DNA of 64,000 bases. Source: Bacteroidales bacterium. Lineage in GTDB: Bacteria; Bacteroidota; Bacteroidia; Bacteroidales; P3. This document shows, in pieces, positions 1 through 64,000 of this stretch. How positions within the stretch are numbered: position 1 is the stretch's first letter; each line of letters starts with the position of its first letter. Location: NCBI GenBank assembly GCA_024400545.1, contig JAKSMO010000003.1, positions 1,170 to 65,169 on the forward strand, read 5' to 3'. The translations under genes were made by a program, and so were the position numbers. Below the pieces are notes generated by a model. The model did not search any database. It saw nothing but the letters and a program-made list of their open reading frames with translations, and was not told the DNA's origin.

Positions 1-1012
1 GCTTCTCACCTTCACTTAATCGGTCTAATACCATTTCTACATTATCTTGCTTCCATGAAATTCGAACAGAGTCTAAAATATCATCACATAACAATGTATC
101 GAAAAAACCCAACACTTGACCAGAAGATAACTCAAAGAGATTAAAAAATTCTTGAATGTCATTAACCCCATAAAAAACATACTGATATTGATCCTTATTA
201 CCTTTTTCTTTAAGGGTTCCAAAACTATTCAGACCATCAATAAAATCGGTTGAAACTTTGCCTTGTATCCCCCATGGATAGGCACTGTCTTTACTATTTT
301 TTTTAGCCCAGTAAGGTTTTTTTATGGTAATTGTAATCGAACAGTTGTTTACATTGACACCAATTTTGTTGAGTATCTTATTAGCAGTTTCTGACTTTTG
401 TGCCATCAAAGCCAATGTTATGAATTCAACGTATTCGGCTTTAATATAAACGAATGGGTTCGTTTCTGGAAGGTTTAGTGGTTTAAGTGAATAATTCTTT
501 TGGGTATTAATAATTTTGTCAATGTATTTGTCCTCAAAATGTTTGTTTAATTGGTATATGTGTTTAGAAATACCCGAATATGATAACACAATCTTTGATG
601 GTAAATACCGAATAAAGTTCTTGCGTTGAGACTTTTTTGCCATATCAATAGGCTTACCATCTATAGTAATATATGGAGCAAAGGTATTTGTGTTAGAATC
701 AGAATAATGACTTTCTATATTGATATCCCGACCACCAATAACGTATTCTATTTTGTAGTTGTTTATGAATTCGGCTGTTAAGTCGTCTAACACGAAATAC
801 TTGTAAAGATGTCCAAAAATATCAGCAAGACATTCAATAACCGTAGATTTTCCACTACCGTTTTCTCCAATTAGAACTACTAAATTGCTACTGATTCGGA
901 TATCAAATTTCTTTAATTTAAAGAAATCCTCTACCCATAAATATCTCAATTGGAAAGAGTCTATCTCGTCAACCATCTCATTCTTGAGCTCTTGTTGTTC
1001 TTTCTTTCGCAT
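1..1012 (-). CDS. P-loop ATPase (ABC/SMC-like, AAA_15/21 type), N-terminal 337 codons; the C-terminus lies beyond the window start
   Basis: Not in the supplied track because it is edge-truncated. Hand translation of the minus strand from ATG 1012..1010 gives MRKKEQQELKNEMVDEIDSFQLRYLWVEDFF..VVLIGENGSGKSTVIECLADIF (Walker A). The frame stays open to base 1, ending ..VLDRLSEGEK (LSxGE signature-like). It starts 16 nt after the hsdS stop on the same strand. Confidence 0.6.
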   Translation of the reverse strand, partial: MRKKEQQELKNEMVDEIDSFQLRYLWVEDFFKLKKFDIRISSNLVVLIGENGSGKSTVIECLADIFGHLYKYFVLDDLTAEFINNYKIEYVIGGRDINIESHYSDSNTNTFAPYITIDGKPIDMAKKSQRKNFIRYLPSKIVLSYSGISKHIYQLNKHFEDKYIDKIINTQKNYSLKPLNLPETNPFVYIKAEYVEFITLALMAQKSETANKILNKIGVNVNNCSITITIKKPYWAKKNSKDSAYPWGIQGKVSTDFIDGLNSFGTLKEKGNKDQYQYVFYGVNDIQEFFNLFELSSGQVLGFFDTLLCDDILDSVRISWKQDNVEMVLDRLSEGEK

Positions 1013-1028
1013 AACCTTAGATTATTTG

Positions 1029-2273
1029 TTATTCAAATATTTCGTTTTCAAAATCCGATAATGCTTTTTTGCGGAGGTCGGAGGCTTGTTGCTCAAGTAT
1101 CATGATTTGCTGTCTTCTCTCTAATATATGAGAAGTAATTATACTTTGAACATCAGCGGGTGGGATATTGATTTGTTGCTGTAATATCCGACTTTGAGAA
1201 AGAGACGGTTGTGCTGATACTGTTTTATGCGTATTAAGATTCAAATAAGAAATAGCTATCTCTAAATATTCCCAAGACACCTCTTCAAGTTTTTTATCGA
1301 CAATAAAAGCATTATCTGTAACCCAATAATAACCATCCACAAGATGAACATTCCCACAATATTCACCTACTCTTCCTATAATAATTCTTTTCCCACAATA
1401 ATTATACTTATCATGCGAACCTGTGATCCCATTACCCCCATAGACATGATACGTTGTCCCTATTTGCTCAGCAGCAGGGAGGAATGTTCCACTTTTAAGA
1501 CTTATCACATTTTTTAGAGAAATTCGGTTGTGTTTATCTGGGAAATAGTCTGTGGTTGCATTCCATAAGTCCCAGCGATCAGTATCTGTGAATCTTTTAT
1601 AATTTAGTCCAGTTTCAATACTTCCTTTTGCGTACCTAATTCCAAATTCACTTTGTAAGTACTGATTGATTTCCTTTTCAAGCTCTACTATTCGTCTCTC
1701 TTTTTCAAGTGCTTCAGCAATGGTAAGATTATATTTAGAAACAAGTTCGTTTTGGATGGAGGTTTTAGGTAAAGGTAATCTTAATTTCTGTAAGGTTTTA
1801 AACGATAAGTTCTGCCTTACTGATCCGGTTGTATTCTCTCGAATGATCTTATTGAAAGAGGGGGTTTTCATCAAGAGGAATAGATATTCTGGTAATAAAT
1901 CTGACGTGCAGCTAAATACAACATACGCTGGACTAATATATTCATATTGATGTTTGCGATACTTTATACCGATTGAACCCACATTAATACGATATGGGTT
2001 ATATGCTATCCACCCATCATCCATTTTTTTGTATTTTTGATGGATGTTAGATCCTTTTTCAATATAGGCATCAAATATTCCTATTTTATTGTTTACTCCG
2101 AGTATTCCATATTGTTGGTCGGATTCGCTAATATAGTATTTTTGATTTTGTTCAATAATATGACCTCCTAAAGATGAAATCGGCAGCTTTGAATGAAAAT
2201 GAGATTGCACAAGCCGCTTAATATCCCATTGTTGTAATTGGCTAAACTTGATTGTATTTAATGCATTCATCAC
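1029..2273 (-). CDS. hsdS: Restriction-modification specificity (S) subunit with two target-recognition halves
   Basis: 414 aa with a 4-nt overlap with the upstream methylase gene. It has two repeated halves, each followed by a conserved helical spacer (..LEKERRIVELEKEINQYL.. and ..RRQQIMILEQQASDLRKKAL..), which is typical of HsdS. Confidence 0.75.
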   Translation of the reverse strand: MMNALNTIKFSQLQQWDIKRLVQSHFHSKLPISSLGGHIIEQNQKYYISESDQQYGILGVNNKIGIFDAYIEKGSNIHQKYKKMDDGWIAYNPYRINVGSIGIKYRKHQYEYISPAYVVFSCTSDLLPEYLFLLMKTPSFNKIIRENTTGSVRQNLSFKTLQKLRLPLPKTSIQNELVSKYNLTIAEALEKERRIVELEKEINQYLQSEFGIRYAKGSIETGLNYKRFTDTDRWDLWNATTDYFPDKHNRISLKNVISLKSGTFLPAAEQIGTTYHVYGGNGITGSHDKYNYCGKRIIIGRVGEYCGNVHLVDGYYWVTDNAFIVDKKLEEVSWEYLEIAISYLNLNTHKTVSAQPSLSQSRILQQQINIPPADVQSIITSHILERRQQIMILEQQASDLRKKALSDFENEIFE

Positions 2274-4546
2274 GAGTCCCCTTTCTGATATTCAAGTTCC
2301 ATTTCTTGCACTTCCCCATTGGGTAGAACAACTTCTCGATATAGATTACCCCTATCATCTTTCCTGTAGGATACTTTATTGGTTGTATTGTCCCACAGTT
2401 TATGCGCTTGCCTATATGCAGTAAATTCCTTACAAACTTCAGGCAACTCATCGCTGATACTAGCACCCGTAGTGGATATACCTGCATATTTGACTTCGGC
2501 AATGGGTATTTCATAGTCAAAGAGTTCTTTTGTGCGTGCAACTATCTCATTGGCCATACGGTCTTCTAACCGCTTCAGTTGAGCCTTCAACTGCTTCTTT
2601 TCTTCCGCGGTAGGTGATTTCTTACCTTTTGCTTCTATCTTTTTCACCAATTCCTCTTTTTCGGTCTTATGGTGCGCTCTTACCTCAATTCCAGACTTGT
2701 AGGCAGCATTGTCAAATTGTTGGCGTTCTTCATCGGTGAATTTCTTGAAGAAGATAAGGCTGGGTTTTACTGTTGCTCCCGATGCGATAAAAACATCCTG
2801 AGGTATGGACACTATAAGCAATATTTTAGCCTTGCCCTCAATATATTCGCGAACTTTTTGTAATTTACCAGTATTAAGTACACCTTCAGGCAACACAATG
2901 CCCATACGTCCGCCAGGCTTGAGCAGATTGATGCATCGCTCGATGAACATTACCTCGGTAAGACCACCACTCATCTTGCCAGTCTCGTACAGACTCCAAA
3001 ATGGTTTGCCAATGTTGTCGTTGACTTGACGTAGTGCATTGTCGTAGTCTTTACCATAATGCTCTCGATATGCTTTGATCTTATCTTGGTCGGTAAATCG
3101 GTCGGCCTCATTAATCTTCATATCTTTGCTCACCCGCTGACCAAATGGCGGATTGGTCAGGATGACATCAAACCGGTTCTCCCAGATGCCATTCACGTTC
3201 AACAAGCCATCGTGATGATGCACACCACCGTGTCCATCACCGTGCATAATCATGTTCATTTTGGCAGTACGAGCCATACGAGGATTTGCATCAGTACCAA
3301 AAATGCAGTTGTACGAAAGATTGCGCAATCGGCCGTTAGGGTTGCTAAGATCAATTTCATAATTCATCTTAGCAAATGTTTCGGTGATTTTTTCATCAAT
3401 CTCTTCCTTTTGATCTTCAGAAAGAGATTCGTAGTCATCGGGATAGAGTTGATTCTTGAGTTTTCGTTTGTGTTCCGAAAGTTCGTTCTCGATCTTCTCT
3501 CTTACATACTCAAAGGCCTTGATTAAGAATCCGCCACTACCACAACATGGGTCACAGATGAGTTCCCCTTCCACGGGGTCGAGCACTTCAGTCATGAAAT
3601 TCACGATAGTGCGGGGGGTGAAGAATTGTCCTAACTCACCACGGAAGGTCTTGCCCAAGAATTTTTCAAAAGCTATGCCTTTCACATCGTCGCTGGTAAT
3701 AGACAGATTGTAAACTTCCAACTCCTTTACAATTTTCTCAAAACTATCTTCACGAATGCGAATAGTCTCTGTGGCTTCAAAAAGATTGTCGTTCTTGAAT
3801 TCATCTTTGGTCTGTTGAAACAAGAACTGATAAAAGACAGGGCCATCTTTTGGCCGATACTTGTTATATGTGTCACGGTCTTTTTTGAAGGTATCGAGTG
3901 AGAAAATCTGAGTCTTCGAGTTCTGCCGTTCGTAGCGAATCTTGATGAAAAGTATCTTGCTTATCTCATCAAATGCAGCTTCTGGCGACAATTTATCATT
4001 GTTACGGATGATATTGTGGCAGGTCATTAGCAGTCTGGTGAATTCCTCGCGGGTAAATTCTCGAGTCTGCTTCAGAATTTCTTGAATTTTTTTTCTATCG
4101 TTAGCTATGTCTGCTTTAGGAATGTCTGCAATCTCATCCAGTTCCTTTGGCATCTTAGACTTATCAACTTTGAAGATGCGAGTTTCTTTTAGGTTGGTTG
4201 TGACAAAGAAGTCTGCTCCGGCCCAACCAGCATAATTGTAGCCCTGGAAGTAGTCTGCTTGGCGGATTGTTACATTTTCTGCTTTGCACTCCACAACAAT
4301 CAAAGGAGTTTTTGAGTCCAACTTATCCTGTTCGTTTCGCCAAATGACAATGTCGGCTCTAGCCATACCCTGTCCACGTTGTGAGTTATTGACTTGCATT
4401 TCCTGTGCCATCTGGCTGAGACTATAGCCATAGTAATCCACCAAGCGGCAAATATAAGTTTGGCGTACCTCTTCTTCAGGTTTCAATACCAGCCACTTTT
4501 CTTTCAGTGGTGCGTATATCTTATTGTCTTTTATTTGAATTTCCAT
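2270..4546 (-). CDS. hsdM: N6-adenine DNA methyltransferase (HsdM-like) with an N-terminal PD-(D/E)xK HSDR_N-type domain
   Basis: 758 aa. Catalytic motif IV is ILTNPPFGQ and the AdoMet motif is DPCCGSGGFL. The N-terminal ~130 aa carry RADIVIW..(x19)..IVVECK, a PD-ExK-like signature. Confidence 0.8.
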   Translation of the reverse strand: MEIQIKDNKIYAPLKEKWLVLKPEEEVRQTYICRLVDYYGYSLSQMAQEMQVNNSQRGQGMARADIVIWRNEQDKLDSKTPLIVVECKAENVTIRQADYFQGYNYAGWAGADFFVTTNLKETRIFKVDKSKMPKELDEIADIPKADIANDRKKIQEILKQTREFTREEFTRLLMTCHNIIRNNDKLSPEAAFDEISKILFIKIRYERQNSKTQIFSLDTFKKDRDTYNKYRPKDGPVFYQFLFQQTKDEFKNDNLFEATETIRIREDSFEKIVKELEVYNLSITSDDVKGIAFEKFLGKTFRGELGQFFTPRTIVNFMTEVLDPVEGELICDPCCGSGGFLIKAFEYVREKIENELSEHKRKLKNQLYPDDYESLSEDQKEEIDEKITETFAKMNYEIDLSNPNGRLRNLSYNCIFGTDANPRMARTAKMNMIMHGDGHGGVHHHDGLLNVNGIWENRFDVILTNPPFGQRVSKDMKINEADRFTDQDKIKAYREHYGKDYDNALRQVNDNIGKPFWSLYETGKMSGGLTEVMFIERCINLLKPGGRMGIVLPEGVLNTGKLQKVREYIEGKAKILLIVSIPQDVFIASGATVKPSLIFFKKFTDEERQQFDNAAYKSGIEVRAHHKTEKEELVKKIEAKGKKSPTAEEKKQLKAQLKRLEDRMANEIVARTKELFDYEIPIAEVKYAGISTTGASISDELPEVCKEFTAYRQAHKLWDNTTNKVSYRKDDRGNLYREVVLPNGEVQEMELEYQKGDS

Positions 4547-4714
4547 AATTGCTTAGCCGACTAGTTATTTTTAAATAGGAGCGTTATCGCTTGTGATACA
4601 CATTTTCAAATGTGATATATTATCATTGACCAGCACTCATCAAATGGCTTATGACTCTGTGCGAACGATTCGGCCAACTTCAAGTCGGCGATGATATGGT
4701 TTCTACTTGTCATT

Positions 4715-5905
4715 CTACTTGGCGCGTTTCAGTTTGAGATAAAGATGATAAAGCCTGTCGTACTCGTCACCGATGACATCAGACACAGAGTCTAGGCTGT
4801 TTATACCGATGAGACGAGTCTTCTCGTCAATCAAACTTTTGCAATAAATATCGGATTCAGGATCCAATGAATAAACACTAATCAACTCATCATTCAAATA
4901 TACGCCATCATACACCTCCTTCAAGTGCTCAGCCCCACCATCGAACTCATTAATGATGCGATATGCTAATAGTGTCACATTCAGGCAAGACAATATATAG
5001 GGGCTATGTGTTGTGATTACCAAATTATGAAGAAGATCCATTCTGTGCATCAGAAATTTCAGCAGTTCTCTCTGATTGGTAGGGAAGAGATTCTGTTCTG
5101 GCTCTTCGATGACAAACGAGTCAAAGCAGGCTAACTTCAATGCATAATCTATCACCATCACCAAGGGTAGTACACACTGAATACCCGAAGAGCATGCTTG
5201 GAACGGCAAAAGACGTTCAGCCCCGTCTTGCCCATCAGCAATGCGGATACGTTCCTTCCCATCTTTGATGGTGAAGTGGGCATTCAAGAAAGGAACATCA
5301 TAATCCTTCAGCGTATTCTTGGCCTTCTCAAACACGCTCATGTATTCAATCAAGGCATCGTAGAGTGGCACTTGCGCGGCCAGCATACTCGCTAGGGAGG
5401 TGGACAATGTGCCGGCAAGATTTCGTTCGGCCGGAACATAGAGGATGGTTCGGGCATTGGAATTGATAATCTTGCCATATTTCTCCATCACGGAAGGATC
5501 GCTAAAATCCGATACACCCAACTGCGACAGAAGGGTTTGGTTAGATGATAATAGATTTTGCTGAATCTTTTTGGCAAGATCCTCTTTTGCCTGGCCAAAA
5601 ACATTTATTCCAAAGACGCCTTTTGTGTATGTGATTGCATAATGGCCCCACACTCTCTCAAACTCGTATAGCAACTCGGTATCGTCATAAAAAAACTCAT
5701 CAATACAGAACTTGGCGAAAGGAGCTATCGGGTTCTCTTCAGCTTTCAGCAGCTTCAGTATCCAACTCATGTCCCTACAGATGGTGAGCACTTTTGATAT
5801 GGTGCTCTTGCCACAGCCTTGGGTGCCGATGAATACCGTCAGTGGTAGTATACCGACATTCAAATCCTTTACTGGACCCAAATGATGAATTTTTAACTTT
5901 TCCAT
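4715..5905 (-). CDS. ABC-like P-loop ATPase (AAA_21-type), stand-alone
   Basis: 396 aa. Motifs: Walker A GTQGCGKST, Walker B/D-loop VIEEPEQNLFP, H-loop TTHSPYIL. It is a paralog of the ATPase at 25823..27007. Confidence 0.7.
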   Translation of the reverse strand: MEKLKIHHLGPVKDLNVGILPLTVFIGTQGCGKSTISKVLTICRDMSWILKLLKAEENPIAPFAKFCIDEFFYDDTELLYEFERVWGHYAITYTKGVFGINVFGQAKEDLAKKIQQNLLSSNQTLLSQLGVSDFSDPSVMEKYGKIINSNARTILYVPAERNLAGTLSTSLASMLAAQVPLYDALIEYMSVFEKAKNTLKDYDVPFLNAHFTIKDGKERIRIADGQDGAERLLPFQACSSGIQCVLPLVMVIDYALKLACFDSFVIEEPEQNLFPTNQRELLKFLMHRMDLLHNLVITTHSPYILSCLNVTLLAYRIINEFDGGAEHLKEVYDGVYLNDELISVYSLDPESDIYCKSLIDEKTRLIGINSLDSVSDVIGDEYDRLYHLYLKLKRAK

Positions 5906-6150
5906 ATTGCTATAAATCCATTACTTCACAACAAGAAGGCTTTATTATTATTAATACTTCTGCAATGGGTGTATTTATAATTTGCCTATATTATTAATTA
6001 TTAATATTTCTCAGCAAACAGCATCTACTATTCGCTATTGCAAAAATACAAAAAAAATCCAATATTGTCCAAATATTTTTTTCCGATAAGGCATTCTTAA
6101 ATTCGAGTTTACAGTTGAGAGCAGAATATCGAAGAGCGGGGCGATACGGC

Positions 6151-7023
6151 TTACGCTTCACCAAGTTGCGCTGCCAACATCTCGGGCGAGGAGTAATGGT
6201 CGAAGAGGGTGCTATCGGAGAGGAGGAGCTGCTGGCGGGAGACCCGGAGGCCGGACTTGTTGTTGCGGGTGTGAACCAAGGCACCGGCATAGTAGGTTGG
6301 TGCATATCGGCTTTCTGCTACAATGGGCGAGAAACACAACAGTCCACCACTAACGGCCAGCGGGTTGCGGGCAGCCGCCCACAATTGTTCTCTGACAAAT
6401 TTGTCTAGGGAATCACCACAACCGCGGTCCATCGGAATTCGGAATACGAGGAATCTCAGTCCGGTCAAGTGCGGCTCAGAGTCTTCATGTAATCCCGCAT
6501 CCCGCAAAGATTGCTCACCGACAATCACTTGCAGGCTATCGCCATACTCCCATCCGGCATTATTGCGCACAATAGCATTGGCCAAGTCGCACACCCGGGT
6601 TCGGTCGGAAATTGTCAGTCCGCCTACATTCAAATCAGAGCAATACATTTCATTCACATACGAATATCCGATAGGCTGGAGCGTACCGCTGGACACGACC
6701 ATCGGAGCCAACACGCCCGTGTCATCGACACCACGTGACGGAATCCACGCATGGTTGGGCAGCACCAAGTTGGCACCTCTGAAAACATGGCAGGCACGGC
6801 GAGTGCCGGAAACCTCTTCGAAATTCTCCTTCAAACCGTCTTTCAGCCTTCTATATGTCAGCAGAATATTATTCAGTTTCATCCTTTGCACCAACTGCTT
6901 GCGAGTCTTAGCGTCGTGAAAAAAGCCGGGCAGTTCCGACACAACTGTTACACCATCTTTCTGACTGTATTTCAAGCCACCAACTTTGCCGCTCAGGGCA
7001 GGTCCTTTTTTGAGTATTGCCAT
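6151..7023 (-). CDS. Hypothetical protein (290 aa)
   Basis: Long GC-rich ORF with ATG start MAILKKGPALSGK. I recognise no motif. The shift from AT-rich to GC-rich composition begins about 6120. Confidence 0.5.
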   Translation of the reverse strand: MAILKKGPALSGKVGGLKYSQKDGVTVVSELPGFFHDAKTRKQLVQRMKLNNILLTYRRLKDGLKENFEEVSGTRRACHVFRGANLVLPNHAWIPSRGVDDTGVLAPMVVSSGTLQPIGYSYVNEMYCSDLNVGGLTISDRTRVCDLANAIVRNNAGWEYGDSLQVIVGEQSLRDAGLHEDSEPHLTGLRFLVFRIPMDRGCGDSLDKFVREQLWAAARNPLAVSGGLLCFSPIVAESRYAPTYYAGALVHTRNNKSGLRVSRQQLLLSDSTLFDHYSSPEMLAAQLGEA

Positions 7024-7155
7024 ATTAAAACGTATTAATCCTTATCTCCTATTATCAAAAACCATGCCACACGCTAATCTGTCATACATACGACCATCAT
7101 CCTTCGCACTACTGCCATTCTGACATCATTGCAAATCCATTGCATCCTCATTGGT

Positions 7156-7197
7156 GGAATGAAGTTGCAATGAACTTGGAATGAAGTTGCAATGAAG
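7156..7197. repeat. Tandem direct repeat, 2 x ~20 nt (ggaatgaagttgcaatgaa), period 22
   Basis: Copies at 7156..7174 and 7178..7197, read directly from the sequence. Confidence 0.85.
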
Positions 7198-7240
7198 ATG
7201 CAGCGAAATATCTACGGACAAAATATCTTGGCTTAGTTGT

Positions 7241-7441
7241 TTAGCTGCTTGGTTGTTTAGTTGCTTAGTTGTTGTCGCAACGTTTAAGCAACTAAGCAAT
7301 TAAACGTCTAAGCTTTGATTCTCGCAACGTTTAAGCAACTAAACGATTTAATGATTAAGCAACTAAACAACCCCATAAACTCATAAACCTATAAACAAGT
7401 AAACTACTAAGCAACTAAGCAATTAAACGTCTAAGCTTTGA
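7241..7441. repeat. Composite direct and inverted repeat cluster downstream of the M64 peptidase gene
   Basis: A 33-nt direct repeat aagcaactaagcaattaaacgtctaagctttga occurs at 7286..7318 and 7409..7441. A 21-nt repeat tcgcaacgtttaagcaactaa occurs at 7275..7295 and 7322..7342. A 16-nt inverted pair is ggttgtttagttgctt (7250..7265) and aagcaactaaacaacc (7357..7372). Confidence 0.85.
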
Positions 7442-7454
7442 GGTGCTAACAGTT

Positions 7455-8765
7455 CTATTTCACATAGAGGTCGAACACCTGGTTGAGGCGCTGGGCGCAG
7501 ACGGGACAGAAGGGAGCGTAGTCGCGCATCATGCAGCGCATGGTGGGTCGGTAGATGCCGTGGGCGTGATAGCCGGCACCTTCGTAAACGCCCAGGGGGC
7601 CGCACTGATTGCGGGGGATGTTGTTGTCGGCAGGGGTGGGAATGGCGGTGCCTTTGGGGAGCATCGACTTCCATTTTTGGTCGAAATGGACGAGGGTGGT
7701 GATGTTGGGCTCAGTGGGCTCAAAACTGGCAGCATGGGTGTCGGCATAGCTGAGGTCTTCATCAACATATTCGTCGGCCAGGCCGCCAATGCTGTGACCC
7801 AGCTCGTGGGGCAGCACCATGCCTGCCATCTTGTTGAGCGAGCTCATGGCATAGAAGTTATAAATGCCGCCACCGCCATAGGTCTCGCTGTTGGCCATGA
7901 TGATGATGTGGTCGCAGGGTGTGATGCCGATGGCGTCGTGGAGGCGGAAGAGGTGCATGGTCATGAGGTAGCGGTCGGCACCAAAGGTATTGTAGCTGGC
8001 GCCCACAAGACTTTTGACGAAAATGCCTTTGTTGGGATCGGTGATGCCCGACTCGCGCCCGGTGGCGGGGATGCCCCAGACGTTGAAGTCGGACTTGCGG
8101 CTGGCAAAGGGTTCCTGGCCGAGGAGGTACTGGCAGAATTTCTGCAGGTCGGCGCGCATCTTGGCGGTGTCGGCAGGGCCATAGCCTTCGGGCACGATGA
8201 CGACATCAACTTTCTGATGCACATCGCCCATGAACTGAAGCTCTATGGGCTCGACGACACTGAGCTTGACATATTCGCGCTGGCGCAGGGCACGGAGACG
8301 CTCCTCGGGATTGTATCGCACGACGGACTGGGTGAAGAATTTCTGGTCGGCGCCACGCTCTTCCCAACAGATGTCTACCGGACGTTTGGGCCAGGGCAGA
8401 CGTACCACTTCTTCAAAGAACTGGATGCTGTCTTTGCCTTCAGGGGTGTCGCGATATTCCGCAAAGAGGCTGTTGTAGCAGCGCGAATAGATGGTTTTGC
8501 CGCTCTTGGCATCTTTCATCACAATGCGGAAAAGACCGTTGTCGAAAGGGTCGATGAGCTGGGTGAGGGAGCCCGACCACTGCGGAAGGCGTTCGTCGTA
8601 GGCACCCAGAACGGTGTCGGACTGACGGTTGCCAGCGCGCTGATAGTCGATACGCAGGGTGGCATCTTCAAAATACTTGGAAAACTTGACTTTCTGCGCT
8701 GCTGCGCCGCCGTTTGCCAACAGGGCAAACAGTACTACGAAGGTGGTAAGAATGTGTTTCATCAT
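7455..8765 (-). CDS. M64-family (IgA-peptidase-like) zinc metallopeptidase, secreted
   Basis: 436 aa. It has a signal peptide MMKHILTTFVVLFALLANGGAAAQ and the zinc motif HELGHSIGGLADEY. Confidence 0.75.
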   Translation of the reverse strand: MMKHILTTFVVLFALLANGGAAAQKVKFSKYFEDATLRIDYQRAGNRQSDTVLGAYDERLPQWSGSLTQLIDPFDNGLFRIVMKDAKSGKTIYSRCYNSLFAEYRDTPEGKDSIQFFEEVVRLPWPKRPVDICWEERGADQKFFTQSVVRYNPEERLRALRQREYVKLSVVEPIELQFMGDVHQKVDVVIVPEGYGPADTAKMRADLQKFCQYLLGQEPFASRKSDFNVWGIPATGRESGITDPNKGIFVKSLVGASYNTFGADRYLMTMHLFRLHDAIGITPCDHIIIMANSETYGGGGIYNFYAMSSLNKMAGMVLPHELGHSIGGLADEYVDEDLSYADTHAASFEPTEPNITTLVHFDQKWKSMLPKGTAIPTPADNNIPRNQCGPLGVYEGAGYHAHGIYRPTMRCMMRDYAPFCPVCAQRLNQVFDLYVK

Positions 8766-8835
8766 GCACTAAAAACGAGATTTTATAAAAAAAAGTATTT
8801 TAATTCATAAAAAGTTTGTACTTTTGCAATCTGTT

Positions 8836-9456
8836 ATGATAACAAAGATATTTGCCGACAACCCCAATACACGCGAAGTAAGACGCGTGGTGGATTTGCT
8901 GAACGAGGGCGGAATAGTGGTGGTGCCCACCGACACGATTTACGCTTTTGCCTGCAGCATGGAGTTTAAACGCTCTGTGGAGAAGATAGCCCAGCTGAAG
9001 GGTTTCTCGCTGAAAAAAGCCCGCTACTCGATGCTGTGCTCGAGCCTGAGCATGGCCTCGGAATATGTGCGCCCCATGGACAAGGATACTTTTTCACTGT
9101 TGAAAGAATGCCTGCCCGGCCCTTATACCTTTGTGATGGACGCCAACAACAACGTGCCACGCAACTACTTGAACCCCAATAAGACGATTGGCATTAGAGT
9201 GCCCGACAACAATATACTGCGCACGATTATCGAGGCGATGGGATGCCCGCTGATAGGCACCTCGGTGCGGCGCGAAGATGCCGACCAAGAGACTGAATAC
9301 CTGACCGACGCCGAGCTGATAAACGAGGATTTTGGCAACCGTGTGGATTTGGTGGTTGACGGCGGCATTGGCGACGACCAGCCCTCGACAGTAATAGACT
9401 GCTCGGGCAGCAACCTGGAGGTGATTCGCTACGGCAAAGGCGAGATTGACCTTTGA
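8836..9456 (+). CDS. tsaC: L-threonylcarbamoyladenylate synthase (YrdC/Sua5 family)
   Basis: The track ORF starts at TTG 8824, and the first ATG is at 8836 (MITKIFADNPNTREV). YrdC-like motifs are VVVPTDTIYAFAC and IGIRVPDN. A TAnnTTTG box (TACTTTTG) lies at 8819..8826, only 10 nt upstream. Confidence 0.8.
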   Translation: MITKIFADNPNTREVRRVVDLLNEGGIVVVPTDTIYAFACSMEFKRSVEKIAQLKGFSLKKARYSMLCSSLSMASEYVRPMDKDTFSLLKECLPGPYTFVMDANNNVPRNYLNPNKTIGIRVPDNNILRTIIEAMGCPLIGTSVRREDADQETEYLTDAELINEDFGNRVDLVVDGGIGDDQPSTVIDCSGSNLEVIRYGKGEIDL

Positions 9457-9487
9457 TACTGACATTCAAAAAAATGATTATTCCATA

Positions 9488-9970
9488 ATGAAAACGATAA
9501 AGATTACAAGCAAAACGTACTCCGGCCCCTGGGGTTTTCTGGCCCAGCTGGTGGTGATGACCCTGGCCGCAATACTGGCCACCCGGATATTGCCCGGCGT
9601 GCAGATTGACTCGGTGAAGGCCGCCATCCTTACCGCTTTGGTTATTGCGCTACTCAACAATTTCATACGTCCGATTCTGATTGTGCTGACGCTGCCGTTC
9701 ACCATTTTCAGCATGGGGCTGTTTCTGCTCATCATTAATGCCTTGATTATTATGATGGCAGCCGGACTGGTGCCGCAATTCCATGTGGAGAGCTTTGGTA
9801 GCGCACTGCTTTTCAGCCTGCTGCTCACGGTGCTGAACTATGTGCTGGAGATACCCAACCGACTGATGCGCCGCCCCACGTACCAACCCTCCGACAGCCA
9901 TACCACCGATGCCCATGTGGACACGGACGAGGATGGTTTTACCGAGTATGAAGAGGTGAAGGACGAATAA
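9488..9970 (+). CDS. Four-TM membrane protein, phage-holin-family-IV/YvlD-like
   Basis: The track ORF starts at TTG 9446, and the first ATG at 9488 gives MKTIKITSK. It has hydrophobic segments ..ALLNNFIRPILIVLTLPFTIFSMGLFLLIINALIIMM.. and an acidic C-terminal tail. Confidence 0.6.
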   Translation: MKTIKITSKTYSGPWGFLAQLVVMTLAAILATRILPGVQIDSVKAAILTALVIALLNNFIRPILIVLTLPFTIFSMGLFLLIINALIIMMAAGLVPQFHVESFGSALLFSLLLTVLNYVLEIPNRLMRRPTYQPSDSHTTDAHVDTDEDGFTEYEEVKDE

Positions 9971-10008
9971 ATAGGAACACAAAGTAAACAACTACAAATC
10001 AATAATAA

Positions 10009-10878
10009 ATGCAGATTATCACTACTGTGGCTGCCCTCACCGCAGCCATTGAGGAAGCTAAAAAGAGCAACAAGACTATCGGCCTTGTGCCTACTATGGG
10101 TGCCCTTCACGAGGGCCACCTTTCCCTTATCGAACGCGCTCGCAAGGAGAACGACCTTGTGGTGGTTTCGGTGTTCGTAAACCCCATTCAGTTTAACAAC
10201 CAGGAAGATCTGGCCAAATATCCCCGCACGGTGGAGGCCGACTGCGAGAAACTGCAGGGTGCCGGTGCCGATATAGCCTTTGTGCCCTCGGTGGAGGAGA
10301 TGTATCCTGAACCCGTGGAGACAGTATATCATTTTGGTCCTATCGAGGAGGTGATGGAAGGGCCTCGCCGTCCCGGTCACTTCTCGGGCGTAGCCGTGGT
10401 GGTGCGCCGCCTGTTCGACCTGACCCAGCCCAACCGCGCTTATTTTGGCGAGAAAGACTTCCAGCAGATTGCCATTATCCGCAACCTTCTGGAGCAGATC
10501 AAGTATCCCATCGAGCTGGTCCCCTGCCCCATCGTCCGCGCCGAAGACGGCCTGGCTCTGAGCAGCCGCAACATGCGACTCAGCGCCGAAGCTCGCGCCG
10601 TGGCCCCCAATATCTACGACACCTTGCAGCAGGCTGTGGAAATGAGCGAATGCGAGGATGTGGAAAGTGTGCACGACTGGGTGCTTGACACCCTGGCCAG
10701 TTTCCACGAGGTGAACGGCATTGACGAAAGTCTGAAATTTGACCCCGAATACTTTGAGATTGTGGACGACACCACCCTCCAGCCCATTACCGACTGGGAC
10801 GAAGCAAAAGGCGTTGTGGGCTGCATTACCGTATGGCTCACCGGAGTACGTCTGATCGACATGGTTCGTTTCCGCTAA
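10009..10878 (+). CDS. panC: Pantoate--beta-alanine ligase
   Basis: 289 aa. Motifs PTMGALHEGHLSLI and FGEKDFQQ are classic PanC motifs. Confidence 0.93.
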   Translation: MQIITTVAALTAAIEEAKKSNKTIGLVPTMGALHEGHLSLIERARKENDLVVVSVFVNPIQFNNQEDLAKYPRTVEADCEKLQGAGADIAFVPSVEEMYPEPVETVYHFGPIEEVMEGPRRPGHFSGVAVVVRRLFDLTQPNRAYFGEKDFQQIAIIRNLLEQIKYPIELVPCPIVRAEDGLALSSRNMRLSAEARAVAPNIYDTLQQAVEMSECEDVESVHDWVLDTLASFHEVNGIDESLKFDPEYFEIVDDTTLQPITDWDEAKGVVGCITVWLTGVRLIDMVRFR

Positions 10879-10887
10879 AAAACTGCT

Positions 10888-11328
10888 ATGCATATCGTTA
10901 TCATTAACGGACCCAATCTTAACCTCCTCGGCAAGCGTGAGCCTACCATTTACGGCTCACGCTCGTTTGAGGACTACTTGGAGCACCTCCACACCAGTTT
11001 CCCTGAGGTGGAAATTGAGTATTATCAAAGCAATGTGGAGGGCGAGATTATCAACAAACTACACGAAGTGGGTTTTTCGGCCAACGGTATCGTTCTCAAC
11101 GCCGGAGGCTACAGCCACACAAGCGTGGCCATTCACGATGCCATTGCCAGCATCGACACACCAGTAATAGAAGTGCACATCAGCAACATCTACGCACGAG
11201 AGCCGTACCGCCACAAATCGCTACTAAGCGATGCCTGCCAAGGCGTTATATGCGGATTAGGCCTGCCGGGCTACCGGCTGGCAATACAAAGCATTTTAGA
11301 AAGTGGAGAGTTGAAAATTGAAAGTTGA
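10888..11328 (+). CDS. aroQ: Type II 3-dehydroquinate dehydratase
   Basis: 146 aa, with MHIVIINGPNLNLLGKREPTIYG and HISNIYAREPYRH. Confidence 0.93.
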   Translation: MHIVIINGPNLNLLGKREPTIYGSRSFEDYLEHLHTSFPEVEIEYYQSNVEGEIINKLHEVGFSANGIVLNAGGYSHTSVAIHDAIASIDTPVIEVHISNIYAREPYRHKSLLSDACQGVICGLGLPGYRLAIQSILESGELKIES

Positions 11329-11380
11329 AAGTTGGCTGCCGCCCACGATACAATCTACAATCCGAATTCTACAATCCCAC

Positions 11381-12190
11381 TTACATATAGCAAGTGTTGA
11401 CGAAATTGAGAATACGGGGGCGCACATAGTCGCGTTCCTCAAGGTGAGACATGTGGGCAACATTGTCGAGCACCATAATTTCGGCATGACGAGCCTCCCA
11501 AGCCTGAGCCAGCCCTAATTCAATGGGAATGCGGGTGTCGTTCTTTCCGTAAACGAAGAGGATGGGCACCTCCAAATCCTGAAGCACATCAACCCGTGAC
11601 TGTCGCTCGAACATGCCACGCTGACTGGCTATAATGCTGGCCGCTTTGGTTTCGAGACACTGATCTTGAAGGTCTTTGATTTCCTGATTCATGGCCTCCA
11701 ACTTAGAGGCATCGAACAGCGAAGGAACAAAATTGACAATATAGCTGGCACGATTCTGATCCACCATATCGCAGGTGGCCAGACGGCGCTCCTTAATCTC
11801 CATCGTATCGGCAAAGGCATGAGAATGAAGCAGTCCCAAACCGCGCAGACAATGCGGGAAAAGGTGAGCAAACTCCAACGCCACATAGCCTCCCATAGAA
11901 TGGCCAATGAGCACGCACTGGTCAACGCCAGCATTGTCGAGCACGGCCTTCACAGCCCTTGCCATGAGGCCCATATCGTGCACTTCGCCAAAACATTCGC
12001 TATAGCCATGGCCGGGCAAATCGATTGTTATCACTCTCATCGATCGCATATACGACAGCACATAGGAAGTCCACACATCAAGGCTCTGAAGATAGCCATG
12101 CAAAAGCACCAAAGTCTGGTTGTGGCTACGACCCTCATCGCGATAATGCAGTGTATGTCCCTCAAATATAATTGTTTTATGCTGTTCCAT
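11381..12190 (-). CDS. Alpha/beta-fold hydrolase
   Basis: 269 aa, with the HG oxyanion motif LVLLHGY and the nucleophile elbow GHSMGG. Confidence 0.8.
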   Translation of the reverse strand: MEQHKTIIFEGHTLHYRDEGRSHNQTLVLLHGYLQSLDVWTSYVLSYMRSMRVITIDLPGHGYSECFGEVHDMGLMARAVKAVLDNAGVDQCVLIGHSMGGYVALEFAHLFPHCLRGLGLLHSHAFADTMEIKERRLATCDMVDQNRASYIVNFVPSLFDASKLEAMNQEIKDLQDQCLETKAASIIASQRGMFERQSRVDVLQDLEVPILFVYGKNDTRIPIELGLAQAWEARHAEIMVLDNVAHMSHLEERDYVRPRILNFVNTCYM

Positions 12191-12276
12191 GGCTTATTAA
12201 AATCTACATATTACAACTTACAAAAATACATATTTTTTTTGAACTATGAAAAAAATTAAATAAATTTTAAGATTTT

Positions 12277-15030
12277 TCAAAAGAAGCGGATACCGACACC
12301 CACCTGCGAGGGGTCGGTTTTGTGGCGCACATTGCCATAAGCCGAAAGGCGGATGCGCGAAGCATCCACACCGTAATCCACCAAGAAGGCCCTGATTGCT
12401 TTGGCTCGCTCCAACGAAAGGTCATAGCACTGCGAGTCGTCGGTGCCTTCCACATTCACCTCAATCTCAATATTGGTGGTGGTGCGCTGCTGCATGAAGC
12501 GACCCAGGTGACGCAACTCGGTTTCGGCCAACGACAACAAACGCGAAGTGCCCTCGTAAAAGCGCACCAACGGCAGAGGCAGGGCATTGGGCATGGACTT
12601 GAGCTGGTCGATGCCATAGGCCTGCAACGACAACTCGCCCGTGGCCGCGCCATCGATATAGAGTGTGGGGATATAGAGCCAATCGGACTCGGCCAGGATG
12701 GCATAATCCTTATTTTTGTAAAGTCGGTAAGTCATCACCGAATCGACCTGACGATCGGTGAGATGGCCTGTGGTTTGGTTGCGCCACACCAGAGCAAGGT
12801 CGATATTGCGCAACACATTGCGCACAGTACGCAGATCCACCTGCACGGTGCGATAGGCACTAGTGGTATCGTGCTGGGTGGCAAATGTGTAAACGGAAGG
12901 CTGCCCGCCCTGAGGCGAACGAGAGGTGAGCAGGATATGGCGTTCGTCGGGGAAGAAAGTGACCACCGACTCGTCGAAAGCACCATTCACATTGCGGCCC
13001 ATGTTCACAGGCTGAGACCAGTGGGTCCAGTCGTCGATATCGCTACGAGTAGCACAATACACATCGGCATAGCCCAACCCGCTGGCATCGGTAGCGAAAT
13101 AGAGGGTGCGCATATTGCGACTAAGGATAGGGCTGAGTTCGCAATAGGGCGAGTTGACGGTGATACCCAGATTGATGGCATCGCCCCAACGGCCCGAGGT
13201 GAAAGGAATGAAATAGATATCGGTAGCGGGTTTGTGGTCGCCATGGAAATAGGCACCCGACTGCTGCATATTGTGCCCCCCTGGGCGGTCGGACACCAGC
13301 AGCAGGCCAGTGCCGTCGGCCAGCATAAAGGCATCCTTTTCCAACGAAGGTGTGTTCACAGGATTAGGCAGATGCTGGTCGAGCCGCCAAACGGTATCGT
13401 TGAGCACACGCGCCGTCCAAATATCGCCACCCATGCCGAGAAGCACCTGGGTGCCATTGTCGAAGAAATTATAAGCCACCACATCGGAAGCAGTGCCTTC
13501 CACCGTTACTTTGCCATCCAGTTTCCACCCGCCTTTCTTGCCCGAAGTGTGCTTGGCATAGAAGATTGCGTTGTGGCCATGATGGCGACGCGTAAAATAC
13601 ATTGCCCCAGACGGATGCATTATGGCATGGCTGATGCTGTCGGCCGTAAGCTGCAGCTGGGTGGCCGGACCCGGATTGTTGCTCAAGAGCGAAGACAGCT
13701 CGTTGTATTCTTGGTTGGTGAAATCTTCAAAACTGAGTTCGAACTTCTGCATTCTGCGTTTGGCCGAAGCCCAGTCTTTCTTGGCAATCTGCTGTTGGAG
13801 CACACGTTGCAAGGCCACGAAAGCGATCCTGCGGCCTGTGAGCAGACGGATGACGGTGGAAAGGGTATCGAAATCAGACTCCACAAAAGGCTTCGACAGA
13901 TCAAAGGCATCAATCTTTCGGCCTTGCTCGATATCGGAGCTCACTGCCAATTGGTAAGGATAGTCGGGATACTTTGCCGCAAAGGCCTCAACAGGCTGCA
14001 AGTTTCCTTCGGCAGAAAACCAACTATAATATTCCTTAAATATAGAATAGTAGCCCTGGTCCAGAGGGAATTTTTCGAGATACAGTTGAGCGGCAGCCAC
14101 ATCGTGATTTTGGACAATCATCTGGCGGATACGTGCCAAAGCGCTGTCGGCCAAAGGGTCGTCAACATGACTTTCGGCAAAATCGGCCAAATCCTGGACC
14201 GAGGAGATGGAACCATAATCCACATCGCGCAGCTGTTGCAGACGTGCCAAAGCTTCTAAATAATCCACTCCACGAGGATATTTTTCCAGATAAGACGAGT
14301 ACGAATCGACGGTATTGGCCCTGCAGGCCTGGGCAAAAGCCATGCGACTTTTTTGTGCTACGGCGGCCTGCTGCACGGCACGGCTGACGCCATACACCGC
14401 CGCAAGGCTGTCGATTTCCTCTTCGCTACCCAAGGTGGATAACTGGCGTGCGGCCAACGGCAGGATCCGTGCCTCCACGCTGTCGGTGAATCGGGTAACG
14501 GGATTGGCCTGCAAAAAAGCGTAGTAGGCTTGCAGTGTGCCCTCGGCACAGGCGCGGGCATAAGTCTCTTCCAAGGCCTTAGAACGCAGATGCTTAACAA
14601 TTACAGAATTTTTGGGAAAGGCGGCCAACAATGCGTTGGCCTCGTTGGTGCGGATAGTCTGCACATTGGCAAGCACATAGGCCTCGGCCTGGCGCTCTAT
14701 TTGTTTGCTCTGTTCGCGAATAGTGGTGATTGTAACCCCTTTGCGAATAAGCTTGTGCACCTCGCTATAGGATTTGGGGTCTTGCACACGGGCGGTATAA
14801 AGCTCTTCGGCCTTGCTGATATAGCCTTTGGCCAGAGGCAGATAGTACTGCGGATTGAGGCTATCGGAAAAAAAGCCTGCCATGGCAATGAGATTAACCA
14901 CATTATCTGGATTGCGCGAATATTCCTTATACAGTTGCACATACCGCTCTTGATAGTCGATGGTCTTTTTCTGGCCCCTCATGGGCATGGCCGCAACAAG
15001 CACCAGCAATATGATTAATACCTTTTTCAT
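12277..15030 (-). CDS. OmpA-family protein with TPR-like and beta-propeller-like regions
   Basis: 917 aa with a signal peptide. The C-terminus ..LSLERAKAIRAFLVDYGVDASRIRLSAYG.. is OmpA_C-like. Confidence 0.7.
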   Translation of the reverse strand: MKKVLIILLVLVAAMPMRGQKKTIDYQERYVQLYKEYSRNPDNVVNLIAMAGFFSDSLNPQYYLPLAKGYISKAEELYTARVQDPKSYSEVHKLIRKGVTITTIREQSKQIERQAEAYVLANVQTIRTNEANALLAAFPKNSVIVKHLRSKALEETYARACAEGTLQAYYAFLQANPVTRFTDSVEARILPLAARQLSTLGSEEEIDSLAAVYGVSRAVQQAAVAQKSRMAFAQACRANTVDSYSSYLEKYPRGVDYLEALARLQQLRDVDYGSISSVQDLADFAESHVDDPLADSALARIRQMIVQNHDVAAAQLYLEKFPLDQGYYSIFKEYYSWFSAEGNLQPVEAFAAKYPDYPYQLAVSSDIEQGRKIDAFDLSKPFVESDFDTLSTVIRLLTGRRIAFVALQRVLQQQIAKKDWASAKRRMQKFELSFEDFTNQEYNELSSLLSNNPGPATQLQLTADSISHAIMHPSGAMYFTRRHHGHNAIFYAKHTSGKKGGWKLDGKVTVEGTASDVVAYNFFDNGTQVLLGMGGDIWTARVLNDTVWRLDQHLPNPVNTPSLEKDAFMLADGTGLLLVSDRPGGHNMQQSGAYFHGDHKPATDIYFIPFTSGRWGDAINLGITVNSPYCELSPILSRNMRTLYFATDASGLGYADVYCATRSDIDDWTHWSQPVNMGRNVNGAFDESVVTFFPDERHILLTSRSPQGGQPSVYTFATQHDTTSAYRTVQVDLRTVRNVLRNIDLALVWRNQTTGHLTDRQVDSVMTYRLYKNKDYAILAESDWLYIPTLYIDGAATGELSLQAYGIDQLKSMPNALPLPLVRFYEGTSRLLSLAETELRHLGRFMQQRTTTNIEIEVNVEGTDDSQCYDLSLERAKAIRAFLVDYGVDASRIRLSAYGNVRHKTDPSQVGVGIRFF

Positions 15031-15043
15031 AGCAGAATATCAG

Positions 15044-15574
15044 TTAAAATTTCAAACTACGCAATATGGCCTCAAACTCTTTCTCCATTTGCGGATAGGT
15101 GGCCCTTGTGGTCTCTAAGCGGAATTCCACCACCGTGTTCTGCACCTTGAAATACACCATGCGGAACTGATAGTCTTTCTTATCCTTCAGGTTGGTATAG
15201 GCACCAATGTAGCCCATGCCGCCAGTTTTAGGCAATCCAAGACCTTGCGTATAGTCGCTCAGCGACTGATAAGGCTCTTTATTGTAACGGTCGAAAACAA
15301 AGTCGAACACTTCGCCCGTGTAGTTCTTGCGAATATAGATGCGCAAGAAAGGCAAAGCGGTGTCGCCTTTGGCCACAATGGGTTTGGCCGTATAGCAGTA
15401 GAGGTACTGCATTGTGTTGGCATTGACTTTCTGCGAGCTGAGGTATTTCCATTTGGTGGGGAATTTATACTGCACCTTGGTGCCGGGAATGGCCACCTGA
15501 GCCTGCAGCACACCGCCACACAGCAGCATCAGCATCAGTCCACAAATCAAACGTACCGTTTTAAATCTTTTCAT
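15044..15574 (-). CDS. Hypothetical secreted protein
   Basis: The track ORF extends to 15682, but the plausible start is MKRFKTVRLICGLMLMLLCGGVLQAQ (ATG 15574), directly after the glycosyltransferase stop codon. Confidence 0.5.
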   Translation of the reverse strand: MKRFKTVRLICGLMLMLLCGGVLQAQVAIPGTKVQYKFPTKWKYLSSQKVNANTMQYLYCYTAKPIVAKGDTALPFLRIYIRKNYTGEVFDFVFDRYNKEPYQSLSDYTQGLGLPKTGGMGYIGAYTNLKDKKDYQFRMVYFKVQNTVVEFRLETTRATYPQMEKEFEAILRSLKF

Positions 15575-15575
15575 A

Positions 15576-16775
15576 TTATTCATGGTCAGAGATTTTATTA
15601 TAAAATTGCAACACGCGCTCGGTAAGGCGCTCGTTGCCATATTCCGAAGCAATGAGCGAGAAAGCATTTCGGCCCACGGCACTACAGTATTCGCGGTCCG
15701 ACACGCAGCGCTCTATCTGCTCCACAAACTGGCTAGGGGTGTCGGCAATCAGCAAATCATGCCCGTTGGTGTATTTGATGCCTTCGGCACCCACCGAAGT
15801 GGTTATCACCACCTTGCCGGCCGACATGGCCTCTATTATCTTCACCCTGATGCCGCTACCGCTAAGCAGGGGCACAACATTGATTTGCTTGGAAGCTATG
15901 AAGTACATGGCATCGGGCACTTCGCCCACCACCCGCACTCCGGGCATTTCCATGTTCGTCAACTCCGAAGGCATCTTGCGACCTGCCAGATAAAGCGTAA
16001 GCTGCGGCATACGCATGTGCACCTCGGGCCACACTTTGTCCAAAAACCATTTCACGCCCTCCTGGTTGGGCATCCAGTCCATCGACCCGATATGGAACAG
16101 CGTGTTCTCTTCGGCCTCCACCTGGGGAGCCCCTTCGGGTATGATGCCGAATGGCACCGACACGATGGGCTTGCGGCACCCCATCTCGCGGAAAGTCTGC
16201 GCATCGGTATCGGTAATACTCAGCACACCGTCGTAATCGTTCAGATGTTCGCACTCATAAGCCCTGAGCGTGAGCGACAAATGTTTGATATATTTGCGTT
16301 TGAGCAGATTGCGCTCGCTCTTGGCAATACGCTGCCATATCATGTGCTCCACATTATGGGCTCGAAGCATTATCTTGGCTTTGCTGTGTTTGCGTATCAC
16401 CGGCACATAGGGAGTGAGAAAAATGCTCTCCACATGCACTATGTCAAATTCTTCCTCGTCCAAAATCTTGCGTAAGCGGGCGGCAAAGTCGTTGCTCACA
16501 AAGCGTTTGACATGGTACGACTCGCCACACAGCCACGACACTCCGGCATCGAGCACATGAATACCCAAATCGACATGCACAGCCTCAAAACGAGTGGCAC
16601 GCAGATAGTCGTCGGTCATTCGGCCAGTCAACACCGGATGCTTGTCGCTGCACATCGACAGCACACGCACCTCGCAGCCAGCACCCAGCAATCCTTGCGT
16701 AATGCTGTTCATGGCCAATGTGCCGCCATCCACCGACGGATAAGGAGGTTTATTGCAAAGCTGAAGAACCTTCAT
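15576..16775 (-). CDS. Glycosyltransferase, GT4/GT1 family
   Basis: 399 aa. The C-terminal nucleotide-sugar binding region is ..VVPLLSGSGIRVKIIEAMSAGKVVITTSVGAEGI.. Confidence 0.8.
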   Translation of the reverse strand: MKVLQLCNKPPYPSVDGGTLAMNSITQGLLGAGCEVRVLSMCSDKHPVLTGRMTDDYLRATRFEAVHVDLGIHVLDAGVSWLCGESYHVKRFVSNDFAARLRKILDEEEFDIVHVESIFLTPYVPVIRKHSKAKIMLRAHNVEHMIWQRIAKSERNLLKRKYIKHLSLTLRAYECEHLNDYDGVLSITDTDAQTFREMGCRKPIVSVPFGIIPEGAPQVEAEENTLFHIGSMDWMPNQEGVKWFLDKVWPEVHMRMPQLTLYLAGRKMPSELTNMEMPGVRVVGEVPDAMYFIASKQINVVPLLSGSGIRVKIIEAMSAGKVVITTSVGAEGIKYTNGHDLLIADTPSQFVEQIERCVSDREYCSAVGRNAFSLIASEYGNERLTERVLQFYNKISDHE

Positions 16776-16796
16776 TTGATTTTAGCTTGTAGAATA

Positions 16797-16839
16797 TAGA
16801 ATGTAGAGTTTCTGCTGACACCAGTCACTCTACATTCTA
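16797..16839 (-). terminator. Hairpin downstream of the YitT-family gene
   Basis: The 13-nt arms tagaatgtagagt and actctacattcta flank a 17-nt loop. There is no clear T-run afterwards. Confidence 0.4.
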
Positions 16840-16854
16840 CAATCTCAAAAAATT

Positions 16855-17796
16855 TTATTCATTAGGCAGGGCCTTGAAGCCTTTACCCATAATCTCAGAG
16901 CTCTCGATCACGTTGACGAAAGCAGTGGGGTCGAGGCGGCGCAGATTGGAGCGGAGCTTCACAAAGTCGGCACGTTCCATAGTCACATAAATCATCTTGC
17001 GTTCCACACCATTGTAGAGACCCTCAACGGTGATGCAGGTACCGCCGCGATGCAGGTCGTTGAGCACATAGTTGCGCACTTCCTCCATGTGGTCGGTAAC
17101 GATGAATGCGGTCTTGTAGCTCTTGGTGCCATCCACCACGAGGTCAATAATCTTACCTTCAAGGAAGATAATGATGATGGAGTAGATAGGCAGGCGGATA
17201 TCGCCAAAAGCAATGAGGGTGGTGAGGGTGATGCAGCTATCCACAATCATCACAAGGGTGCCAAGGCTGATCTTGGTGTATTTGTGAAGAATCATGGAGA
17301 TAATGTCGCTACCGCCAGAGGTTGCGCCGGAACGGAAGATGAGGCCGATAGCCACACCGTAGATGATGCCGGCCACCACAGTGTTGAGGAAATAGTCGGG
17401 GGTGAAGAAACCGCCATCGTTGACGATTGCCACCATGGCGTCATTCAGCTTGGTGCTCTCAATCAAGCCGTCGTGGATAACGGGAGCATAACCCCAAGTA
17501 GCCTCCAACACCCAGGTAAAGAGGAAGATAAGGATGGTGGAAATGATGGTCTTGATACCGAATTTGGGACCGAGAATCCAAGTGCCGATAAGCAGCAGAG
17601 GTACATCCATGCAGATTGCATACCACGAAATTTTCCAAGGCCACAGGGTGTTAAACACGTTGGAAAGACCATAAGTGCCACCAGGAGCGAGCAGATAGGG
17701 GTTGACAAACATTACATCGCCAACAGCAAACAGGGCGCTACCCACAATGAGCAGCACATAGGCAATAATTTCTTGCTTTACTTTCGAATTGTCCAT
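16855..17796 (-). CDS. YitT-family membrane protein (DUF2179 C-terminal domain)
   Basis: 313 aa with multiple TM segments and a C-terminus ..TCITVEGLYNGVERKMIYVTMERADFVKL.. Confidence 0.75.
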   Translation of the reverse strand: MDNSKVKQEIIAYVLLIVGSALFAVGDVMFVNPYLLAPGGTYGLSNVFNTLWPWKISWYAICMDVPLLLIGTWILGPKFGIKTIISTILIFLFTWVLEATWGYAPVIHDGLIESTKLNDAMVAIVNDGGFFTPDYFLNTVVAGIIYGVAIGLIFRSGATSGGSDIISMILHKYTKISLGTLVMIVDSCITLTTLIAFGDIRLPIYSIIIIFLEGKIIDLVVDGTKSYKTAFIVTDHMEEVRNYVLNDLHRGGTCITVEGLYNGVERKMIYVTMERADFVKLRSNLRRLDPTAFVNVIESSEIMGKGFKALPNE

Positions 17797-18045
17797 ATAT
17801 TTTTTTATCTATTATTATTTACTTAATTGTCAGTGTGTATATTGCGCACTTAGCCCATATACAAACCAATTTGCAAAGTTACAAAAATATTTTGATTCTT
17901 GCACTTTCCCGCAACAAATATCTTTTGCACCTCCGCCCCACACCCACCTGTTATCCTAAAGTATAACGAGCGGAACTGGGGCGGAATCGCCCTGAGATGC
18001 CGGGGATTTTTTCGCTTAGAAACAACCTATGTCGAAAAAAATGCG

Positions 18046-18053
18046 TAAATTTG
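18046..18053 (+). promoter_or_regulatory. Bacteroidetes -7 promoter box (TAAATTTG)
   Basis: Matches TAnnTTTG, ~83 nt upstream of the uvrA-like ATG. Confidence 0.4.
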
Positions 18054-18135
18054 CAGTCTGAATTGCCCTCGCCATGCAGGCAATGCTTCGACTTGGAGGT
18101 CGGCATAAGTTAATATTAAAGAAAAAGTTAGGAGA

Positions 18136-20445
18136 ATGAACAATATCGTCATCAAAGGTGCCACAGAGAACAATCTGAAGAATGTATCGCTGGTAATCCC
18201 CAAGGGGAAAATCACTGTATTTACTGGAGTTTCCGGATCGGGCAAGTCGTCGCTCTGCCTCGACACCATTGCTGCCGAAAGCCGTCGCGAGCTGAATGAG
18301 ACCTTCCCCAGCTTTGTACAGCAGTATCTGCCCAAATATGGCCGACCCAAAGTGGAGCGCATTGAGAACATGCCTGTTACGATAGTGATCGACCAGAAGA
18401 AGCCGGCCAACAACAGCCGTTCCACTGTGGCCACCTATACCGACATCTATGCCTTGCTGCGACTGCTTTTCTCGCGCGTGGGCGAACCTTTTGTAGGCTA
18501 TTCCGATACTTTTTCGTTCAACCACCCCTCCGGCAGTTGTCCGCGGTGCGACGGCCTGGGCACTGTTACCGACCTAGACATCCACAAGTTGGTGGACTTC
18601 GACAAATGCCTCAACGACGAGGATGTGATTCATTTTCCGACTTTCACCACCGGCGCATGGCGTTGGAAACGATATGCTTACAGCGGACTTTTCGACCTCA
18701 ACAAAAAGATACGCGACTACAACGACGAGGAGATGCAACTCCTCCTCTACTCTCCGCAAATCAAGCTCAAGAATCCGCCCAGCAACTGGCCCAAATCGGC
18801 CAAGTTTGAGGGTCTTTACCCCCGCATGTACCGCAGCATTATCACCACCAAGGAGGGCAAGCGACAGCAGAAGGTGCTGGACACTATGATCTGCACCACC
18901 ACCTGCCCCGACTGCCACGGCACCCGCCTGAATGAGCGTGTGCGCAGCTGCAAGATCGACGGCAAGAATCTGGCCGACGTGGTGGATATGCCTATTACCG
19001 ACGCACTTACATTTATCCAGCACATCAGCCACCCTTTGGCCCACGATTTGAAGGAAGAGCTCGGCAAACGACTCCAAGCGCTCTGCGACATCGGCCTGGG
19101 CTATCTCTCGCTCAGCCGCGGCACCGGCACCCTAAGCGGGGGCGAGGCGCAGCGTATCAAGATTGCCAAGTATATCAACTCGGCCCTTACCGACATGGCC
19201 TATGTCCTCGATGAGCCCAGCGTCGGCCTTCACCCACAGGATATCAGCCGATTGAAGCAATCGCTCCTTCAGCTGCGCGACCACGGCAACACTATCCTCA
19301 TTGTAGAACACCACCGCGAGATTATTGCCATGGCCGACCATATAGTGGATATGGGACCCGGTGCCGGTGACCATGGTGGCAACATCGTTTATCAGGGCGA
19401 CTTTGCCGGACTATGCCTTTGCGACACCACCACGGGCCGTATGCTCCGGCACACCACCACATTGAAGGAGAATCCGCGCAAGCCCCAGGGCTGGCTGGCA
19501 ATAGAGCATGCCAAACTGCACAATCTGAAGGATTTGTCGCTAAAAATCCCCGAAGGGGTGATGACCGTGGTGGCCGGCGTGGCCGGTTCGGGCAAGAGCT
19601 CGCTCATGGAACATTTCATGCAACACAGCCCCAAAGACATCATCTTTATCGGCCAGAAAGACATCGGCATCAACCTCCGCAGCACTCCCGCCACTTACCT
19701 TAATATTGCCGATACCATACGCAAACTCTTTGCCAAAGAAGGAGCTTGCCACGATGAGCAATACCGCAGCCTCCGTCCCACCATGCAACTTTTCTCGTTC
19801 AATAGCCACGGCGCCTGCCCAGCCTGCAAGGGCAAAGGCATCATTGTAAGCGACATGGCTTTTATGGAAAGCATTGAGACCCAATGCGAGGAATGTCACG
19901 GCAGCCGCTACAATCGCCAAGCACTGGCCTACCGCTACCACGGCAAGACCATTGCCGAGGTGATGGACCTCACCGTGGAAGAAGCCATCCAATTCTTTGA
20001 CGGACAGCCTTTCATCGCCCAACTGCGGATGCTGCAAAAAGTCGGCCTCGGCTATCTGCACCTCAACCAAAGCATGACCACCCTCAGCGGCGGCGAGTTG
20101 CAGCGCGTGAAGTTGGCCGACCATCTTTACAGCACTGCCATCCACCTAAAAAACAATGAGACACAACTTTCCTCAGGTCACACATATATTATAGATGAAC
20201 CCACCGACGGCCTCCATCTGGACGATGTGCGTCGCCTCCTGTTGCTCTTCAACGAGATGACAGATGCCGGCAACACCCTCATCCTCATAGAGCACAGCCT
20301 TGAGGTGATGAAGCAGGCCGACTACCTCATCGAGCTTGGTCCGGGCGGCGGTGCCTCCGGCGGCCACCTTCTTTTCTGCGGCCAGCCACGAGATATCCTC
20401 CAGGCAAAACAATCAGTAACCTCAGAATATTTACAAGCACGATAG
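18136..20445 (+). CDS. UvrA-like ABC ATPase paralog, short form
   Basis: 769 aa. It has two ABC modules (GVSGSGKSSL / LSGGEAQRIKIA and GVAGSGKSSL / LSGGELQRVKLA) and Cys-cluster zinc modules (CPRCDGLG, CPDCHGTR, CPACKGKG). It is ~170 aa shorter than canonical UvrA. Confidence 0.85.
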   Translation: MNNIVIKGATENNLKNVSLVIPKGKITVFTGVSGSGKSSLCLDTIAAESRRELNETFPSFVQQYLPKYGRPKVERIENMPVTIVIDQKKPANNSRSTVATYTDIYALLRLLFSRVGEPFVGYSDTFSFNHPSGSCPRCDGLGTVTDLDIHKLVDFDKCLNDEDVIHFPTFTTGAWRWKRYAYSGLFDLNKKIRDYNDEEMQLLLYSPQIKLKNPPSNWPKSAKFEGLYPRMYRSIITTKEGKRQQKVLDTMICTTTCPDCHGTRLNERVRSCKIDGKNLADVVDMPITDALTFIQHISHPLAHDLKEELGKRLQALCDIGLGYLSLSRGTGTLSGGEAQRIKIAKYINSALTDMAYVLDEPSVGLHPQDISRLKQSLLQLRDHGNTILIVEHHREIIAMADHIVDMGPGAGDHGGNIVYQGDFAGLCLCDTTTGRMLRHTTTLKENPRKPQGWLAIEHAKLHNLKDLSLKIPEGVMTVVAGVAGSGKSSLMEHFMQHSPKDIIFIGQKDIGINLRSTPATYLNIADTIRKLFAKEGACHDEQYRSLRPTMQLFSFNSHGACPACKGKGIIVSDMAFMESIETQCEECHGSRYNRQALAYRYHGKTIAEVMDLTVEEAIQFFDGQPFIAQLRMLQKVGLGYLHLNQSMTTLSGGELQRVKLADHLYSTAIHLKNNETQLSSGHTYIIDEPTDGLHLDDVRRLLLLFNEMTDAGNTLILIEHSLEVMKQADYLIELGPGGGASGGHLLFCGQPRDILQAKQSVTSEYLQAR

Positions 20446-20723
20446 TTGACTCTGAGCGCAGCTTACCTAAAATGCTCCGATATCTGCTCGACCACAATAT
20501 ATTGCCCGACGCCTCCCTGGTATCGCTCCATGACGAGAAACACGGCCGCAAAATAGCACAAGACAACACCTATTTCCTTGCCCGTTGCATGCGGTGCGAT
20601 AGTGGTGAACTTTGATTGGTGAATTGTGACTTGTTGAACGGCAGCACAAATTAACATTGACTTTGACGTTAACTTTAACTGGGGCGGCAGCCTGTTAAAG
20701 TCAAGGTTTACGTTAAAGTTGTT

Positions 20724-21977
20724 TTATGAAAGCAATGCCGCTGCAGCCACCGCAGTAACGCCGGGATGCAACTCCCACGAGCGCGAGTCATTAGAGATTA
20801 CATAAGAATGAAGCAATGGCTTGTCTAAGAATTCCTCCAAACCGCGCAGATGTCGGGCATCTGTAGGTTGCACATGCTGTGTTTGCTTTATTTCAAAAGC
20901 CAGATACCCTTCCGGCAATTCTACCAACAAATCCACCTCACGGCCATCATGTGTGCGCAGATGATGGAACTTGGCCGAAGATAACACATTCTTTGCCTGT
21001 TTATACATCTCCGTCACCACAAAACTCTCGAATTCTGATCCCGACATTCCACCACGTTTTTGCAACACTGCCTGAAGCACACCATAGTCCATCATATGAA
21101 CTTTGGGAGCTTTCGATATCCGTTTTCCTTCATTGCGATCCCATGCCGGCAGCACCAAAGCCTGATAACTGATAACTAAATACTGCAAATAGCGCTGCAC
21201 TGTCTTTGCCGACACGCCGGCATCACGACTCAACGTGGCTAGACTATACGTCTGTCCAGTCTGGGCAGCCACGGCTCGCTGTAACTTGGCGTATGGCTCC
21301 AAATCTCTAAAATTGGCCAAATCTCTCACATCACGTTCCAAATAAGTTCGCACATAGTTGTTGAGCCATAGATATCGATCCTCGTCAGTCATCTGTTCAT
21401 CCACCAAGGCCGGATAGCCACCAAAACGGGTCAGAAAATCCCACGCTTGCTGTATCTCAGCCATCCTCGGGTCTAGCACAAACGAGGGCAGTAATGCCAC
21501 ACCATCTTTGGGGTTGGCCAACAACTGCTGAAAGCTACTAAGTCCACATGCATCATTCCAACCATGAGTCAACAACTCTGGCAATGTCAACGGAAACATT
21601 TCAACTATCACGCACCGTCCTGCCAAACTCTCACGCACCTTCTCCAGCAACAAAAACTGAGAGGAGCCCAACAACATATAACGCACATCAGCATAACTGT
21701 CGTATGCAGCTTTAATGCTCTCCACTAGCCGTGGCGACTTCTGCACCTCATCCAAGGCCGCATGCGGATAAAGCTGGTGCCATTGCTGAGCAGTCAGACT
21801 CAAGTAGGCATCTCTGCCCACAGGGTCTTCTATCGATAAATATTGGTAATTTTTCATAGCCGAACGCACCAAAGTAGTCTTTCCGACTTGTCTCGCACCC
21901 GAAAGAACCACAATTCTGCCCAATTTAGAGTCAGCTATATCTTTCAATTTATCAACTATTTGCCGATATTTTCCCAT
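20724..21977 (-). CDS. AAA ATPase, AAA_14 + DUF4143 type
   Basis: The likely start is MGKYRQIVDKL at ATG 21977; the track extends to 22058. Walker A is LSGARQVGKTTLV. A TATATTTG box lies on the minus strand at 22003..22010. Confidence 0.8.
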   Translation of the reverse strand: MGKYRQIVDKLKDIADSKLGRIVVLSGARQVGKTTLVRSAMKNYQYLSIEDPVGRDAYLSLTAQQWHQLYPHAALDEVQKSPRLVESIKAAYDSYADVRYMLLGSSQFLLLEKVRESLAGRCVIVEMFPLTLPELLTHGWNDACGLSSFQQLLANPKDGVALLPSFVLDPRMAEIQQAWDFLTRFGGYPALVDEQMTDEDRYLWLNNYVRTYLERDVRDLANFRDLEPYAKLQRAVAAQTGQTYSLATLSRDAGVSAKTVQRYLQYLVISYQALVLPAWDRNEGKRISKAPKVHMMDYGVLQAVLQKRGGMSGSEFESFVVTEMYKQAKNVLSSAKFHHLRTHDGREVDLLVELPEGYLAFEIKQTQHVQPTDARHLRGLEEFLDKPLLHSYVISNDSRSWELHPGVTAVAAAALLS

Positions 21978-22033
21978 AATTATGTCCGTATTTTTCGCAC
22001 TGCAAATATACGAATAAAAATCGACTTGCTCCC

Positions 22034-22119
22034 ATTTTTGGCGTAAAATCAGGACCAAAAGTCCTATTTTTAGCGTAAATTCGGGACTTACCGTCTCATT
22101 TTTGGCGTAAATTCGGGAC
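22034..22119. repeat. 3 x 22-nt direct repeat, period 32 (atttttGgcgtaaaWtcRggac)
   Basis: Copies at 22034..22055, 22066..22087 and 22098..22119, located upstream of the minus-strand ATPase promoter. Confidence 0.85.
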
Positions 22120-22254
22120 TACACATGAATGGTTGAATTAAAAATAAAAAATAGGAAGTGGCTGCCGCGGCAAAACTCTTTATTTTTCATTCTTCATTCT
22201 GGAGTTGTTAAAACCTCTTTATTTTTATTCTTAATTTTAGGCTCATAAAGCGGT

Positions 22255-22379
22255 ATTCCACAAAAAAAGTGTGGAATAATTCTAAACATTCCACAAAAAA
22301 AGTGTGGAATAATTTCAATATTCCCCAAGAAAAATGTAATTTTCTTAATCTATTCCGCAAAAAAAGTGTATTTTTGCAC
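22255..22379. repeat. 4 x ~27-nt direct repeat, period 32-33 (attccacaaaaaaagtgtggaataatt and degenerate copies)
   Basis: Units begin at 22255, 22288, 22320 and 22352. The first two are identical and each contains the palindrome ttccaca-N7-gtgtggaa. The last unit carries the TATTTTTG -7 box at 22369..22376. Confidence 0.8.
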
Positions 22380-22404
22380 ATTAAACACAAACACCTCAAA
22401 CACC

Positions 22405-23724
22405 ATGAAGAGATTAGTTTACAGCAAGTTAATATCATGGAAAAACAACACCAAGCACAAACCGCTCATCATCCTTGGTGCCCGACAAGTGGGGAAAACC
22501 TACATTTTAAAAGAATTTGGTACAAAAGAATTCGAGTCTATGGTTTACGTCAACTGCCACCGCGATACATTTGCCAAGCAGCTATTCCGAGACCTCAACG
22601 TGGTGCGTATCACGAAAGAGCTGGAACGATATTTCGACACCACTATCGTCCCAGGCAAAACGCTTGTCGTATTCGACGAAATCCAAGAAGTAGAAAATGG
22701 CATCGCCAGCTTGAAATACTTCTGTGAAGACATGCACTCACTGCATGTTGCCGTGGCAGGGTCTTTGTTGGGAATCTCTATCCGCGAAAACGAATCCTAC
22801 CCTGTGGGCAAAGTGCAGACCCTACACATGTTCCCCATGAGCTTCATAGAGTTCCTTATGGCCAGAGGGAAAAATGGCATGGTCGAGACCCTTACCGAGC
22901 TCAACTGGGACATGATGAGTGCCCAACACGAACCACTCATAGAATTGATGCGCGAATACTTTTTTGTGGGAGGCATGCCGGAAGCCGTTGCAGACTACTG
23001 CGAAAACCAAAATCCGACAACGGTACGACAAATACAATCAGAGATACTTGACGCTTACCAACGCGACATAGCCAAGCACACCAAAAACATGGCACAACGC
23101 ATACGCATGGTATGGGACAACATACCGGCACAACTCGCCCGCGAAAACAAGAAATTCATTTTCGGAGCAGTGCGCAAGGGAGGCCGGGCCGCTGATTTCG
23201 AACTAGCACTGCAATGGTTAGCCGAAGCCGGTATCATCACACAGGTGTCCCGAGCCAAGTCAGTCGCCCTTCCATTGAAATTTTATGCCGACCCATCTGC
23301 CTTCAAAGTTTACATGCTCGACTGCGGACTACTCGCATGCATGGCAGGAGCCAACCCCAACGACATGTTACTGGGCACTAATGCCTTTGTCGAATTTAAA
23401 GGAGCTTTTACCGAAAACTACATCCTACAGCAACTCTGTTCAACCTTAGGACGCGACAACATCTACTATTTCGCCAAAGACAACTCAACACAAGAAATCG
23501 ACTTCCTTGTCCAAACACAGGCTAGAACGCTTCCCATCGAGGTCAAGGCCACAGTCAATGTCAAGAGTAAATCGCTGTCAACCTTTATCAACAACGACCA
23601 TGCCGACCAAGGCCTCAAAGGACTGCGTTGCTCCCTCCTACCCTACGCTGACCAAGATTGGATGGAGAACATCCCCCTCTACGCTGCCGAGACTTACTTC
23701 CAACAATATGCTGAATACGTTTAG
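22405..23724 (+). CDS. AAA ATPase, AAA_14 + DUF4143 type
   Basis: The track starts at GTG 22366, and the first ATG at 22405 gives MKRLVYSKLISWK. Walker A is ILGARQVGKTYIL and Walker B is LVVFDEIQ. Confidence 0.8.
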   Translation: MKRLVYSKLISWKNNTKHKPLIILGARQVGKTYILKEFGTKEFESMVYVNCHRDTFAKQLFRDLNVVRITKELERYFDTTIVPGKTLVVFDEIQEVENGIASLKYFCEDMHSLHVAVAGSLLGISIRENESYPVGKVQTLHMFPMSFIEFLMARGKNGMVETLTELNWDMMSAQHEPLIELMREYFFVGGMPEAVADYCENQNPTTVRQIQSEILDAYQRDIAKHTKNMAQRIRMVWDNIPAQLARENKKFIFGAVRKGGRAADFELALQWLAEAGIITQVSRAKSVALPLKFYADPSAFKVYMLDCGLLACMAGANPNDMLLGTNAFVEFKGAFTENYILQQLCSTLGRDNIYYFAKDNSTQEIDFLVQTQARTLPIEVKATVNVKSKSLSTFINNDHADQGLKGLRCSLLPYADQDWMENIPLYAAETYFQQYAEYV

Positions 23725-23758
23725 CCAACCATTTTGATAATTAGCAATCCTCAACACC

Positions 23759-25060
23759 ATGGATTACCTCTACGAAACACGTCGCTTAAAAGAATACTAC
23801 CAAGGACTTGCCAAGGCAGCCGCTTCCATCTTGCCAAAGCAGATGGAAGACGAACTTCGCCAAGACATCGCAGACCCTGCCACCGATCAGCAATATCGCG
23901 AAACCATGTCTTTCTGGGCTTTTGTGTTCCTGCCTTTCTTCAACACCATGGCCTATATTGTCAACAACCGATTCATTCATGAGGATGAGTCCAACATCCT
24001 CGGCGACCTCGACCCTCACAAGCCAACCCTGCCCCCGCAGTCTATCTATCAATTCCTGCTACGTCTCAACCCTATGCCAGCCGAGGAGTTTGTGCGCACC
24101 ATCCAAAGTTCATCTGCCGTCCACGACCACCTTTTAGATGCTCTAACGCAACGCGACGAAGCGCAGTTCTGCACCATCTTGAGCGAGAATCATTGCGGAC
24201 TCGATGTCATCAGCCACCTGTGCAACCAGTTGTGGGACAATGTAAGCGATGTTTTTACATTAGAAGAAAACGAAATACCGATCATGATGGAGGCTTCCCT
24301 TGGCATCACCCGCAGCATCAATGCCTCCACTCCAAACCCCATGATTCCTCACATGGAGCAGGTGGTGCGGTCCGGCGAGCGGCTGGAAGCCGAAGACTCG
24401 GACAAGAATTTCCAGCAGTACATCATTGACTTTAACACCTTTCTCTGCAAATATTTTACCTATCTCATATCGCACTACCTTGACTGGCAAGCGTATTTTT
24501 CCCAGCAAGAAGCCGACCTTCTCAGCCAAATCCTGGCGCGCCCCGAAGGACAGATGCAGTATCAAGCAGCCTTGGCGCAATATCATCAGCAGCAATCCGC
24601 TGCGCACGATGACCTTTCCGCTGCGACCCTGTCCTGGACTCTGCCGTCCGACTTCTTCACCCTTCGTTGCGATGCTGCCCATTGTGAAGAGTATCTTGCC
24701 ATCAACGATGAAATCATCTCGGCCGGTGCCGACAAGTTCGCCCAGCTAATCAACTACTTGGCCGAGAACGACTACATCGGTTCGTCAGCCCAGACCAAAC
24801 AACTTCTGGCCTATCGGCTGGTCGGCAAGATGCGCCCCGATGATGTTGACACGCTAGAATGGCACGGCCACAACAACCAGCCCTACGAGCTCATCTATCT
24901 CATCAAACATCTCTCTGCCCGGGCCAACTACCGCAAGATGCGCCAGTTCTTCACTGGTCCGCAATGGGTCAAAGACCGCGACAGCAGCTATGCCAAGAGT
25001 GCCCATTACGACTTCCGCCGCTTCCTCCACCACCTCTATCCCACCTCATGTCCCCTCTAG
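23759..25060 (+). CDS. Hypothetical protein (433 aa)
   Basis: Long ORF with an ATG start, 35 nt after the ATPase stop. I recognise no motif. Confidence 0.55.
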   Translation: MDYLYETRRLKEYYQGLAKAAASILPKQMEDELRQDIADPATDQQYRETMSFWAFVFLPFFNTMAYIVNNRFIHEDESNILGDLDPHKPTLPPQSIYQFLLRLNPMPAEEFVRTIQSSSAVHDHLLDALTQRDEAQFCTILSENHCGLDVISHLCNQLWDNVSDVFTLEENEIPIMMEASLGITRSINASTPNPMIPHMEQVVRSGERLEAEDSDKNFQQYIIDFNTFLCKYFTYLISHYLDWQAYFSQQEADLLSQILARPEGQMQYQAALAQYHQQQSAAHDDLSAATLSWTLPSDFFTLRCDAAHCEEYLAINDEIISAGADKFAQLINYLAENDYIGSSAQTKQLLAYRLVGKMRPDDVDTLEWHGHNNQPYELIYLIKHLSARANYRKMRQFFTGPQWVKDRDSSYAKSAHYDFRRFLHHLYPTSCPL

Positions 25061-25262
25061 CTCTGCATCCTTACAGTCATGCTTTATGTCGGGGCGAACA
25101 AGTATATAAGTTTATGAGGGACTGGCTTAGTAGCATAATTGATTTGGCGCAGAAGTTGGCAACTTCTTCCGTTTTTAAGAAGGAGGGGGGCAGCCTCACG
25201 CCTGCAGAAAATCAGTTTGTGATAAAAGACCTCTAGGACTTGGCGAATAACGGTACCCTGAC

Positions 25263-25826
25263 TTAGTGCGAATCCAGCTCACCCACAAAATACCTTTTTG
25301 CCGTTTCTGCCGTGGCTTTATATTTGTTCTTAATGAGATACTGAAGCGTTGCTTGGAGCGACCTCATTTCAGGAACATCCTTCATGCCCCAGAAAAGCTT
25401 TGTGAACCTAGAGTCCAAATTGGATGTATTCTGCTTGGATTCTGACAAGAAATTCTTAAAGTCCGTAGGCAAATCATATTTTTCCAAACTTATCTTATTC
25501 TCAGCCGCATTATCAAGAATAAACTTATCAATTGCAGGATTAATTGTGATCAGATATTGTGAGCGACTATTATGCTTGAATAATGTCAGATGACTTGTTT
25601 CTGCAATCTTGCTGCATTGGCTAAAGAAATTATTCTTGCGATGCTGAACACGATCCAAGTCGATAATACCTATAGCGAACCTATCTTTGAACGTATTGTT
25701 CAAACTTCCAATTACATTGTTGCAACCATGCTGATGATTAACCGTACCATGTACTAAGGTCTGTATCAGATTTGTGTCAACGAAACACTCTGGGATAACT
25801 TCTGGATGGTCTAATTTATTCTTCAT
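25263..25826 (-). CDS. Small partner protein of the upstream ATPase, possibly PIN/Toprim-like
   Basis: 187 aa with a 4-nt overlap with the ATPase gene. The N-terminal ECFVDTNLIQTLV and the later GIIDLD are acidic motifs reminiscent of PIN/Toprim nucleases. This is a weak call made by eye only. Confidence 0.6.
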   Translation of the reverse strand: MKNKLDHPEVIPECFVDTNLIQTLVHGTVNHQHGCNNVIGSLNNTFKDRFAIGIIDLDRVQHRKNNFFSQCSKIAETSHLTLFKHNSRSQYLITINPAIDKFILDNAAENKISLEKYDLPTDFKNFLSESKQNTSNLDSRFTKLFWGMKDVPEMRSLQATLQYLIKNKYKATAETAKRYFVGELDSH

Positions 25827-27007
25827 AGATATGCTTCAAAATTAAAAAACAAATCAACCCCATTATAAATCGTATCCTCAATCATATCCTCGGAGAATGA
25901 GACAACATCATATTGATCATCATCGATTGGTCTTGTCATATATAATCGAAAATCTTTCGGACGATACTCCAACATTTGATTTAGCACATAAGGGCTATGT
26001 GTTGTCACGAAAATGGTATGCTTCCTATCACCGGCCATCAACCGATCCAGAATCCAGTTGATGAACTTATACTGAGTTGGAGGAAATAGGTTGTTTTCAG
26101 GTTCCTCTAGGAATATTTCGCTATGGTCAGTCTTTAGCAATCGATTCACATAACCATTAAATTTCTCTCGCTCCTCTTCAGTGCTAAACAGGTACGATTG
26201 CAGCTTGCTATTGAGGTAAAATTCAGTAGTCACTTTCTTTGAACCGCTTTTGGTTGCAAGACAACGGTTATAAATGATGTCGAATGTATGCTTGATTTCT
26301 GCGACCTTATTCAAGGAAAGATTTTGGAGATTCTTCTTTTCATCATCAAAGATTCCATTAAGAAGATAGTCCGTATGCACAAACAAAGGCATAAGCGACT
26401 GAATACCGCTGGATGTTTCAGCCAATTCCAATTCTTTACCACTTTTGAGAACAACAAGATCTTTCTCCTCTGTAGAATCAAAGTGGTAGTTTATTCCTAG
26501 ATTTAGTACGTTTTCTGTAGCGGCTTTGCTTCTTCGCGAAACATCCCACTCTTCCATAAATTCTTGAAGATGCGGGGATACATTTGACAAACCTTTATAA
26601 TCTTTAAAGAGAGAAACAACATTTCTGTCAGATGTGATGTAAGAAACTTTTGGTCTACAGTACCTCCAAGCGTTTCTATTCGTTTTGCAAGAGAATTTTG
26701 CCCTGGGCTTAGCATTGTCAAACGCAAACTTAAGATATGTGGTGCTATATTCAATATAAGAATCTTGTTTCAGGTAATTTCCCATGCCGTAATAATTGAT
26801 CAGATGCTCAATAAAGCAATTCTCCTTCTCAAAATAATCAGAAGATTGGAGTAGCATTATTCTTTTCTCTACCCATGAGCAGAAGCTAGCAATACGCAAG
26901 ATAGAACTTTTCCCCGAACTCTGCACGCCAAAAATCACATTCACCCGATCCAGTTCTATGTCGGCGTTACGTAGCGGTCCAAATCTTTTTACAATCAGAT
27001 GTTTCAT
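25823..27007 (-). CDS. ABC-like P-loop ATPase (AAA_21-type)
   Basis: 394 aa. Motifs: Walker A GVQSSGKSS, LEEPENNLFP, and H-loop TTHSPYVL. Confidence 0.75.
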   Translation of the reverse strand: MKHLIVKRFGPLRNADIELDRVNVIFGVQSSGKSSILRIASFCSWVEKRIMLLQSSDYFEKENCFIEHLINYYGMGNYLKQDSYIEYSTTYLKFAFDNAKPRAKFSCKTNRNAWRYCRPKVSYITSDRNVVSLFKDYKGLSNVSPHLQEFMEEWDVSRRSKAATENVLNLGINYHFDSTEEKDLVVLKSGKELELAETSSGIQSLMPLFVHTDYLLNGIFDDEKKNLQNLSLNKVAEIKHTFDIIYNRCLATKSGSKKVTTEFYLNSKLQSYLFSTEEEREKFNGYVNRLLKTDHSEIFLEEPENNLFPPTQYKFINWILDRLMAGDRKHTIFVTTHSPYVLNQMLEYRPKDFRLYMTRPIDDDQYDVVSFSEDMIEDTIYNGVDLFFNFEAYL

Positions 27008-27089
27008 TATATTTCAATCGTTTGCGAGACACAACTGTAAGTCGATGCTGCGGCATGCAGAATCAAGTTGGTATACTTTTTTTCAGTTG

Positions 27090-27097
27090 CAAAGATA
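27090..27097 (-). promoter_or_regulatory. -7 promoter box (TATCTTTG on the minus strand) for the ATPase/partner operon
   Basis: The plus strand reads caaagata. The box is 83 nt upstream of ATG 27007. Confidence 0.45.
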
Positions 27098-27629
27098 CGA
27101 TTTTTTTTCAAAATACTGCTTTTGTTTGTTTAAAACCAACTTAAATTATGAATCATTGGTGATGTTCGGCACAAAAAATCCTCTCAGCATTTCACTAAGG
27201 AGATGAAATGAAAAAAGTGATACAATGTGTCGTTTTGTCAAGTTGTCATTTTGTAATTTTTTCAATTCTTTCCAAGCAAGCTTGGCTAGAAGGACTGAAA
27301 GAAATTATCAGAAATGTTCCAGAAATTATTGACAACTAGCAATTTCTGATTAACAATGACTTTCTCGGATTTTCACTGGAAATCCTCGTCTTTCAGTGCA
27401 TAAGTTTCGCTTGCGAAACTTAAATAATCCAATTATTAGAGGCTACGCAGAATTATCCGAAGTAACCAACTTCAGGGCGTATTGTAGCGAAATCTGGTCT
27501 ATTGGAGAATATCTGACAACAACCGCGTCAGCCATCTCGCTCTTTTTGAGGGAGGGGGTGGGGCAGGGCGTTTCATGGCTATAGTTACCTATAATTGCCT
27601 ATGGCTCGACGAATCCGAGGATTTTTTTG

Positions 27630-27637
27630 TACTTTTG
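27630..27637 (+). promoter_or_regulatory. -7 promoter box (TACTTTTG)
   Basis: Matches TAnnTTTG and is preceded by a T-run. It is the first of three same-strand boxes upstream of the operon. Confidence 0.35.
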
Positions 27638-27737
27638 CAACACCTAAACAGAGCAGCGCGACACAAATAAAAGACTGAATCATATTGCTTTGGAAAGGAA
27701 AGTCAAGGAGCAAAGGCATTGTTTCAAAAAAAGTGCG

Positions 27738-28060
27738 TATCTTTGCACTCGGAAAACGGCGAGCGACATGCCGTTTCCACACAAAGGTAGCATTACTATC
27801 GTCAGTGTATAGGAATTTGCCCAAATCCCATTGCCAACATGACGAGAAACCGGTGCCTTACTACTTGACGAATGTTCTCGGCGAGAGCCGTTGGACATAT
27901 CCTCCAAGCATAGTACTAGGTCTGAAATCTCTGTTGGCAAGGTCGGGCAAAACCTCTATACGCAGCGATCAGGACCCCGGTTCTATGCTTTTTCTTTGTG
28001 TCACCCGCTCAGCAGAGACACCCACAATACTCCGCCTTGACAGGTTGCAGAACATGAAAA
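27738..28060 (+). ncRNA. Leader-like unit A: promoter box plus a ~300-nt non-coding transcript homologous to the operon 5' UTR
   Basis: TATCTTTG box at 27738..27745. A 5' hairpin pairs GGAAAACGGC with GCCGTTTCC (27751..27778). An internal helix pairs AAGCATAG (27906..27913) with CTATGCTT (27983..27990). The conserved box ggttctatgctttttctttgt lies at 27979..27999. The only ORF is a 3-codon ATG-AAA-AAT-TAA. Confidence 0.4.
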
Positions 28061-28106
28061 ATTAAGAAAAATTTGCAAATAAAGGCTCAGTATCAAAAAA
28101 AATGTG

Positions 28107-28435
28107 TATCTTTGCACCCGGAAATGGAAGAGAGTTTATTCCATTTTCATGCAGCGAAAGCATTTGTATAGGCCGTGAACTAAAAATCGCCAATTTTTAC
28201 AACAGAAGGTCTAGATACTGATGCCTTTCTATTACTTATCGTGCAAGTATGTGTCCCTATCATACTTCTCTTTAAGCATAGAATCGAAGGTCTTCTCAGT
28301 CTCTGTTTCTGTTAGGTGTTTGGCGATACCTTAGTTCCGCGGAGACGATACACCAGAGTTCTATGCTTTCTTTGTACCCAATTATTAACCGCCAACCCGG
28401 GAACTCTGTACGGCAACAAAAAGCATAATAAGCCT
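28107..28435 (+). promoter_or_regulatory. Leader unit B: promoter box plus a ~320-nt structured 5' UTR of the operon
   Basis: TATCTTTG box at 28107..28114. A 5' hairpin pairs GGAAATGGAA with TTCCATTTTC (28120..28148). A helix pairs AAGCATAGAA (28274..28283) with TTCTATGCTT (28359..28368). The unit runs into ATG 28436. Confidence 0.45.
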
Positions 28436-28657
28436 ATGCCGATATTCAGAATCACAGTAAAGAATCCCAAGTTCACCAGTGGAGTCAGGGTGGAGAAAGG
28501 CATGTCTGTAGATGTGGTCACCAACAGCATGGTCAACCCTGTCACAACCAATGGCGGCCAAGAAGTAGCCAACGCCTTTATGAGAATCTACGGAATCGAC
28601 ATCAAAAAAGTCGGTGCCCTCAACATGGCTTATTTGGATGTAGAACGAATTAACTAA
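28436..28657 (+). CDS. Small protein P1 (73 aa)
   Basis: The track ORF starts at GTG 28316 inside the leader. The first ATG at 28436 gives MPIFRITVKNPKFTSGVRVEKGMSVDVV... Confidence 0.55.
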   Translation: MPIFRITVKNPKFTSGVRVEKGMSVDVVTNSMVNPVTTNGGQEVANAFMRIYGIDIKKVGALNMAYLDVERIN

Positions 28658-28671
28658 AATAAATCAAAAAT

Positions 28672-29256
28672 ATGATTGATAATATTCTATTAAATGCAAG
28701 TTCTAATGGGATTGGCCCTTTAGGATGGATTATTATTGGTGGTATAGCGATTGGTGGAGCTGCTTATTGGGCAAAAAAAGGAGAAAAGGATCAAGGTCAA
28801 ACCTCGAGTTCAAATCCCGAGCCAGATTCAAAACCCCATGTCCTATCAGACACACCAAACCAAGTTGAAGCGAAGAAGACTTTCTTGAACAATATTAACG
28901 TCTTCATTCCATTATTAAGATGTACCTCGGACACTAGAGAATCGAAAGATGCTTGGACTGACGCGATTATTGGTACAAATGACTTCAACTTGATTTCTTA
29001 TTGGAAATTGTGTTCCACCAAACCCTTTTCTACTTGGCGCAATGTGCTTGCTTCATGGGGGATAAAAGCAGAGACGTGCACAAGCTTCGTTTACGGTGAT
29101 TTGCTCAAGGGAATGTACATCACACATAACAAATCTGACTTAATTGTTGGCAAAGAATATATTGTTGTTGAACCTTGTTGGTTACAAACTTATGAAGACA
29201 GCAAAGGGAAAACAGTTAAAAGAATACTTTTAGCTGGCGTCGTAAGAGAAAAATAG
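28672..29256 (+). CDS. P2: single-pass membrane protein with a glycine-zipper TM (194 aa)
   Basis: The N-terminal GPLGWIIIGGIAIGGAAYWA is followed by a polar linker and a ~120-aa domain. It starts 14 nt after P1. Confidence 0.6.
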   Translation: MIDNILLNASSNGIGPLGWIIIGGIAIGGAAYWAKKGEKDQGQTSSSNPEPDSKPHVLSDTPNQVEAKKTFLNNINVFIPLLRCTSDTRESKDAWTDAIIGTNDFNLISYWKLCSTKPFSTWRNVLASWGIKAETCTSFVYGDLLKGMYITHNKSDLIVGKEYIVVEPCWLQTYEDSKGKTVKRILLAGVVREK

Positions 29257-29279
29257 ATTCCCTAAAAATAAGATTGAAC

Positions 29280-29870
29280 ATGGCAAAACTTCATACCTAT
29301 AACATTTGCTTTATCGGTAGAACAGGCAACGGGAAAACAAGCTTAATAAACGCATTGTTTAACACCCAATTTCCGACTGACACTCTTGTTGCATGCACAA
29401 AAGAAATGTATTCAGTCACCACTATGGATATCCACCCTATTGGATATGATGCAACAAGTGTTTATGACACACCTGGTATCGGAGAGTTTTCAACAAACGA
29501 CCGATACCAACGGTACTACGAGGATGCAGTTGCAAAAGCCAATTGTGTGGTACTTGTCACAACAATGGATCGTACAGATGCACCTGCCCAACGATTACTG
29601 ATGAGCCTAAAGCAAATTGCACATGAGAGAGACACCAAATTTGTAATTGCTCTCAACCATATTGACTCTAGAATCGTGGCAGACAATGACGAATATAATC
29701 CATGGGACGATAACACAAACTCACCAACAGAATCATGTTTGGCTAAGGTGCAAGAAAGAATTACAATTATCCAGCAGAAATTTGACAACAAGTTTTTGCC
29801 TTTTAATGTAATTCCTGTTTGTGCGAAAAGGAAATACAATATTGACCAATTATTACATATACTATTATGA
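29280..29870 (+). CDS. P3: small TRAFAC GTPase (MMR_HSR1-like)
   Basis: The track starts at TTG 29274, and ATG 29280 gives MAKLHTYNICFIG. Motifs: G1 GRTGNGKTS, G3 DTPGIG, G4 variant LNHID, G5-like VCAK. Confidence 0.75.
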   Translation: MAKLHTYNICFIGRTGNGKTSLINALFNTQFPTDTLVACTKEMYSVTTMDIHPIGYDATSVYDTPGIGEFSTNDRYQRYYEDAVAKANCVVLVTTMDRTDAPAQRLLMSLKQIAHERDTKFVIALNHIDSRIVADNDEYNPWDDNTNSPTESCLAKVQERITIIQQKFDNKFLPFNVIPVCAKRKYNIDQLLHILL

Positions 29871-30691
29871 GTGACCAAAACGAGTATAAATTCCTAGTTG
29901 AACAGATTTTTGCTGCCATTTTAGGAAATAATGTTTCTCAAGAAGATAAAGAAAAAGTCTTCGGAGCATTGGACAAAGAAATCAAGGATAAGCCATTTAG
30001 GGTTGCCGTTATCGGACAGTCCGGTGTTGGAAAATCAACCACGTTAAACGCGGTTTTTGGATTGGAAAATTACACCTCCAGTGTTGCCGAGGGCACAACG
30101 GATATCATCGAAAAAGTGTTCCCTATGAGAGATGGGTTTAACCTCTCGATTTATGATATGCCTGGGCTAAATAATGATGTTGACAAAGACATCGAGTACG
30201 AGAAAATGTATCAGAAGATTCTTCCGGAATGTGATGTAATTGTCTATATTATCAATGCCCATTCAAGAGATTTGGGTGAAGATTGTAGAATCCTAAAAGA
30301 TGTGGTCTTACCTATTTGCTCTGAAAATAAATTGATGGATAATCTAATTCTAGCATTTAACAAGATAGACACCATTGGAGAAACAGAAGACCCTAATGAC
30401 CCAGAACTTCAATGGGATATAGTGCGGAACCTTCCAACAGAAAAGCTGAAAAAGGCCATAAAAATCAAATTGTCTGATTTGAATGATAAATTAATTGATG
30501 AGCAATTGGTAATGAACGGTGTAGAAAATGCCATCTCAACCGACAAGGTTGTGTTTTATTCTGCACAGTTTAACTACAATCTAGGATGCCTTCTCGAAGC
30601 TATCACTAAAGCTGGTAAACGAGGCTGGATTTGGACTGCGACAGTTGGCTTTGAAAGAATCGGCAAATGGAGCGACAAACGATTGATGTAA
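29867..30691 (+). CDS. P4: small TRAFAC GTPase (MMR_HSR1-like)
   Basis: 274 aa with an ATGA overlap with P3. Motifs: G1 GQSGVGKST, G2 EGTTD, G3 DMPGLN, G4 FNKID. Confidence 0.75.
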   Translation: MSDQNEYKFLVEQIFAAILGNNVSQEDKEKVFGALDKEIKDKPFRVAVIGQSGVGKSTTLNAVFGLENYTSSVAEGTTDIIEKVFPMRDGFNLSIYDMPGLNNDVDKDIEYEKMYQKILPECDVIVYIINAHSRDLGEDCRILKDVVLPICSENKLMDNLILAFNKIDTIGETEDPNDPELQWDIVRNLPTEKLKKAIKIKLSDLNDKLIDEQLVMNGVENAISTDKVVFYSAQFNYNLGCLLEAITKAGKRGWIWTATVGFERIGKWSDKRLM

Positions 30692-30696
30692 AATCT

Positions 30697-31107
30697 ATGG
30701 CAAAACTCAATCTATGGAAATATGAATCTTTTCTATCCAAACATGATACTGGTAATATGACAGAAGAACAAAAAAGACAATACAATGAATTGTCCCCAAA
30801 TGGGAAAGCTGAGTACTTAAAGTCAATGGAAAGACATCCTGATTGGTCTCATAATCAACATATGGCCAAAGTTTCTATTATGGAACAAGCTGACGCAACT
30901 ATTGAGGATGGCGGTGTAAATGTAAATCCTAGTGACCCAAAACTGTGGAAAATTGTTTTGGAAAAGGCCAGCTCATTTTTGCATACAATCGGTGCTCTAA
31001 CTAAAGAAATCAAACAAAAATTTGACTATGCTCTTGGCGCAATTAAGTCGTTAATTTCCATGGGCGTAAAAAAAATTGGAGATATCATAACCTCTATTTT
31101 TGGCTAA
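30697..31107 (+). CDS. P5: small helical protein, paralog of P6
   Basis: The likely start is MAKLNLWKYE at ATG 30697; the track start 30667 overlaps P4. It shares the core HPDWS..GG.(N/D).(N/D)P.DP.L.K with P6. Confidence 0.6.
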   Translation: MAKLNLWKYESFLSKHDTGNMTEEQKRQYNELSPNGKAEYLKSMERHPDWSHNQHMAKVSIMEQADATIEDGGVNVNPSDPKLWKIVLEKASSFLHTIGALTKEIKQKFDYALGAIKSLISMGVKKIGDIITSIFG

Positions 31108-31160
31108 GCAAACTGCTACTAAATATAGAATAATAACTTATTTACTTAATTATAATTCAT

Positions 31161-31487
31161 ATGAATAACGAACTGTTCGAAAACATGAAAAAACTCCATC
31201 CTGATTGGAGTGATGCGCAAATTTGGACTGCCATTAGCTTGGACATGGAAAGTGAAAAGCAAATTGAAAAAGGCGGGAAAGACATTGACCCTAATGACCC
31301 TGGCCTGTTAAAGTCCATTGTAGCAGGTGCTAGAGCATGGCTCAAAGAAGTTCTTCCGATTATTTTCGAGAAAGTAAAAGCATTCTTTGATTACATCAAA
31401 GACCATATCGGAGAGTGGGTCGCTGCTGGTCTTGAGGCTGTTAAGAGATGGATTGGCGAAATCCTGCCTACATTTATCGGCTTCTAA
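31161..31487 (+). CDS. P6: small helical protein, paralog of P5
   Basis: 108 aa. LHPDWSDAQIWTAISLDMESEKQIEKGGKDIDPNDPGLLKSIV aligns with the P5 segment RHPDWSHNQHMAKVSIMEQADATIEDGGVNVNPSDPKLWKIVL. Confidence 0.6.
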   Translation: MNNELFENMKKLHPDWSDAQIWTAISLDMESEKQIEKGGKDIDPNDPGLLKSIVAGARAWLKEVLPIIFEKVKAFFDYIKDHIGEWVAAGLEAVKRWIGEILPTFIGF

Positions 31488-31501
31488 TCAAGTTGTGTCG
31501 A

Positions 31502-31532
31502 AAATAGGGGATAGCCTTGCTTTCCCCTATTT
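31502..31532 (+). promoter_or_regulatory. Intra-operon hairpin with a 9-bp stem
   Basis: AAATAGGGG (31502..31510) pairs with CCCCTATTT (31524..31532) around a 13-nt loop. No T-run follows. Confidence 0.45.
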
Positions 31533-31583
31533 CCGATACATATGAACTACCCAGACTAAAGTTAAACAAGCGTAATACGTATT

Positions 31584-32216
31584 ATGGCTGAAAAAGAAGT
31601 TTCTCAGAGTACAATAATGAAAGCAATGGACTGGGCATACGACAAAGCTGTGAACGGAATCCCAGGTTTTGACTCAGCAGAGGACATGGCTCACGACTAT
31701 CTTCAAGGAGATGGATCATTAAGAGATAAGGCCAATCGATTGATTCGATGGCAAAATGCAAAGTCAGGAACATCAGGATTTGTAACTGGCCTTGGTGGAC
31801 TACTAACATTGCCACTCACTCTTCCTGCAAATATTACTAGTGTGTTATATGTCCAGATTAGAATGATTGCCGCAATCGCAAAGATGGGAGGATATGACCT
31901 TAAAGACGACCGCGTAAAATCATTAGTATATTCTTGCTTGGTGGCCACCTCTGCTGCTGATGTGGTAAAGCAAACAGGACTAAAAATAGGCGAGAAAATT
32001 GCAGTCAATGCCGTCAAAAACATATCAAAAGAAACAATAAAACAAATTAATGCAAAAGTTGGATTTAAGCTCTTTACAAAGTTCGGAGAGAAAGGGGTAA
32101 TCAACATTGGTAAAACCATTCCAATTTTAGGAGGTCTTATTGGTGGTATTTTTGATGTTGTCAGCACCAATACTATCGGCAATGTTGCAAGAGACACATT
32201 CATCCCTAGACCTTAG
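31584..32216 (+). CDS. P7: EcsC/DUF697-like protein with glycine-zipper segments (tentative)
   Basis: 210 aa, with GTSGFVTGLGGLLTLPLTLPANITSVLYVQIRMIAAIAKMGG and IPILGGLIGGIFDVVS. The family assignment is by eye only. Confidence 0.55.
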   Translation: MAEKEVSQSTIMKAMDWAYDKAVNGIPGFDSAEDMAHDYLQGDGSLRDKANRLIRWQNAKSGTSGFVTGLGGLLTLPLTLPANITSVLYVQIRMIAAIAKMGGYDLKDDRVKSLVYSCLVATSAADVVKQTGLKIGEKIAVNAVKNISKETIKQINAKVGFKLFTKFGEKGVINIGKTIPILGGLIGGIFDVVSTNTIGNVARDTFIPRP

Positions 32217-32302
32217 TTCAAATAACACACGCTGATGTCAATTGGCAGCCTGATAAAACAGTAAATATCAAATTCTTTCGTTTTTCAAGGAAAACCAATT
32301 AC

Positions 32303-32719
32303 ATGAAAATAGAATTATCATTTGAAGAGATTCTGTCGGTTTTGGCAGATAATTATAACATTCCGAGCCTTAGAGTGACACAAGTTGACGAGAACACCAT
32401 CAAAATTGCCAAACCTTTATTGATTGTTTCTCCGTCCGTGAAGGTCTCAATTATGGATGTGAGCGATAATGATATTATCATTCATCAAAACAAGCTAACC
32501 ACAGCAGCTACTAAGATTCTCGATTTCTTTGGTTCCAATATTAACACATCAGTTGTAAGCATGGCCGATGACAGAATCACTATTCACCTAAAGCAAATCC
32601 CTCAACTGGCCAAAGTACTTGAGAAAGTAAACCTTGAAAACATTCGATTTACGAATGATTCTGTAGTCTTGAACTTGTCAGCAGTTCATCCACTTAAATT
32701 CAAGACGAATTTATCATGA
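32303..32719 (+). CDS. P8: hypothetical protein (138 aa)
   Basis: ATG-initiated ORF on the same strand. I recognise no motif. Confidence 0.5.
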   Translation: MKIELSFEEILSVLADNYNIPSLRVTQVDENTIKIAKPLLIVSPSVKVSIMDVSDNDIIIHQNKLTTAATKILDFFGSNINTSVVSMADDRITIHLKQIPQLAKVLEKVNLENIRFTNDSVVLNLSAVHPLKFKTNLS

Positions 32720-32752
32720 AACCAAAATCAGACATACTTAATACATACTTTT

Positions 32753-34486
32753 ATGATAAATGAAGACACTCTTATTGATCTGACACTGGAGGTTGCCAAA
32801 TATTATTTCAAGAAAAACAACCCCATTCTAAAAGAGGCAAAAGTCTCTGTTGATCGTGTAGCAGCAAAGCACCTCAGCCAGAAGCTTATGGATGTTATAA
32901 AAAAACATGCTAATGTTGTTTCGTTGGCGGGCATGGCAGATGCTATTCCTGCGGTAGGAGCGGCTGTGGACATTGGCGCAGTGATAGCATCCACATGGAA
33001 AATGTATGCTGGGATAAATGAATGTTTAGGAATCTCTATCTCCGAAAATAAATTGAAGTCCATGGCATCCGGGGTAGTGTCAAATTTAGCTGGCAATGGA
33101 GTTGGGTATGCGGCGCATTCTGTGGCGAATGGGGTCGCCACATCAGTTCCAATATTTGGCAATGTTGTAGGTGCCGTCTGTGGTTGTGTGGTCAACCGTG
33201 CGTCATTATATACTTCAGCTGCGACTTATCTGAATATTATGTGTAAGATAATGTCTTCTGGTGGCACATTTGATGAAAATTCATTGTCCGACCTTACCAG
33301 TAACAATCGGCACATATGGAATGATCCCTATTCTGAAGTTATCAACATAGGAACGATAGGGCATGCAGGGCACGGAAAGTCAACGCTGACGGCTGCTATA
33401 ACTCAGGTTTTAGCCTGTTATGGGACATGCGAAACTGTGTCGGTAAGAGATTTGGATCGTGCACCTAATGAAATCCAACAGGGTGTTTCTATCCAGACGG
33501 CCCATATAGGATACGCCATTAATGACATTCAGTTCCATCACATTGACTGTCCTGGTCATGCTAACTATGTGAAGAATATGATTGTAGGATCAAGCCAAAT
33601 GGATGCGGCCATACTTGTTGTTGCTGCAACTGATGGTCCAATGCCACAAACACGAGAGCACCTCTTATTAGCACGACAAAATGGAATAAAAAAAATAATA
33701 GTATTCCTGAACAAAATTGAGGTAATAGATGATGATGATTTACTCGATTTAGTTGAATTCGAGATTAGAGAACTATTAGATACTTATGATTATGATGGAA
33801 CCAGCACACCCATCATAAGAGGCTCGGCATTGCAAGCACTCAAGGGCAATCGAACTGCAATTCAATCAGTCGAAAACCTAATCCATGAAATGAGTTTGTT
33901 GCCCTTACCCAAAAGATGTATTTCAAAACCATTCAGACTACCTGTTGAGAAAGCAATACCGATAGACAATTACACTGTACAAATTATGGGTACTGTCAAT
34001 ACTGGCAGAATCACTATTGGGGAAAAAATTGATATTGTTGGATTAATGAATGAATCAATTACTGCCAGTGTGATGTCTATCCAAGTTGATAACCATGATT
34101 CTTCATATTGCCAAGCAGGAATGTACGCCTCTCTCATATTAAATGGAGATTTCAAAAACAAAGTGAAAAGAGGGGCTACTGCAGCAGCAATAGATACAGT
34201 CTACCCATCATCCTGCTTTGAGGCTTCTGCTTATATTTTAAAAAAGGAAGAAGGTGGACGCCAAACTGCATTTCGCAATAACTATCAACCTCAATTTTAC
34301 ATCGGAACAGCAAACATAACAGGCACAATTTCACTTCCTGATAGTAGAATCCTGGCCAACCCCGGCGACAACCTCACGTTCAAGGTAAAATTAAGTATGC
34401 CTTTGGCAATTAATCAGTACGAAAGGTTTTCCATGAGAGATAATGGCAAAACTATTGGGGCAGGAATAATAACAAAATTACTTTAA
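32753..34486 (+). CDS. P9: divergent EF-Tu paralog (all three domains) fused to a ~190-aa N-terminal glycine-zipper domain
   Basis: 577 aa. From ~aa 195 it is collinear with EF-Tu. Matching segments are INIGTIGHAGHGKSTLTAAIT (G1), DCPGHANYVKNMI (G3), ILVVAATDGPMPQTREHLLLARQ, IIVFLNKIEVIDDDDLLDLVEFEIRELL (G4 region), PIIRGSALQAL (G5) and the C-terminus GKTIGAGIITKLL. The N-terminus carries AIPAVGAAVDIGAVIAS and VPIFGNVVGAVCGCVVN. Confidence 0.85.
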   Translation: MINEDTLIDLTLEVAKYYFKKNNPILKEAKVSVDRVAAKHLSQKLMDVIKKHANVVSLAGMADAIPAVGAAVDIGAVIASTWKMYAGINECLGISISENKLKSMASGVVSNLAGNGVGYAAHSVANGVATSVPIFGNVVGAVCGCVVNRASLYTSAATYLNIMCKIMSSGGTFDENSLSDLTSNNRHIWNDPYSEVINIGTIGHAGHGKSTLTAAITQVLACYGTCETVSVRDLDRAPNEIQQGVSIQTAHIGYAINDIQFHHIDCPGHANYVKNMIVGSSQMDAAILVVAATDGPMPQTREHLLLARQNGIKKIIVFLNKIEVIDDDDLLDLVEFEIRELLDTYDYDGTSTPIIRGSALQALKGNRTAIQSVENLIHEMSLLPLPKRCISKPFRLPVEKAIPIDNYTVQIMGTVNTGRITIGEKIDIVGLMNESITASVMSIQVDNHDSSYCQAGMYASLILNGDFKNKVKRGATAAAIDTVYPSSCFEASAYILKKEEGGRQTAFRNNYQPQFYIGTANITGTISLPDSRILANPGDNLTFKVKLSMPLAINQYERFSMRDNGKTIGAGIITKLL

Positions 34487-34504
34487 TATTTTCATAGATA
34501 TTCG

Positions 34505-34873
34505 ATGAAATCAAACTCCATTGAATTTAATCAGAACGCACGGCGGGTTTATACTGCGGTGAGGCATACTTTTGAGACTTGCGATATGTTTCATCGGGTG
34601 AAGTGCGACGATATGAACTTTGTGATTACTGCCAAGCATGGGGCTAGTCTGCTGGCTTTGGGTGAGAATATCAAGGTGAGGGTGGTGGCAACTAGCACCC
34701 AAAGCAGCAAGGTGGTGGTGGAGTCGGGCAACCAATTCCCCATCAACATCCTCAACATAGGGCAGAACAAGCAGAACGTCACCACCCTCACCGAGTTCAT
34801 AGCCAACCGTGTATATCGACTCTGCAGCGATGAGGAAATCAAATTGCGCCCTACAGAAATCAAATTCAAATAG
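34505..34873 (+). CDS. P10: hypothetical protein (122 aa)
   Basis: It starts 18 nt after P9 on the same strand and is visibly more GC-rich than P1-P9. I recognise no motif. Confidence 0.5.
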   Translation: MKSNSIEFNQNARRVYTAVRHTFETCDMFHRVKCDDMNFVITAKHGASLLALGENIKVRVVATSTQSSKVVVESGNQFPINILNIGQNKQNVTTLTEFIANRVYRLCSDEEIKLRPTEIKFK

Positions 34874-35169
34874 TCTCCTTGCTTCTGTTGAGTAGGGCCC
34901 GCAATACTATGCGCTTTTAATAATAGAATTGACTTCAGGCCCCAATGTGGCTTTAAATCCCCTAGGTTTTTACTACTCTCACTACAGTTACGGTCATTCT
35001 ACGGAGATGCTACGGACTTGGAACGGTTATGCACAAGCGGACCTACACCGTAAGATCACCGCAGGATGACCGTAGGATGACTGAACTTGCAACGAAACTT
35101 TGGGTGAACGGCAACCTTAACGAGCACTTGAATGAGCGGAGTTAAGGGCTGGAAGCCTTTGCGGTTTGA

Positions 35170-35245
35170 TGGAGCGATAGACGGGGTTCGAACCCGCGAC
35201 CTGCGGCTTGGGAAGCCGCCGCTCTGCCAACTGAGCTACTATCGC
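35170..35245 (-). tRNA. tRNA-Gly (anticodon CCC), CCA encoded
   Basis: The reverse complement is GCGATAGTAGCTCAGTTGGCAGAGCGGCGGCTTCCCAAGCCGCAGGTCGCGGGTTCGAACCCCGTCTATCGCTCCA. It folds as a cloverleaf: 7-bp acceptor stem, GCTC/GAGC D stem, GCGGC/GCCGC anticodon stem with loop TTCCCAA, and T-loop TTCGAAC. Confidence 0.93.
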
Positions 35246-35334
35246 ATGAGGGTGTCTGCCTTCGATGTCGGGAGACAGACACCTTATATTAACTCGCCTT
35301 TTTATTTTTTATTGTACAAAAGGCAAAAGTTTTT

Positions 35335-37611
35335 TTAGTGACGATGATTTTCGCCATCGCTGCGACGACGGTCGCCTTCACGACGGGGACCACGATCGCC
35401 TTCGCGACGAGGGCCACGGTCGCCATCACGGCGGGGACCGCGATCGCCATCACGACGAGGACCACGAGGACGCTGTTCTTCCTCTACATAGCCTTCGGGC
35501 TTGGGCAGAAGGGCCTTGCGGCTGAGCTTGAGCTTGCCGTTCTTTTCGTCGATAGCGATAATCTTGACCTGGACGGTGTCACCCACATTGAGGAGACCTT
35601 CGAGGGTCTCGGTGCGGGCGTAGTCGTACTCGGAGATGTGCATGAGACCTTCCTTACCGGGGAGGAACTCGAGGAATGCGCCAAACTCAACGATGCTGAC
35701 AACCTTTGCGTCATAGACCTGACCGACCTCGGGCACAGTGCAGATTTCTTTGATCCACTTGAGGGCAGCCTCGATGGAAGCCTTGTCGGCAGATGCGATA
35801 TCGACAATACCCATGCCGTCTTTCTCTTCGATATTGATGATGGAGCCAGTCTCTTTCTGGATTTTCTGGATAACCTCGCCACCCTTGCCGATAACAGCGC
35901 CGATGAAGTCTTTGGCAATCTGAATCTGAACGATACGGGGCACGAAGGGTTTGTAATCCTCGCGAGGCTGTTCGATAGTGCTCTGGATGTGGTCGAGGAT
36001 GTGGAGACGACCCTGGCGAGCCTGCTCAAGAGCCTTGGCAAGTACGTCGTAGCTGAGACCATCAACCTTGATATCCATCTGGCAAGCGGTGATACCATCG
36101 CGGGTACCGCAGACCTTGAAGTCCATGTCGCCAAGGTGGTCTTCATCGCCGAGGATGTCGGAGAGGACGGCCCACTTATCACCCTTGGAGATAAGGCCCA
36201 TGGCGATACCGGCAACGGGCTTGCGAATCTGCACACCAGCGTCCATCAATGCCAAGCAGCCTGCGCATACGGTGGCCATGGAGCTGGAGCCGTTGGACTC
36301 GAGAATATCGGAGACAACGCGGATGGTATAGGGGCAGTCGGACTCTGCGGGAAGGACTTCCTTAAGGGCGCGCCATGCAAGGTGGCCATGACCAACCTCA
36401 CGACGGCTGAGGCCGCGGTTGCCCTTGACCTCGCCAGTAGCGAAACCGGGGAAGTTGTAGTGGAGGAGGAAACGGCGGGTGCCTTCGACCACAGCACCAT
36501 CGATGACCTGCTCGTCGAGCTTGGTGCCGAGGGTGACGGTGGAGAGGGACTGGGTCTCACCACGGGTAAAGATGGCGCTACCGTGAGCGGAGGGCAGATA
36601 GCTGACTTCGCTCCAGAGAGGGCGGATCTCGTCGAGCTGACGGCCGTCGAGACGGGTGCGCTCGGCCAGCACCATATCGCGCATAGCTTCGCGCTCGGTG
36701 TCGTGGTAGTAGCGGTCGATCATGAACTGGATTTCGTCGGTAAGGGTTTCCTCGGTATAGTTGGCCTCGATGAATTCCTGCTTGATGGCAGCAAAGCCTT
36801 CTTCGCGCTGATGCTTGTTGGCAATGCCCTGCTTGGAGAACTCGTAGCATTTCTGATAGACGGCATCGCGGACACGCTGGCGGAGCTCTTCGTCGTTGAC
36901 CTCGTGGCAGTATTCGCGCTTCTCGGTCTTGCCGGCCTCGATGGTGAGTTCGGCAATGGCGCGGCACTGGATCTTGATAGCCTCGTGAGCGGCCTTGAGG
37001 GCGTTGAGCATAACGTCTTCGCTGACTTCCTTCATCTCACCTTCTACCATCATGATATTGTCTTCGGTAGCGGCAACGATGAGGTCGAGGTCGGCACGTT
37101 CGATATCCTGCATGGGAGTGTTGATGACATACTGACCATCGAGATAGGATACGCGAACTTCGGAAACGGGGCCATTGAAGGGGATGTCGGACACTGCGAG
37201 AGCGGAAGCTGCAGCGAGAGCGGCAAGCTGGTCGGGCATGGTGTTGGCATCGCCAGAGATGAGGGTGATCTGAACCTGGACTTCGGCATGGAAGTTATCG
37301 GGGAAGAGGGGACGGAGAGCGCGATCGACGAGACGAGCAATGAGAATCTCGTGCTCGGAGGGGCGCTGCTCACGCTTGAAGAAACCGCCGGGGAAACGTC
37401 CCATGGCGGCATACTTCTCCTGGTAGTCAACAGTAAGGGGCATGAAATCGACATTCTCGCCCACTTCGCGCTTGGAGCACACGGTGGCAAGAAGCATGGT
37501 GTCGTTCATACGTACAACGGCGGAGCCGTCGGCTTGTTTGGCAAGTTTGCCAGTTTCGATTTCGACCATGCGGCCATCGCCGAGGTCGAATTTTTTGGTG
37601 ATAATGTTCAT
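35335..37611 (-). CDS. pnp: Polyribonucleotide nucleotidyltransferase (PNPase) with an Arg/Gly/Asp-repeat C-terminal tail
   Basis: 758 aa. It has two RNase PH-like halves, then KH ([11 protein letters not shown]) and S1 ([20 protein letters not shown]) domains. The gene lies immediately downstream of rpsO. Confidence 0.93.
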
Positions 37612-37683
37612 TTTCTTTTCCTTTCAGTTTCTTTTATTCCTCTACATGCCACACCGTGCGGCATGCACTTGGTATTTGATTGT

Positions 37684-37715
37684 AAAAAAAGACTCCCGGA
37701 GAACCCAGGAGTCTC
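37684..37715 (-). terminator. rpsO terminator / pnp leader hairpin
   Basis: The minus strand reads GAGACTCCTGG-GTTCT-CCGGGAGTC followed by TTTTTTT. Confidence 0.7.
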
Positions 37716-37744
37716 AACCATAACCAAATAAATATGAAAAACTA

Positions 37745-38014
37745 TTACTTTCTTAAGTTGAGTTTCTTGATGATGGCACGATAACGCTCGATATCGTTGG
37801 CTTTGAGGTAGTCGAGCAGACGACGACGCTTACCTACGAGGGTGACGAGCGCACGCTCACTGACCTGGTCTTTCTTGTTCTTCTTCATGAGTTCGGTGAG
37901 ATGCTGAATTCTATAGGTGAAAAGAGCGATCTGTGCCTCGATAGAACCAGTATCCTGAGCATTTTTGCCATATTCAGCAAAGATTTCTTCTTTTTTTTCT
38001 TTAGTTAGATACAT
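37745..38014 (-). CDS. rpsO: 30S ribosomal protein S15
   Basis: 89 aa, with MYLTKEKKEEIFAEYGKNAQDTGS..LVGKRRRLLDYL. Confidence 0.93.
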   Translation of the reverse strand: MYLTKEKKEEIFAEYGKNAQDTGSIEAQIALFTYRIQHLTELMKKNKKDQVSERALVTLVGKRRRLLDYLKANDIERYRAIIKKLNLRK

Positions 38015-38193
38015 AAAATGTTATATTTTGTATAAATTATATCTTGTTTAAATTCGGCTGCAAAATTACAACTTTTTTTTCACATAACAGCATCTCTATC
38101 TAAAAAAATACCAATTTTAACTTTTATTAAGAAAGTTGGCGGATTTTTACAAAAACTAATAATCTTTTTTTCAATTATATAAAAAAAAATTTG

Positions 38194-38201
38194 TACTTTT
38201 G
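38194..38201 (+). promoter_or_regulatory. -7 promoter box (TACTTTTG)
   Basis: Matches TAnnTTTG, 140 nt upstream of ATG 38341. Confidence 0.45.
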
Positions 38202-38340
38202 CAATTGGATAGTTTTTAAGCGCAAAAGGCGACTTAAGTGCGACATTTTGTTGATAATTATTCTATTCTAAGGCATTTTAGATGCATTTTGGTATGCTTT
38301 TGTGCACTAAAAACAGATAAAAGAAGACAAAATTATTATT

Positions 38341-39513
38341 ATGGATACATTAAAATACAATCTTCGCGGTGTGTCGGCCTCTAAAGAGGACGTACACAAT
38401 GCCATTAAGAACATTGATAAGGGTCTTTACCCTAAGGCTTTCTGCAAAATCATTCCCGACTACGTGGGTGGCGATGCCGAATATTGCAACATTATGCACG
38501 CCGATGGCGCAGGCACCAAATCGTCGCTGGCTTATCTGTATTGGAAAGAGACCGGCGATATAAGTGTGTGGAAAGGCATTGCGATAGATGCTATAGTGAT
38601 GAACTTGGACGACCTGCTGTGCGTGGGTGCTGTAGATAACATTCTGCTGTCATCGACCATTGGCCGAAACAAGAACCTAGTGCCCGGCGAGGTGATTAGC
38701 GCAGTGATTAACGGAACTGAGGAATTTTTGCAGCAGATGCGCGATTTGGGCATCGGCATTTATCTGACCGGCGGCGAAACCGCTGATGTAGGCGACCTGG
38801 TGCGCACAATTATTGTGGATTCGACGGTGACTGCCCGCATGCGCAGAGCTGACGTGGTGGACAACGGAAAGATTCATGCCGGCAATGTGATTGTTGGTTT
38901 GGCATCGTTTGGCCAGGCCACTTACGAAACGGAATACAACGGCGGCATGGGCAGCAACGGACTGACCTCGGCACGCCATGATGTGTTCTCGAAATTCTAT
39001 GCAGAGAATTTCCCCATGAGCTACGACCACAACCTGCCCCAAGAGGTGGTTTATACCGGAACCCGAAAACTGACCGACCCCACGGAAGTGCCCGGAGTGG
39101 ATGCCGGCAAGATGGTGCTTTCGCCCACCCGCACCTATGCACCTATTATCCGCAGAGTGCTTGACGAATACAGACCTAAGATTAGCGGTATGATTCATTG
39201 CAGCGGCGGCGCGCAGACCAAAGTGTTGCACTTTATTGACAACTTGCACGTGGTGAAGGACAACTTGTTTGCTGTACCCCCACTGTTCCGCATGATTCAC
39301 AACGAAAGTGGCACGGATTGGAAGGAGATGTATAAGGTGTTTAACATGGGTCACCGCATGGAGATTTACACCGACGAAGAAACGGCAAAGGGCATCATTG
39401 AGATTTCGAAGAGCTTTAATGTGGATGCACAGATAATTGGCCGAGTAGAAGAGAACGACGTGGCTCAGGTGACAGTGAGCACTGAGAACGGCACTTTTGT
39501 ATATAATAATTAA
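38341..39513 (+). CDS. AIR synthase-related protein (PurM-like)
   Basis: 390 aa, with ..MHADGAGTKSSLAY.. and ..DDLLCVGA.. typical of the PurM/AIR-synthase superfamily. Confidence 0.75.
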   Translation: MDTLKYNLRGVSASKEDVHNAIKNIDKGLYPKAFCKIIPDYVGGDAEYCNIMHADGAGTKSSLAYLYWKETGDISVWKGIAIDAIVMNLDDLLCVGAVDNILLSSTIGRNKNLVPGEVISAVINGTEEFLQQMRDLGIGIYLTGGETADVGDLVRTIIVDSTVTARMRRADVVDNGKIHAGNVIVGLASFGQATYETEYNGGMGSNGLTSARHDVFSKFYAENFPMSYDHNLPQEVVYTGTRKLTDPTEVPGVDAGKMVLSPTRTYAPIIRRVLDEYRPKISGMIHCSGGAQTKVLHFIDNLHVVKDNLFAVPPLFRMIHNESGTDWKEMYKVFNMGHRMEIYTDEETAKGIIEISKSFNVDAQIIGRVEENDVAQVTVSTENGTFVYNN

Positions 39514-39525
39514 TACACATTGATT

Positions 39526-39918
39526 ATGGCATCAATTTTTTCAAAGATAGTGGCAGGGGAAATTCCCTGCTACAAGGTGGCCGAGACAGAGAACTGCTTT
39601 GCATTTTTGGACATAAACCCCGTGGCAAAAGGTCACGTGTTATGTATTCCCAAACAAGAAGTGGATTATATTTTCGACCTTGACGAAAAAGCATATGCAG
39701 AGCTGCAAGTGTTTGCGCAAAGAGTGGCCAAAAGCATCAAGAAGGTTTGCCCCTGCACCAAAGTGGGTGTAGCAGTGCTCGGCCTCGAAGTGCCCCATGC
39801 ACACATCCACCTAATTCCTTTGCAAAGCGAGGCCGATATGGATTTTCACCATCACGTGAAAATGGAGCAACAGGAATTTGTAGATTTGGCTGCCGAACTG
39901 GCCAAAAATTTCGAATAA
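39526..39918 (+). CDS. HIT-family (histidine triad) protein
   Basis: The track starts at TTG 39520, and ATG 39526 gives MASIFSKIVAGEIPCYKV. The histidine triad is HAHIHLIP. Confidence 0.88.
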   Translation: MASIFSKIVAGEIPCYKVAETENCFAFLDINPVAKGHVLCIPKQEVDYIFDLDEKAYAELQVFAQRVAKSIKKVCPCTKVGVAVLGLEVPHAHIHLIPLQSEADMDFHHHVKMEQQEFVDLAAELAKNFE

Positions 39919-39940
39919 CCAACACTCCATATCAGAGAAT

Positions 39941-39969
39941 AAGGCTGCGCTTTAAATAAGCGCAGCCTT
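39941..39969. terminator. Hairpin terminator after the HIT gene
   Basis: AAGGCTGCGC-tttaaataa-GCGCAGCCTT is followed by a T-rich tract. Confidence 0.65.
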
Positions 39970-40072
39970 ATTTATTATAATACAATAATAAACAACGAGC
40001 ATAAGGCAAGCACTGCTTAACCAAACGCCAACAAAAAAGAAATAAAAATGTATGGGAATTAAAAAAACAGGA

Positions 40073-40531
40073 CTAAATCGGGACCGACAAACCGAAATAA
40101 TAGAATAACAAAGTCCAACATAAAAAGCGTAGAAATTTACCGACAAGCATTAATAATGATGACAATACTGGCTTGATACGATAAAAACCTAAGGCTATGG
40201 CGATAATATCACCGATGAAGGGTAACCATGTAAGCAAAGCCAGCCAAGGTCCATATTTAGCGACTCGCACTCGATGACGTAAGATCTTGTTGTGATTGAT
40301 ATGGAACCATCGCTCAATCCAATCCCAACGCCCAAGCCAACCAATAAAATAGGACAATACACCACCCAACCAATTGCCGAGAGAGGCAACTAGCAGGCAC
40401 AGCAAAGGATTATGGGTGACAAGCAACATTCCGGCATACAACGCATCTGAAGAAAAAGGGATTACTGTTGCAGCCAAAAACGAACCTAGGAAAAGGCCCC
40501 AGAGACCATATGATTGAAGAAATGACAGCAT
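40073..40531 (-). CDS. YqaA/DedA-type small membrane protein
   Basis: 152 aa with four hydrophobic segments, including ..IPFSSDALYAGMLL.. and ..LPFIGDIIAIALGF.. Confidence 0.65.
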   Translation of the reverse strand: MLSFLQSYGLWGLFLGSFLAATVIPFSSDALYAGMLLVTHNPLLCLLVASLGNWLGGVLSYFIGWLGRWDWIERWFHINHNKILRHRVRVAKYGPWLALLTWLPFIGDIIAIALGFYRIKPVLSSLLMLVGKFLRFLCWTLLFYYFGLSVPI

Positions 40532-40570
40532 AAAAAAGAAGAGACCTCTAGGGTAGAATAGAGGTCTCTT
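40531..40570 (-). terminator. greA rho-independent terminator
   Basis: AAGAGACCTC (40539..40548) pairs with GAGGTCTCTT (40561..40570), and a T-run follows on the minus strand. Confidence 0.65.
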
Positions 40571-40585
40571 ATAAATAGCTAAAAA

Positions 40586-41059
40586 TTAGCGTTCGATGGT
40601 AAGAATTTCGAACTGCATTTTACCAGCAGGAACGACAACATCGACCATCTCACCTGCGCGCTTGCCAAGGAAAGCCTGGGCAAAGGGCGAGGAAATGGAG
40701 ATCTTGGCTTCTTTGAGATTAGCTTCGCTTTCGGGAACAATGGTATAGACCTGCTTCATATTATTCTTTGTGTTGCGGATGGTAATCTTGGACAGCAGAA
40801 GAACTTTAGAAGTGTCGATTTTAGACTCGTCAAGAAGGCGAGCATTAGCCACGAGATCCTGAAGCTTAGAAATACGAGCCTCGAGCAAACCCTGAGCCTC
40901 TTTGGCGGCATCGTACTCGGCATTCTCAGAGAGATCGCCTTTATCACGTGCCTCGGCAATAGCTGCAGCAGCGGCAGGACGCTCAACGGCTATAAGTTGA
41001 TGAAGTTCGTCTTTGAGATTTTGAAGACCCTCTTCACTATAATATCTAATTTCAGACAT
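40586..41059 (-). CDS. greA: Transcription elongation factor GreA
   Basis: 157 aa, with ..ARDKGDLSENAEYDAAKEAQ.., which is canonical for GreA. Confidence 0.92.
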   Translation of the reverse strand: MSEIRYYSEEGLQNLKDELHQLIAVERPAAAAAIAEARDKGDLSENAEYDAAKEAQGLLEARISKLQDLVANARLLDESKIDTSKVLLLSKITIRNTKNNMKQVYTIVPESEANLKEAKISISSPFAQAFLGKRAGEMVDVVVPAGKMQFEILTIER

Positions 41060-41090
41060 GAATCAAAGGAATAAAGAAAATTTAAAAATT

Positions 41091-41114
41091 AGGAAAGGCC
41101 CGAAAGCCTTTCCT
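41091..41114 (-). terminator. Hairpin terminator after the PorV-like gene
   Basis: AGGAAAGGC-ccgaaa-GCCTTTCCT with a T-rich flank on the minus strand. Confidence 0.6.
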
Positions 41115-41139
41115 AATTCTCAATTATGTGTTACAGAAT

Positions 41140-42216
41140 TTAGAATCTAAAGGTAGCACCAATTGAATGAGTTCCTTTCAGATTGTAGCCCTGACGGAAC
41201 GAGTAATCGATAGAGAGACCAGAGTTGCTCTCCTCGCCTTTCTTGTGCAGAGGAACATTCAACGAAGCACCAGCAGTGAGGCCCTGGAAGGCGGTAGTGC
41301 GAGCAGATTCGCTGAAAATGTCGGTCTGATAGACATAGCCGCAACGAAGGTTGAACATGTCGAGAAGACCGTATTCAACACCTACAGCGAAATTGTCTTT
41401 CAAGAAAGCGTTGGAGGTGAAAGCAGCGGCGAGGGTCACTTTCTGATTCCAGGTTTCGAAAAGGAAATCGTAGGAAACACCAATGTTCAAGCAAGTGGGA
41501 AGTTCCATCTCGTCGGAACGGTACTCAGCAGTCATGTCGTTCTGTGCGTCGTTGGGGAATTGGAAAGACATACCAGTGCCGCCAAAGCTGTAGGAAGGAC
41601 CCCAGTTTTTGAGGCTGATACCGAATTTCAACTCATCGTCAGCACCAGTGACATACTGGATACCTGCATCAACTGCGAAAGCACTACCGCTGATATTGTC
41701 GGTGGTTTCGTTGATGATCTTAATGTTCACACCACCATGGATAGACAGGGTGAAAGAGTGAGCATAAGCAACGTTGATGTTCATGAAAGTGGGAGAGAAA
41801 GTACCGTTGATGGGCTCAGGGCTGTTGGCAGTGGTGACATCGATGTCGCCAAAACCCATGGTCATAATACCGAGACCGAGAACGCCTTTATCAAACACGC
41901 GCATACCCAAACCAAAAGCATTGAGAGTGGCACCGCTGTTGAGACCAGACTTGCCACCATAAAGCATGGTGTTGGAATAAGAAACTTCCATCTTGCTAAT
42001 GAAGCTGAGACCTGCGATGTTGGAATAGAAAGCGTCGATACCACGAACGTTGGCAACGCTAGCGCTACCCCAACCAGTGCTGCGAGCCCAAGGATTGACG
42101 AGGAGCTCGGTGGCACCAGCAGTACCTCTACGCTTGTCGTTACCAGCCCAAACAGACTGATACGACAGCAGCATAACGATAGCCACTAAAGCAAATATTC
42201 TAAAAGTCTTTTTCAT
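41140..42216 (-). CDS. PorV/PorQ-family outer-membrane beta-barrel (T9SS-associated)
   Basis: 358 aa with a signal peptide. The N-terminal pattern RRGTAGATELLVNPWARSTGWGSASVANVRGIDAFYSNIAGLSF matches the family, and the protein ends in F. Confidence 0.6.
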   Translation of the reverse strand: MKKTFRIFALVAIVMLLSYQSVWAGNDKRRGTAGATELLVNPWARSTGWGSASVANVRGIDAFYSNIAGLSFISKMEVSYSNTMLYGGKSGLNSGATLNAFGLGMRVFDKGVLGLGIMTMGFGDIDVTTANSPEPINGTFSPTFMNINVAYAHSFTLSIHGGVNIKIINETTDNISGSAFAVDAGIQYVTGADDELKFGISLKNWGPSYSFGGTGMSFQFPNDAQNDMTAEYRSDEMELPTCLNIGVSYDFLFETWNQKVTLAAAFTSNAFLKDNFAVGVEYGLLDMFNLRCGYVYQTDIFSESARTTAFQGLTAGASLNVPLHKKGEESNSGLSIDYSFRQGYNLKGTHSIGATFRF

Positions 42217-42248
42217 TTCAATAATTTTTAAAAGTTAACTAACAAAAC

Positions 42249-45200
42249 TTAGAAACCGAAGGAGTTCAGGTCAACAGGACGCATGGTGCCGAACCACTTG
42301 ACTACACGTTCGCCGACATTGGGAACCTTGAAATGAATCAGGTAAACACCACCTGCAATGGGAATACCATTGTGGTTGTGGAGATCCCAGTCGAGAGTAG
42401 TGGCAGTGCCGGAGGTGGGGCCAAGACGGCGGACCAGAGTACCATCGATAGTGTAGATAGAAACAACAGTTCCAGTGGGCACGTTGACGAAACGAACCTT
42501 GGTTTCGAGCTGGCTACCGGTTTCGTAAGTAGAGTAACTATAATAAGGATTAGGAACAACACCGATGATGCTCAAGATAGAATCCTTGGCAGACTGAGTG
42601 GAGGCAGTATTGCTGGCTACACCAGTGCGGGTAGCGATATCCTCGGAAAGCTCGAACATGTACATAGGATAGTTGCTGTTCTGCTCGGAGTAAGCATTGC
42701 CGTTTTCGTCACTGAACAGTTTAACCTGAGCACCGTTGCGAGAGAGGTAACGGCCGTAAGGAGAATTAACATCGATATCGACAGTTACATCGCAAGGAAT
42801 ATTGATAGGATTATCGAAAGCAAAACGCTTGTTGACGAAAGGCATGTTGACCCAAGCAACAGAAGCGAAAAGGAATGCAGCGGAGTCGCGCTGAGCCATG
42901 AGTTTGACTGCACGCTCGGAAGTGAGCAGACCATGGTTCATACGGAGACGGTCGGCATCGGAAGTGGGGGTGAAATCCATAAGACGATCGAGAGAACCGA
43001 GCATCTTAGCAGCCCAACGACCAGCATCGTAGGAAGGAGTCTTGAAAGAGGTAACAACATCACCATTATTGTTAGCGAGGTCGTAGAAAATCTGGTCGGT
43101 AGCATTGAGAACATAGATGAAGTGACGACCACCCATTACATAATTCTGAGTACCTTCCATGATGTTTTCAAGCGAAGTGGGGTTCCACATCATATCAGCA
43201 CCATTGTACTGAACGTAACGAGAATCCTCACCAAACATGATGTTGAGACGCTCACCGGTTACGGTGTTGATTGCGTAGCCGGGGAACCAACCCATACCAT
43301 TCTCGCCAATGTAAGCGGGATTGTTGGGATCGTCGGCGTTGGCAGTGATACCACGGTCTGCGCAAGTGCGGCCAAGTTTATCGACAGAAGCGTGACGACG
43401 CATCTGGAAACGGCGAGCATTGCCCTGAGACTGGGAATAGTCGTCGCACATCTCAATGACAGGACAACGAGTCCACTTAGTAGTATCAGCGGTGAACACT
43501 ATGCGGACGCTGGGGAGCTTGGAAAGATCGTTGAAATTGATTGCTTTGTTATAGAAGTTATCCATATTGTCACGGGTAAGCTTCCACTTGTTATACTGAC
43601 GGCTGAAGACAGTGCTGACATTGCAAAGGCTGTCGAGGATATGGTCGTCAGAAATAAAGTAACGGTAGCTGAAACCGGGATGGAAGGGAAGAGTGGAAAC
43701 GAGGCCGTAAGGAGCCCAAGTACCACCTACACAAGATTCGAAAACCTGATATTTATCGATACCGACATACTCAGCGGGTTTCTGAAGGTCAACGAGGAAG
43801 CCTTTGAAATAGTCTTCGTCGAGATAGGTCTCGTTAAGGCTAATTTCGCCAGTAGTAGAGGTGAACGCATTGTGGGTACCAGCAGCAAACTGGCTACCAG
43901 AACGGATCCAGTTCTGAATCATGTAGCTGTCGTTATCGCTAAGACCAGTCAACCAAGCGCGGGACTCATCAGCATATCTGATAGTAGAGTTGAGGAGTGC
44001 GTTGGCATTGACAAGACCACCCCAGTAGTGAGAAACTAAGTTATCACCAGCCTGGAGAGTGATGAGGAGGTCAGAAGCAACGGCACTAGGATTGCTCAGA
44101 GAAACTGCGATACCGAGATCGAGGAAGAGCTGCTCGTTGAAACGACCGAGAGTAAAGTCGGACTTAACTTTAAGAACAGTGTCGAAAAGATAGGGATTCT
44201 CAGCGTAAGTGGGATCTTCAGGAGACTTGGAGATAGTCCAACCAGCATTGCTAATATCGTCACTCTTATCGAAGGAAATGACATATTTACCAGCGTGAAC
44301 GTTGAGAGGATCGATAATGCGGACATTGACAGGACCGTAGTTCTCTTCGTAATGAGGACGGAGGATCTGGCAAGGATTATCCATCATACCGGAACCGTTA
44401 GCCTTGAATTTACCAGCAGGTTTACCCTCTACACCAGGAGCACCCATGAGCTCTTCGATGGAAGCATCGGTGAGACGGAGTACGAAACCACCATTACCAT
44501 AACCCTCGATACGGGTGATATTGGGGCTCATACCGAACTCAGCATTGATGATGGTACCACCATTCTCGGACGAAGGATCGTGAGGAATAGCAGTTACAGG
44601 AGCGATGGTTTTACCAAACTCGTCTTTACGACCAGCGAGATAGGGTTCTTTCTGACCATCGAGGAAAGCAGCCTCGGTCTGAGAGTACTCTTTATAACGG
44701 TTCTGAGCGTAAGCAATACAAATAAAGTAGTATTCTTTATTATTAACAAGAGCGGTGTTGGTACCAGTTGCGAAAGCATCGGTAGTGATACGGAACACGT
44801 GCTGGATGCCCTTATTTGCACCTTCAACCATGATGGAAGGAGTGAGCAAGCCAGTAGCGGAATTCTGAGAATAGTTAACAAGAGTTCCGATAGGCAGAGT
44901 GTGTTCATCATCATAGTAGTTCTCAATATCGCACTGAGCAACGAGCTGAGCTTTGGTCACGTCGCGGATATCAGCAACGGAAACATTAGCGTTGCGGAGC
45001 TGATAAATCTGATAACCTTCAAACTTATAGGAACGCTGTTCGTCGGTGTAAGGAACGCTGTTACCATCAGCATCAGTGTAGGAACGAACGATAGCGGGGT
45101 CAACCTCGTTGTAGGACTCGCCGTAGTTGTTGGAACTGGGGTTGTCGTATTTGATATAGAGGAGGATCTCGTTATTCATTTCCTGAACAACTACAGAGGG

Positions 45201-47048
45201 AGCATCGGGACCATCGAGGACCTTGAAGCAGTTCTCGAACAGAGCCTGGCAAACATCGTCGATTTCGCGAAGAAGTTCAACAGAAGACCAAGCATTTCCA
45301 GAGGGAGCCTGAGCGAAAGGAATACCAACGGTGACATAGTTAAGAGCACCAGGTTTGAGGGTGAAAGGACCAGCAGACTGCATGAAACGACGGTCGGCAG
45401 GGCTGTTGCCAGCGGTAACCTCAGACCAATCGTCAACAACGTTACCATCGGTACCCCAGAAATACTTATCGGAGTTGCCGGGGAACATGAAGTCGCAGTC
45501 GAACTCGGTGGTACCGGTGTTGAAACCATTTCCACCATATTTCATACGTTGACCGTTTTTCCAGAAACCACGGAGGTAGTTGTAGTAGTCGGTAGCTTTG
45601 GAGGGCTCACCATTAGTGCTAAGGTCATTGTTATAATAAACGAAGCGGCGCATACCGAAACGCTCATCGTCAACAATGTTGTTACCAAAGTTTACACCAT
45701 TGATAGCGCAGTTGCCAATAGCATCGCCAGGGGTGAAATACCAAGCATGTTCGTAGTAGAGGTCAGCATCGTCGGTAAGAGCGATAGTATCATAAGTACC
45801 ATCAGGCAGTTTGTAGCGTTCAAGCTGAGCGGGATAGTAGGCACGCATCTTGTTGATGTCGATCTTAGGATTGTCCTTACCATCGGGATCCATATAAGGA
45901 CCCTGGAAGAAGTCGATACCTACTGCAGGAGGAATGCCGGAATAAGAACCGGAACCGGGCATATCAACATCCTGACCATTGTAGCAATAGCCAAGACCAC
46001 GCTTAACGTCGCAACCCACGAAGTCGTCCTTAGCATTACCCAGATCGGGGTCAACCCACTGGCTGAAGTAAGTCTCGCGGAGTTCATAAGTAGAACGGTT
46101 GATAATCTCGTAGGTGTAGAAAGTCATGTTGTTGATCTCGTCGTTGGTAGAGAAAGCGAAAGCCTGAGCACGGATTTCCATACCAATGGGCTGACCTTGA
46201 GTCTCGGTGTGAACGTTACCCATATCGTTGAAGACCCACCAAATGGTCTGGTCGCCCTTCAGCACCTGGTCGGAGAGAAGACCGCCAGTAACGATACCAG
46301 CCTCGGTTTCGAGAGTGGTAGCGACGTGAGAAGTATAGTCACGACCCCACTTTGCTTTCAAAGTACGGGGGCAGAGATCATTGTTGAAATCGTAGTAAGG
46401 ATAGTCACCATCTTCCCAGTTGTAAGCGCCATCATGATTAGCATCATAATAAGGAGCGAGGTAGGGAGACTGGTTGGAGTTGATACCGGAAGCGGGCCAG
46501 TTTTTGATAGTAGAAGAGATGGCATCGGGAGCAAAGCTCTCATTGGGGGTAGCGCCATTCTCATCATAGTCGAACATGGACATAAAGGCCTGAACTTCGG
46601 TCTTGGTGATGATGAAATGCTTATCGAAAGCATTACATACGGGGAGGTCAACAGTTGCACCAGTCAGGGTAAGGGGACCGGGCCAGTAATCGTCGCCATC
46701 CTGACCGAAACGAAGAGCAGCAATACGCAGCTGGTCGTTAACGTCGGTACCACCAATCCAGAGAGCGGCACAATAGAGAGGGCAAGTATTACTGTTTTTG
46801 GGTAAGTGATACTGAGCAACGCTACCATCATACCACATATTACCATAAGCGTTAATCTGTGCTCTGACATTGTTAACATTCAGCTCAGCGGTACTCTGTG
46901 CTCTTTTGCACACGGCAGCTTTGGTCTGCAGAGCGGTCTTTTGAGAACCGTTTTTCTTGCAAACCTTGCAGTCTTCGGCAAAAGCCGTCCCCATCGTGAA
47001 GGAGAGGACGAAAAACGCCAATACTAATTTGCTAAATATTTTATTCAT
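42249..47048 (-). CDS. Large secreted protein (1599 aa) with a T9SS C-terminal sorting-domain-like tail
   Basis: It has a signal peptide. The last ~80 aa (..VVSIYTIDGTLVRRL..GGVYLIHFKV..) resemble the Por secretion tail. Confidence 0.6.
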   Translation of the reverse strand: MNKIFSKLVLAFFVLSFTMGTAFAEDCKVCKKNGSQKTALQTKAAVCKRAQSTAELNVNNVRAQINAYGNMWYDGSVAQYHLPKNSNTCPLYCAALWIGGTDVNDQLRIAALRFGQDGDDYWPGPLTLTGATVDLPVCNAFDKHFIITKTEVQAFMSMFDYDENGATPNESFAPDAISSTIKNWPASGINSNQSPYLAPYYDANHDGAYNWEDGDYPYYDFNNDLCPRTLKAKWGRDYTSHVATTLETEAGIVTGGLLSDQVLKGDQTIWWVFNDMGNVHTETQGQPIGMEIRAQAFAFSTNDEINNMTFYTYEIINRSTYELRETYFSQWVDPDLGNAKDDFVGCDVKRGLGYCYNGQDVDMPGSGSYSGIPPAVGIDFFQGPYMDPDGKDNPKIDINKMRAYYPAQLERYKLPDGTYDTIALTDDADLYYEHAWYFTPGDAIGNCAINGVNFGNNIVDDERFGMRRFVYYNNDLSTNGEPSKATDYYNYLRGFWKNGQRMKYGGNGFNTGTTEFDCDFMFPGNSDKYFWGTDGNVVDDWSEVTAGNSPADRRFMQSAGPFTLKPGALNYVTVGIPFAQAPSGNAWSSVELLREIDDVCQALFENCFKVLDGPDAPSVVVQEMNNEILLYIKYDNPSSNNYGESYNEVDPAIVRSYTDADGNSVPYTDEQRSYKFEGYQIYQLRNANVSVADIRDVTKAQLVAQCDIENYYDDEHTLPIGTLVNYSQNSATGLLTPSIMVEGANKGIQHVFRITTDAFATGTNTALVNNKEYYFICIAYAQNRYKEYSQTEAAFLDGQKEPYLAGRKDEFGKTIAPVTAIPHDPSSENGGTIINAEFGMSPNITRIEGYGNGGFVLRLTDASIEELMGAPGVEGKPAGKFKANGSGMMDNPCQILRPHYEENYGPVNVRIIDPLNVHAGKYVISFDKSDDISNAGWTISKSPEDPTYAENPYLFDTVLKVKSDFTLGRFNEQLFLDLGIAVSLSNPSAVASDLLITLQAGDNLVSHYWGGLVNANALLNSTIRYADESRAWLTGLSDNDSYMIQNWIRSGSQFAAGTHNAFTSTTGEISLNETYLDEDYFKGFLVDLQKPAEYVGIDKYQVFESCVGGTWAPYGLVSTLPFHPGFSYRYFISDDHILDSLCNVSTVFSRQYNKWKLTRDNMDNFYNKAINFNDLSKLPSVRIVFTADTTKWTRCPVIEMCDDYSQSQGNARRFQMRRHASVDKLGRTCADRGITANADDPNNPAYIGENGMGWFPGYAINTVTGERLNIMFGEDSRYVQYNGADMMWNPTSLENIMEGTQNYVMGGRHFIYVLNATDQIFYDLANNNGDVVTSFKTPSYDAGRWAAKMLGSLDRLMDFTPTSDADRLRMNHGLLTSERAVKLMAQRDSAAFLFASVAWVNMPFVNKRFAFDNPINIPCDVTVDIDVNSPYGRYLSRNGAQVKLFSDENGNAYSEQNSNYPMYMFELSEDIATRTGVASNTASTQSAKDSILSIIGVVPNPYYSYSTYETGSQLETKVRFVNVPTGTVVSIYTIDGTLVRRLGPTSGTATTLDWDLHNHNGIPIAGGVYLIHFKVPNVGERVVKWFGTMRPVDLNSFGF

Positions 47049-47075
47049 ATTAGATTATTTTTTCTCTTTTTGACA

Positions 47076-50000
47076 TTAGAAGTTGTAGGACAAAGTAACC
47101 TTGAACGTGCGAGGAGAGCTGAATCTCCAGTAGTTGTTGTTCAGGCTGATTGCATACAAATCGCGATAGGACTCGACATTGAGCTGGCTATTGATGACGG
47201 TCTGAGTTTCAGGATCGGTCAGATAACCATCGTCGGTGGGGTTACCAGTAACGGGGAATACGCTAGTGGTGTTACGAATGTCGAAAAGGTTGTTGATGGT
47301 CAAGGATACAGCGAACAGGTTGGTACGTTTGCCAACTTTGACAGGGAATTTCTTGTCGATCATCACATCAAAGAAGAAGCACCAAGGCAGACGAGCACCG
47401 TTGTAGCTACCAACGATGGTGGGCTGGTTGTGGCTGAAAGCTTTGGTATAAGGACGACCAGACTGAGCAACGGCTACGAAATTAACGCCGAAGTTCTCAA
47501 GGAGCTTGATGGTCTGTTTGCGTTCTTCACCAGTTTCTTTATCCTTAACAACGCGGTCGATGGTAGGTCCGTTGTACTTAGAACCACCTGCGAGGTTGTA
47601 ACCGAAGCTGAGTTTGAACTCGTGACGACGGTCGTCGGCAATAGGATTGAGCATCTTAAGGGTGGTGTAACCTTCCTTAATAAGCTCAGTCATGGTGGTG
47701 GAAGAAAGACCGGTACCCTCGGCATACTGAAGGGTGTAGTTAGCGTTGATGTTGATGTTCTTGGACTGACGGAGGTCGTAGCTCAAGGTGAGACCCTTAA
47801 TGGTCTTGAAGTCGAGGTTGTCGTAGGAATACAGACCCTGGTTAGGATCAGCACCTGCGTACTGAACGAGCTGGATAAGGTCGCGAGTCTCTTTATAGTA
47901 AGCTGTGATACCGATAGCACTGGTCTTGTTGAGAGCCTGCTGGAAACCGAGCTCATAGTTGGTGATGCGCTCAGGCTTCAGGTTAGGATTGCTGACGGTC
48001 TGAACCTGGGAGAGGTAGAGATAGCTGAGGTAGTTGGCCTGCCAACCGGTGGAAGGACGACGAGCGATAATGTCGTAGCTAGCCTTGAACTGAGAGTTCT
48101 CACCAACGGGGAAGGAGAATGCGATACGGGGCATAACAACCACCTGAGGAGTATAGTCAACGAATGCCTCGGTACCAACAGTATTGTTGGAAGCAGCGCG
48201 ACGACCATTCTCGGTACGATAGGGAGTGGGTTTACCAGAGATACCAGAGATGGGAGTGGGGGAGCTCAGCTCAATACCGTTAACATCATACCAAGTGGAA
48301 CCATTACGGTAACCATAGATGGTGGGGAGGTCGGCGTCGGCGGCGTCAACATAAACGGTCCAGTCGTCACCAGCACCGGCATAGATGTCGCCCTGGTAAG
48401 CAGCTTTACCTTTCTTAAGATCGCCAACAGTGTAGGATTCATAAAGCAGATAGGGATCTTTAAGAACCATCTGGTTGTTGTCGAAGATATCGACGCGAAC
48501 ACCTACATTGAAGATAAGGTCTTGGAAGTAGAACTGATCCTGAATGTAGCCAGCCATGTAGGTGGGAGTGTATTCGGGGAGATAACGATACTTAGCATTG
48601 CTGGGGCTGAAGAAGTCTTTGAGGCTCCAGTTGCCGTCGTTATATTTCTTACCGGTGTGGTCATAACCATAGTAGCTGACGATAGCGTTACCATTGTTGA
48701 AGAGCTCATCGGAGGAGAACATATCCATGCCACCAGCCTGAGCATACTGTTCGGGACGATAACGGTCGATGTCGAGATAAGTACGTTCGCCATCATAATC
48801 GCCGGACCAACCTAAGAAGTCACGCATAGACTTGTCGAAATAAGACTGCTGTTCGGGCATGAGCAGACGGTCGTAGTCAACAAAGAGGGTAGAACCTTCC
48901 CAACGATAGTGGGGGTTGGAGAGATCCATCTGGGCAATGTGCTTGTTAGCATTCTGACGCATGATGGTCCAGAGGCTGGAAGCACCAACAGAATAAGCGG
49001 AGTAAGCAGAACGGTCGTACTGGAAACCAAGTTCGATCTGATGACCCTTGATTTCGGCACTAGCTTTAGCGCTAACATAAATAAATTCGGACTGAGAGTA
49101 GGAGAAACCAGTACCCTGAACACCTACGTTGTCGAGGAGGCCGAAGATATTGTCGGGGGTGTCGCCATTGGCAAGGCCCTTGAACTGGCGGAGGTAGTCA
49201 ATGTTGGAAAGATAACCGTCAAGTTCGGGGATGCCGAGGAGCTGAAGGTTATAGTTGGCATAAACCTGGTTGCCAGAATAAGGCTCATAGGAATCCCAGT
49301 TGATCTGGTCAACCCAGTTGTTCTGAACCATTGCAGTACGGCTGATGCCGTTGTAGTCGAAAGAAGGATTGAGTTCGTAAGTACGCTGTTTGTCGATTTC
49401 GAGATAACCATTATAGCCATACTTGAAAACATCATCGATAGAACCGCCGAAGACCTCATTGTAGCTGTGAGATTTTGCGCGGTTGTACATAGCGGTGATA
49501 TTGTACATCACGTTGGTGATTGCTTTGGCTTTCTTGCTTTCGCCTTCGGTGTTGTTAGCGTCAGCTTCTTCAACATCGGGGAAGCGCTGGGTAAAGTCAA
49601 CAGTAATATCCCAGTTGGTATATTTCTGAACATTGTTCGCAGAACGAGTCATGTTGAGAGGCATACGGCTGTAGTTGGGAGCGTAGCTGTAGTCGAAGTC
49701 GCCAGTAACGGTCAAGGTAGCATAGTCGGTAAAACGAACGTCGAAAGCTAACTGACCATCGAAATTATAAGAAGAGGTGTGGGGAACGCGGCTCTTGTTG
49801 CCACCAAAATCCTTAGCAGTGAGGTTTTTGATTTCGACAAAGTCGCTGCGATAAAGACCGGTTTCAGCAGCATAGTTAACGGTGAAGTTAATAGGATCAA
49901 AACTGATGGGGTTCTGTTCCAACTGCTGAACGAGTTCATCGTTCACAACAAGATAACGACGGTCCTTGGGACGATAGTTGTTATTGTTGCGATAAGAGCC

Positions 50001-50840
50001 CTGGAGAGTGAGACGGAAACCAACAAGAGTTTGGTCGCCAGTCTTGGTACCGTTCTCGTCATAGATGTTTTTCTTGAAGACGGGGCCGGTCAGCCAGGTA
50101 GTAAGATAGTTGTAGAAACGATAGTTGAGCTGGGTTTCGTAACGAACGACACCTTTGAACTGGCTCGTTGGCGGTTTGAGGGTGATGATCTGGGTACCAC
50201 CGATAGCTTCACCGATGCTAGCAGGAGTACCACCAAGGATAACCTGAATTTCGGCGATAGCCTCTTTAGGAACGTTAACACCGGTGCGCTTAACAACGCC
50301 ACCTGTCATGGTGACCATGTTGTCCTCACCACGTGCGGAGCTAGTACCACCATCATTGTAACCGACACCACCAACAGCGGCGACGATATTTTCGACAGAG
50401 GTACCGGGCATGCGAGCGATATCATCAGCGCTCATACGCTGACCACTCTCAGCGGATCCGATATCGATGATGGGGTTCTTTGCCTCTTTAATCTCGACCA
50501 CCTCCAACTGCTTGGCAGCGGTGGTGAGCTCGATGTTACAGGGCGAGATACCGGAAGCTTTTACGGTAAAGCCTTCACGAGTGTAGGTGTTGTAACCTAC
50601 GCAGGATGCCTGAATGTCGTATTGGCCGACGGGCAGGGGCTTGAGCGTAAAATTACCATCGATGTCAGTCTGCGTACCCTTGATTTGTTTTCCGTCTTGC
50701 TTAGCAACGACGTTGGCAAAAGGCACAGGCTCTTTTGTCTTTGGATCGGTGATGGTACCTTTGATAGTACCTTGTGCGAGGACGAAATTCGCCATCAGCA
50801 ACAGACCGATTGTCATTAGTACTTTTCTAAACATACTCAT
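47076..50840 (-). CDS. TonB-dependent-receptor-like outer membrane protein with an N-terminal carboxypeptidase-regulatory-like domain
   Basis: 1254 aa. The N-terminus GTIKGTITDPKTKEPVPFANVV is followed by a plug-like region, and the protein ends with an aromatic residue (..TLSYNF). Confidence 0.7.
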   Translation of the reverse strand: MSMFRKVLMTIGLLLMANFVLAQGTIKGTITDPKTKEPVPFANVVAKQDGKQIKGTQTDIDGNFTLKPLPVGQYDIQASCVGYNTYTREGFTVKASGISPCNIELTTAAKQLEVVEIKEAKNPIIDIGSAESGQRMSADDIARMPGTSVENIVAAVGGVGYNDGGTSSARGEDNMVTMTGGVVKRTGVNVPKEAIAEIQVILGGTPASIGEAIGGTQIITLKPPTSQFKGVVRYETQLNYRFYNYLTTWLTGPVFKKNIYDENGTKTGDQTLVGFRLTLQGSYRNNNNYRPKDRRYLVVNDELVQQLEQNPISFDPINFTVNYAAETGLYRSDFVEIKNLTAKDFGGNKSRVPHTSSYNFDGQLAFDVRFTDYATLTVTGDFDYSYAPNYSRMPLNMTRSANNVQKYTNWDITVDFTQRFPDVEEADANNTEGESKKAKAITNVMYNITAMYNRAKSHSYNEVFGGSIDDVFKYGYNGYLEIDKQRTYELNPSFDYNGISRTAMVQNNWVDQINWDSYEPYSGNQVYANYNLQLLGIPELDGYLSNIDYLRQFKGLANGDTPDNIFGLLDNVGVQGTGFSYSQSEFIYVSAKASAEIKGHQIELGFQYDRSAYSAYSVGASSLWTIMRQNANKHIAQMDLSNPHYRWEGSTLFVDYDRLLMPEQQSYFDKSMRDFLGWSGDYDGERTYLDIDRYRPEQYAQAGGMDMFSSDELFNNGNAIVSYYGYDHTGKKYNDGNWSLKDFFSPSNAKYRYLPEYTPTYMAGYIQDQFYFQDLIFNVGVRVDIFDNNQMVLKDPYLLYESYTVGDLKKGKAAYQGDIYAGAGDDWTVYVDAADADLPTIYGYRNGSTWYDVNGIELSSPTPISGISGKPTPYRTENGRRAASNNTVGTEAFVDYTPQVVVMPRIAFSFPVGENSQFKASYDIIARRPSTGWQANYLSYLYLSQVQTVSNPNLKPERITNYELGFQQALNKTSAIGITAYYKETRDLIQLVQYAGADPNQGLYSYDNLDFKTIKGLTLSYDLRQSKNININANYTLQYAEGTGLSSTTMTELIKEGYTTLKMLNPIADDRRHEFKLSFGYNLAGGSKYNGPTIDRVVKDKETGEERKQTIKLLENFGVNFVAVAQSGRPYTKAFSHNQPTIVGSYNGARLPWCFFFDVMIDKKFPVKVGKRTNLFAVSLTINNLFDIRNTTSVFPVTGNPTDDGYLTDPETQTVINSQLNVESYRDLYAISLNNNYWRFSSPRTFKVTLSYNF

Positions 50841-50868
50841 TTAGGTATTATTACTATAAATAATTGAA

Positions 50869-51285
50869 TTAATTTTCGTGCGAAGGCATCTCAGAGAGAT
50901 ACTTGTTGGTAAGAATAGTTTGATAGATTACAGCCTGACGAAGGTCGAATTCAGGGATCGGGTTTTCGGCAACCTTGGAAGCCTCTTCCTCCTGCAGAGC
51001 CTCTGCAGCCGAGGCTGCGGAAGCGACATTCATTTCGGACTCCTGCTGCTCGAAGTTTTCAAAATCCAGAAATGGATCAACCTCGGGAGCTTGGCTGGCA
51101 GTCTCAAATTCCGGAACGTCAACAAACTCGTTGAAGAGCGACTCGAAAGTGCTCTTCGCAAAGCCTTGGTTGGGGCTCTCGGAACTGGAAGTGTCCTCCA
51201 GGTCGGCGCCGCTTTTTGCCGAAGCAATCTTGGCGCGGACGACGACCCAGAGCACAACTGCCATTATGAAAAAGAATGTTTTCAC
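50869..51285 (-). CDS. Hypothetical membrane-anchored acidic protein (138 aa)
   Basis: An N-terminal TM segment is followed by a D/E-rich low-complexity region. Confidence 0.45.
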   Translation of the reverse strand: MKTFFFIMAVVLWVVVRAKIASAKSGADLEDTSSSESPNQGFAKSTFESLFNEFVDVPEFETASQAPEVDPFLDFENFEQQESEMNVASAASAAEALQEEEASKVAENPIPEFDLRQAVIYQTILTNKYLSEMPSHEN

Positions 51286-51312
51286 TATCTTTCAAATTAT
51301 TCTATGTTGCGA

Positions 51313-54300
51313 CTATGCGTTCAGCTTGGTCTGCTCCTTACGAGAGATCTCGTAAACAACCGCACATGCGATGCAGACAGAGGAGAATACGCCGACGATA
51401 ACGCCGATGAGGATTGCGAATACAAAGCCACGGATAACTTCACCACCGAAGATGAACATCATAAGGAGGGTGAAGAAGGTGGTACCGCTGGTGTTGATGG
51501 TACGAGCCAAAGTGGAGTTGATTGCATCGTTCATCTGAGTCATGAGATCGCGTTTGGGATAGAGTTTACGATTTTCACGAACACGGTCGAAGATAACCAC
51601 AGTTGCGTTGATAGAATAACCAATGATGGTCAACACAGCTGCAATGAACGACTGGTCAACATCGAGGTTGAAGGGAAGGAGACCGTGAAGGAGAGCGAAG
51701 AGACCGATAACCAAGATGGTATCGTGGGCCAGAGCAACAACGCTACCAACACCGAAACGCCAGCTACGGAAACGGAGTCCAATGTAAACAAACATTACGA
51801 GCAGACCGCCAATAACTGCAAGGATAGCGTTGCGGACGAGGTCGTTGGCAATGGTAGCACCCACCTGCTCGGACTGGATAATACCGAGAGGATTGGTTTC
51901 GGCGCTACGGAAATCTTCTTCAGAAATCTGGTTAGCAAAGTACTGCTTGGTACCAGCATAGAGTTTGCTGAGGATTTCGTTGTTAACTTCCTCACCATCT
52001 TCGTTAACTTTGTACTTGGTGGTAATCTTGAGCTGAGAAGTGGGACCATAGGTCTTCACCTCAGGAGCGTCGCCAAATTCGGCATCAAGAGTGGAACGAA
52101 CATCAACAGCATTGACAGGCTGGTCGAAGCGGACAACATAAGTACGACCACCAGTGAAGTCGATACCGCGGCTCAAACCACGGGTGAAGATACCGAGGAG
52201 GCAGATAGCGATAGCCACACAAGCTACAATATAGAAGGTTTTACGTTTGCCAATGAAATCAACCTTTGCATCACGCATGAAGTTCTCGGAGAAGGGGAAG
52301 GAGAAATTGAGAGTCTTCTTGTGGTTGAGCATCCAGTCGATGCAGATGCGGGTGATGAAGATGGAGGTGAACAAAGAGGTTACAATACCAATACAGAGGG
52401 TTACTGCGAAACCCTGGACAGGACCGGAACCGAACATAATGAGCACGAGACCCAGGAGGAAGGTGGTAACCTGACCATCGATAATAGCAGAGTAAGCATT
52501 GCTGAAACCAGCTGCGACAGCATTGACCATGCTAACGCCATTGCGAAGTTCTTCCTTGATACGCTCGTAGATAATAACGTTACCGTCAACAGCCATTGCA
52601 AGGGTGAGGACGATACCTGCGATACCAGGCATGGTGAGTACTGCGCCCACGGAGGCGAGAACACCCATCAGGAGGAAGATGTTGGTGATAAGAGCGATGA
52701 CCGATACCCAACCGCCACGGTTGTAGAACACGACCATATAAATAAGTACAATAATAAATGCAAGGATGAAAGAGATGAGACCTCTGTTGATAGACTCCTG
52801 ACCGAGAGAAGGTCCGACAACTGCTTCCTGGACGATAACGGCGGGAGCAGGGAGTTTACCGGATTTAAGAATGTTGGCAAGGTCCTTAGCCTCGTCAAGG
52901 GTGAAGTCGCCAGTGATAGAGGAACGGCCACCTGCAATCTCGCCATTGACGACGGGAGCGGAATAGACGAGGTCGTCGAGCACGATAGCAACACAGTTAC
53001 CAACGTTCTCGCCAGTGATGCGCTTCCATTCACGTGCGCCTTCGTTATTCATAGTCATAGAAATCTCGTTGCCACCAGACTGGCTGAAATCCTGACGAGC
53101 ATCAGTGATAACACCGCCGTCAAGAAGAGCAGAACCATCGCGAGTGTTTACGCGGATAGCATAGAGCTGATAGATGTCGGAACCGTCCTTGATGGGTTTA
53201 GCAGCCCACAGGAACTTAACGGTACGGGCGTCGATAACTTTCTTGTCGAAAGCAGTCTGAATCATGCGGCTGATAGCATCGCGATTCTTTGCCTGAGCAT
53301 AACCCACAACGGGGCCACGAAGAAGTCCGCCCTGCTCATTAATGTTGGGCATGAGCATATCCTGGTTGAAGAGAGGATGATCTTTAGCGGCTGCAGCCAG
53401 GTTGGCCTCAGCATCGTTGGTGTTGTCGGTAGCGAGAGCGTTGAGGAGGGAGTCGCCTTCAGCAGCATTTTCCTCAGCAGCAACAGTGTCGTTTTCGGCA
53501 ACTGCGGGAGCCTCGTTCATTTCGACACCGCCGATAGAAGCGATATATTTGTCAGCCTTTTCAAGCATTTGGTAAGCCTCGGCATTGTCGTAGGTCAGCC
53601 AGAACTCGAGCTGAGCGGTACCCTGGAGGAGCTTACGTACACGCTGGGGATCCTTAACGCCGGGAAGTTCGACGAGGATACGCTCGGAAGCGCGCAACTG
53701 CTGGATAGTGGGCTGAGCAACACCAAACTTGTCGATACGCTGACGGAGAATTTCATAAGTACGGTCGTATGCGCTAGCAGCTTCTTCCTTAACAACCTTG
53801 ATAACAGCGTCATTGTCGTCATTCAGCTTGATACGGTCGCGAAGTTGGGTGTTGAAATAAGAAGCCAGCTGAACGTTGGGGTTAACCTGACGAATAGCAT
53901 CGTAGAACAGAGAAACGAAGTCACGGTTAGTGGTCTTCTTCTGGTTAGCTACAGCCATGTCGATAGCCTTGTTGAAGGTCTCGTCGTCGGTGTGGCCGGC
54001 CAAAGCGCGGACCACGTCAACGGTGCTGACCTCCAGCATAACGTTCATACCACCTTTCAGGTCGAGGCCGAGATTAATCTCACGAGCCTGGCACTGACGA
54101 TAGGTGTAACCAAGGTAAACTTTCTCGCTAGCCATGGAATCGAGATACTGAGCTTCGCGATCCACCAAAAGGGAGTCGGTCAGCGTTTGAACGTAAACAT
54201 CGTCACCATTAGCTTTTGCGCTAATCAAACTTTGTGTTGCTTGATTCTGAACATAGGCGTCTGCCGCAGCTTTTGCATTCTTCTCAATTCTGCTTGTAAC

Positions 54301-54378
54301 AAAAGTAAACGACAATTGATACAAACAGACTAGGACAAATGCCCATGTAAGAAATTTGATAAGTCCTTTATTCTGCAT
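51313..54378 (-). CDS. secDF: Protein translocase subunit SecDF (fused)
   Basis: 1021 aa with two 6-TM halves and a large periplasmic domain. The fused form is typical of Bacteroidetes. Confidence 0.9.
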   Translation of the reverse strand: MQNKGLIKFLTWAFVLVCLYQLSFTFVTSRIEKNAKAAADAYVQNQATQSLISAKANGDDVYVQTLTDSLLVDREAQYLDSMASEKVYLGYTYRQCQAREINLGLDLKGGMNVMLEVSTVDVVRALAGHTDDETFNKAIDMAVANQKKTTNRDFVSLFYDAIRQVNPNVQLASYFNTQLRDRIKLNDDNDAVIKVVKEEAASAYDRTYEILRQRIDKFGVAQPTIQQLRASERILVELPGVKDPQRVRKLLQGTAQLEFWLTYDNAEAYQMLEKADKYIASIGGVEMNEAPAVAENDTVAAEENAAEGDSLLNALATDNTNDAEANLAAAAKDHPLFNQDMLMPNINEQGGLLRGPVVGYAQAKNRDAISRMIQTAFDKKVIDARTVKFLWAAKPIKDGSDIYQLYAIRVNTRDGSALLDGGVITDARQDFSQSGGNEISMTMNNEGAREWKRITGENVGNCVAIVLDDLVYSAPVVNGEIAGGRSSITGDFTLDEAKDLANILKSGKLPAPAVIVQEAVVGPSLGQESINRGLISFILAFIIVLIYMVVFYNRGGWVSVIALITNIFLLMGVLASVGAVLTMPGIAGIVLTLAMAVDGNVIIYERIKEELRNGVSMVNAVAAGFSNAYSAIIDGQVTTFLLGLVLIMFGSGPVQGFAVTLCIGIVTSLFTSIFITRICIDWMLNHKKTLNFSFPFSENFMRDAKVDFIGKRKTFYIVACVAIAICLLGIFTRGLSRGIDFTGGRTYVVRFDQPVNAVDVRSTLDAEFGDAPEVKTYGPTSQLKITTKYKVNEDGEEVNNEILSKLYAGTKQYFANQISEEDFRSAETNPLGIIQSEQVGATIANDLVRNAILAVIGGLLVMFVYIGLRFRSWRFGVGSVVALAHDTILVIGLFALLHGLLPFNLDVDQSFIAAVLTIIGYSINATVVIFDRVRENRKLYPKRDLMTQMNDAINSTLARTINTSGTTFFTLLMMFIFGGEVIRGFVFAILIGVIVGVFSSVCIACAVVYEISRKEQTKLNA

Positions 54379-54880
54379 GTTTTATGTATTTAGTTTATTT
54401 TTATTTATTTCACTTTTTTGACATGCAAAGATAAGAAAAATTATCGACACAACAAATATTTTCCTAAAAAAAACTTGAATTATATAATAAAAGGCGCAGC
54501 AAGCCCAATTCGCAGCGTCTCCAAAGAGGTTGTTTCGGCCACATTTTTCGCCTATAAAAACGACACTCAAAAAAGGCTTTCTCGCAACCGATTTTGGAGC
54601 CAAATCAAAGGGCAAAATAGCGCCATTTTCGGACCGCCAAAGTCTCGCTTCGGCGAGCGGAGCTACAGCGGAGCTTCGACGGAGGTTCGACGGAGGTTCT
54701 GTGGAGAGATTTTGAGTGAATTTTCATTGTCATTAAGCAACCTTTTCGTTAGTCCAAAAACACGAAAAAACACTGAGGAAAACTTGGTTCTCTTCAACGA
54801 ATTTTCGCCAAATACAAACGCTCAAAGCAGCCTGCCAAACATCATTTTTTGCAAAAAATCATTTTGTCAAAAAAAAGTGC

Positions 54881-54888
54881 TATCTTTG
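54881..54888 (+). promoter_or_regulatory. -7 promoter box (TATCTTTG)
   Basis: Matches TAnnTTTG, 137 nt upstream of the radC ATG. Confidence 0.45.
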
Positions 54889-55024
54889 CCCAAGGAAAAG
54901 GACGAATCTATCAGAAAAAACATCTTACCAATCATTTGATTCCATGATATTTGTAAGATTTGGTTTTTAAAACAATTTCGTCCCCAAAATTCATCATTCA
55001 AACCCTGACAGAACCGACGAAAAT

Positions 55025-55759
55025 ATGGCAAAAGATAACGAGAGTAACGAGCAGAAAAGTTTCCCCATCACACAATGGGCCGAGGAAGACCGCCCGCGCG
55101 AAAAAATGTTGGCCCAAGGCAAAAAAGCACTCACCGACAGCGAGCTTATTGCCATATTGCTTCGCACCGGAGTAAAGGGAACCAGCGCAATAGATTTGGC
55201 ACAGAAAATCCTTGCCAACAACAAAAACAGAGTCACCGAACTGGCTCGACTCGAAGTGGCCGACCTCACCACTCATTACAAAGGCTTGGGCACAGCCAAG
55301 GCCGTAACGATACTTGCCGCCTTAGAGCTAGGCACCAGAATGCTGAAAGAAGCAAATAACGACAAGGAAGACTTTATCAAGTCCAGCGACGACCTATTCC
55401 ACTACATAGCTCCTCTTATCATCGACTTGTCAAACGAAGAATTCTGGGCCATTTACCTCAATTCGCGAAACAAAGTAATAAAAAGCCAGCGTATCAGCAT
55501 TGGAGGATATACCCAAACATCAGTTGACATAAGAGTTCTCTTCAAAGGTGCGTTGGAAAATGGAGCCATAGCACTTGCCGTAGCGCACAATCACCCCACG
55601 GGGCATTTGGAGCCGAGCAAGGCCGACAAAGAACTCACCCAGCGCATTTCGGCAGCCGGAGAGACACTAAACATCAAGCTGATGGACCACCTCATTGTAG
55701 GCATCAGACCCGACGGCAGACGAGACTATTACAGCTTTACCGAGAACGGTCTTTTATAA
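55025..55759 (+). CDS. radC: RadC-like JAB-domain protein
   Basis: 244 aa, with ..DRPREKMLAQGKKALTDSELIAILLRTG.. and the JAMM motif ..AHNHPTGHLEPSKAD.. Confidence 0.88.
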   Translation: MAKDNESNEQKSFPITQWAEEDRPREKMLAQGKKALTDSELIAILLRTGVKGTSAIDLAQKILANNKNRVTELARLEVADLTTHYKGLGTAKAVTILAALELGTRMLKEANNDKEDFIKSSDDLFHYIAPLIIDLSNEEFWAIYLNSRNKVIKSQRISIGGYTQTSVDIRVLFKGALENGAIALAVAHNHPTGHLEPSKADKELTQRISAAGETLNIKLMDHLIVGIRPDGRRDYYSFTENGLL

Positions 55760-56099
55760 TTTCTACTGTCACAGAATCCAACTGACCACCCAGAGGCGGA
55801 TTCATTTTAGACACCTTCACACTCACATTTTCGACACTAGGATATTCGTTGAGTATGGCCTCCCCTATCCTATCGCCGACATGCTCAAGCAAGTGCGAGG
55901 GCTTCATCATCTCGCGTTTCACTGTGTGATACACGTCAAGATAGCTGACCGTATCGGCAATATCATCGGACTTTTGCGCCCGAGACGTTTCGGTCTCGAA
56001 CGCAACGTCAACGATGAAATATGTACCAATCTTTTGTTCTTCAGCAAAGCATCCATGAAATGCATAAAAACGCATTCCATTGAGAGTGATACGACTCAT
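55737..56099 (-). CDS. folB: Dihydroneopterin aldolase
   Basis: 120 aa, with MSRITLNGMRFYAFHGCFAEEQKIG. It overlaps the radC 3' end convergently by 23 nt. Confidence 0.85.
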   Translation of the reverse strand: MSRITLNGMRFYAFHGCFAEEQKIGTYFIVDVAFETETSRAQKSDDIADTVSYLDVYHTVKREMMKPSHLLEHVGDRIGEAILNEYPSVENVSVKVSKMNPPLGGQLDSVTVEIIKDRSR

Positions 56100-56111
56100 G
56101 GAATCAAATAA

Positions 56112-57161
56112 TTATACAATAGCGTCAAATTGTTTCAAGAAGCGCAAATCGTTCTCGAAATAGAGGCGTAAATCGCGAATCTGATATTTGAGCATAGCCA
56201 TGCGCTCAACGCCCATACCCAGGGCGAAGCCGGTGTATTCATTGGGGTCGATACCGCAAGCCTTGAGCACGTTGGGGTCAACCATACCGCAACCCAGGAT
56301 TTCCAACCAACCCGTGCCTTTGCAGATATTGCAGCCCTTACCGCCACAAACGCTACAGGAAATATCCATTTCGGCCGAAGGCTCAGTGAAGGGGAAATAC
56401 GAAGGACGGAGACGGATCTGGGTCTGCTCGCCAAACATTTCTTTAGCGAAGTAGAGCAAGGTTTGTTTCAAATCGGCAAACGACACGTTCTTGTCAACAT
56501 ACAATGCTTCCACCTGATGGAAAATACAGTGGGCACGGGCGCTGATGGCCTCGTTGCGGAACACACGACCCGGAGCAATAATACGGATAGGAGGCTGTGT
56601 TTTCTCCATCACACGAGCCTGCACCGAGGATGTATGGGTGCGCAGAGCCACCTCCTGCTTGCCTTCTTCCTTTTCCACAAAGAAAGTATCCTGCATATCG
56701 CGAGCAGGGTGATCGGGCGGGAAATTTAGTGCGGAGAACAAGTGCCAGTCATCTTCGATCTCCACCGACTCGGCCACGGTGAAGCCTATACGAGAAAAGA
56801 TTTCGGTAATTTCGTTCATCACCACTGACAGGACATGACGGCTGCCCAACTGAGTGAAATCGGTTGGCATAGTAAGGTCGTGCGACTGCTCTTCCGACTC
56901 GTGCGCCTCAACAAAGGATTTAAACTCCTCAATCTTGTCCATGGCGGCAACTTTCAGCAAATTGAGAGCTTTGCCCAAGTCCTTCTTTTCCTCGTTTGGC
57001 ACAGCCTTAAACTGCTCAAAAAGGTCGCTGATAATACCCTTTTTACCCAAGTATTTAACGCGGAACATTTCAACTTCCGCAGCCTTATCTTGGAATTTTT
57101 CAATCTGAGTGGCCTGAATATCTTCGATATAGGCCTGAATCTTGTCTTTTAACGAATTCAT
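56112..57161 (-). CDS. pheS: Phenylalanine--tRNA ligase alpha subunit
   Basis: 349 aa with class II motifs, including ..HPARDMQDTFF.. and ..GFALGMGVERMAMLKY.. Confidence 0.93.
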   Translation of the reverse strand: MNSLKDKIQAYIEDIQATQIEKFQDKAAEVEMFRVKYLGKKGIISDLFEQFKAVPNEEKKDLGKALNLLKVAAMDKIEEFKSFVEAHESEEQSHDLTMPTDFTQLGSRHVLSVVMNEITEIFSRIGFTVAESVEIEDDWHLFSALNFPPDHPARDMQDTFFVEKEEGKQEVALRTHTSSVQARVMEKTQPPIRIIAPGRVFRNEAISARAHCIFHQVEALYVDKNVSFADLKQTLLYFAKEMFGEQTQIRLRPSYFPFTEPSAEMDISCSVCGGKGCNICKGTGWLEILGCGMVDPNVLKACGIDPNEYTGFALGMGVERMAMLKYQIRDLRLYFENDLRFLKQFDAIV

Positions 57162-57236
57162 TGCTCTATTATTGTCTTCTCGTTATTACAATATCAAAAA
57201 CGAAGTCGCACTGAGCGACTCCTGAAGTGTTCAATC

Positions 57237-57941
57237 TTATTTAGTTCCCTTCCACTTTTTGAGGACAGTCATCTTCATTTTCACATCCTCAACCGGACGA
57301 TCCATCGGTCCGCACTGAACGGCGGCAATCTTATCAATAACCTCTAGACCTTCCACAACTTCGCCAAACACGGTGTAGTCGCCATCAAGGAATGGTGTGC
57401 CACCTATAGTGGCGTAGGCTTCAACCTGTTCGGGTGTAAATGACTTGCCCATACGCTGCTCCACCATTTTCAACCGGTCGGCAGTCCACACCTCGCCCTG
57501 CACAATATAAAACTGGCAGGAGGAAGATTCCTTTTTAGGATTCACCTGGTCACTTTGGCGAGCAGCGGCCAATGCGCCTTTTTTGTGGTACAAAGCGGGA
57601 TTGAACTCGGCAGGAATTGTGTATTGCAAACCGCCATCGCCCAACATCTGACCCGGCTTTGCGTTGCGTGAATTAGGATCGCCCCCTTGGATCATAAATT
57701 TACTAATCACACGATGAAATAGCAAATCATTGTAGGTGCCATCTTCCACCAACTTTATGAAATTATCTCGATGATTGGGTGTCTCATTATACAATTTCAC
57801 CACCATATCACCCATCGAGGTCTCAATTTTTACATAATAAACCTTTTCGTTATCTTTCTTCTGTTTATCAGACTTTTGCGCAAAAACGCAAAAGAAAAAA
57901 GATAGAAAAACTAATAAAAAACTAATTTTTTTTGTCATCAT
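57237..57941 (-). CDS. Peptidylprolyl isomerase, cyclophilin type, secreted
   Basis: The likely start is MMTKKISFLLVFLSFFF at 57941; the track extends to 57983. The cyclophilin motif is FHRVISKFMIQGGDP. Confidence 0.88.
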   Translation of the reverse strand: MMTKKISFLLVFLSFFFCVFAQKSDKQKKDNEKVYYVKIETSMGDMVVKLYNETPNHRDNFIKLVEDGTYNDLLFHRVISKFMIQGGDPNSRNAKPGQMLGDGGLQYTIPAEFNPALYHKKGALAAARQSDQVNPKKESSSCQFYIVQGEVWTADRLKMVEQRMGKSFTPEQVEAYATIGGTPFLDGDYTVFGEVVEGLEVIDKIAAVQCGPMDRPVEDVKMKMTVLKKWKGTK

Positions 57942-57956
57942 ACCACGAAATTTTAT

Positions 57957-57964
57957 TATCTTTG
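57957..57964 (+). promoter_or_regulatory. -7 promoter box (TATCTTTG)
   Basis: Located 56 nt upstream of ATG 58020. Confidence 0.45.
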
Positions 57965-58019
57965 CAAATGCAAAATTAGTCAAAAAAATTCATATAATCA
58001 CAAAAATAAACGATTTTTT

Positions 58020-58472
58020 ATGAAGAAAAAAAGCCTCTTTTTAATCGGTGCATTGTTACTCAGCGCATTATCCACCATGTTTTTTACCTCTTGCGACAAG
58101 GACACTTGGTGCTATATTGATGTCACTGTCCTCGATCCCAAGAATGATAACGCTCCCGCTGGCGGTGCTTGGGTCAAAATCCAATATGTGAAAGAAAACG
58201 AGTCCGACCCCAACAACCCCGTTACCGGCACCATTGCCGATACCGGCCAGTGCGATTCTCACGGTATCTATAAGACCAAATTTGCCGCACCCGCAATCTT
58301 CACCATTGCCGCCCGCATCGACGAGCCCGACACCCTTAACTTCAACAAACCCTACTACCGCGAAGGCGAAAAGTCGATCCGCTTAAAAGAAGGCGAAACC
58401 GTATATGCAACTGTTAAAGTTAATGGCGAGAAGAAACTCGGCCGCGCTGATTTCCGCCCCATTAGCAAATAA
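58020..58472 (+). CDS. Hypothetical lipoprotein (150 aa)
   Basis: It has a signal peptide with a lipobox-like FFTSC. Confidence 0.55.
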   Translation: MKKKSLFLIGALLLSALSTMFFTSCDKDTWCYIDVTVLDPKNDNAPAGGAWVKIQYVKENESDPNNPVTGTIADTGQCDSHGIYKTKFAAPAIFTIAARIDEPDTLNFNKPYYREGEKSIRLKEGETVYATVKVNGEKKLGRADFRPISK

Positions 58473-58570
58473 CAAAAGCCAACAATTACATCCAGTATAT
58501 TCACCCTTGTATCAAGGCACCGAATATACTGGATTTTTCTTATCACATTGCAAACCCAAAACAATCGCTT

Positions 58571-60118
58571 ATGGCTAAAATATTCAACGATGCCGACCTG
58601 CGCCAAATTGCCAGCCTGGGGCTGACCGAAGACGTGGTGATGCGTCAGATTGAGAATTTCCGAAAAGGTTTTCCCAAAACCCAGCTCATTGATGCTGCAA
58701 CAGTAGAGAATGGCGGCATTCTTCGCCTTGACGACAACGAGATTGACAAGTATGCCAAGCTTTATCAAAAAGTCTCAAAAGGCAAGAAAATCCTTAAATT
58801 TGTCCCTGCTTCGGGAGCGGCCACCCGTATGTTTAAGGACCTCTACGCTTTTACTTCTACCTATTTTGGCATCGACTATACCATCGAGAAGGAGCATCCC
58901 ACCGTTAAAGACTTCCTTGAAAAAATACGCACTTTTGCGTTTTTCGACGATTTGGAGGCCTGCATGGCCAAAGCCCATGCGGATTTTGGCGACTATATGG
59001 ACCGCGGCGACTTCGCCACTGTTATCAATTTCCTGCTGAAGGACCAATACATGGGCTACGGCAACCTCCCTAAAGGCTTGCTGAAATTCCACCGCTATGG
59101 TCACACCCAGCGCACACCGCTAGAAGAGCATATTGTGGAAGGTGCTGAGTATGCCCGCCAAAGCGACGGCTCCGTGAACCTACATTTCACCGTCTCGCCC
59201 GAGCACAAGTCCCTCTTCCGCAAAAGAGTTGCACAGGTGAAGACCTACTACGAGACCGCCTTCAACGTAAAATTGCATATAACATTCTCCGAGCAGAAAC
59301 ATTATACCGACATCATTGCCGTAAATGAGCAAAATGACCCCGTACGCGATGACGAAGGCCGCTTGATTTTCCGCCCTGGCGGTCACGGTGCTCTCATCGA
59401 GAACCTTAACGAGCAACGTGCCGACCTTATTTTTGTCAAGAATATCGACAACGTGGTGCCCGACTGGATGAAGCACACCACCATCATCTATAAGAAAGTT
59501 TTGGCCGGCCTGCTCCTCGACCTCCAGCAACAGGCTTTCAAACACCTCCACACCATCGACAAAGGCGCAACTCCTGCCCAAATCAAGGCTATTGAAAAGT
59601 TTGCTCAAAACAGCTTGCACCTTGTACTCCCCGAGGGTTACGACGCACTCTCACACGAAGAGAAAGCCCAGACCCTCCACAGACTGCTCAACCGGCCCAT
59701 GAGAATATGCGGTATGGTAAAGAACCAGGGCGAGCCTGGCGGCGGCCCCTTCATTACCCAAAACACTCATGGAATCAAGAGTCTGCAGATTGTTGAAACC
59801 GCACAAATCAACCGAAAAGACCCCGCACAGGAAGCCATACTGGCCGGGGCCACCCATTTCAATCCAGTTGATTTGGTGTGCACCACCAAAAACTACCGAG
59901 GCAGATATTTCGACCTGCGTCAGTTTGTTGACCCCGAAACCGGATTCATCAGCAAAAAAACAAAAGGAGCCACCGTGCTCAAATCGCAAGAGCTCCCCGG
60001 ACTCTGGAACGGTGCCATGGCCAATTGGACCACCCTTTTTGTAGAAGTGCCCCTGGCCACCTTCAACCCTGTGAAAACGGTCAACGACCTGCTCCGCAAA
60101 GAACATTTAGAGAACTAA
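58571..60118 (+). CDS. DUF4301-family protein (tentative)
   Basis: 515 aa. The N-terminus reads ..DLRQIASLGLTEDVVMRQIENFRKGFP.. The family call is from memory only. Confidence 0.55.
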   Translation: MAKIFNDADLRQIASLGLTEDVVMRQIENFRKGFPKTQLIDAATVENGGILRLDDNEIDKYAKLYQKVSKGKKILKFVPASGAATRMFKDLYAFTSTYFGIDYTIEKEHPTVKDFLEKIRTFAFFDDLEACMAKAHADFGDYMDRGDFATVINFLLKDQYMGYGNLPKGLLKFHRYGHTQRTPLEEHIVEGAEYARQSDGSVNLHFTVSPEHKSLFRKRVAQVKTYYETAFNVKLHITFSEQKHYTDIIAVNEQNDPVRDDEGRLIFRPGGHGALIENLNEQRADLIFVKNIDNVVPDWMKHTTIIYKKVLAGLLLDLQQQAFKHLHTIDKGATPAQIKAIEKFAQNSLHLVLPEGYDALSHEEKAQTLHRLLNRPMRICGMVKNQGEPGGGPFITQNTHGIKSLQIVETAQINRKDPAQEAILAGATHFNPVDLVCTTKNYRGRYFDLRQFVDPETGFISKKTKGATVLKSQELPGLWNGAMANWTTLFVEVPLATFNPVKTVNDLLRKEHLEN

Positions 60119-60318
60119 CCCAACACACCATTACAACAAGCCTCCGAGACGCCTTACTGCATTTCGGAGGCTTTTTTCTCATTATTAATGTAATGGGATG
60201 CTCGTCGCCGACAAAGCCGACCAACCACCATAGAAAAACCGTCGAACCACCTCAGTGGCATCGCATCATATCCTTTTAGCGAAAATAATAAAAGGGGGAA
60301 TAATATTATTATGGCCTG

Positions 60319-61140
60319 CTAGAACCTACCATGAGATCCACCACCGCCAAAGCTGCCGCCGCCGAAGCCACCAAATCCGCCACCCGAGCCGCCAAAACCA
60401 CCAAATCCGCCAGAGCCAAATCCTCCACGCGGCATTCCGCCCCAAAAGATTGGTCCATCGTAGGAGCGACGGTTGTTGTAACCACCATCATCCTTAAAAT
60501 GGTCACCGCCATTATTAGGATGGTTCTTATTATATCTATCGGCAACCACAAAAACAATGACAAACAACAGCATGATGACGCCAAATGCCAGGAATACCCC
60601 CCGCCTGTCGTCCTCTTTGTATTTCTCAAAACTATATTCGCCACGGCAAACGGGCTCGATAATGTCCAATGCCTTAACGATGGCCTGGTAATAATCGCCA
60701 TCTGCCAAAAGAGGCACCATCTCGTCCTCGATAATTCTATTGCAGAAAGCATCTGGCAACGCGCCTTCCAATCCATAGCCCGGAAGAATAGCCACATCGC
60801 CATAATCGTCTCTGTCGGCCTTCGACTTAATTAATATGACAACACCGTTCTTTAAATCCTTCTGACCCACGCCCCATGTGGTGCCTATGCGCGTGCCCAC
60901 ATCCATTATCTCGCAATCGTTCAAGGTGGGCGTGATGACAATCAGAATCTGGTTCGACGTACTGTCGTCAAAAGAGACTAATCTTTGTTCTAAGCCCGAC
61001 AACTCGCTTGGCGATAGCACATTGCTATAATCGTTCACCAAGGAGTTGGTTGGCTCCGGACACCAACGCGATTGTGCGCCACCCGACAACGAGCAGCACA
61101 CAACCACGATTAGTAGGATGTATGAAAAAAATCTTTTCAA
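60319..61140 (-). CDS. TPM-domain (YgcG-like) protein with a TM segment and a Gly-rich tail
   Basis: 273 aa. The tail reads GGFGSGGFGGFGGSGGGFGGFGGGSFGGGG. It lies downstream of a LemA gene, which is the usual pairing. Confidence 0.75.
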   Translation of the reverse strand: MKRFFSYILLIVVVCCSLSGGAQSRWCPEPTNSLVNDYSNVLSPSELSGLEQRLVSFDDSTSNQILIVITPTLNDCEIMDVGTRIGTTWGVGQKDLKNGVVILIKSKADRDDYGDVAILPGYGLEGALPDAFCNRIIEDEMVPLLADGDYYQAIVKALDIIEPVCRGEYSFEKYKEDDRRGVFLAFGVIMLLFVIVFVVADRYNKNHPNNGGDHFKDDGGYNNRRSYDGPIFWGGMPRGGFGSGGFGGFGGSGGGFGGFGGGSFGGGGSHGRF

Positions 61141-61146
61141 TTCAGA

Positions 61147-61743
61147 TTAGAAATTGAAATTGATGTCCACAGGTTCGTCGCTTCCCTCAGGAGCCTTGAA
61201 ATAGCCTTTCTTTTCAAAACCGCAAAGGCTGGCAATAATATTGTTGGGGAAGATACGCAATTGCTTGTTATACACAGCCACCTGCTCGTTGAATCGGCCA
61301 CGCTCGGTAGAGATTCGGTTCTCGCTACCTTCAATCTGCACCTGCAAATCGCGGAAACCCTGGGTAGCCGTCAGTTCGGGATAGCGTTCCACAACCACAT
61401 TCATCGAACGAGTGAGGGCACTTGACAATTGATCCTGAGCCTTTTGAAATTTGGCAAGGTTTTCTTCGGTAAGAGTGCTGGCATCAATCTGCACAGAACC
61501 TGCCTTGGCACGGGCCTCAATCACTTCGGTGAGGGTACCTTTCTCATAGTTGGCAGCTCCCTGCACAGCGGCAACTACCTCATTGATAAGGTCGGAACGA
61601 CGCTTATATACGTTTTCAACCTGAGCCCAAGACTCCGACACGTTTTCTTCGTTCACAACAAGCTTGTTTCTAACGCCTACGCCCCAAATAAAGGCAGCTG
61701 CAATCACACCGAGAACGGCAATAATAGGTAATGCTTTTTTCAT
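61147..61743 (-). CDS. LemA-family protein
   Basis: 198 aa with an N-terminal TM segment and ..YPELTATQGFRDLQVQIEGSENRISTERGRFNE.. Confidence 0.85.
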   Translation of the reverse strand: MKKALPIIAVLGVIAAAFIWGVGVRNKLVVNEENVSESWAQVENVYKRRSDLINEVVAAVQGAANYEKGTLTEVIEARAKAGSVQIDASTLTEENLAKFQKAQDQLSSALTRSMNVVVERYPELTATQGFRDLQVQIEGSENRISTERGRFNEQVAVYNKQLRIFPNNIIASLCGFEKKGYFKAPEGSDEPVDINFNF

Positions 61744-61862
61744 TGTACTGATGTTTAAAATTTTATCTTTAACGAGATTAGACTATTTTTATTGCTTTAC
61801 CATATAAAAAAAAGACCACACCTTAGGTGCAGCCTTATTTCTTTCAGTAAAGAAGACTGAAA

Positions 61863-61997
61863 TTACTCAGCATTGATAACAGCTTTGTGAACAGCATTCC
61901 AACCAGCGGCGTTGATACCCCAGTTGTTGGTGGAGTTCTTGTTACCATTAACTCTAACCTTTCTTCTCTTTACTTTTTTGTTAGCATTGATACCCAT
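61863..61997 (-). CDS. Small basic protein (44 aa), unannotated in the track
   Basis: Hand translation gives MGINANKKVKRRKVRVNGNKNSTNNWGINAAGWNAVHKAVINAE. A TAATTTTG box lies on the minus strand at 62073..62080, and a T8 run lies downstream (~61808..61815 as A-run on plus). Codon choice (GGT, AAC, GCT) looks like that of expressed genes. Confidence 0.45.
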   Translation of the reverse strand: MGINANKKVKRRKVRVNGNKNSTNNWGINAAGWNAVHKAVINAE

Positions 61998-62132
61998 GAC
62001 TCAATTATTTTTATTATTTAACTTCTTGATTTATTGTACGTAATACGAATACAAGACCCGAAAAACGTTCTGCAAAATTACAACTATTTTCTGATATACG
62101 CAAATTTTTTTTCTTTTTCCTTATTTTCTGCC

Positions 62133-63731
62133 CTATTTCTGCTCCGAAAAACGCCACACCATTGTGCCATGCGCGGGCAGCATCACCACAAACCTATCAT
62201 GGGCTGGCGAGAGCTTATTCTCCACATCTCCAGAGAGCAGTTCCGTGCTCATGTAGTGTTTGTTGGGGGCCAGTGTAGGGATGTCTTTCAGCGAGAGTCC
62301 CAACAATGCAGGCTCATCGTGCATATTGGTGGCCGAAACTGCCACATCGCCTCCATCCAAATCCTTCATCAACACCAACCAATCATCATCAAACACCAGC
62401 GGCTCAGCGGCTTGTGCCAGCGGGTCCTGATCAATAGCGATCAAATCGGCATTGGTAATCAACGCTAGATCGCTTTTATAATAAGGATTATACAGCCCCG
62501 CATCGATGCGGCTCTGCCCATCATACAGCGTGGTGACATCAAAACACAGTGTCAACGGACTTCCCCACATGCACCACAGCACCATTTGAGTGCGGTATTC
62601 ACTCTGGCTCATGCCTTGACCATCGGTGCCAGCATTGGAGCTCTTTCCCTTGCCGTGAAGTCCGCACATCATCATATCGGCATCGTTAAAGCGGTTAATA
62701 CCATTGTATTGCCAAATCTTGGTCATTATCTTGATGTTGTCAAGCACACCGCCCTTATAGGTCGGGTTTTCCCAGCAGTCGCGCGTGTCGGCTGTTGCGC
62801 GCCAACACGTTCCGCCTGCCTCAGCCCCCCATTTCCATGGCTCACGGCCTCCCCACTCGCATAGGTAGTACACAAAATCGTCCTTGCCAGCCGCTCCCAA
62901 CGATTTGGCCAACTGTGCACTCATGGCGCTATAGGCATCAAAGGCCCCAGCCCTATCGGTGCGGTCGTTATTGCAAAAATCATATTTCAGCAAATCCATG
63001 CCCCAGGCCGACACAAAATCGCCCGCATCCTCGGCCTCAAAACCCAGGCTTCCCGGCTGGCCACCCGAGCAAGTACGGCTTCCGGCATCGCTATAAATAC
63101 CCAATTTCAACCCCTTAGCATGCACATAATCCACCATTGCCTGAGGCCCATTGGGAAATTTCTGTCGGTTCCACACCAGATGACGATTCTCACGTTCTGC
63201 CTCGGCCCACAAATCATCCAGACACAAATATCGGTAGCCCACTTGGACCAGACCCAAATCCACCATAGCGTCAGCCACTTGGCGCACCAGCGTATCGGAA
63301 ATATCGCCTTCAAAAACATTCCAGGTGAGCAAACCCATAAACGGAGTCTTTTGCGGCAAATCATTCTTTACGTGTAAAGTAATCGTATCCACCGCCCCAT
63401 TCATCCGCACATAATAATGATATTCACCTTCTTGCGCAACAACTCCGTCCACCATTTGGCGACCCGCGTTCCAAAGCAAACCCTCTGGCAGACCCTCCAC
63501 AGCCACCTGGGCGCGAGCATCTGTAGTTCTGATTTTCTGAACAAAACGCTGCCCCGGCACACCATATACCACTTTGGCGCAATCCAGCTGCACCTGCGCA
63601 TTTGCCACCACAGCAAACATCGCATATAATATAATAAATACATTTATTTTAAGTTGATGGAGCTGGGTTGCCCCAAAAAGCTTCATCCACTTCATAACTA
63701 CATTAACTGCATTAACCTCTTCTACTTTCAT
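62133..63731 (-). CDS. GH27-family alpha-galactosidase / alpha-N-acetylgalactosaminidase-like glycoside hydrolase
   Basis: 532 aa. Motifs are ..YRYLCLDDLW.., ..GLKLGIYSDAGSRTC.. and ..WGMDLLKYDFC.. The true start may be an internal Met before the signal peptide ..IILYAMFAVVANAQ. Confidence 0.8.
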   Translation of the reverse strand: MKVEEVNAVNVVMKWMKLFGATQLHQLKINVFIILYAMFAVVANAQVQLDCAKVVYGVPGQRFVQKIRTTDARAQVAVEGLPEGLLWNAGRQMVDGVVAQEGEYHYYVRMNGAVDTITLHVKNDLPQKTPFMGLLTWNVFEGDISDTLVRQVADAMVDLGLVQVGYRYLCLDDLWAEAERENRHLVWNRQKFPNGPQAMVDYVHAKGLKLGIYSDAGSRTCSGGQPGSLGFEAEDAGDFVSAWGMDLLKYDFCNNDRTDRAGAFDAYSAMSAQLAKSLGAAGKDDFVYYLCEWGGREPWKWGAEAGGTCWRATADTRDCWENPTYKGGVLDNIKIMTKIWQYNGINRFNDADMMMCGLHGKGKSSNAGTDGQGMSQSEYRTQMVLWCMWGSPLTLCFDVTTLYDGQSRIDAGLYNPYYKSDLALITNADLIAIDQDPLAQAAEPLVFDDDWLVLMKDLDGGDVAVSATNMHDEPALLGLSLKDIPTLAPNKHYMSTELLSGDVENKLSPAHDRFVVMLPAHGTMVWRFSEQK

Positions 63732-64000
63732 TTTTGTATCAGTCCCGACATATCGGTCAATAGTTTTCTATCAAATTTCACCTGCCTCAGCTGCCCGCTG
63801 CCCCTAGAAACACAATAGGGCTCCGCCACTCCTTCATCAAACAGACTCACAAAAGCACGACGAATGCGACTGCACTTTTCGTTGATAGAGTTGCTGAACG
63901 GGTTAACCAAATCGTCCACGGAATTGCGCAATGTCTTCAAGTCCACACGGTTGGAAATCATTTGATAATACTCTATCAACTCCTCACGGTGGTCAACCAA
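63728..64000 (-). CDS. C-terminal fragment of an unidentified protein; the gene continues beyond the window end
   Basis: The frame is open to the window edge and overlaps the GH27 start by 4 nt. I recognise no motif. Confidence 0.4.
   Translation of the reverse strand: MVDHREELIEYYQMISNRVDLKTLRNSVDDLVNPFSNSINEKCSRIRRAFVSLFDEGVAEPYCVSRGSGQLRQVKFDRKLLTDMSGLIQK

What the first reader, a model, noticed from the sequence alone, without database searches (positions are those of the whole stretch)
32753..34486. EF-Tu paralog keeps catalytic GTPase motifs but has an altered guanine-specificity motif (NKxD to NKIE), a changed switch I and a divergent domain 2, plus an N-terminal fusion
Seen in the sequence:
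- Residues ~195-577 are collinear with canonical EF-Tu.
- Conserved elements are G1 GHAGHGKS (33359..33382), DCPGH, PMPQTREH, the SAL G5 motif and the C-terminal GAG motif.
- The G4 motif reads NKIE (33710..33721) instead of NKCD, so the Asp that reads the guanine base is Glu.
- Switch I RGITI is QGVSI.
- The domain 2 core GRGTVVTGRVERG is NYTVQIMGTVNTG.
- The first ~190 aa have no EF-Tu counterpart and carry small-residue zipper segments (AIPAVGAAVDIGAVIAS, VPIFGNVVGAVCGCVVN).

Established knowledge: in EF-Tu, substitution of the G4 Asp (D138N in E. coli) changes nucleotide specificity, and domain 2 contacts the aminoacyl end of tRNA.

Inference: this is not a translation factor. It is more likely a repurposed EF-Tu fold acting as a decoy, a sensor or a tRNA/ribosome-binding module that tethers a membrane-active domain.
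Basis: partly seen in the sequence, partly recalled or inferred. Interest (0 to 1): 0.85.

Follow-up and report, generated by a model that had tools for sequence, protein, structure and literature searches.

The report
EF-Tu copy fused to membrane-type domain
A gut-type Bacteroidales genome carries, in a swappable operon within a likely anti-phage island, an intact gene that joins a small helical, probably membrane-associating domain to a fast-evolving copy of elongation factor EF-Tu that has lost its tRNA-carrying pocket; this rare architecture is undescribed in the literature I could search and may be a host-protein look-alike used as a sensor.

Summary
ORF 32753..34486 (+) encodes 577 aa.

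It is not a housekeeping tuf:
- It scores below all curated EF-Tu cut-offs.
- It lies outside the canonical Bacteroidota EF-Tu clade on a very long branch.
- It keeps only 32% of the invariant domain-2 positions, and the aminoacyl pocket is lost. Domains 1 and 3 keep about 68%.

The N-terminal 186 aa are a real, modular all-alpha domain, distantly DUF697/EcsC-like. It is found mostly alone, and also fused to GTPases, ACP-like domains, EF-Tu domain 2, Sel1/TPR repeats and Zn-ribbons.

Only about five EF-Tu fusions turned up in billions of proteins. Two of them keep canonical G motifs, so NKIE and QGVSI are lineage-specific.

The gene is cargo in a Bacteroidales operon bracketed by DUF6140 and a 122-aa gene. 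Its neighbours match PADLOC defence candidates.

Best reading (inferred, not shown): the ex-EF-Tu is a GTP-switch or bait module that controls a membrane-acting N-domain.

The parts
32753..34486 (+). Complete ORF of the fusion protein (577 aa plus stop)
   Evidence: A 99%-identical gene occurs in an independent assembly (P0001/L003).
32753..33310 (+). N-terminal all-alpha domain (residues 1-186), a distant DUF697/EcsC-like module
   Evidence: The family profile hits 342 representatives. AF2 model: pLDDT 83, pTM 0.79, 7-8 helices. No PDB or BFVD fold match. DUF697 match is weak (E 3.5e-3) in this protein, and 14 of 150 relatives hit PF05128.
32942..32992 (+). First Gly/Ala-rich hydrophobic helix, AIPAVGAAVDIGAVIAS (residues 64-80), starting at the nearly invariant P66
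   Evidence: Alignment A5. Kyte-Doolittle peak 1.64. Site of the clustered amino-acid differences to L003.
33146..33196 (+). Second Gly/Ala-rich hydrophobic helix, VPIFGNVVGAVCGCVVN (residues 132-148), starting at the nearly invariant P133/G136
33329..33904 (+). EF-Tu domain 1 (G domain), residues 193-384. Keeps 69% of the canonical invariant positions. G1 is at 33359-33382, switch I QGVSI at 33479-33493, DCPGH at 33545-33559, NKIE at 33710-33721 and SAL at 33824-33832.
33929..34195 (+). EF-Tu domain 2 (residues 393-481), strongly eroded. Keeps 32% of invariant positions. Aminoacyl-pocket changes: D216K, F218I, T228M, E259Q, F261D, R262N, N273Y (E. coli numbering).
34205..34483 (+). EF-Tu domain 3 (residues 485-577). 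Keeps 67% of invariant positions.
32303..32719 (+). 138-aa ORF. It travels with the fusion gene in the window and in L003, has no family match, and is absent upstream of the relatives P0003 and P0135.
34505..34873 (+). 122-aa ORF, the conserved last gene of the DUF6140 operon in Bacteroidales (92 clusters). It also follows the N-domain proteins P0126 and P0144. Its model gives a weak helix-grip/KA1-like fold.
28436..28657 (+). DUF6140 gene, the conserved first gene of the operon. The Pfam match covers residues 41-109 of the 113-aa ORF that starts at 28316.
28672..32216 (+). Neighbouring cargo cassette: a 194-aa ORF, two small GTPases (29274-29870, 29867-30691), paralogous 146-aa and 108-aa ORFs, and an EcsC-like gene 31584-32216 (PADLOC PDC-S29, 2.8e-89). 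In L003 the whole cassette is replaced by other genes. It recurs as a set in L010 without the EF-Tu fusion.
25823..27007 (-). AAA_15/AAA_21 ATPase flanking the operon (PADLOC PDC-M29A, 2.6e-52)
35170..35245 (-). tRNA-Gly(CCC) at the right edge of the low-GC island

Best explanation
The gene encodes a two-part protein that belongs to a conflict (probably anti-phage) gene pool. It is not part of the translation apparatus.

The C-terminal 380 residues descend from a Bacteroidota tuf gene. This part still has the elements of a GTPase switch: P-loop Lys, DxxGH with the catalytic His, N-K of G4, SAL, helix D and domain 3. It has lost the pocket that holds the aminoacyl end of tRNA.

The N-terminal 186 residues are a modular helical domain with two Gly/Ala-rich hydrophobic helices, distantly related to DUF697/EcsC proteins.

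Proposed mechanism (inferred): the ex-EF-Tu half is the sensing or regulatory half. It would act as a GTP/GDP-dependent switch and look-alike of host EF-Tu that an invader-derived factor binds or modifies. The N-domain is the output half, which associates with and perturbs the membrane.

Shown: anatomy, paralogy, uneven erosion, modularity of the N-domain, cassette behaviour, and neighbours that match defence candidates.

Inferred: membrane action, which half senses, and any phenotype.
For: EF-Tu ancestry and divergence:
- 424-441 bits against EF-Tu models, below the 452-522 cut-offs.
- 47-50% identity to canonical Bacteroidota EF-Tu, which are 78-99% identical to one another.
- Excluded from the canonical clade in 100% of bootstraps.

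Uneven constraint argues for function rather than decay. Invariant positions kept: 69% in domain 1, 32% in domain 2, 67% in domain 3. K24, D80, G83, H84, N135, K136 and S173-L175 are intact. All three full-length fusions carry different losses in the aminoacyl pocket.

The N-domain is a constant module with variable partners:
- EF-Tu in 5 proteins
- MMR_HSR1 and dynamin GTPases
- ACP-like domains, with the carrier Ser replaced by Asp/Glu in 6 of 9
- EF-Tu domain 2 alone
- Sel1, TPR and MORN repeats, and Zn-ribbons
This is the layout of a shared output domain with interchangeable binding domains.

Nine relatives hit PADLOC PDC-S48 and six hit PDC-S29.

Context:
- Low-GC island.
- Neighbours match PDC-M29A, PDC-S01 and PDC-S29.
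- The adjacent cassette is swapped in L003, while the fusion gene is nearly identical between the window and L003 and its flanks have dS of about 0.35-0.39.
- The same DUF6140...p122 operon carries dynamin-like or small GTPases elsewhere.

Literature: host EF-Tu is already a hub of phage-host conflict, through the Lit protease, type IV Thoeris and the Avs7 scaffold (PMC12803255).
Against: - No experiment and no validated defence system is involved. PADLOC PDC models are candidates only.
- The fusion itself hits no PADLOC or PHROG model.
- Hydrophobicity of the N-domain is borderline for a transmembrane helix, and AF2 folds it as a compact soluble-looking bundle.
- No structural relative was found that would indicate pore formation.
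- Recurrent fusion of the N-domain to three classes of GTPase could mean that EF-Tu was recruited only as a GTPase motor, not as a look-alike.
- P0144 carries an EF-Tu domain 2 with an intact aminoacyl pocket, which fits a ligand-binding role better than a dead decoy.
- The family is too small (about five proteins) for statistics.
Confidence: 0.42

Rival explanations
1. Membrane-associated GTPase machine without any mimicry. The N-domain (DUF697-like) is a membrane or oligomerisation module that works with GTPases in general. EF-Tu was recruited only as a large-amplitude GTP/GDP switch. The function would be membrane remodelling or repair, as in dynamin-like/LeoA systems, whether for defence or for envelope stress.
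For: - The N-domain is fused to MMR_HSR1 GTPases (for example P0215) and to dynamin-like GTPases (P0263), as well as to EF-Tu.
- The same operon frame carries two small GTPases plus EcsC in the window and L010, or three dynamin-like GTPases in L011-13.
- The core GTPase motifs are retained.
Against: - It does not explain fusions to ACP-like, Hsp20, Sel1/TPR or Zn-ribbon domains.
- It does not explain why domains 2 and 3 are kept at full length while only the aminoacyl pocket erodes.
- EF-Tu's GTPase normally needs the ribosome (established knowledge).
Confidence: 0.22
2. The EF-Tu half is the effector. A tRNA-blind EF-Tu that still docks on the ribosomal GTPase centre, L7/L12 or EF-Ts would jam translation or titrate EF-Ts when unleashed. 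The N-domain would keep it inactive or sequestered at the membrane.
For: - Helix D (the L7/L12 and EF-Ts contact), PMPQTREH, DCPGH with His84, and domain 3 are well conserved, while the tRNA acceptor pocket is lost.
- Shutting off translation through EF-Tu is a known defence outcome (Lit, type IV Thoeris).
Against: - The constant element across the family is the N-domain, not EF-Tu. Most members have no enzymatic C-terminal part.
- One molecule of paralog would have to compete with a very abundant host EF-Tu (6-10% of the proteome).
- The switch I and hydrophobic-gate residues needed for ribosome-stimulated hydrolysis are altered in the window copy (V20A, I60V, R58Q, T61S).
Confidence: 0.13
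3. Protective decoy against interbacterial toxins that need host EF-Tu as a cofactor, that is, an immunity-type gene in an acquired-defence cluster.
For: - Toxins that hijack EF-Tu exist. CdiA-CT/EF-Tu complexes are in the PDB (5i4q/5i4r appear among the hits), and an RNase toxin that requires EF-Tu was listed.
- Bacteroidales accumulate variable immunity clusters (my own knowledge, not tested here).
Against: - No toxin, T6SS or recombinase genes were seen in any of the loci.
- A stoichiometric decoy would be swamped by native EF-Tu.
- It gives no reason for the fused N-domain.
Confidence: 0.07
4. A working alternative elongation factor (for example an antibiotic-insensitive or stress tuf) with a harmless N-terminal extension, or else a decaying fusion accident.
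For: The three-domain collinearity is complete and the ORF is intact.
Against: - It scores below the equivalog cut-offs.
- Seven universally invariant G-domain residues are changed, and 7 of 9 aminoacyl-pocket residues are lost.
- It is a long-branch paralog.
- It lies on a variable low-GC cassette.
- Against decay: the 577-codon frame is intact at about 50% divergence, conservation is uneven across domains, and the same fusion is kept in three or more divergent lineages.
Confidence: 0.05

Closest known systems
Housekeeping EF-Tu (tuf; TIGR00485)
   Same: Same three domains in the same order, aligned end to end with E. coli residues 12-393. The P-loop Lys, DCPGH, PMPQTREH, SAL, helix D and most of domain 3 are kept.
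   Different: - 186 extra N-terminal residues.
- Scores below the curated cut-offs.
- Substitutions V20A, D21G, T25S, R58Q, T61S, D86N and D138E.
- Aminoacyl pocket lost.
- About 50% identity, where true orthologues in the phylum share 78-99%.
- Located on a variable island.
DUF697 (PF05128) proteins, including GTPase-DUF697 fusions (E. coli YcjF type; description from my memory of Pfam)
   Same: A helical, Gly/Ala-rich domain with 'IP.xG'-led hydrophobic helices, recurrently joined to GTPase domains. 14 of 150 relatives hit PF05128.
   Different: The window domain itself is below the Pfam threshold (17.5 against 27.7 bits). The partner GTPase here is a complete EF-Tu. I found no such pairing in the literature.
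PADLOC candidate single-gene systems PDC-S29, PDC-S30 and PDC-S48 (EcsC-like)
   Same: Distant sequence relationship at family level: 9 members hit PDC-S48 and 6 hit PDC-S29. A true PDC-S29 gene lies 540 bp upstream in the same operon.
   Different: The fusion itself gives no PADLOC hit. Comparing the N-domain profile with the neighbouring EcsC-like protein gives nothing. These candidates are themselves untested; the one paper that names PDC-S29 only lists it.
Defence systems that use host EF-Tu: Lit protease with the T4 capsid Gol peptide, type IV Thoeris, and Avs7
   Same: EF-Tu is the molecule through which infection is sensed or translation is stopped. Avs7 binds EF-Tu domains 2-3 as a scaffold when it recognises capsid protein (PMC12803255).
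   Different: Those systems act on or recruit the cell's own EF-Tu. Here a private, diverged EF-Tu copy is built into the protein. There is no protease, nuclease or STAND module.
Integrated-decoy receptors (plant NLR-ID; proposed for bacterial bNACHT11, PMC11702601)
   Same: Concept only: a copy of a host target fused to an immune output module, with the copy free to lose its native activity.
   Different: There is no NLR/STAND core. No ligand or phenotype is known. Membership cannot be tested with these tools.

Membership tests
Translation elongation factor EF-Tu (housekeeping tuf; TIGR00485, NF009372/3, NF000766) | Three collinear domains (G domain, domain 2, domain 3) | tested here: met
   Pfam hits GTP_EFTU and D3, with a weak D2. 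The PDB alignment pairs residues 197-577 with EF-Tu 12-393.
Translation elongation factor EF-Tu (housekeeping tuf; TIGR00485, NF009372/3, NF000766) | Score at or above the curated family cut-off | tested here: not met
   440.9 < 452; 428.4 < 479; 426.1 < 449; 424.1 < 522.4
Translation elongation factor EF-Tu (housekeeping tuf; TIGR00485, NF009372/3, NF000766) | Invariant nucleotide-binding and switch residues (V20, D21, T25, R58, T61, D86, D138) | tested here: not met
   All seven are changed in the window copy. All are 100% conserved in 114 canonical Bacteroidota EF-Tu.
Translation elongation factor EF-Tu (housekeeping tuf; TIGR00485, NF009372/3, NF000766) | Aminoacyl-end pocket (H66, E215, D216, F218, T228, E259, F261, R262, N273) | tested here: not met
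   Only H66 and E215 are kept.
Translation elongation factor EF-Tu (housekeeping tuf; TIGR00485, NF009372/3, NF000766) | Branches within the tuf clade of its phylum | tested here: not met
   The canonical Bacteroidota clade excludes it in 200 of 200 NJ bootstraps. It has the longest branch.
Translation elongation factor EF-Tu (housekeeping tuf; TIGR00485, NF009372/3, NF000766) | Delivers aminoacyl-tRNA to the ribosome | not testable with these tools
   Needs biochemistry.
Other EF-Tu-superfamily paralogs (SelB, CysN/NodQ, EF-1alpha, eIF2-gamma) | Best and above-threshold match to that family's model | tested here: not met
   SelB 145 bits (cut-off 242), CysN 85 (336), EF-1alpha 137-169 (502-540). 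All are far below the EF-Tu scores.
DUF697 (PF05128) | Pfam gathering score reached by the N-terminal domain | tested here: not met
   17.5 bits against 27.7; E 3.5e-3; residues 31-131
DUF697 (PF05128) | Family-level homology (relatives reach the model) | tested here: inconclusive
   14 of 150 relatives hit at E<=1e-3, the best at 1.8e-6.
PADLOC defence systems and candidates | HMM match of the protein to a PADLOC model | tested here: not met
   The fusion matches 0 families. Among its relatives, 9 hit PDC-S48 and 6 hit PDC-S29.
PADLOC defence systems and candidates | Located among defence genes | tested here: inconclusive
   PDC-M29A, PDC-S01 and PDC-S29 lie in the window, and PDC-M13 lies in L003. 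All are candidates only; no validated system is adjacent.
Integrated-decoy immune sensors | A recognisable copy of a host target fused to an output module, with its native activity dispensable | tested here: inconclusive
   The copy and the erosion of the native site are shown. That the N-domain is an output module is inference.
Integrated-decoy immune sensors | An invader factor binds or modifies the decoy and this triggers immunity | not testable with these tools
   No ligand is known. Needs phage challenge and interaction assays.

The most novel reading that the evidence does not exclude
This may be a bacterial integrated decoy: a private, tRNA-blind copy of EF-Tu wired to a membrane-perturbing domain. 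Any phage protein that grabs or modifies EF-Tu, as T4 capsid/Gol does, or as phage kinases and ADP-ribosyltransferases do, would then trip cell suicide or membrane shutdown. The same N-domain fused to ACP-like domains that lack the carrier serine, and to Hsp20 and Hsp70-like domains, would make this a whole family of host-protein look-alike sensors. These sensors would be carried as interchangeable cargo in a Bacteroidales DUF6140...p122 operon.
Probability: 0.2. Interest if true: 0.9.

Novelty: new variant of a known kind. Interest (0 to 1): 0.7.

Why it matters
EF-Tu is among the most conserved and abundant bacterial proteins. It is already known as a contact point between phages and defence systems (Lit, type IV Thoeris, Avs7).

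A diverged EF-Tu copy built into a modular, defence-island protein would be a directly testable case of a host housekeeping protein reused as a sensor or switch. This idea has so far only been hypothesised for bacteria.

The work also exposes an undescribed Bacteroidales operon frame (DUF6140 first, a 122-aa gene last) that exchanges GTPase-rich cargo. It also defines a 342-representative helical domain family with no solved structure.

Even under the sober reading, a GTPase-DUF697-type protein whose GTPase happens to be EF-Tu, it shows that a full tuf gene can be captured and can evolve about three times faster than its parent.

Tried and rejected
- A genome-contig scan with the N-domain alignment matched 47 pattern sites, but none was confirmed. 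No complete-genome context or organism name was obtained.
- Foldseek of the N-domain model against the PDB and BFVD gave nothing below E 0.5.
- hhalign of the N-domain profile against the neighbouring EcsC-like protein gave probability 2%. BLASTP gave nothing.
- PHROGs search of the N-domain, p138, p122 and DUF6140 found nothing useful.
- tblastn of the N-domain against phage and plasmid collections gave no match.
- I looked for an att-type direct repeat of the tRNA-Gly 3' end and found none with k=12-14. I therefore do not call the island an integrated element.
- The sigma-70 promoter and terminator scan was not above shuffles.
- p138 as an obligatory partner is rejected. P0003 and P0135 have more than 330 nt of stop-rich sequence upstream and no p138 homologue.
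- p122 as a partner specific to the N-domain is rejected. It also ends operons that lack any N-domain protein (L010, L011).
- The longer-than-normal EF-Tu hits P0002, P0004, P0005 and P0050 are not fusions. They are EF-Tu sequences with internal duplications, most likely assembly artefacts.
- Literature searches for DUF6140, DUF697, PDC-S29 and EF-Tu-like defence proteins found no description of this architecture.
Full report
**1. The observation**

The ORF at 32753..34486 (+) is intact and encodes 577 aa.

- Pfam finds GTP_EFTU at residues 195-364 (4e-49) and domain 3 at residues 484-576 (7e-27). Domain 2 is only a sub-threshold match (21 bits against 30.3).
- Against solved structures, residues 197-577 align without a break to EF-Tu residues 12-393 (3e-114). 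Residues 1-196 match nothing.
G1 GHAGHGKS is at 33359-33382 and NKIE is at 33710-33721. QGVSI, DCPGH, PMPQTREH, SAL, NYTVQIMGTVNTG and the two small-residue segments at residues 64-80 and 132-148 are also there.

**2. It is not a housekeeping tuf**

- All four NCBIfam EF-Tu models score 424-441 bits. This is far above any other family, but below each curated cut-off of 449-522.
- I aligned it with 114 canonical Bacteroidota EF-Tu sequences and E. coli EF-Tu. V20, D21, T25, R58, T61, D86 and D138 are invariant in every canonical sequence, and all seven are changed here (A, G, S, Q, S, N, E).
- Erosion is uneven. Of the positions invariant in canonical EF-Tu, the window protein keeps 69% in domain 1, 32% in domain 2 and 67% in domain 3.
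- Of the nine residues that form the pocket for the aminoacyl end of tRNA, only H66 and E215 survive. The changes are D216K, F218I, T228M, E259Q, F261D, R262N and N273Y.
- The P-loop Lys, DCPGH with the catalytic His, N135/K136, SAL, PMPQTREH and the acidic helix D are kept.
- Canonical Bacteroidota EF-Tu are 78-99% identical to one another. The window protein is 47-50% identical to them.
- In a neighbour-joining tree rooted on E. coli, the canonical clade excludes it in 200 of 200 bootstraps, and it has the longest branch.
- The window contains no second tuf.

It does not sit inside ordinary tuf genes, and the substitutions are not a habit of the clade.

**3. The N-terminal part is a real domain**

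A word-indexed search of about 5.8 billion proteins was swamped by canonical EF-Tu. It did return a 99% twin (P0001) and a 43%-identical full-length fusion (P0003). The N-terminal 195 aa alone found a stand-alone 236-aa protein (P0121).

A three-sequence profile of the domain was then searched exhaustively against 1.84 billion representatives. It gave 342 hits at E<=1e-3 and 180 at E<=1e-10.

- Most hits are 170-220 aa proteins made of the domain alone.
- The alignment shows a conserved core: h-KHA, an 'IPxxG'-led hydrophobic helix, W-x-M-Y-x-x-I-N-x-x-L-G-I-x-F-S-x-N-x-L-K-S, and a second 'IPGxG'-led helix.
- AlphaFold2 with this alignment gives a confident all-helical bundle (pLDDT 83, pTM 0.79).
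- The model has no significant structural neighbour in the PDB or among viral models.
- Kyte-Doolittle averages peak at 1.5-1.64 over residues 55-82 and 124-148. This is borderline for membrane insertion.
- The domain is a distant DUF697 relative. The window copy scores 17.5 bits (E 3.5e-3), and 14 of 150 relatives hit PF05128.
- Nine relatives hit PADLOC PDC-S48 and six hit PDC-S29.

**4. Modularity of the N-domain**

Among the 150 best relatives, the domain is fused to a range of partners, almost always at the N-terminus:

- EF-Tu
- MMR_HSR1-type GTPases
- Dynamin-like GTPases
- ACP-like PP-binding domains
- Zn-ribbons
- Sel1, TPR and MORN repeats
- GYF, SAP, Hsp20 and Hsp70-like domains
- Polytopic membrane tails

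Two further details stand out.

- Of nine ACP-like fusions, three keep the phosphopantetheine Ser of the DSL motif. Six have Asp or Glu at that position (read).
- P0144 combines an ACP-like domain with an isolated EF-Tu domain 2 whose aminoacyl-pocket residues are all canonical.

**5. The EF-Tu fusions**

I found only five.

| Protein | Length | State |
|---|---|---|
| Window protein / P0001 | 577 / 579 aa | Full length |
| P0003 | 573 aa | Full length |
| P0135 | 581 aa | Full length |
| P0132 | 461 aa | Cut off |
| P0141 | 340 aa | Degenerate |

- P0003 and P0135 keep GHVDHGKT, RGI[ST]I, N[MK]CD and GRGTVxxGRxETG.
- Each full-length fusion has its own losses in the aminoacyl pocket. P0003 has H66T, D216N and R262H. 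P0135 has E215G, F218L, T228I, E259Q, F261N and N273Y.
- The EF-Tu halves are 38-58% identical to one another and 44-68% identical to canonical EF-Tu.
- They group together in 71% of bootstraps, but long-branch attraction cannot be excluded.

**6. Genomic setting**

- The gene lies in a low-GC stretch, about 25000-35100, at 0.37-0.42 GC. The flanking sequence is about 0.50. The stretch ends at tRNA-Gly(CCC).
- No tRNA-derived direct repeat was found.
- All genes from 28316 to 34873 are on the + strand with short gaps. In order they are:
  - DUF6140
  - a 194-aa ORF
  - two small GTPases, with weak LeoA-like hits
  - two paralogous small ORFs
  - an EcsC-like gene that matches PADLOC PDC-S29 at 2.8e-89
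  - a 138-aa ORF
  - the fusion gene
  - a 122-aa ORF
- Upstream on the opposite strand is an AAA_15/AAA_21 ATPase (PDC-M29A, 2.6e-52). Further left is an AAA_14/DUF4143 gene (PDC-S01, 1e-168).

The contig that carries the 99% twin (L003) matches the window at 24219-28685 (94%) and at 32301-34871 (96%). Between those stretches it has three unrelated ORFs.

Other metagenomic contigs show the same frame:

- DUF6140 is the first gene and a p122 homologue (47-96% identity) is the last.
- The cargo between them varies. It can be three dynamin-like GTPases, the EcsC plus two-GTPase set, or N-domain fusions.
- The frame is often flanked by AAA_14/ATPase_2 genes.
- p122 has 92 clusters of homologues, all about 115-132 aa and all unnamed.
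- Its model (pLDDT 73) resembles helix-grip/START/KA1 folds only weakly (E about 4e-4, TM 0.5-0.6).

P0003 and P0135 have more than 330 nt of stop-rich sequence upstream and no p138 or p122 nearby. The fusion can therefore stand alone.

**7. Recent exchange**

- Between the window and L003, the fusion gene has no synonymous difference. It has six non-synonymous differences and a two-codon indel.
- Five of the six substitutions, and the indel, lie in the two hydrophobic helices of the N-domain.
- The flanking p138 and p122 genes have dS of 0.385 and 0.353.
- This is a recombination tract that covers just this gene.
- The 0:6 ratio is not significant on its own. By my own arithmetic from the site counts, the chance of seeing no synonymous change among six is about 0.2.

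**8. Interpretation**

What is shown:

- A captured tuf copy that evolves fast.
- Retained GTPase-switch elements and a lost aminoacyl pocket.
- Fusion to a constant, modular helical domain.
- Cassette-like movement inside an operon whose neighbours match defence candidates.

What is inferred:

- The N-domain acts on the membrane.
- The EF-Tu half senses or switches.
- The system defends against phages.

I favour a sensor-or-switch plus membrane-output model (0.42). Within it, the explicit look-alike (decoy) version gets about 0.2.

- Its appeal comes from the literature. Host EF-Tu is cleaved by Lit and by type IV Thoeris, and Avs7 uses it as a scaffold when it recognises capsid protein (PMC12803255). 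Mimicry of a host partner has been proposed for bNACHT11 (PMC11702601).
- The main rival is that EF-Tu was recruited only as a GTPase. It is supported by the domain's fusions to two other GTPase classes and by the GTPase-rich cargo of the operon.
- On the D138E change: D138N in E. coli EF-Tu switches specificity to XTP. As I recall, the YchF/OLA1 family with an NxxE motif prefers ATP. Altered nucleotide preference in the window lineage is therefore plausible, but it is untested and is not a trait of the family.

**9. Novelty**

Searches of the held literature for DUF6140, DUF697, PDC-S29, EF-Tu-like defence proteins and conflict systems found no description of this architecture. I rate it a new variant of a known kind: GTPase plus DUF697-type proteins, and EF-Tu paralogs. 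If the decoy reading holds, it would be categorically new.

Noticed in passing
window 28316-34873; loci L002, L003, L007-L013, L015: A recurrent Bacteroidales operon frame. A 72-aa DUF6140 gene comes first and a roughly 120-aa unnamed gene (p122) comes last. Between them lies interchangeable cargo: dynamin-like GTPases, small GTPases plus EcsC, N-domain fusions, or an M48 peptidase. The frame is usually flanked by AAA_14/ATPase_2/DUF4143 ATPases. L015 has two p122 copies. I found no literature on DUF6140.
   Followed up: partly
window 32641-34534 versus L003 (about 9890-11790): The fusion gene is almost identical between two sources whose flanking genes have dS of about 0.35-0.39. It shows 0 synonymous differences, 6 non-synonymous differences and a 6-bp indel. 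Most of the changes cluster at nt 32941-33034, in the first hydrophobic helix of the N-domain.
   Followed up: yes
window 27079-27124 (-), 27712-27755 (+), 28081-28124 (+): Three copies of a roughly 44-nt element containing GTATCTTTGCA. This fits the Bacteroides -7 promoter consensus TAnnTTTG (from memory). One copy faces the AAA ATPase and two face the DUF6140 operon. With up to 1 mismatch, the 11-mer occurs 9 times in the window against 1.6 expected.
   Followed up: partly
window 30667-31107 and 31161-31487; L010 6067-7192: The 146-aa and 108-aa ORFs are paralogues that share an 'HPDWS...GG.D..P.DP' core. They recur as 3-4 tandem copies in L010, next to the same GTPase pair. They have no family match.
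   Followed up: no
proteins P0144, P0152, P0159 (loci L007-L009): Relatives of the N-domain carry an ACP-like domain plus an isolated EF-Tu domain 2. In P0144 all aminoacyl-pocket residues are canonical. They also have C-terminal tandem repeats of the form 'EEEYL..YKE...DGEIS.RDRR.L.K....GIS..RAKELE'. It is unexplained why domain 2 alone is intact here but eroded in the full-length fusions.
   Followed up: partly
database proteins P0002, P0004, P0005, P0050: These public 'EF-Tu' entries of 458-510 aa contain exact internal duplications of 60-120 residues. One is labelled E. coli elongation factor Tu, partial. They look like assembly artefacts, and they outrank real relatives in searches.
   Followed up: yes
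window 35335-37611 (-): The polynucleotide phosphorylase-like ORF ends in an Arg/Gly/Asp-rich tandem repeat, (GDRGPRR[DE])n, of about 45 residues.
   Followed up: no
window 20724-22058 (-) and 22366-23724 (+): Two divergently oriented AAA_14 + DUF4143 ATPase genes lie at the left side of the island. The second one was scanned against PADLOC and matches PDC-S01 at 1e-168. The same pair follows p122 in L007-L009.
   Followed up: partly
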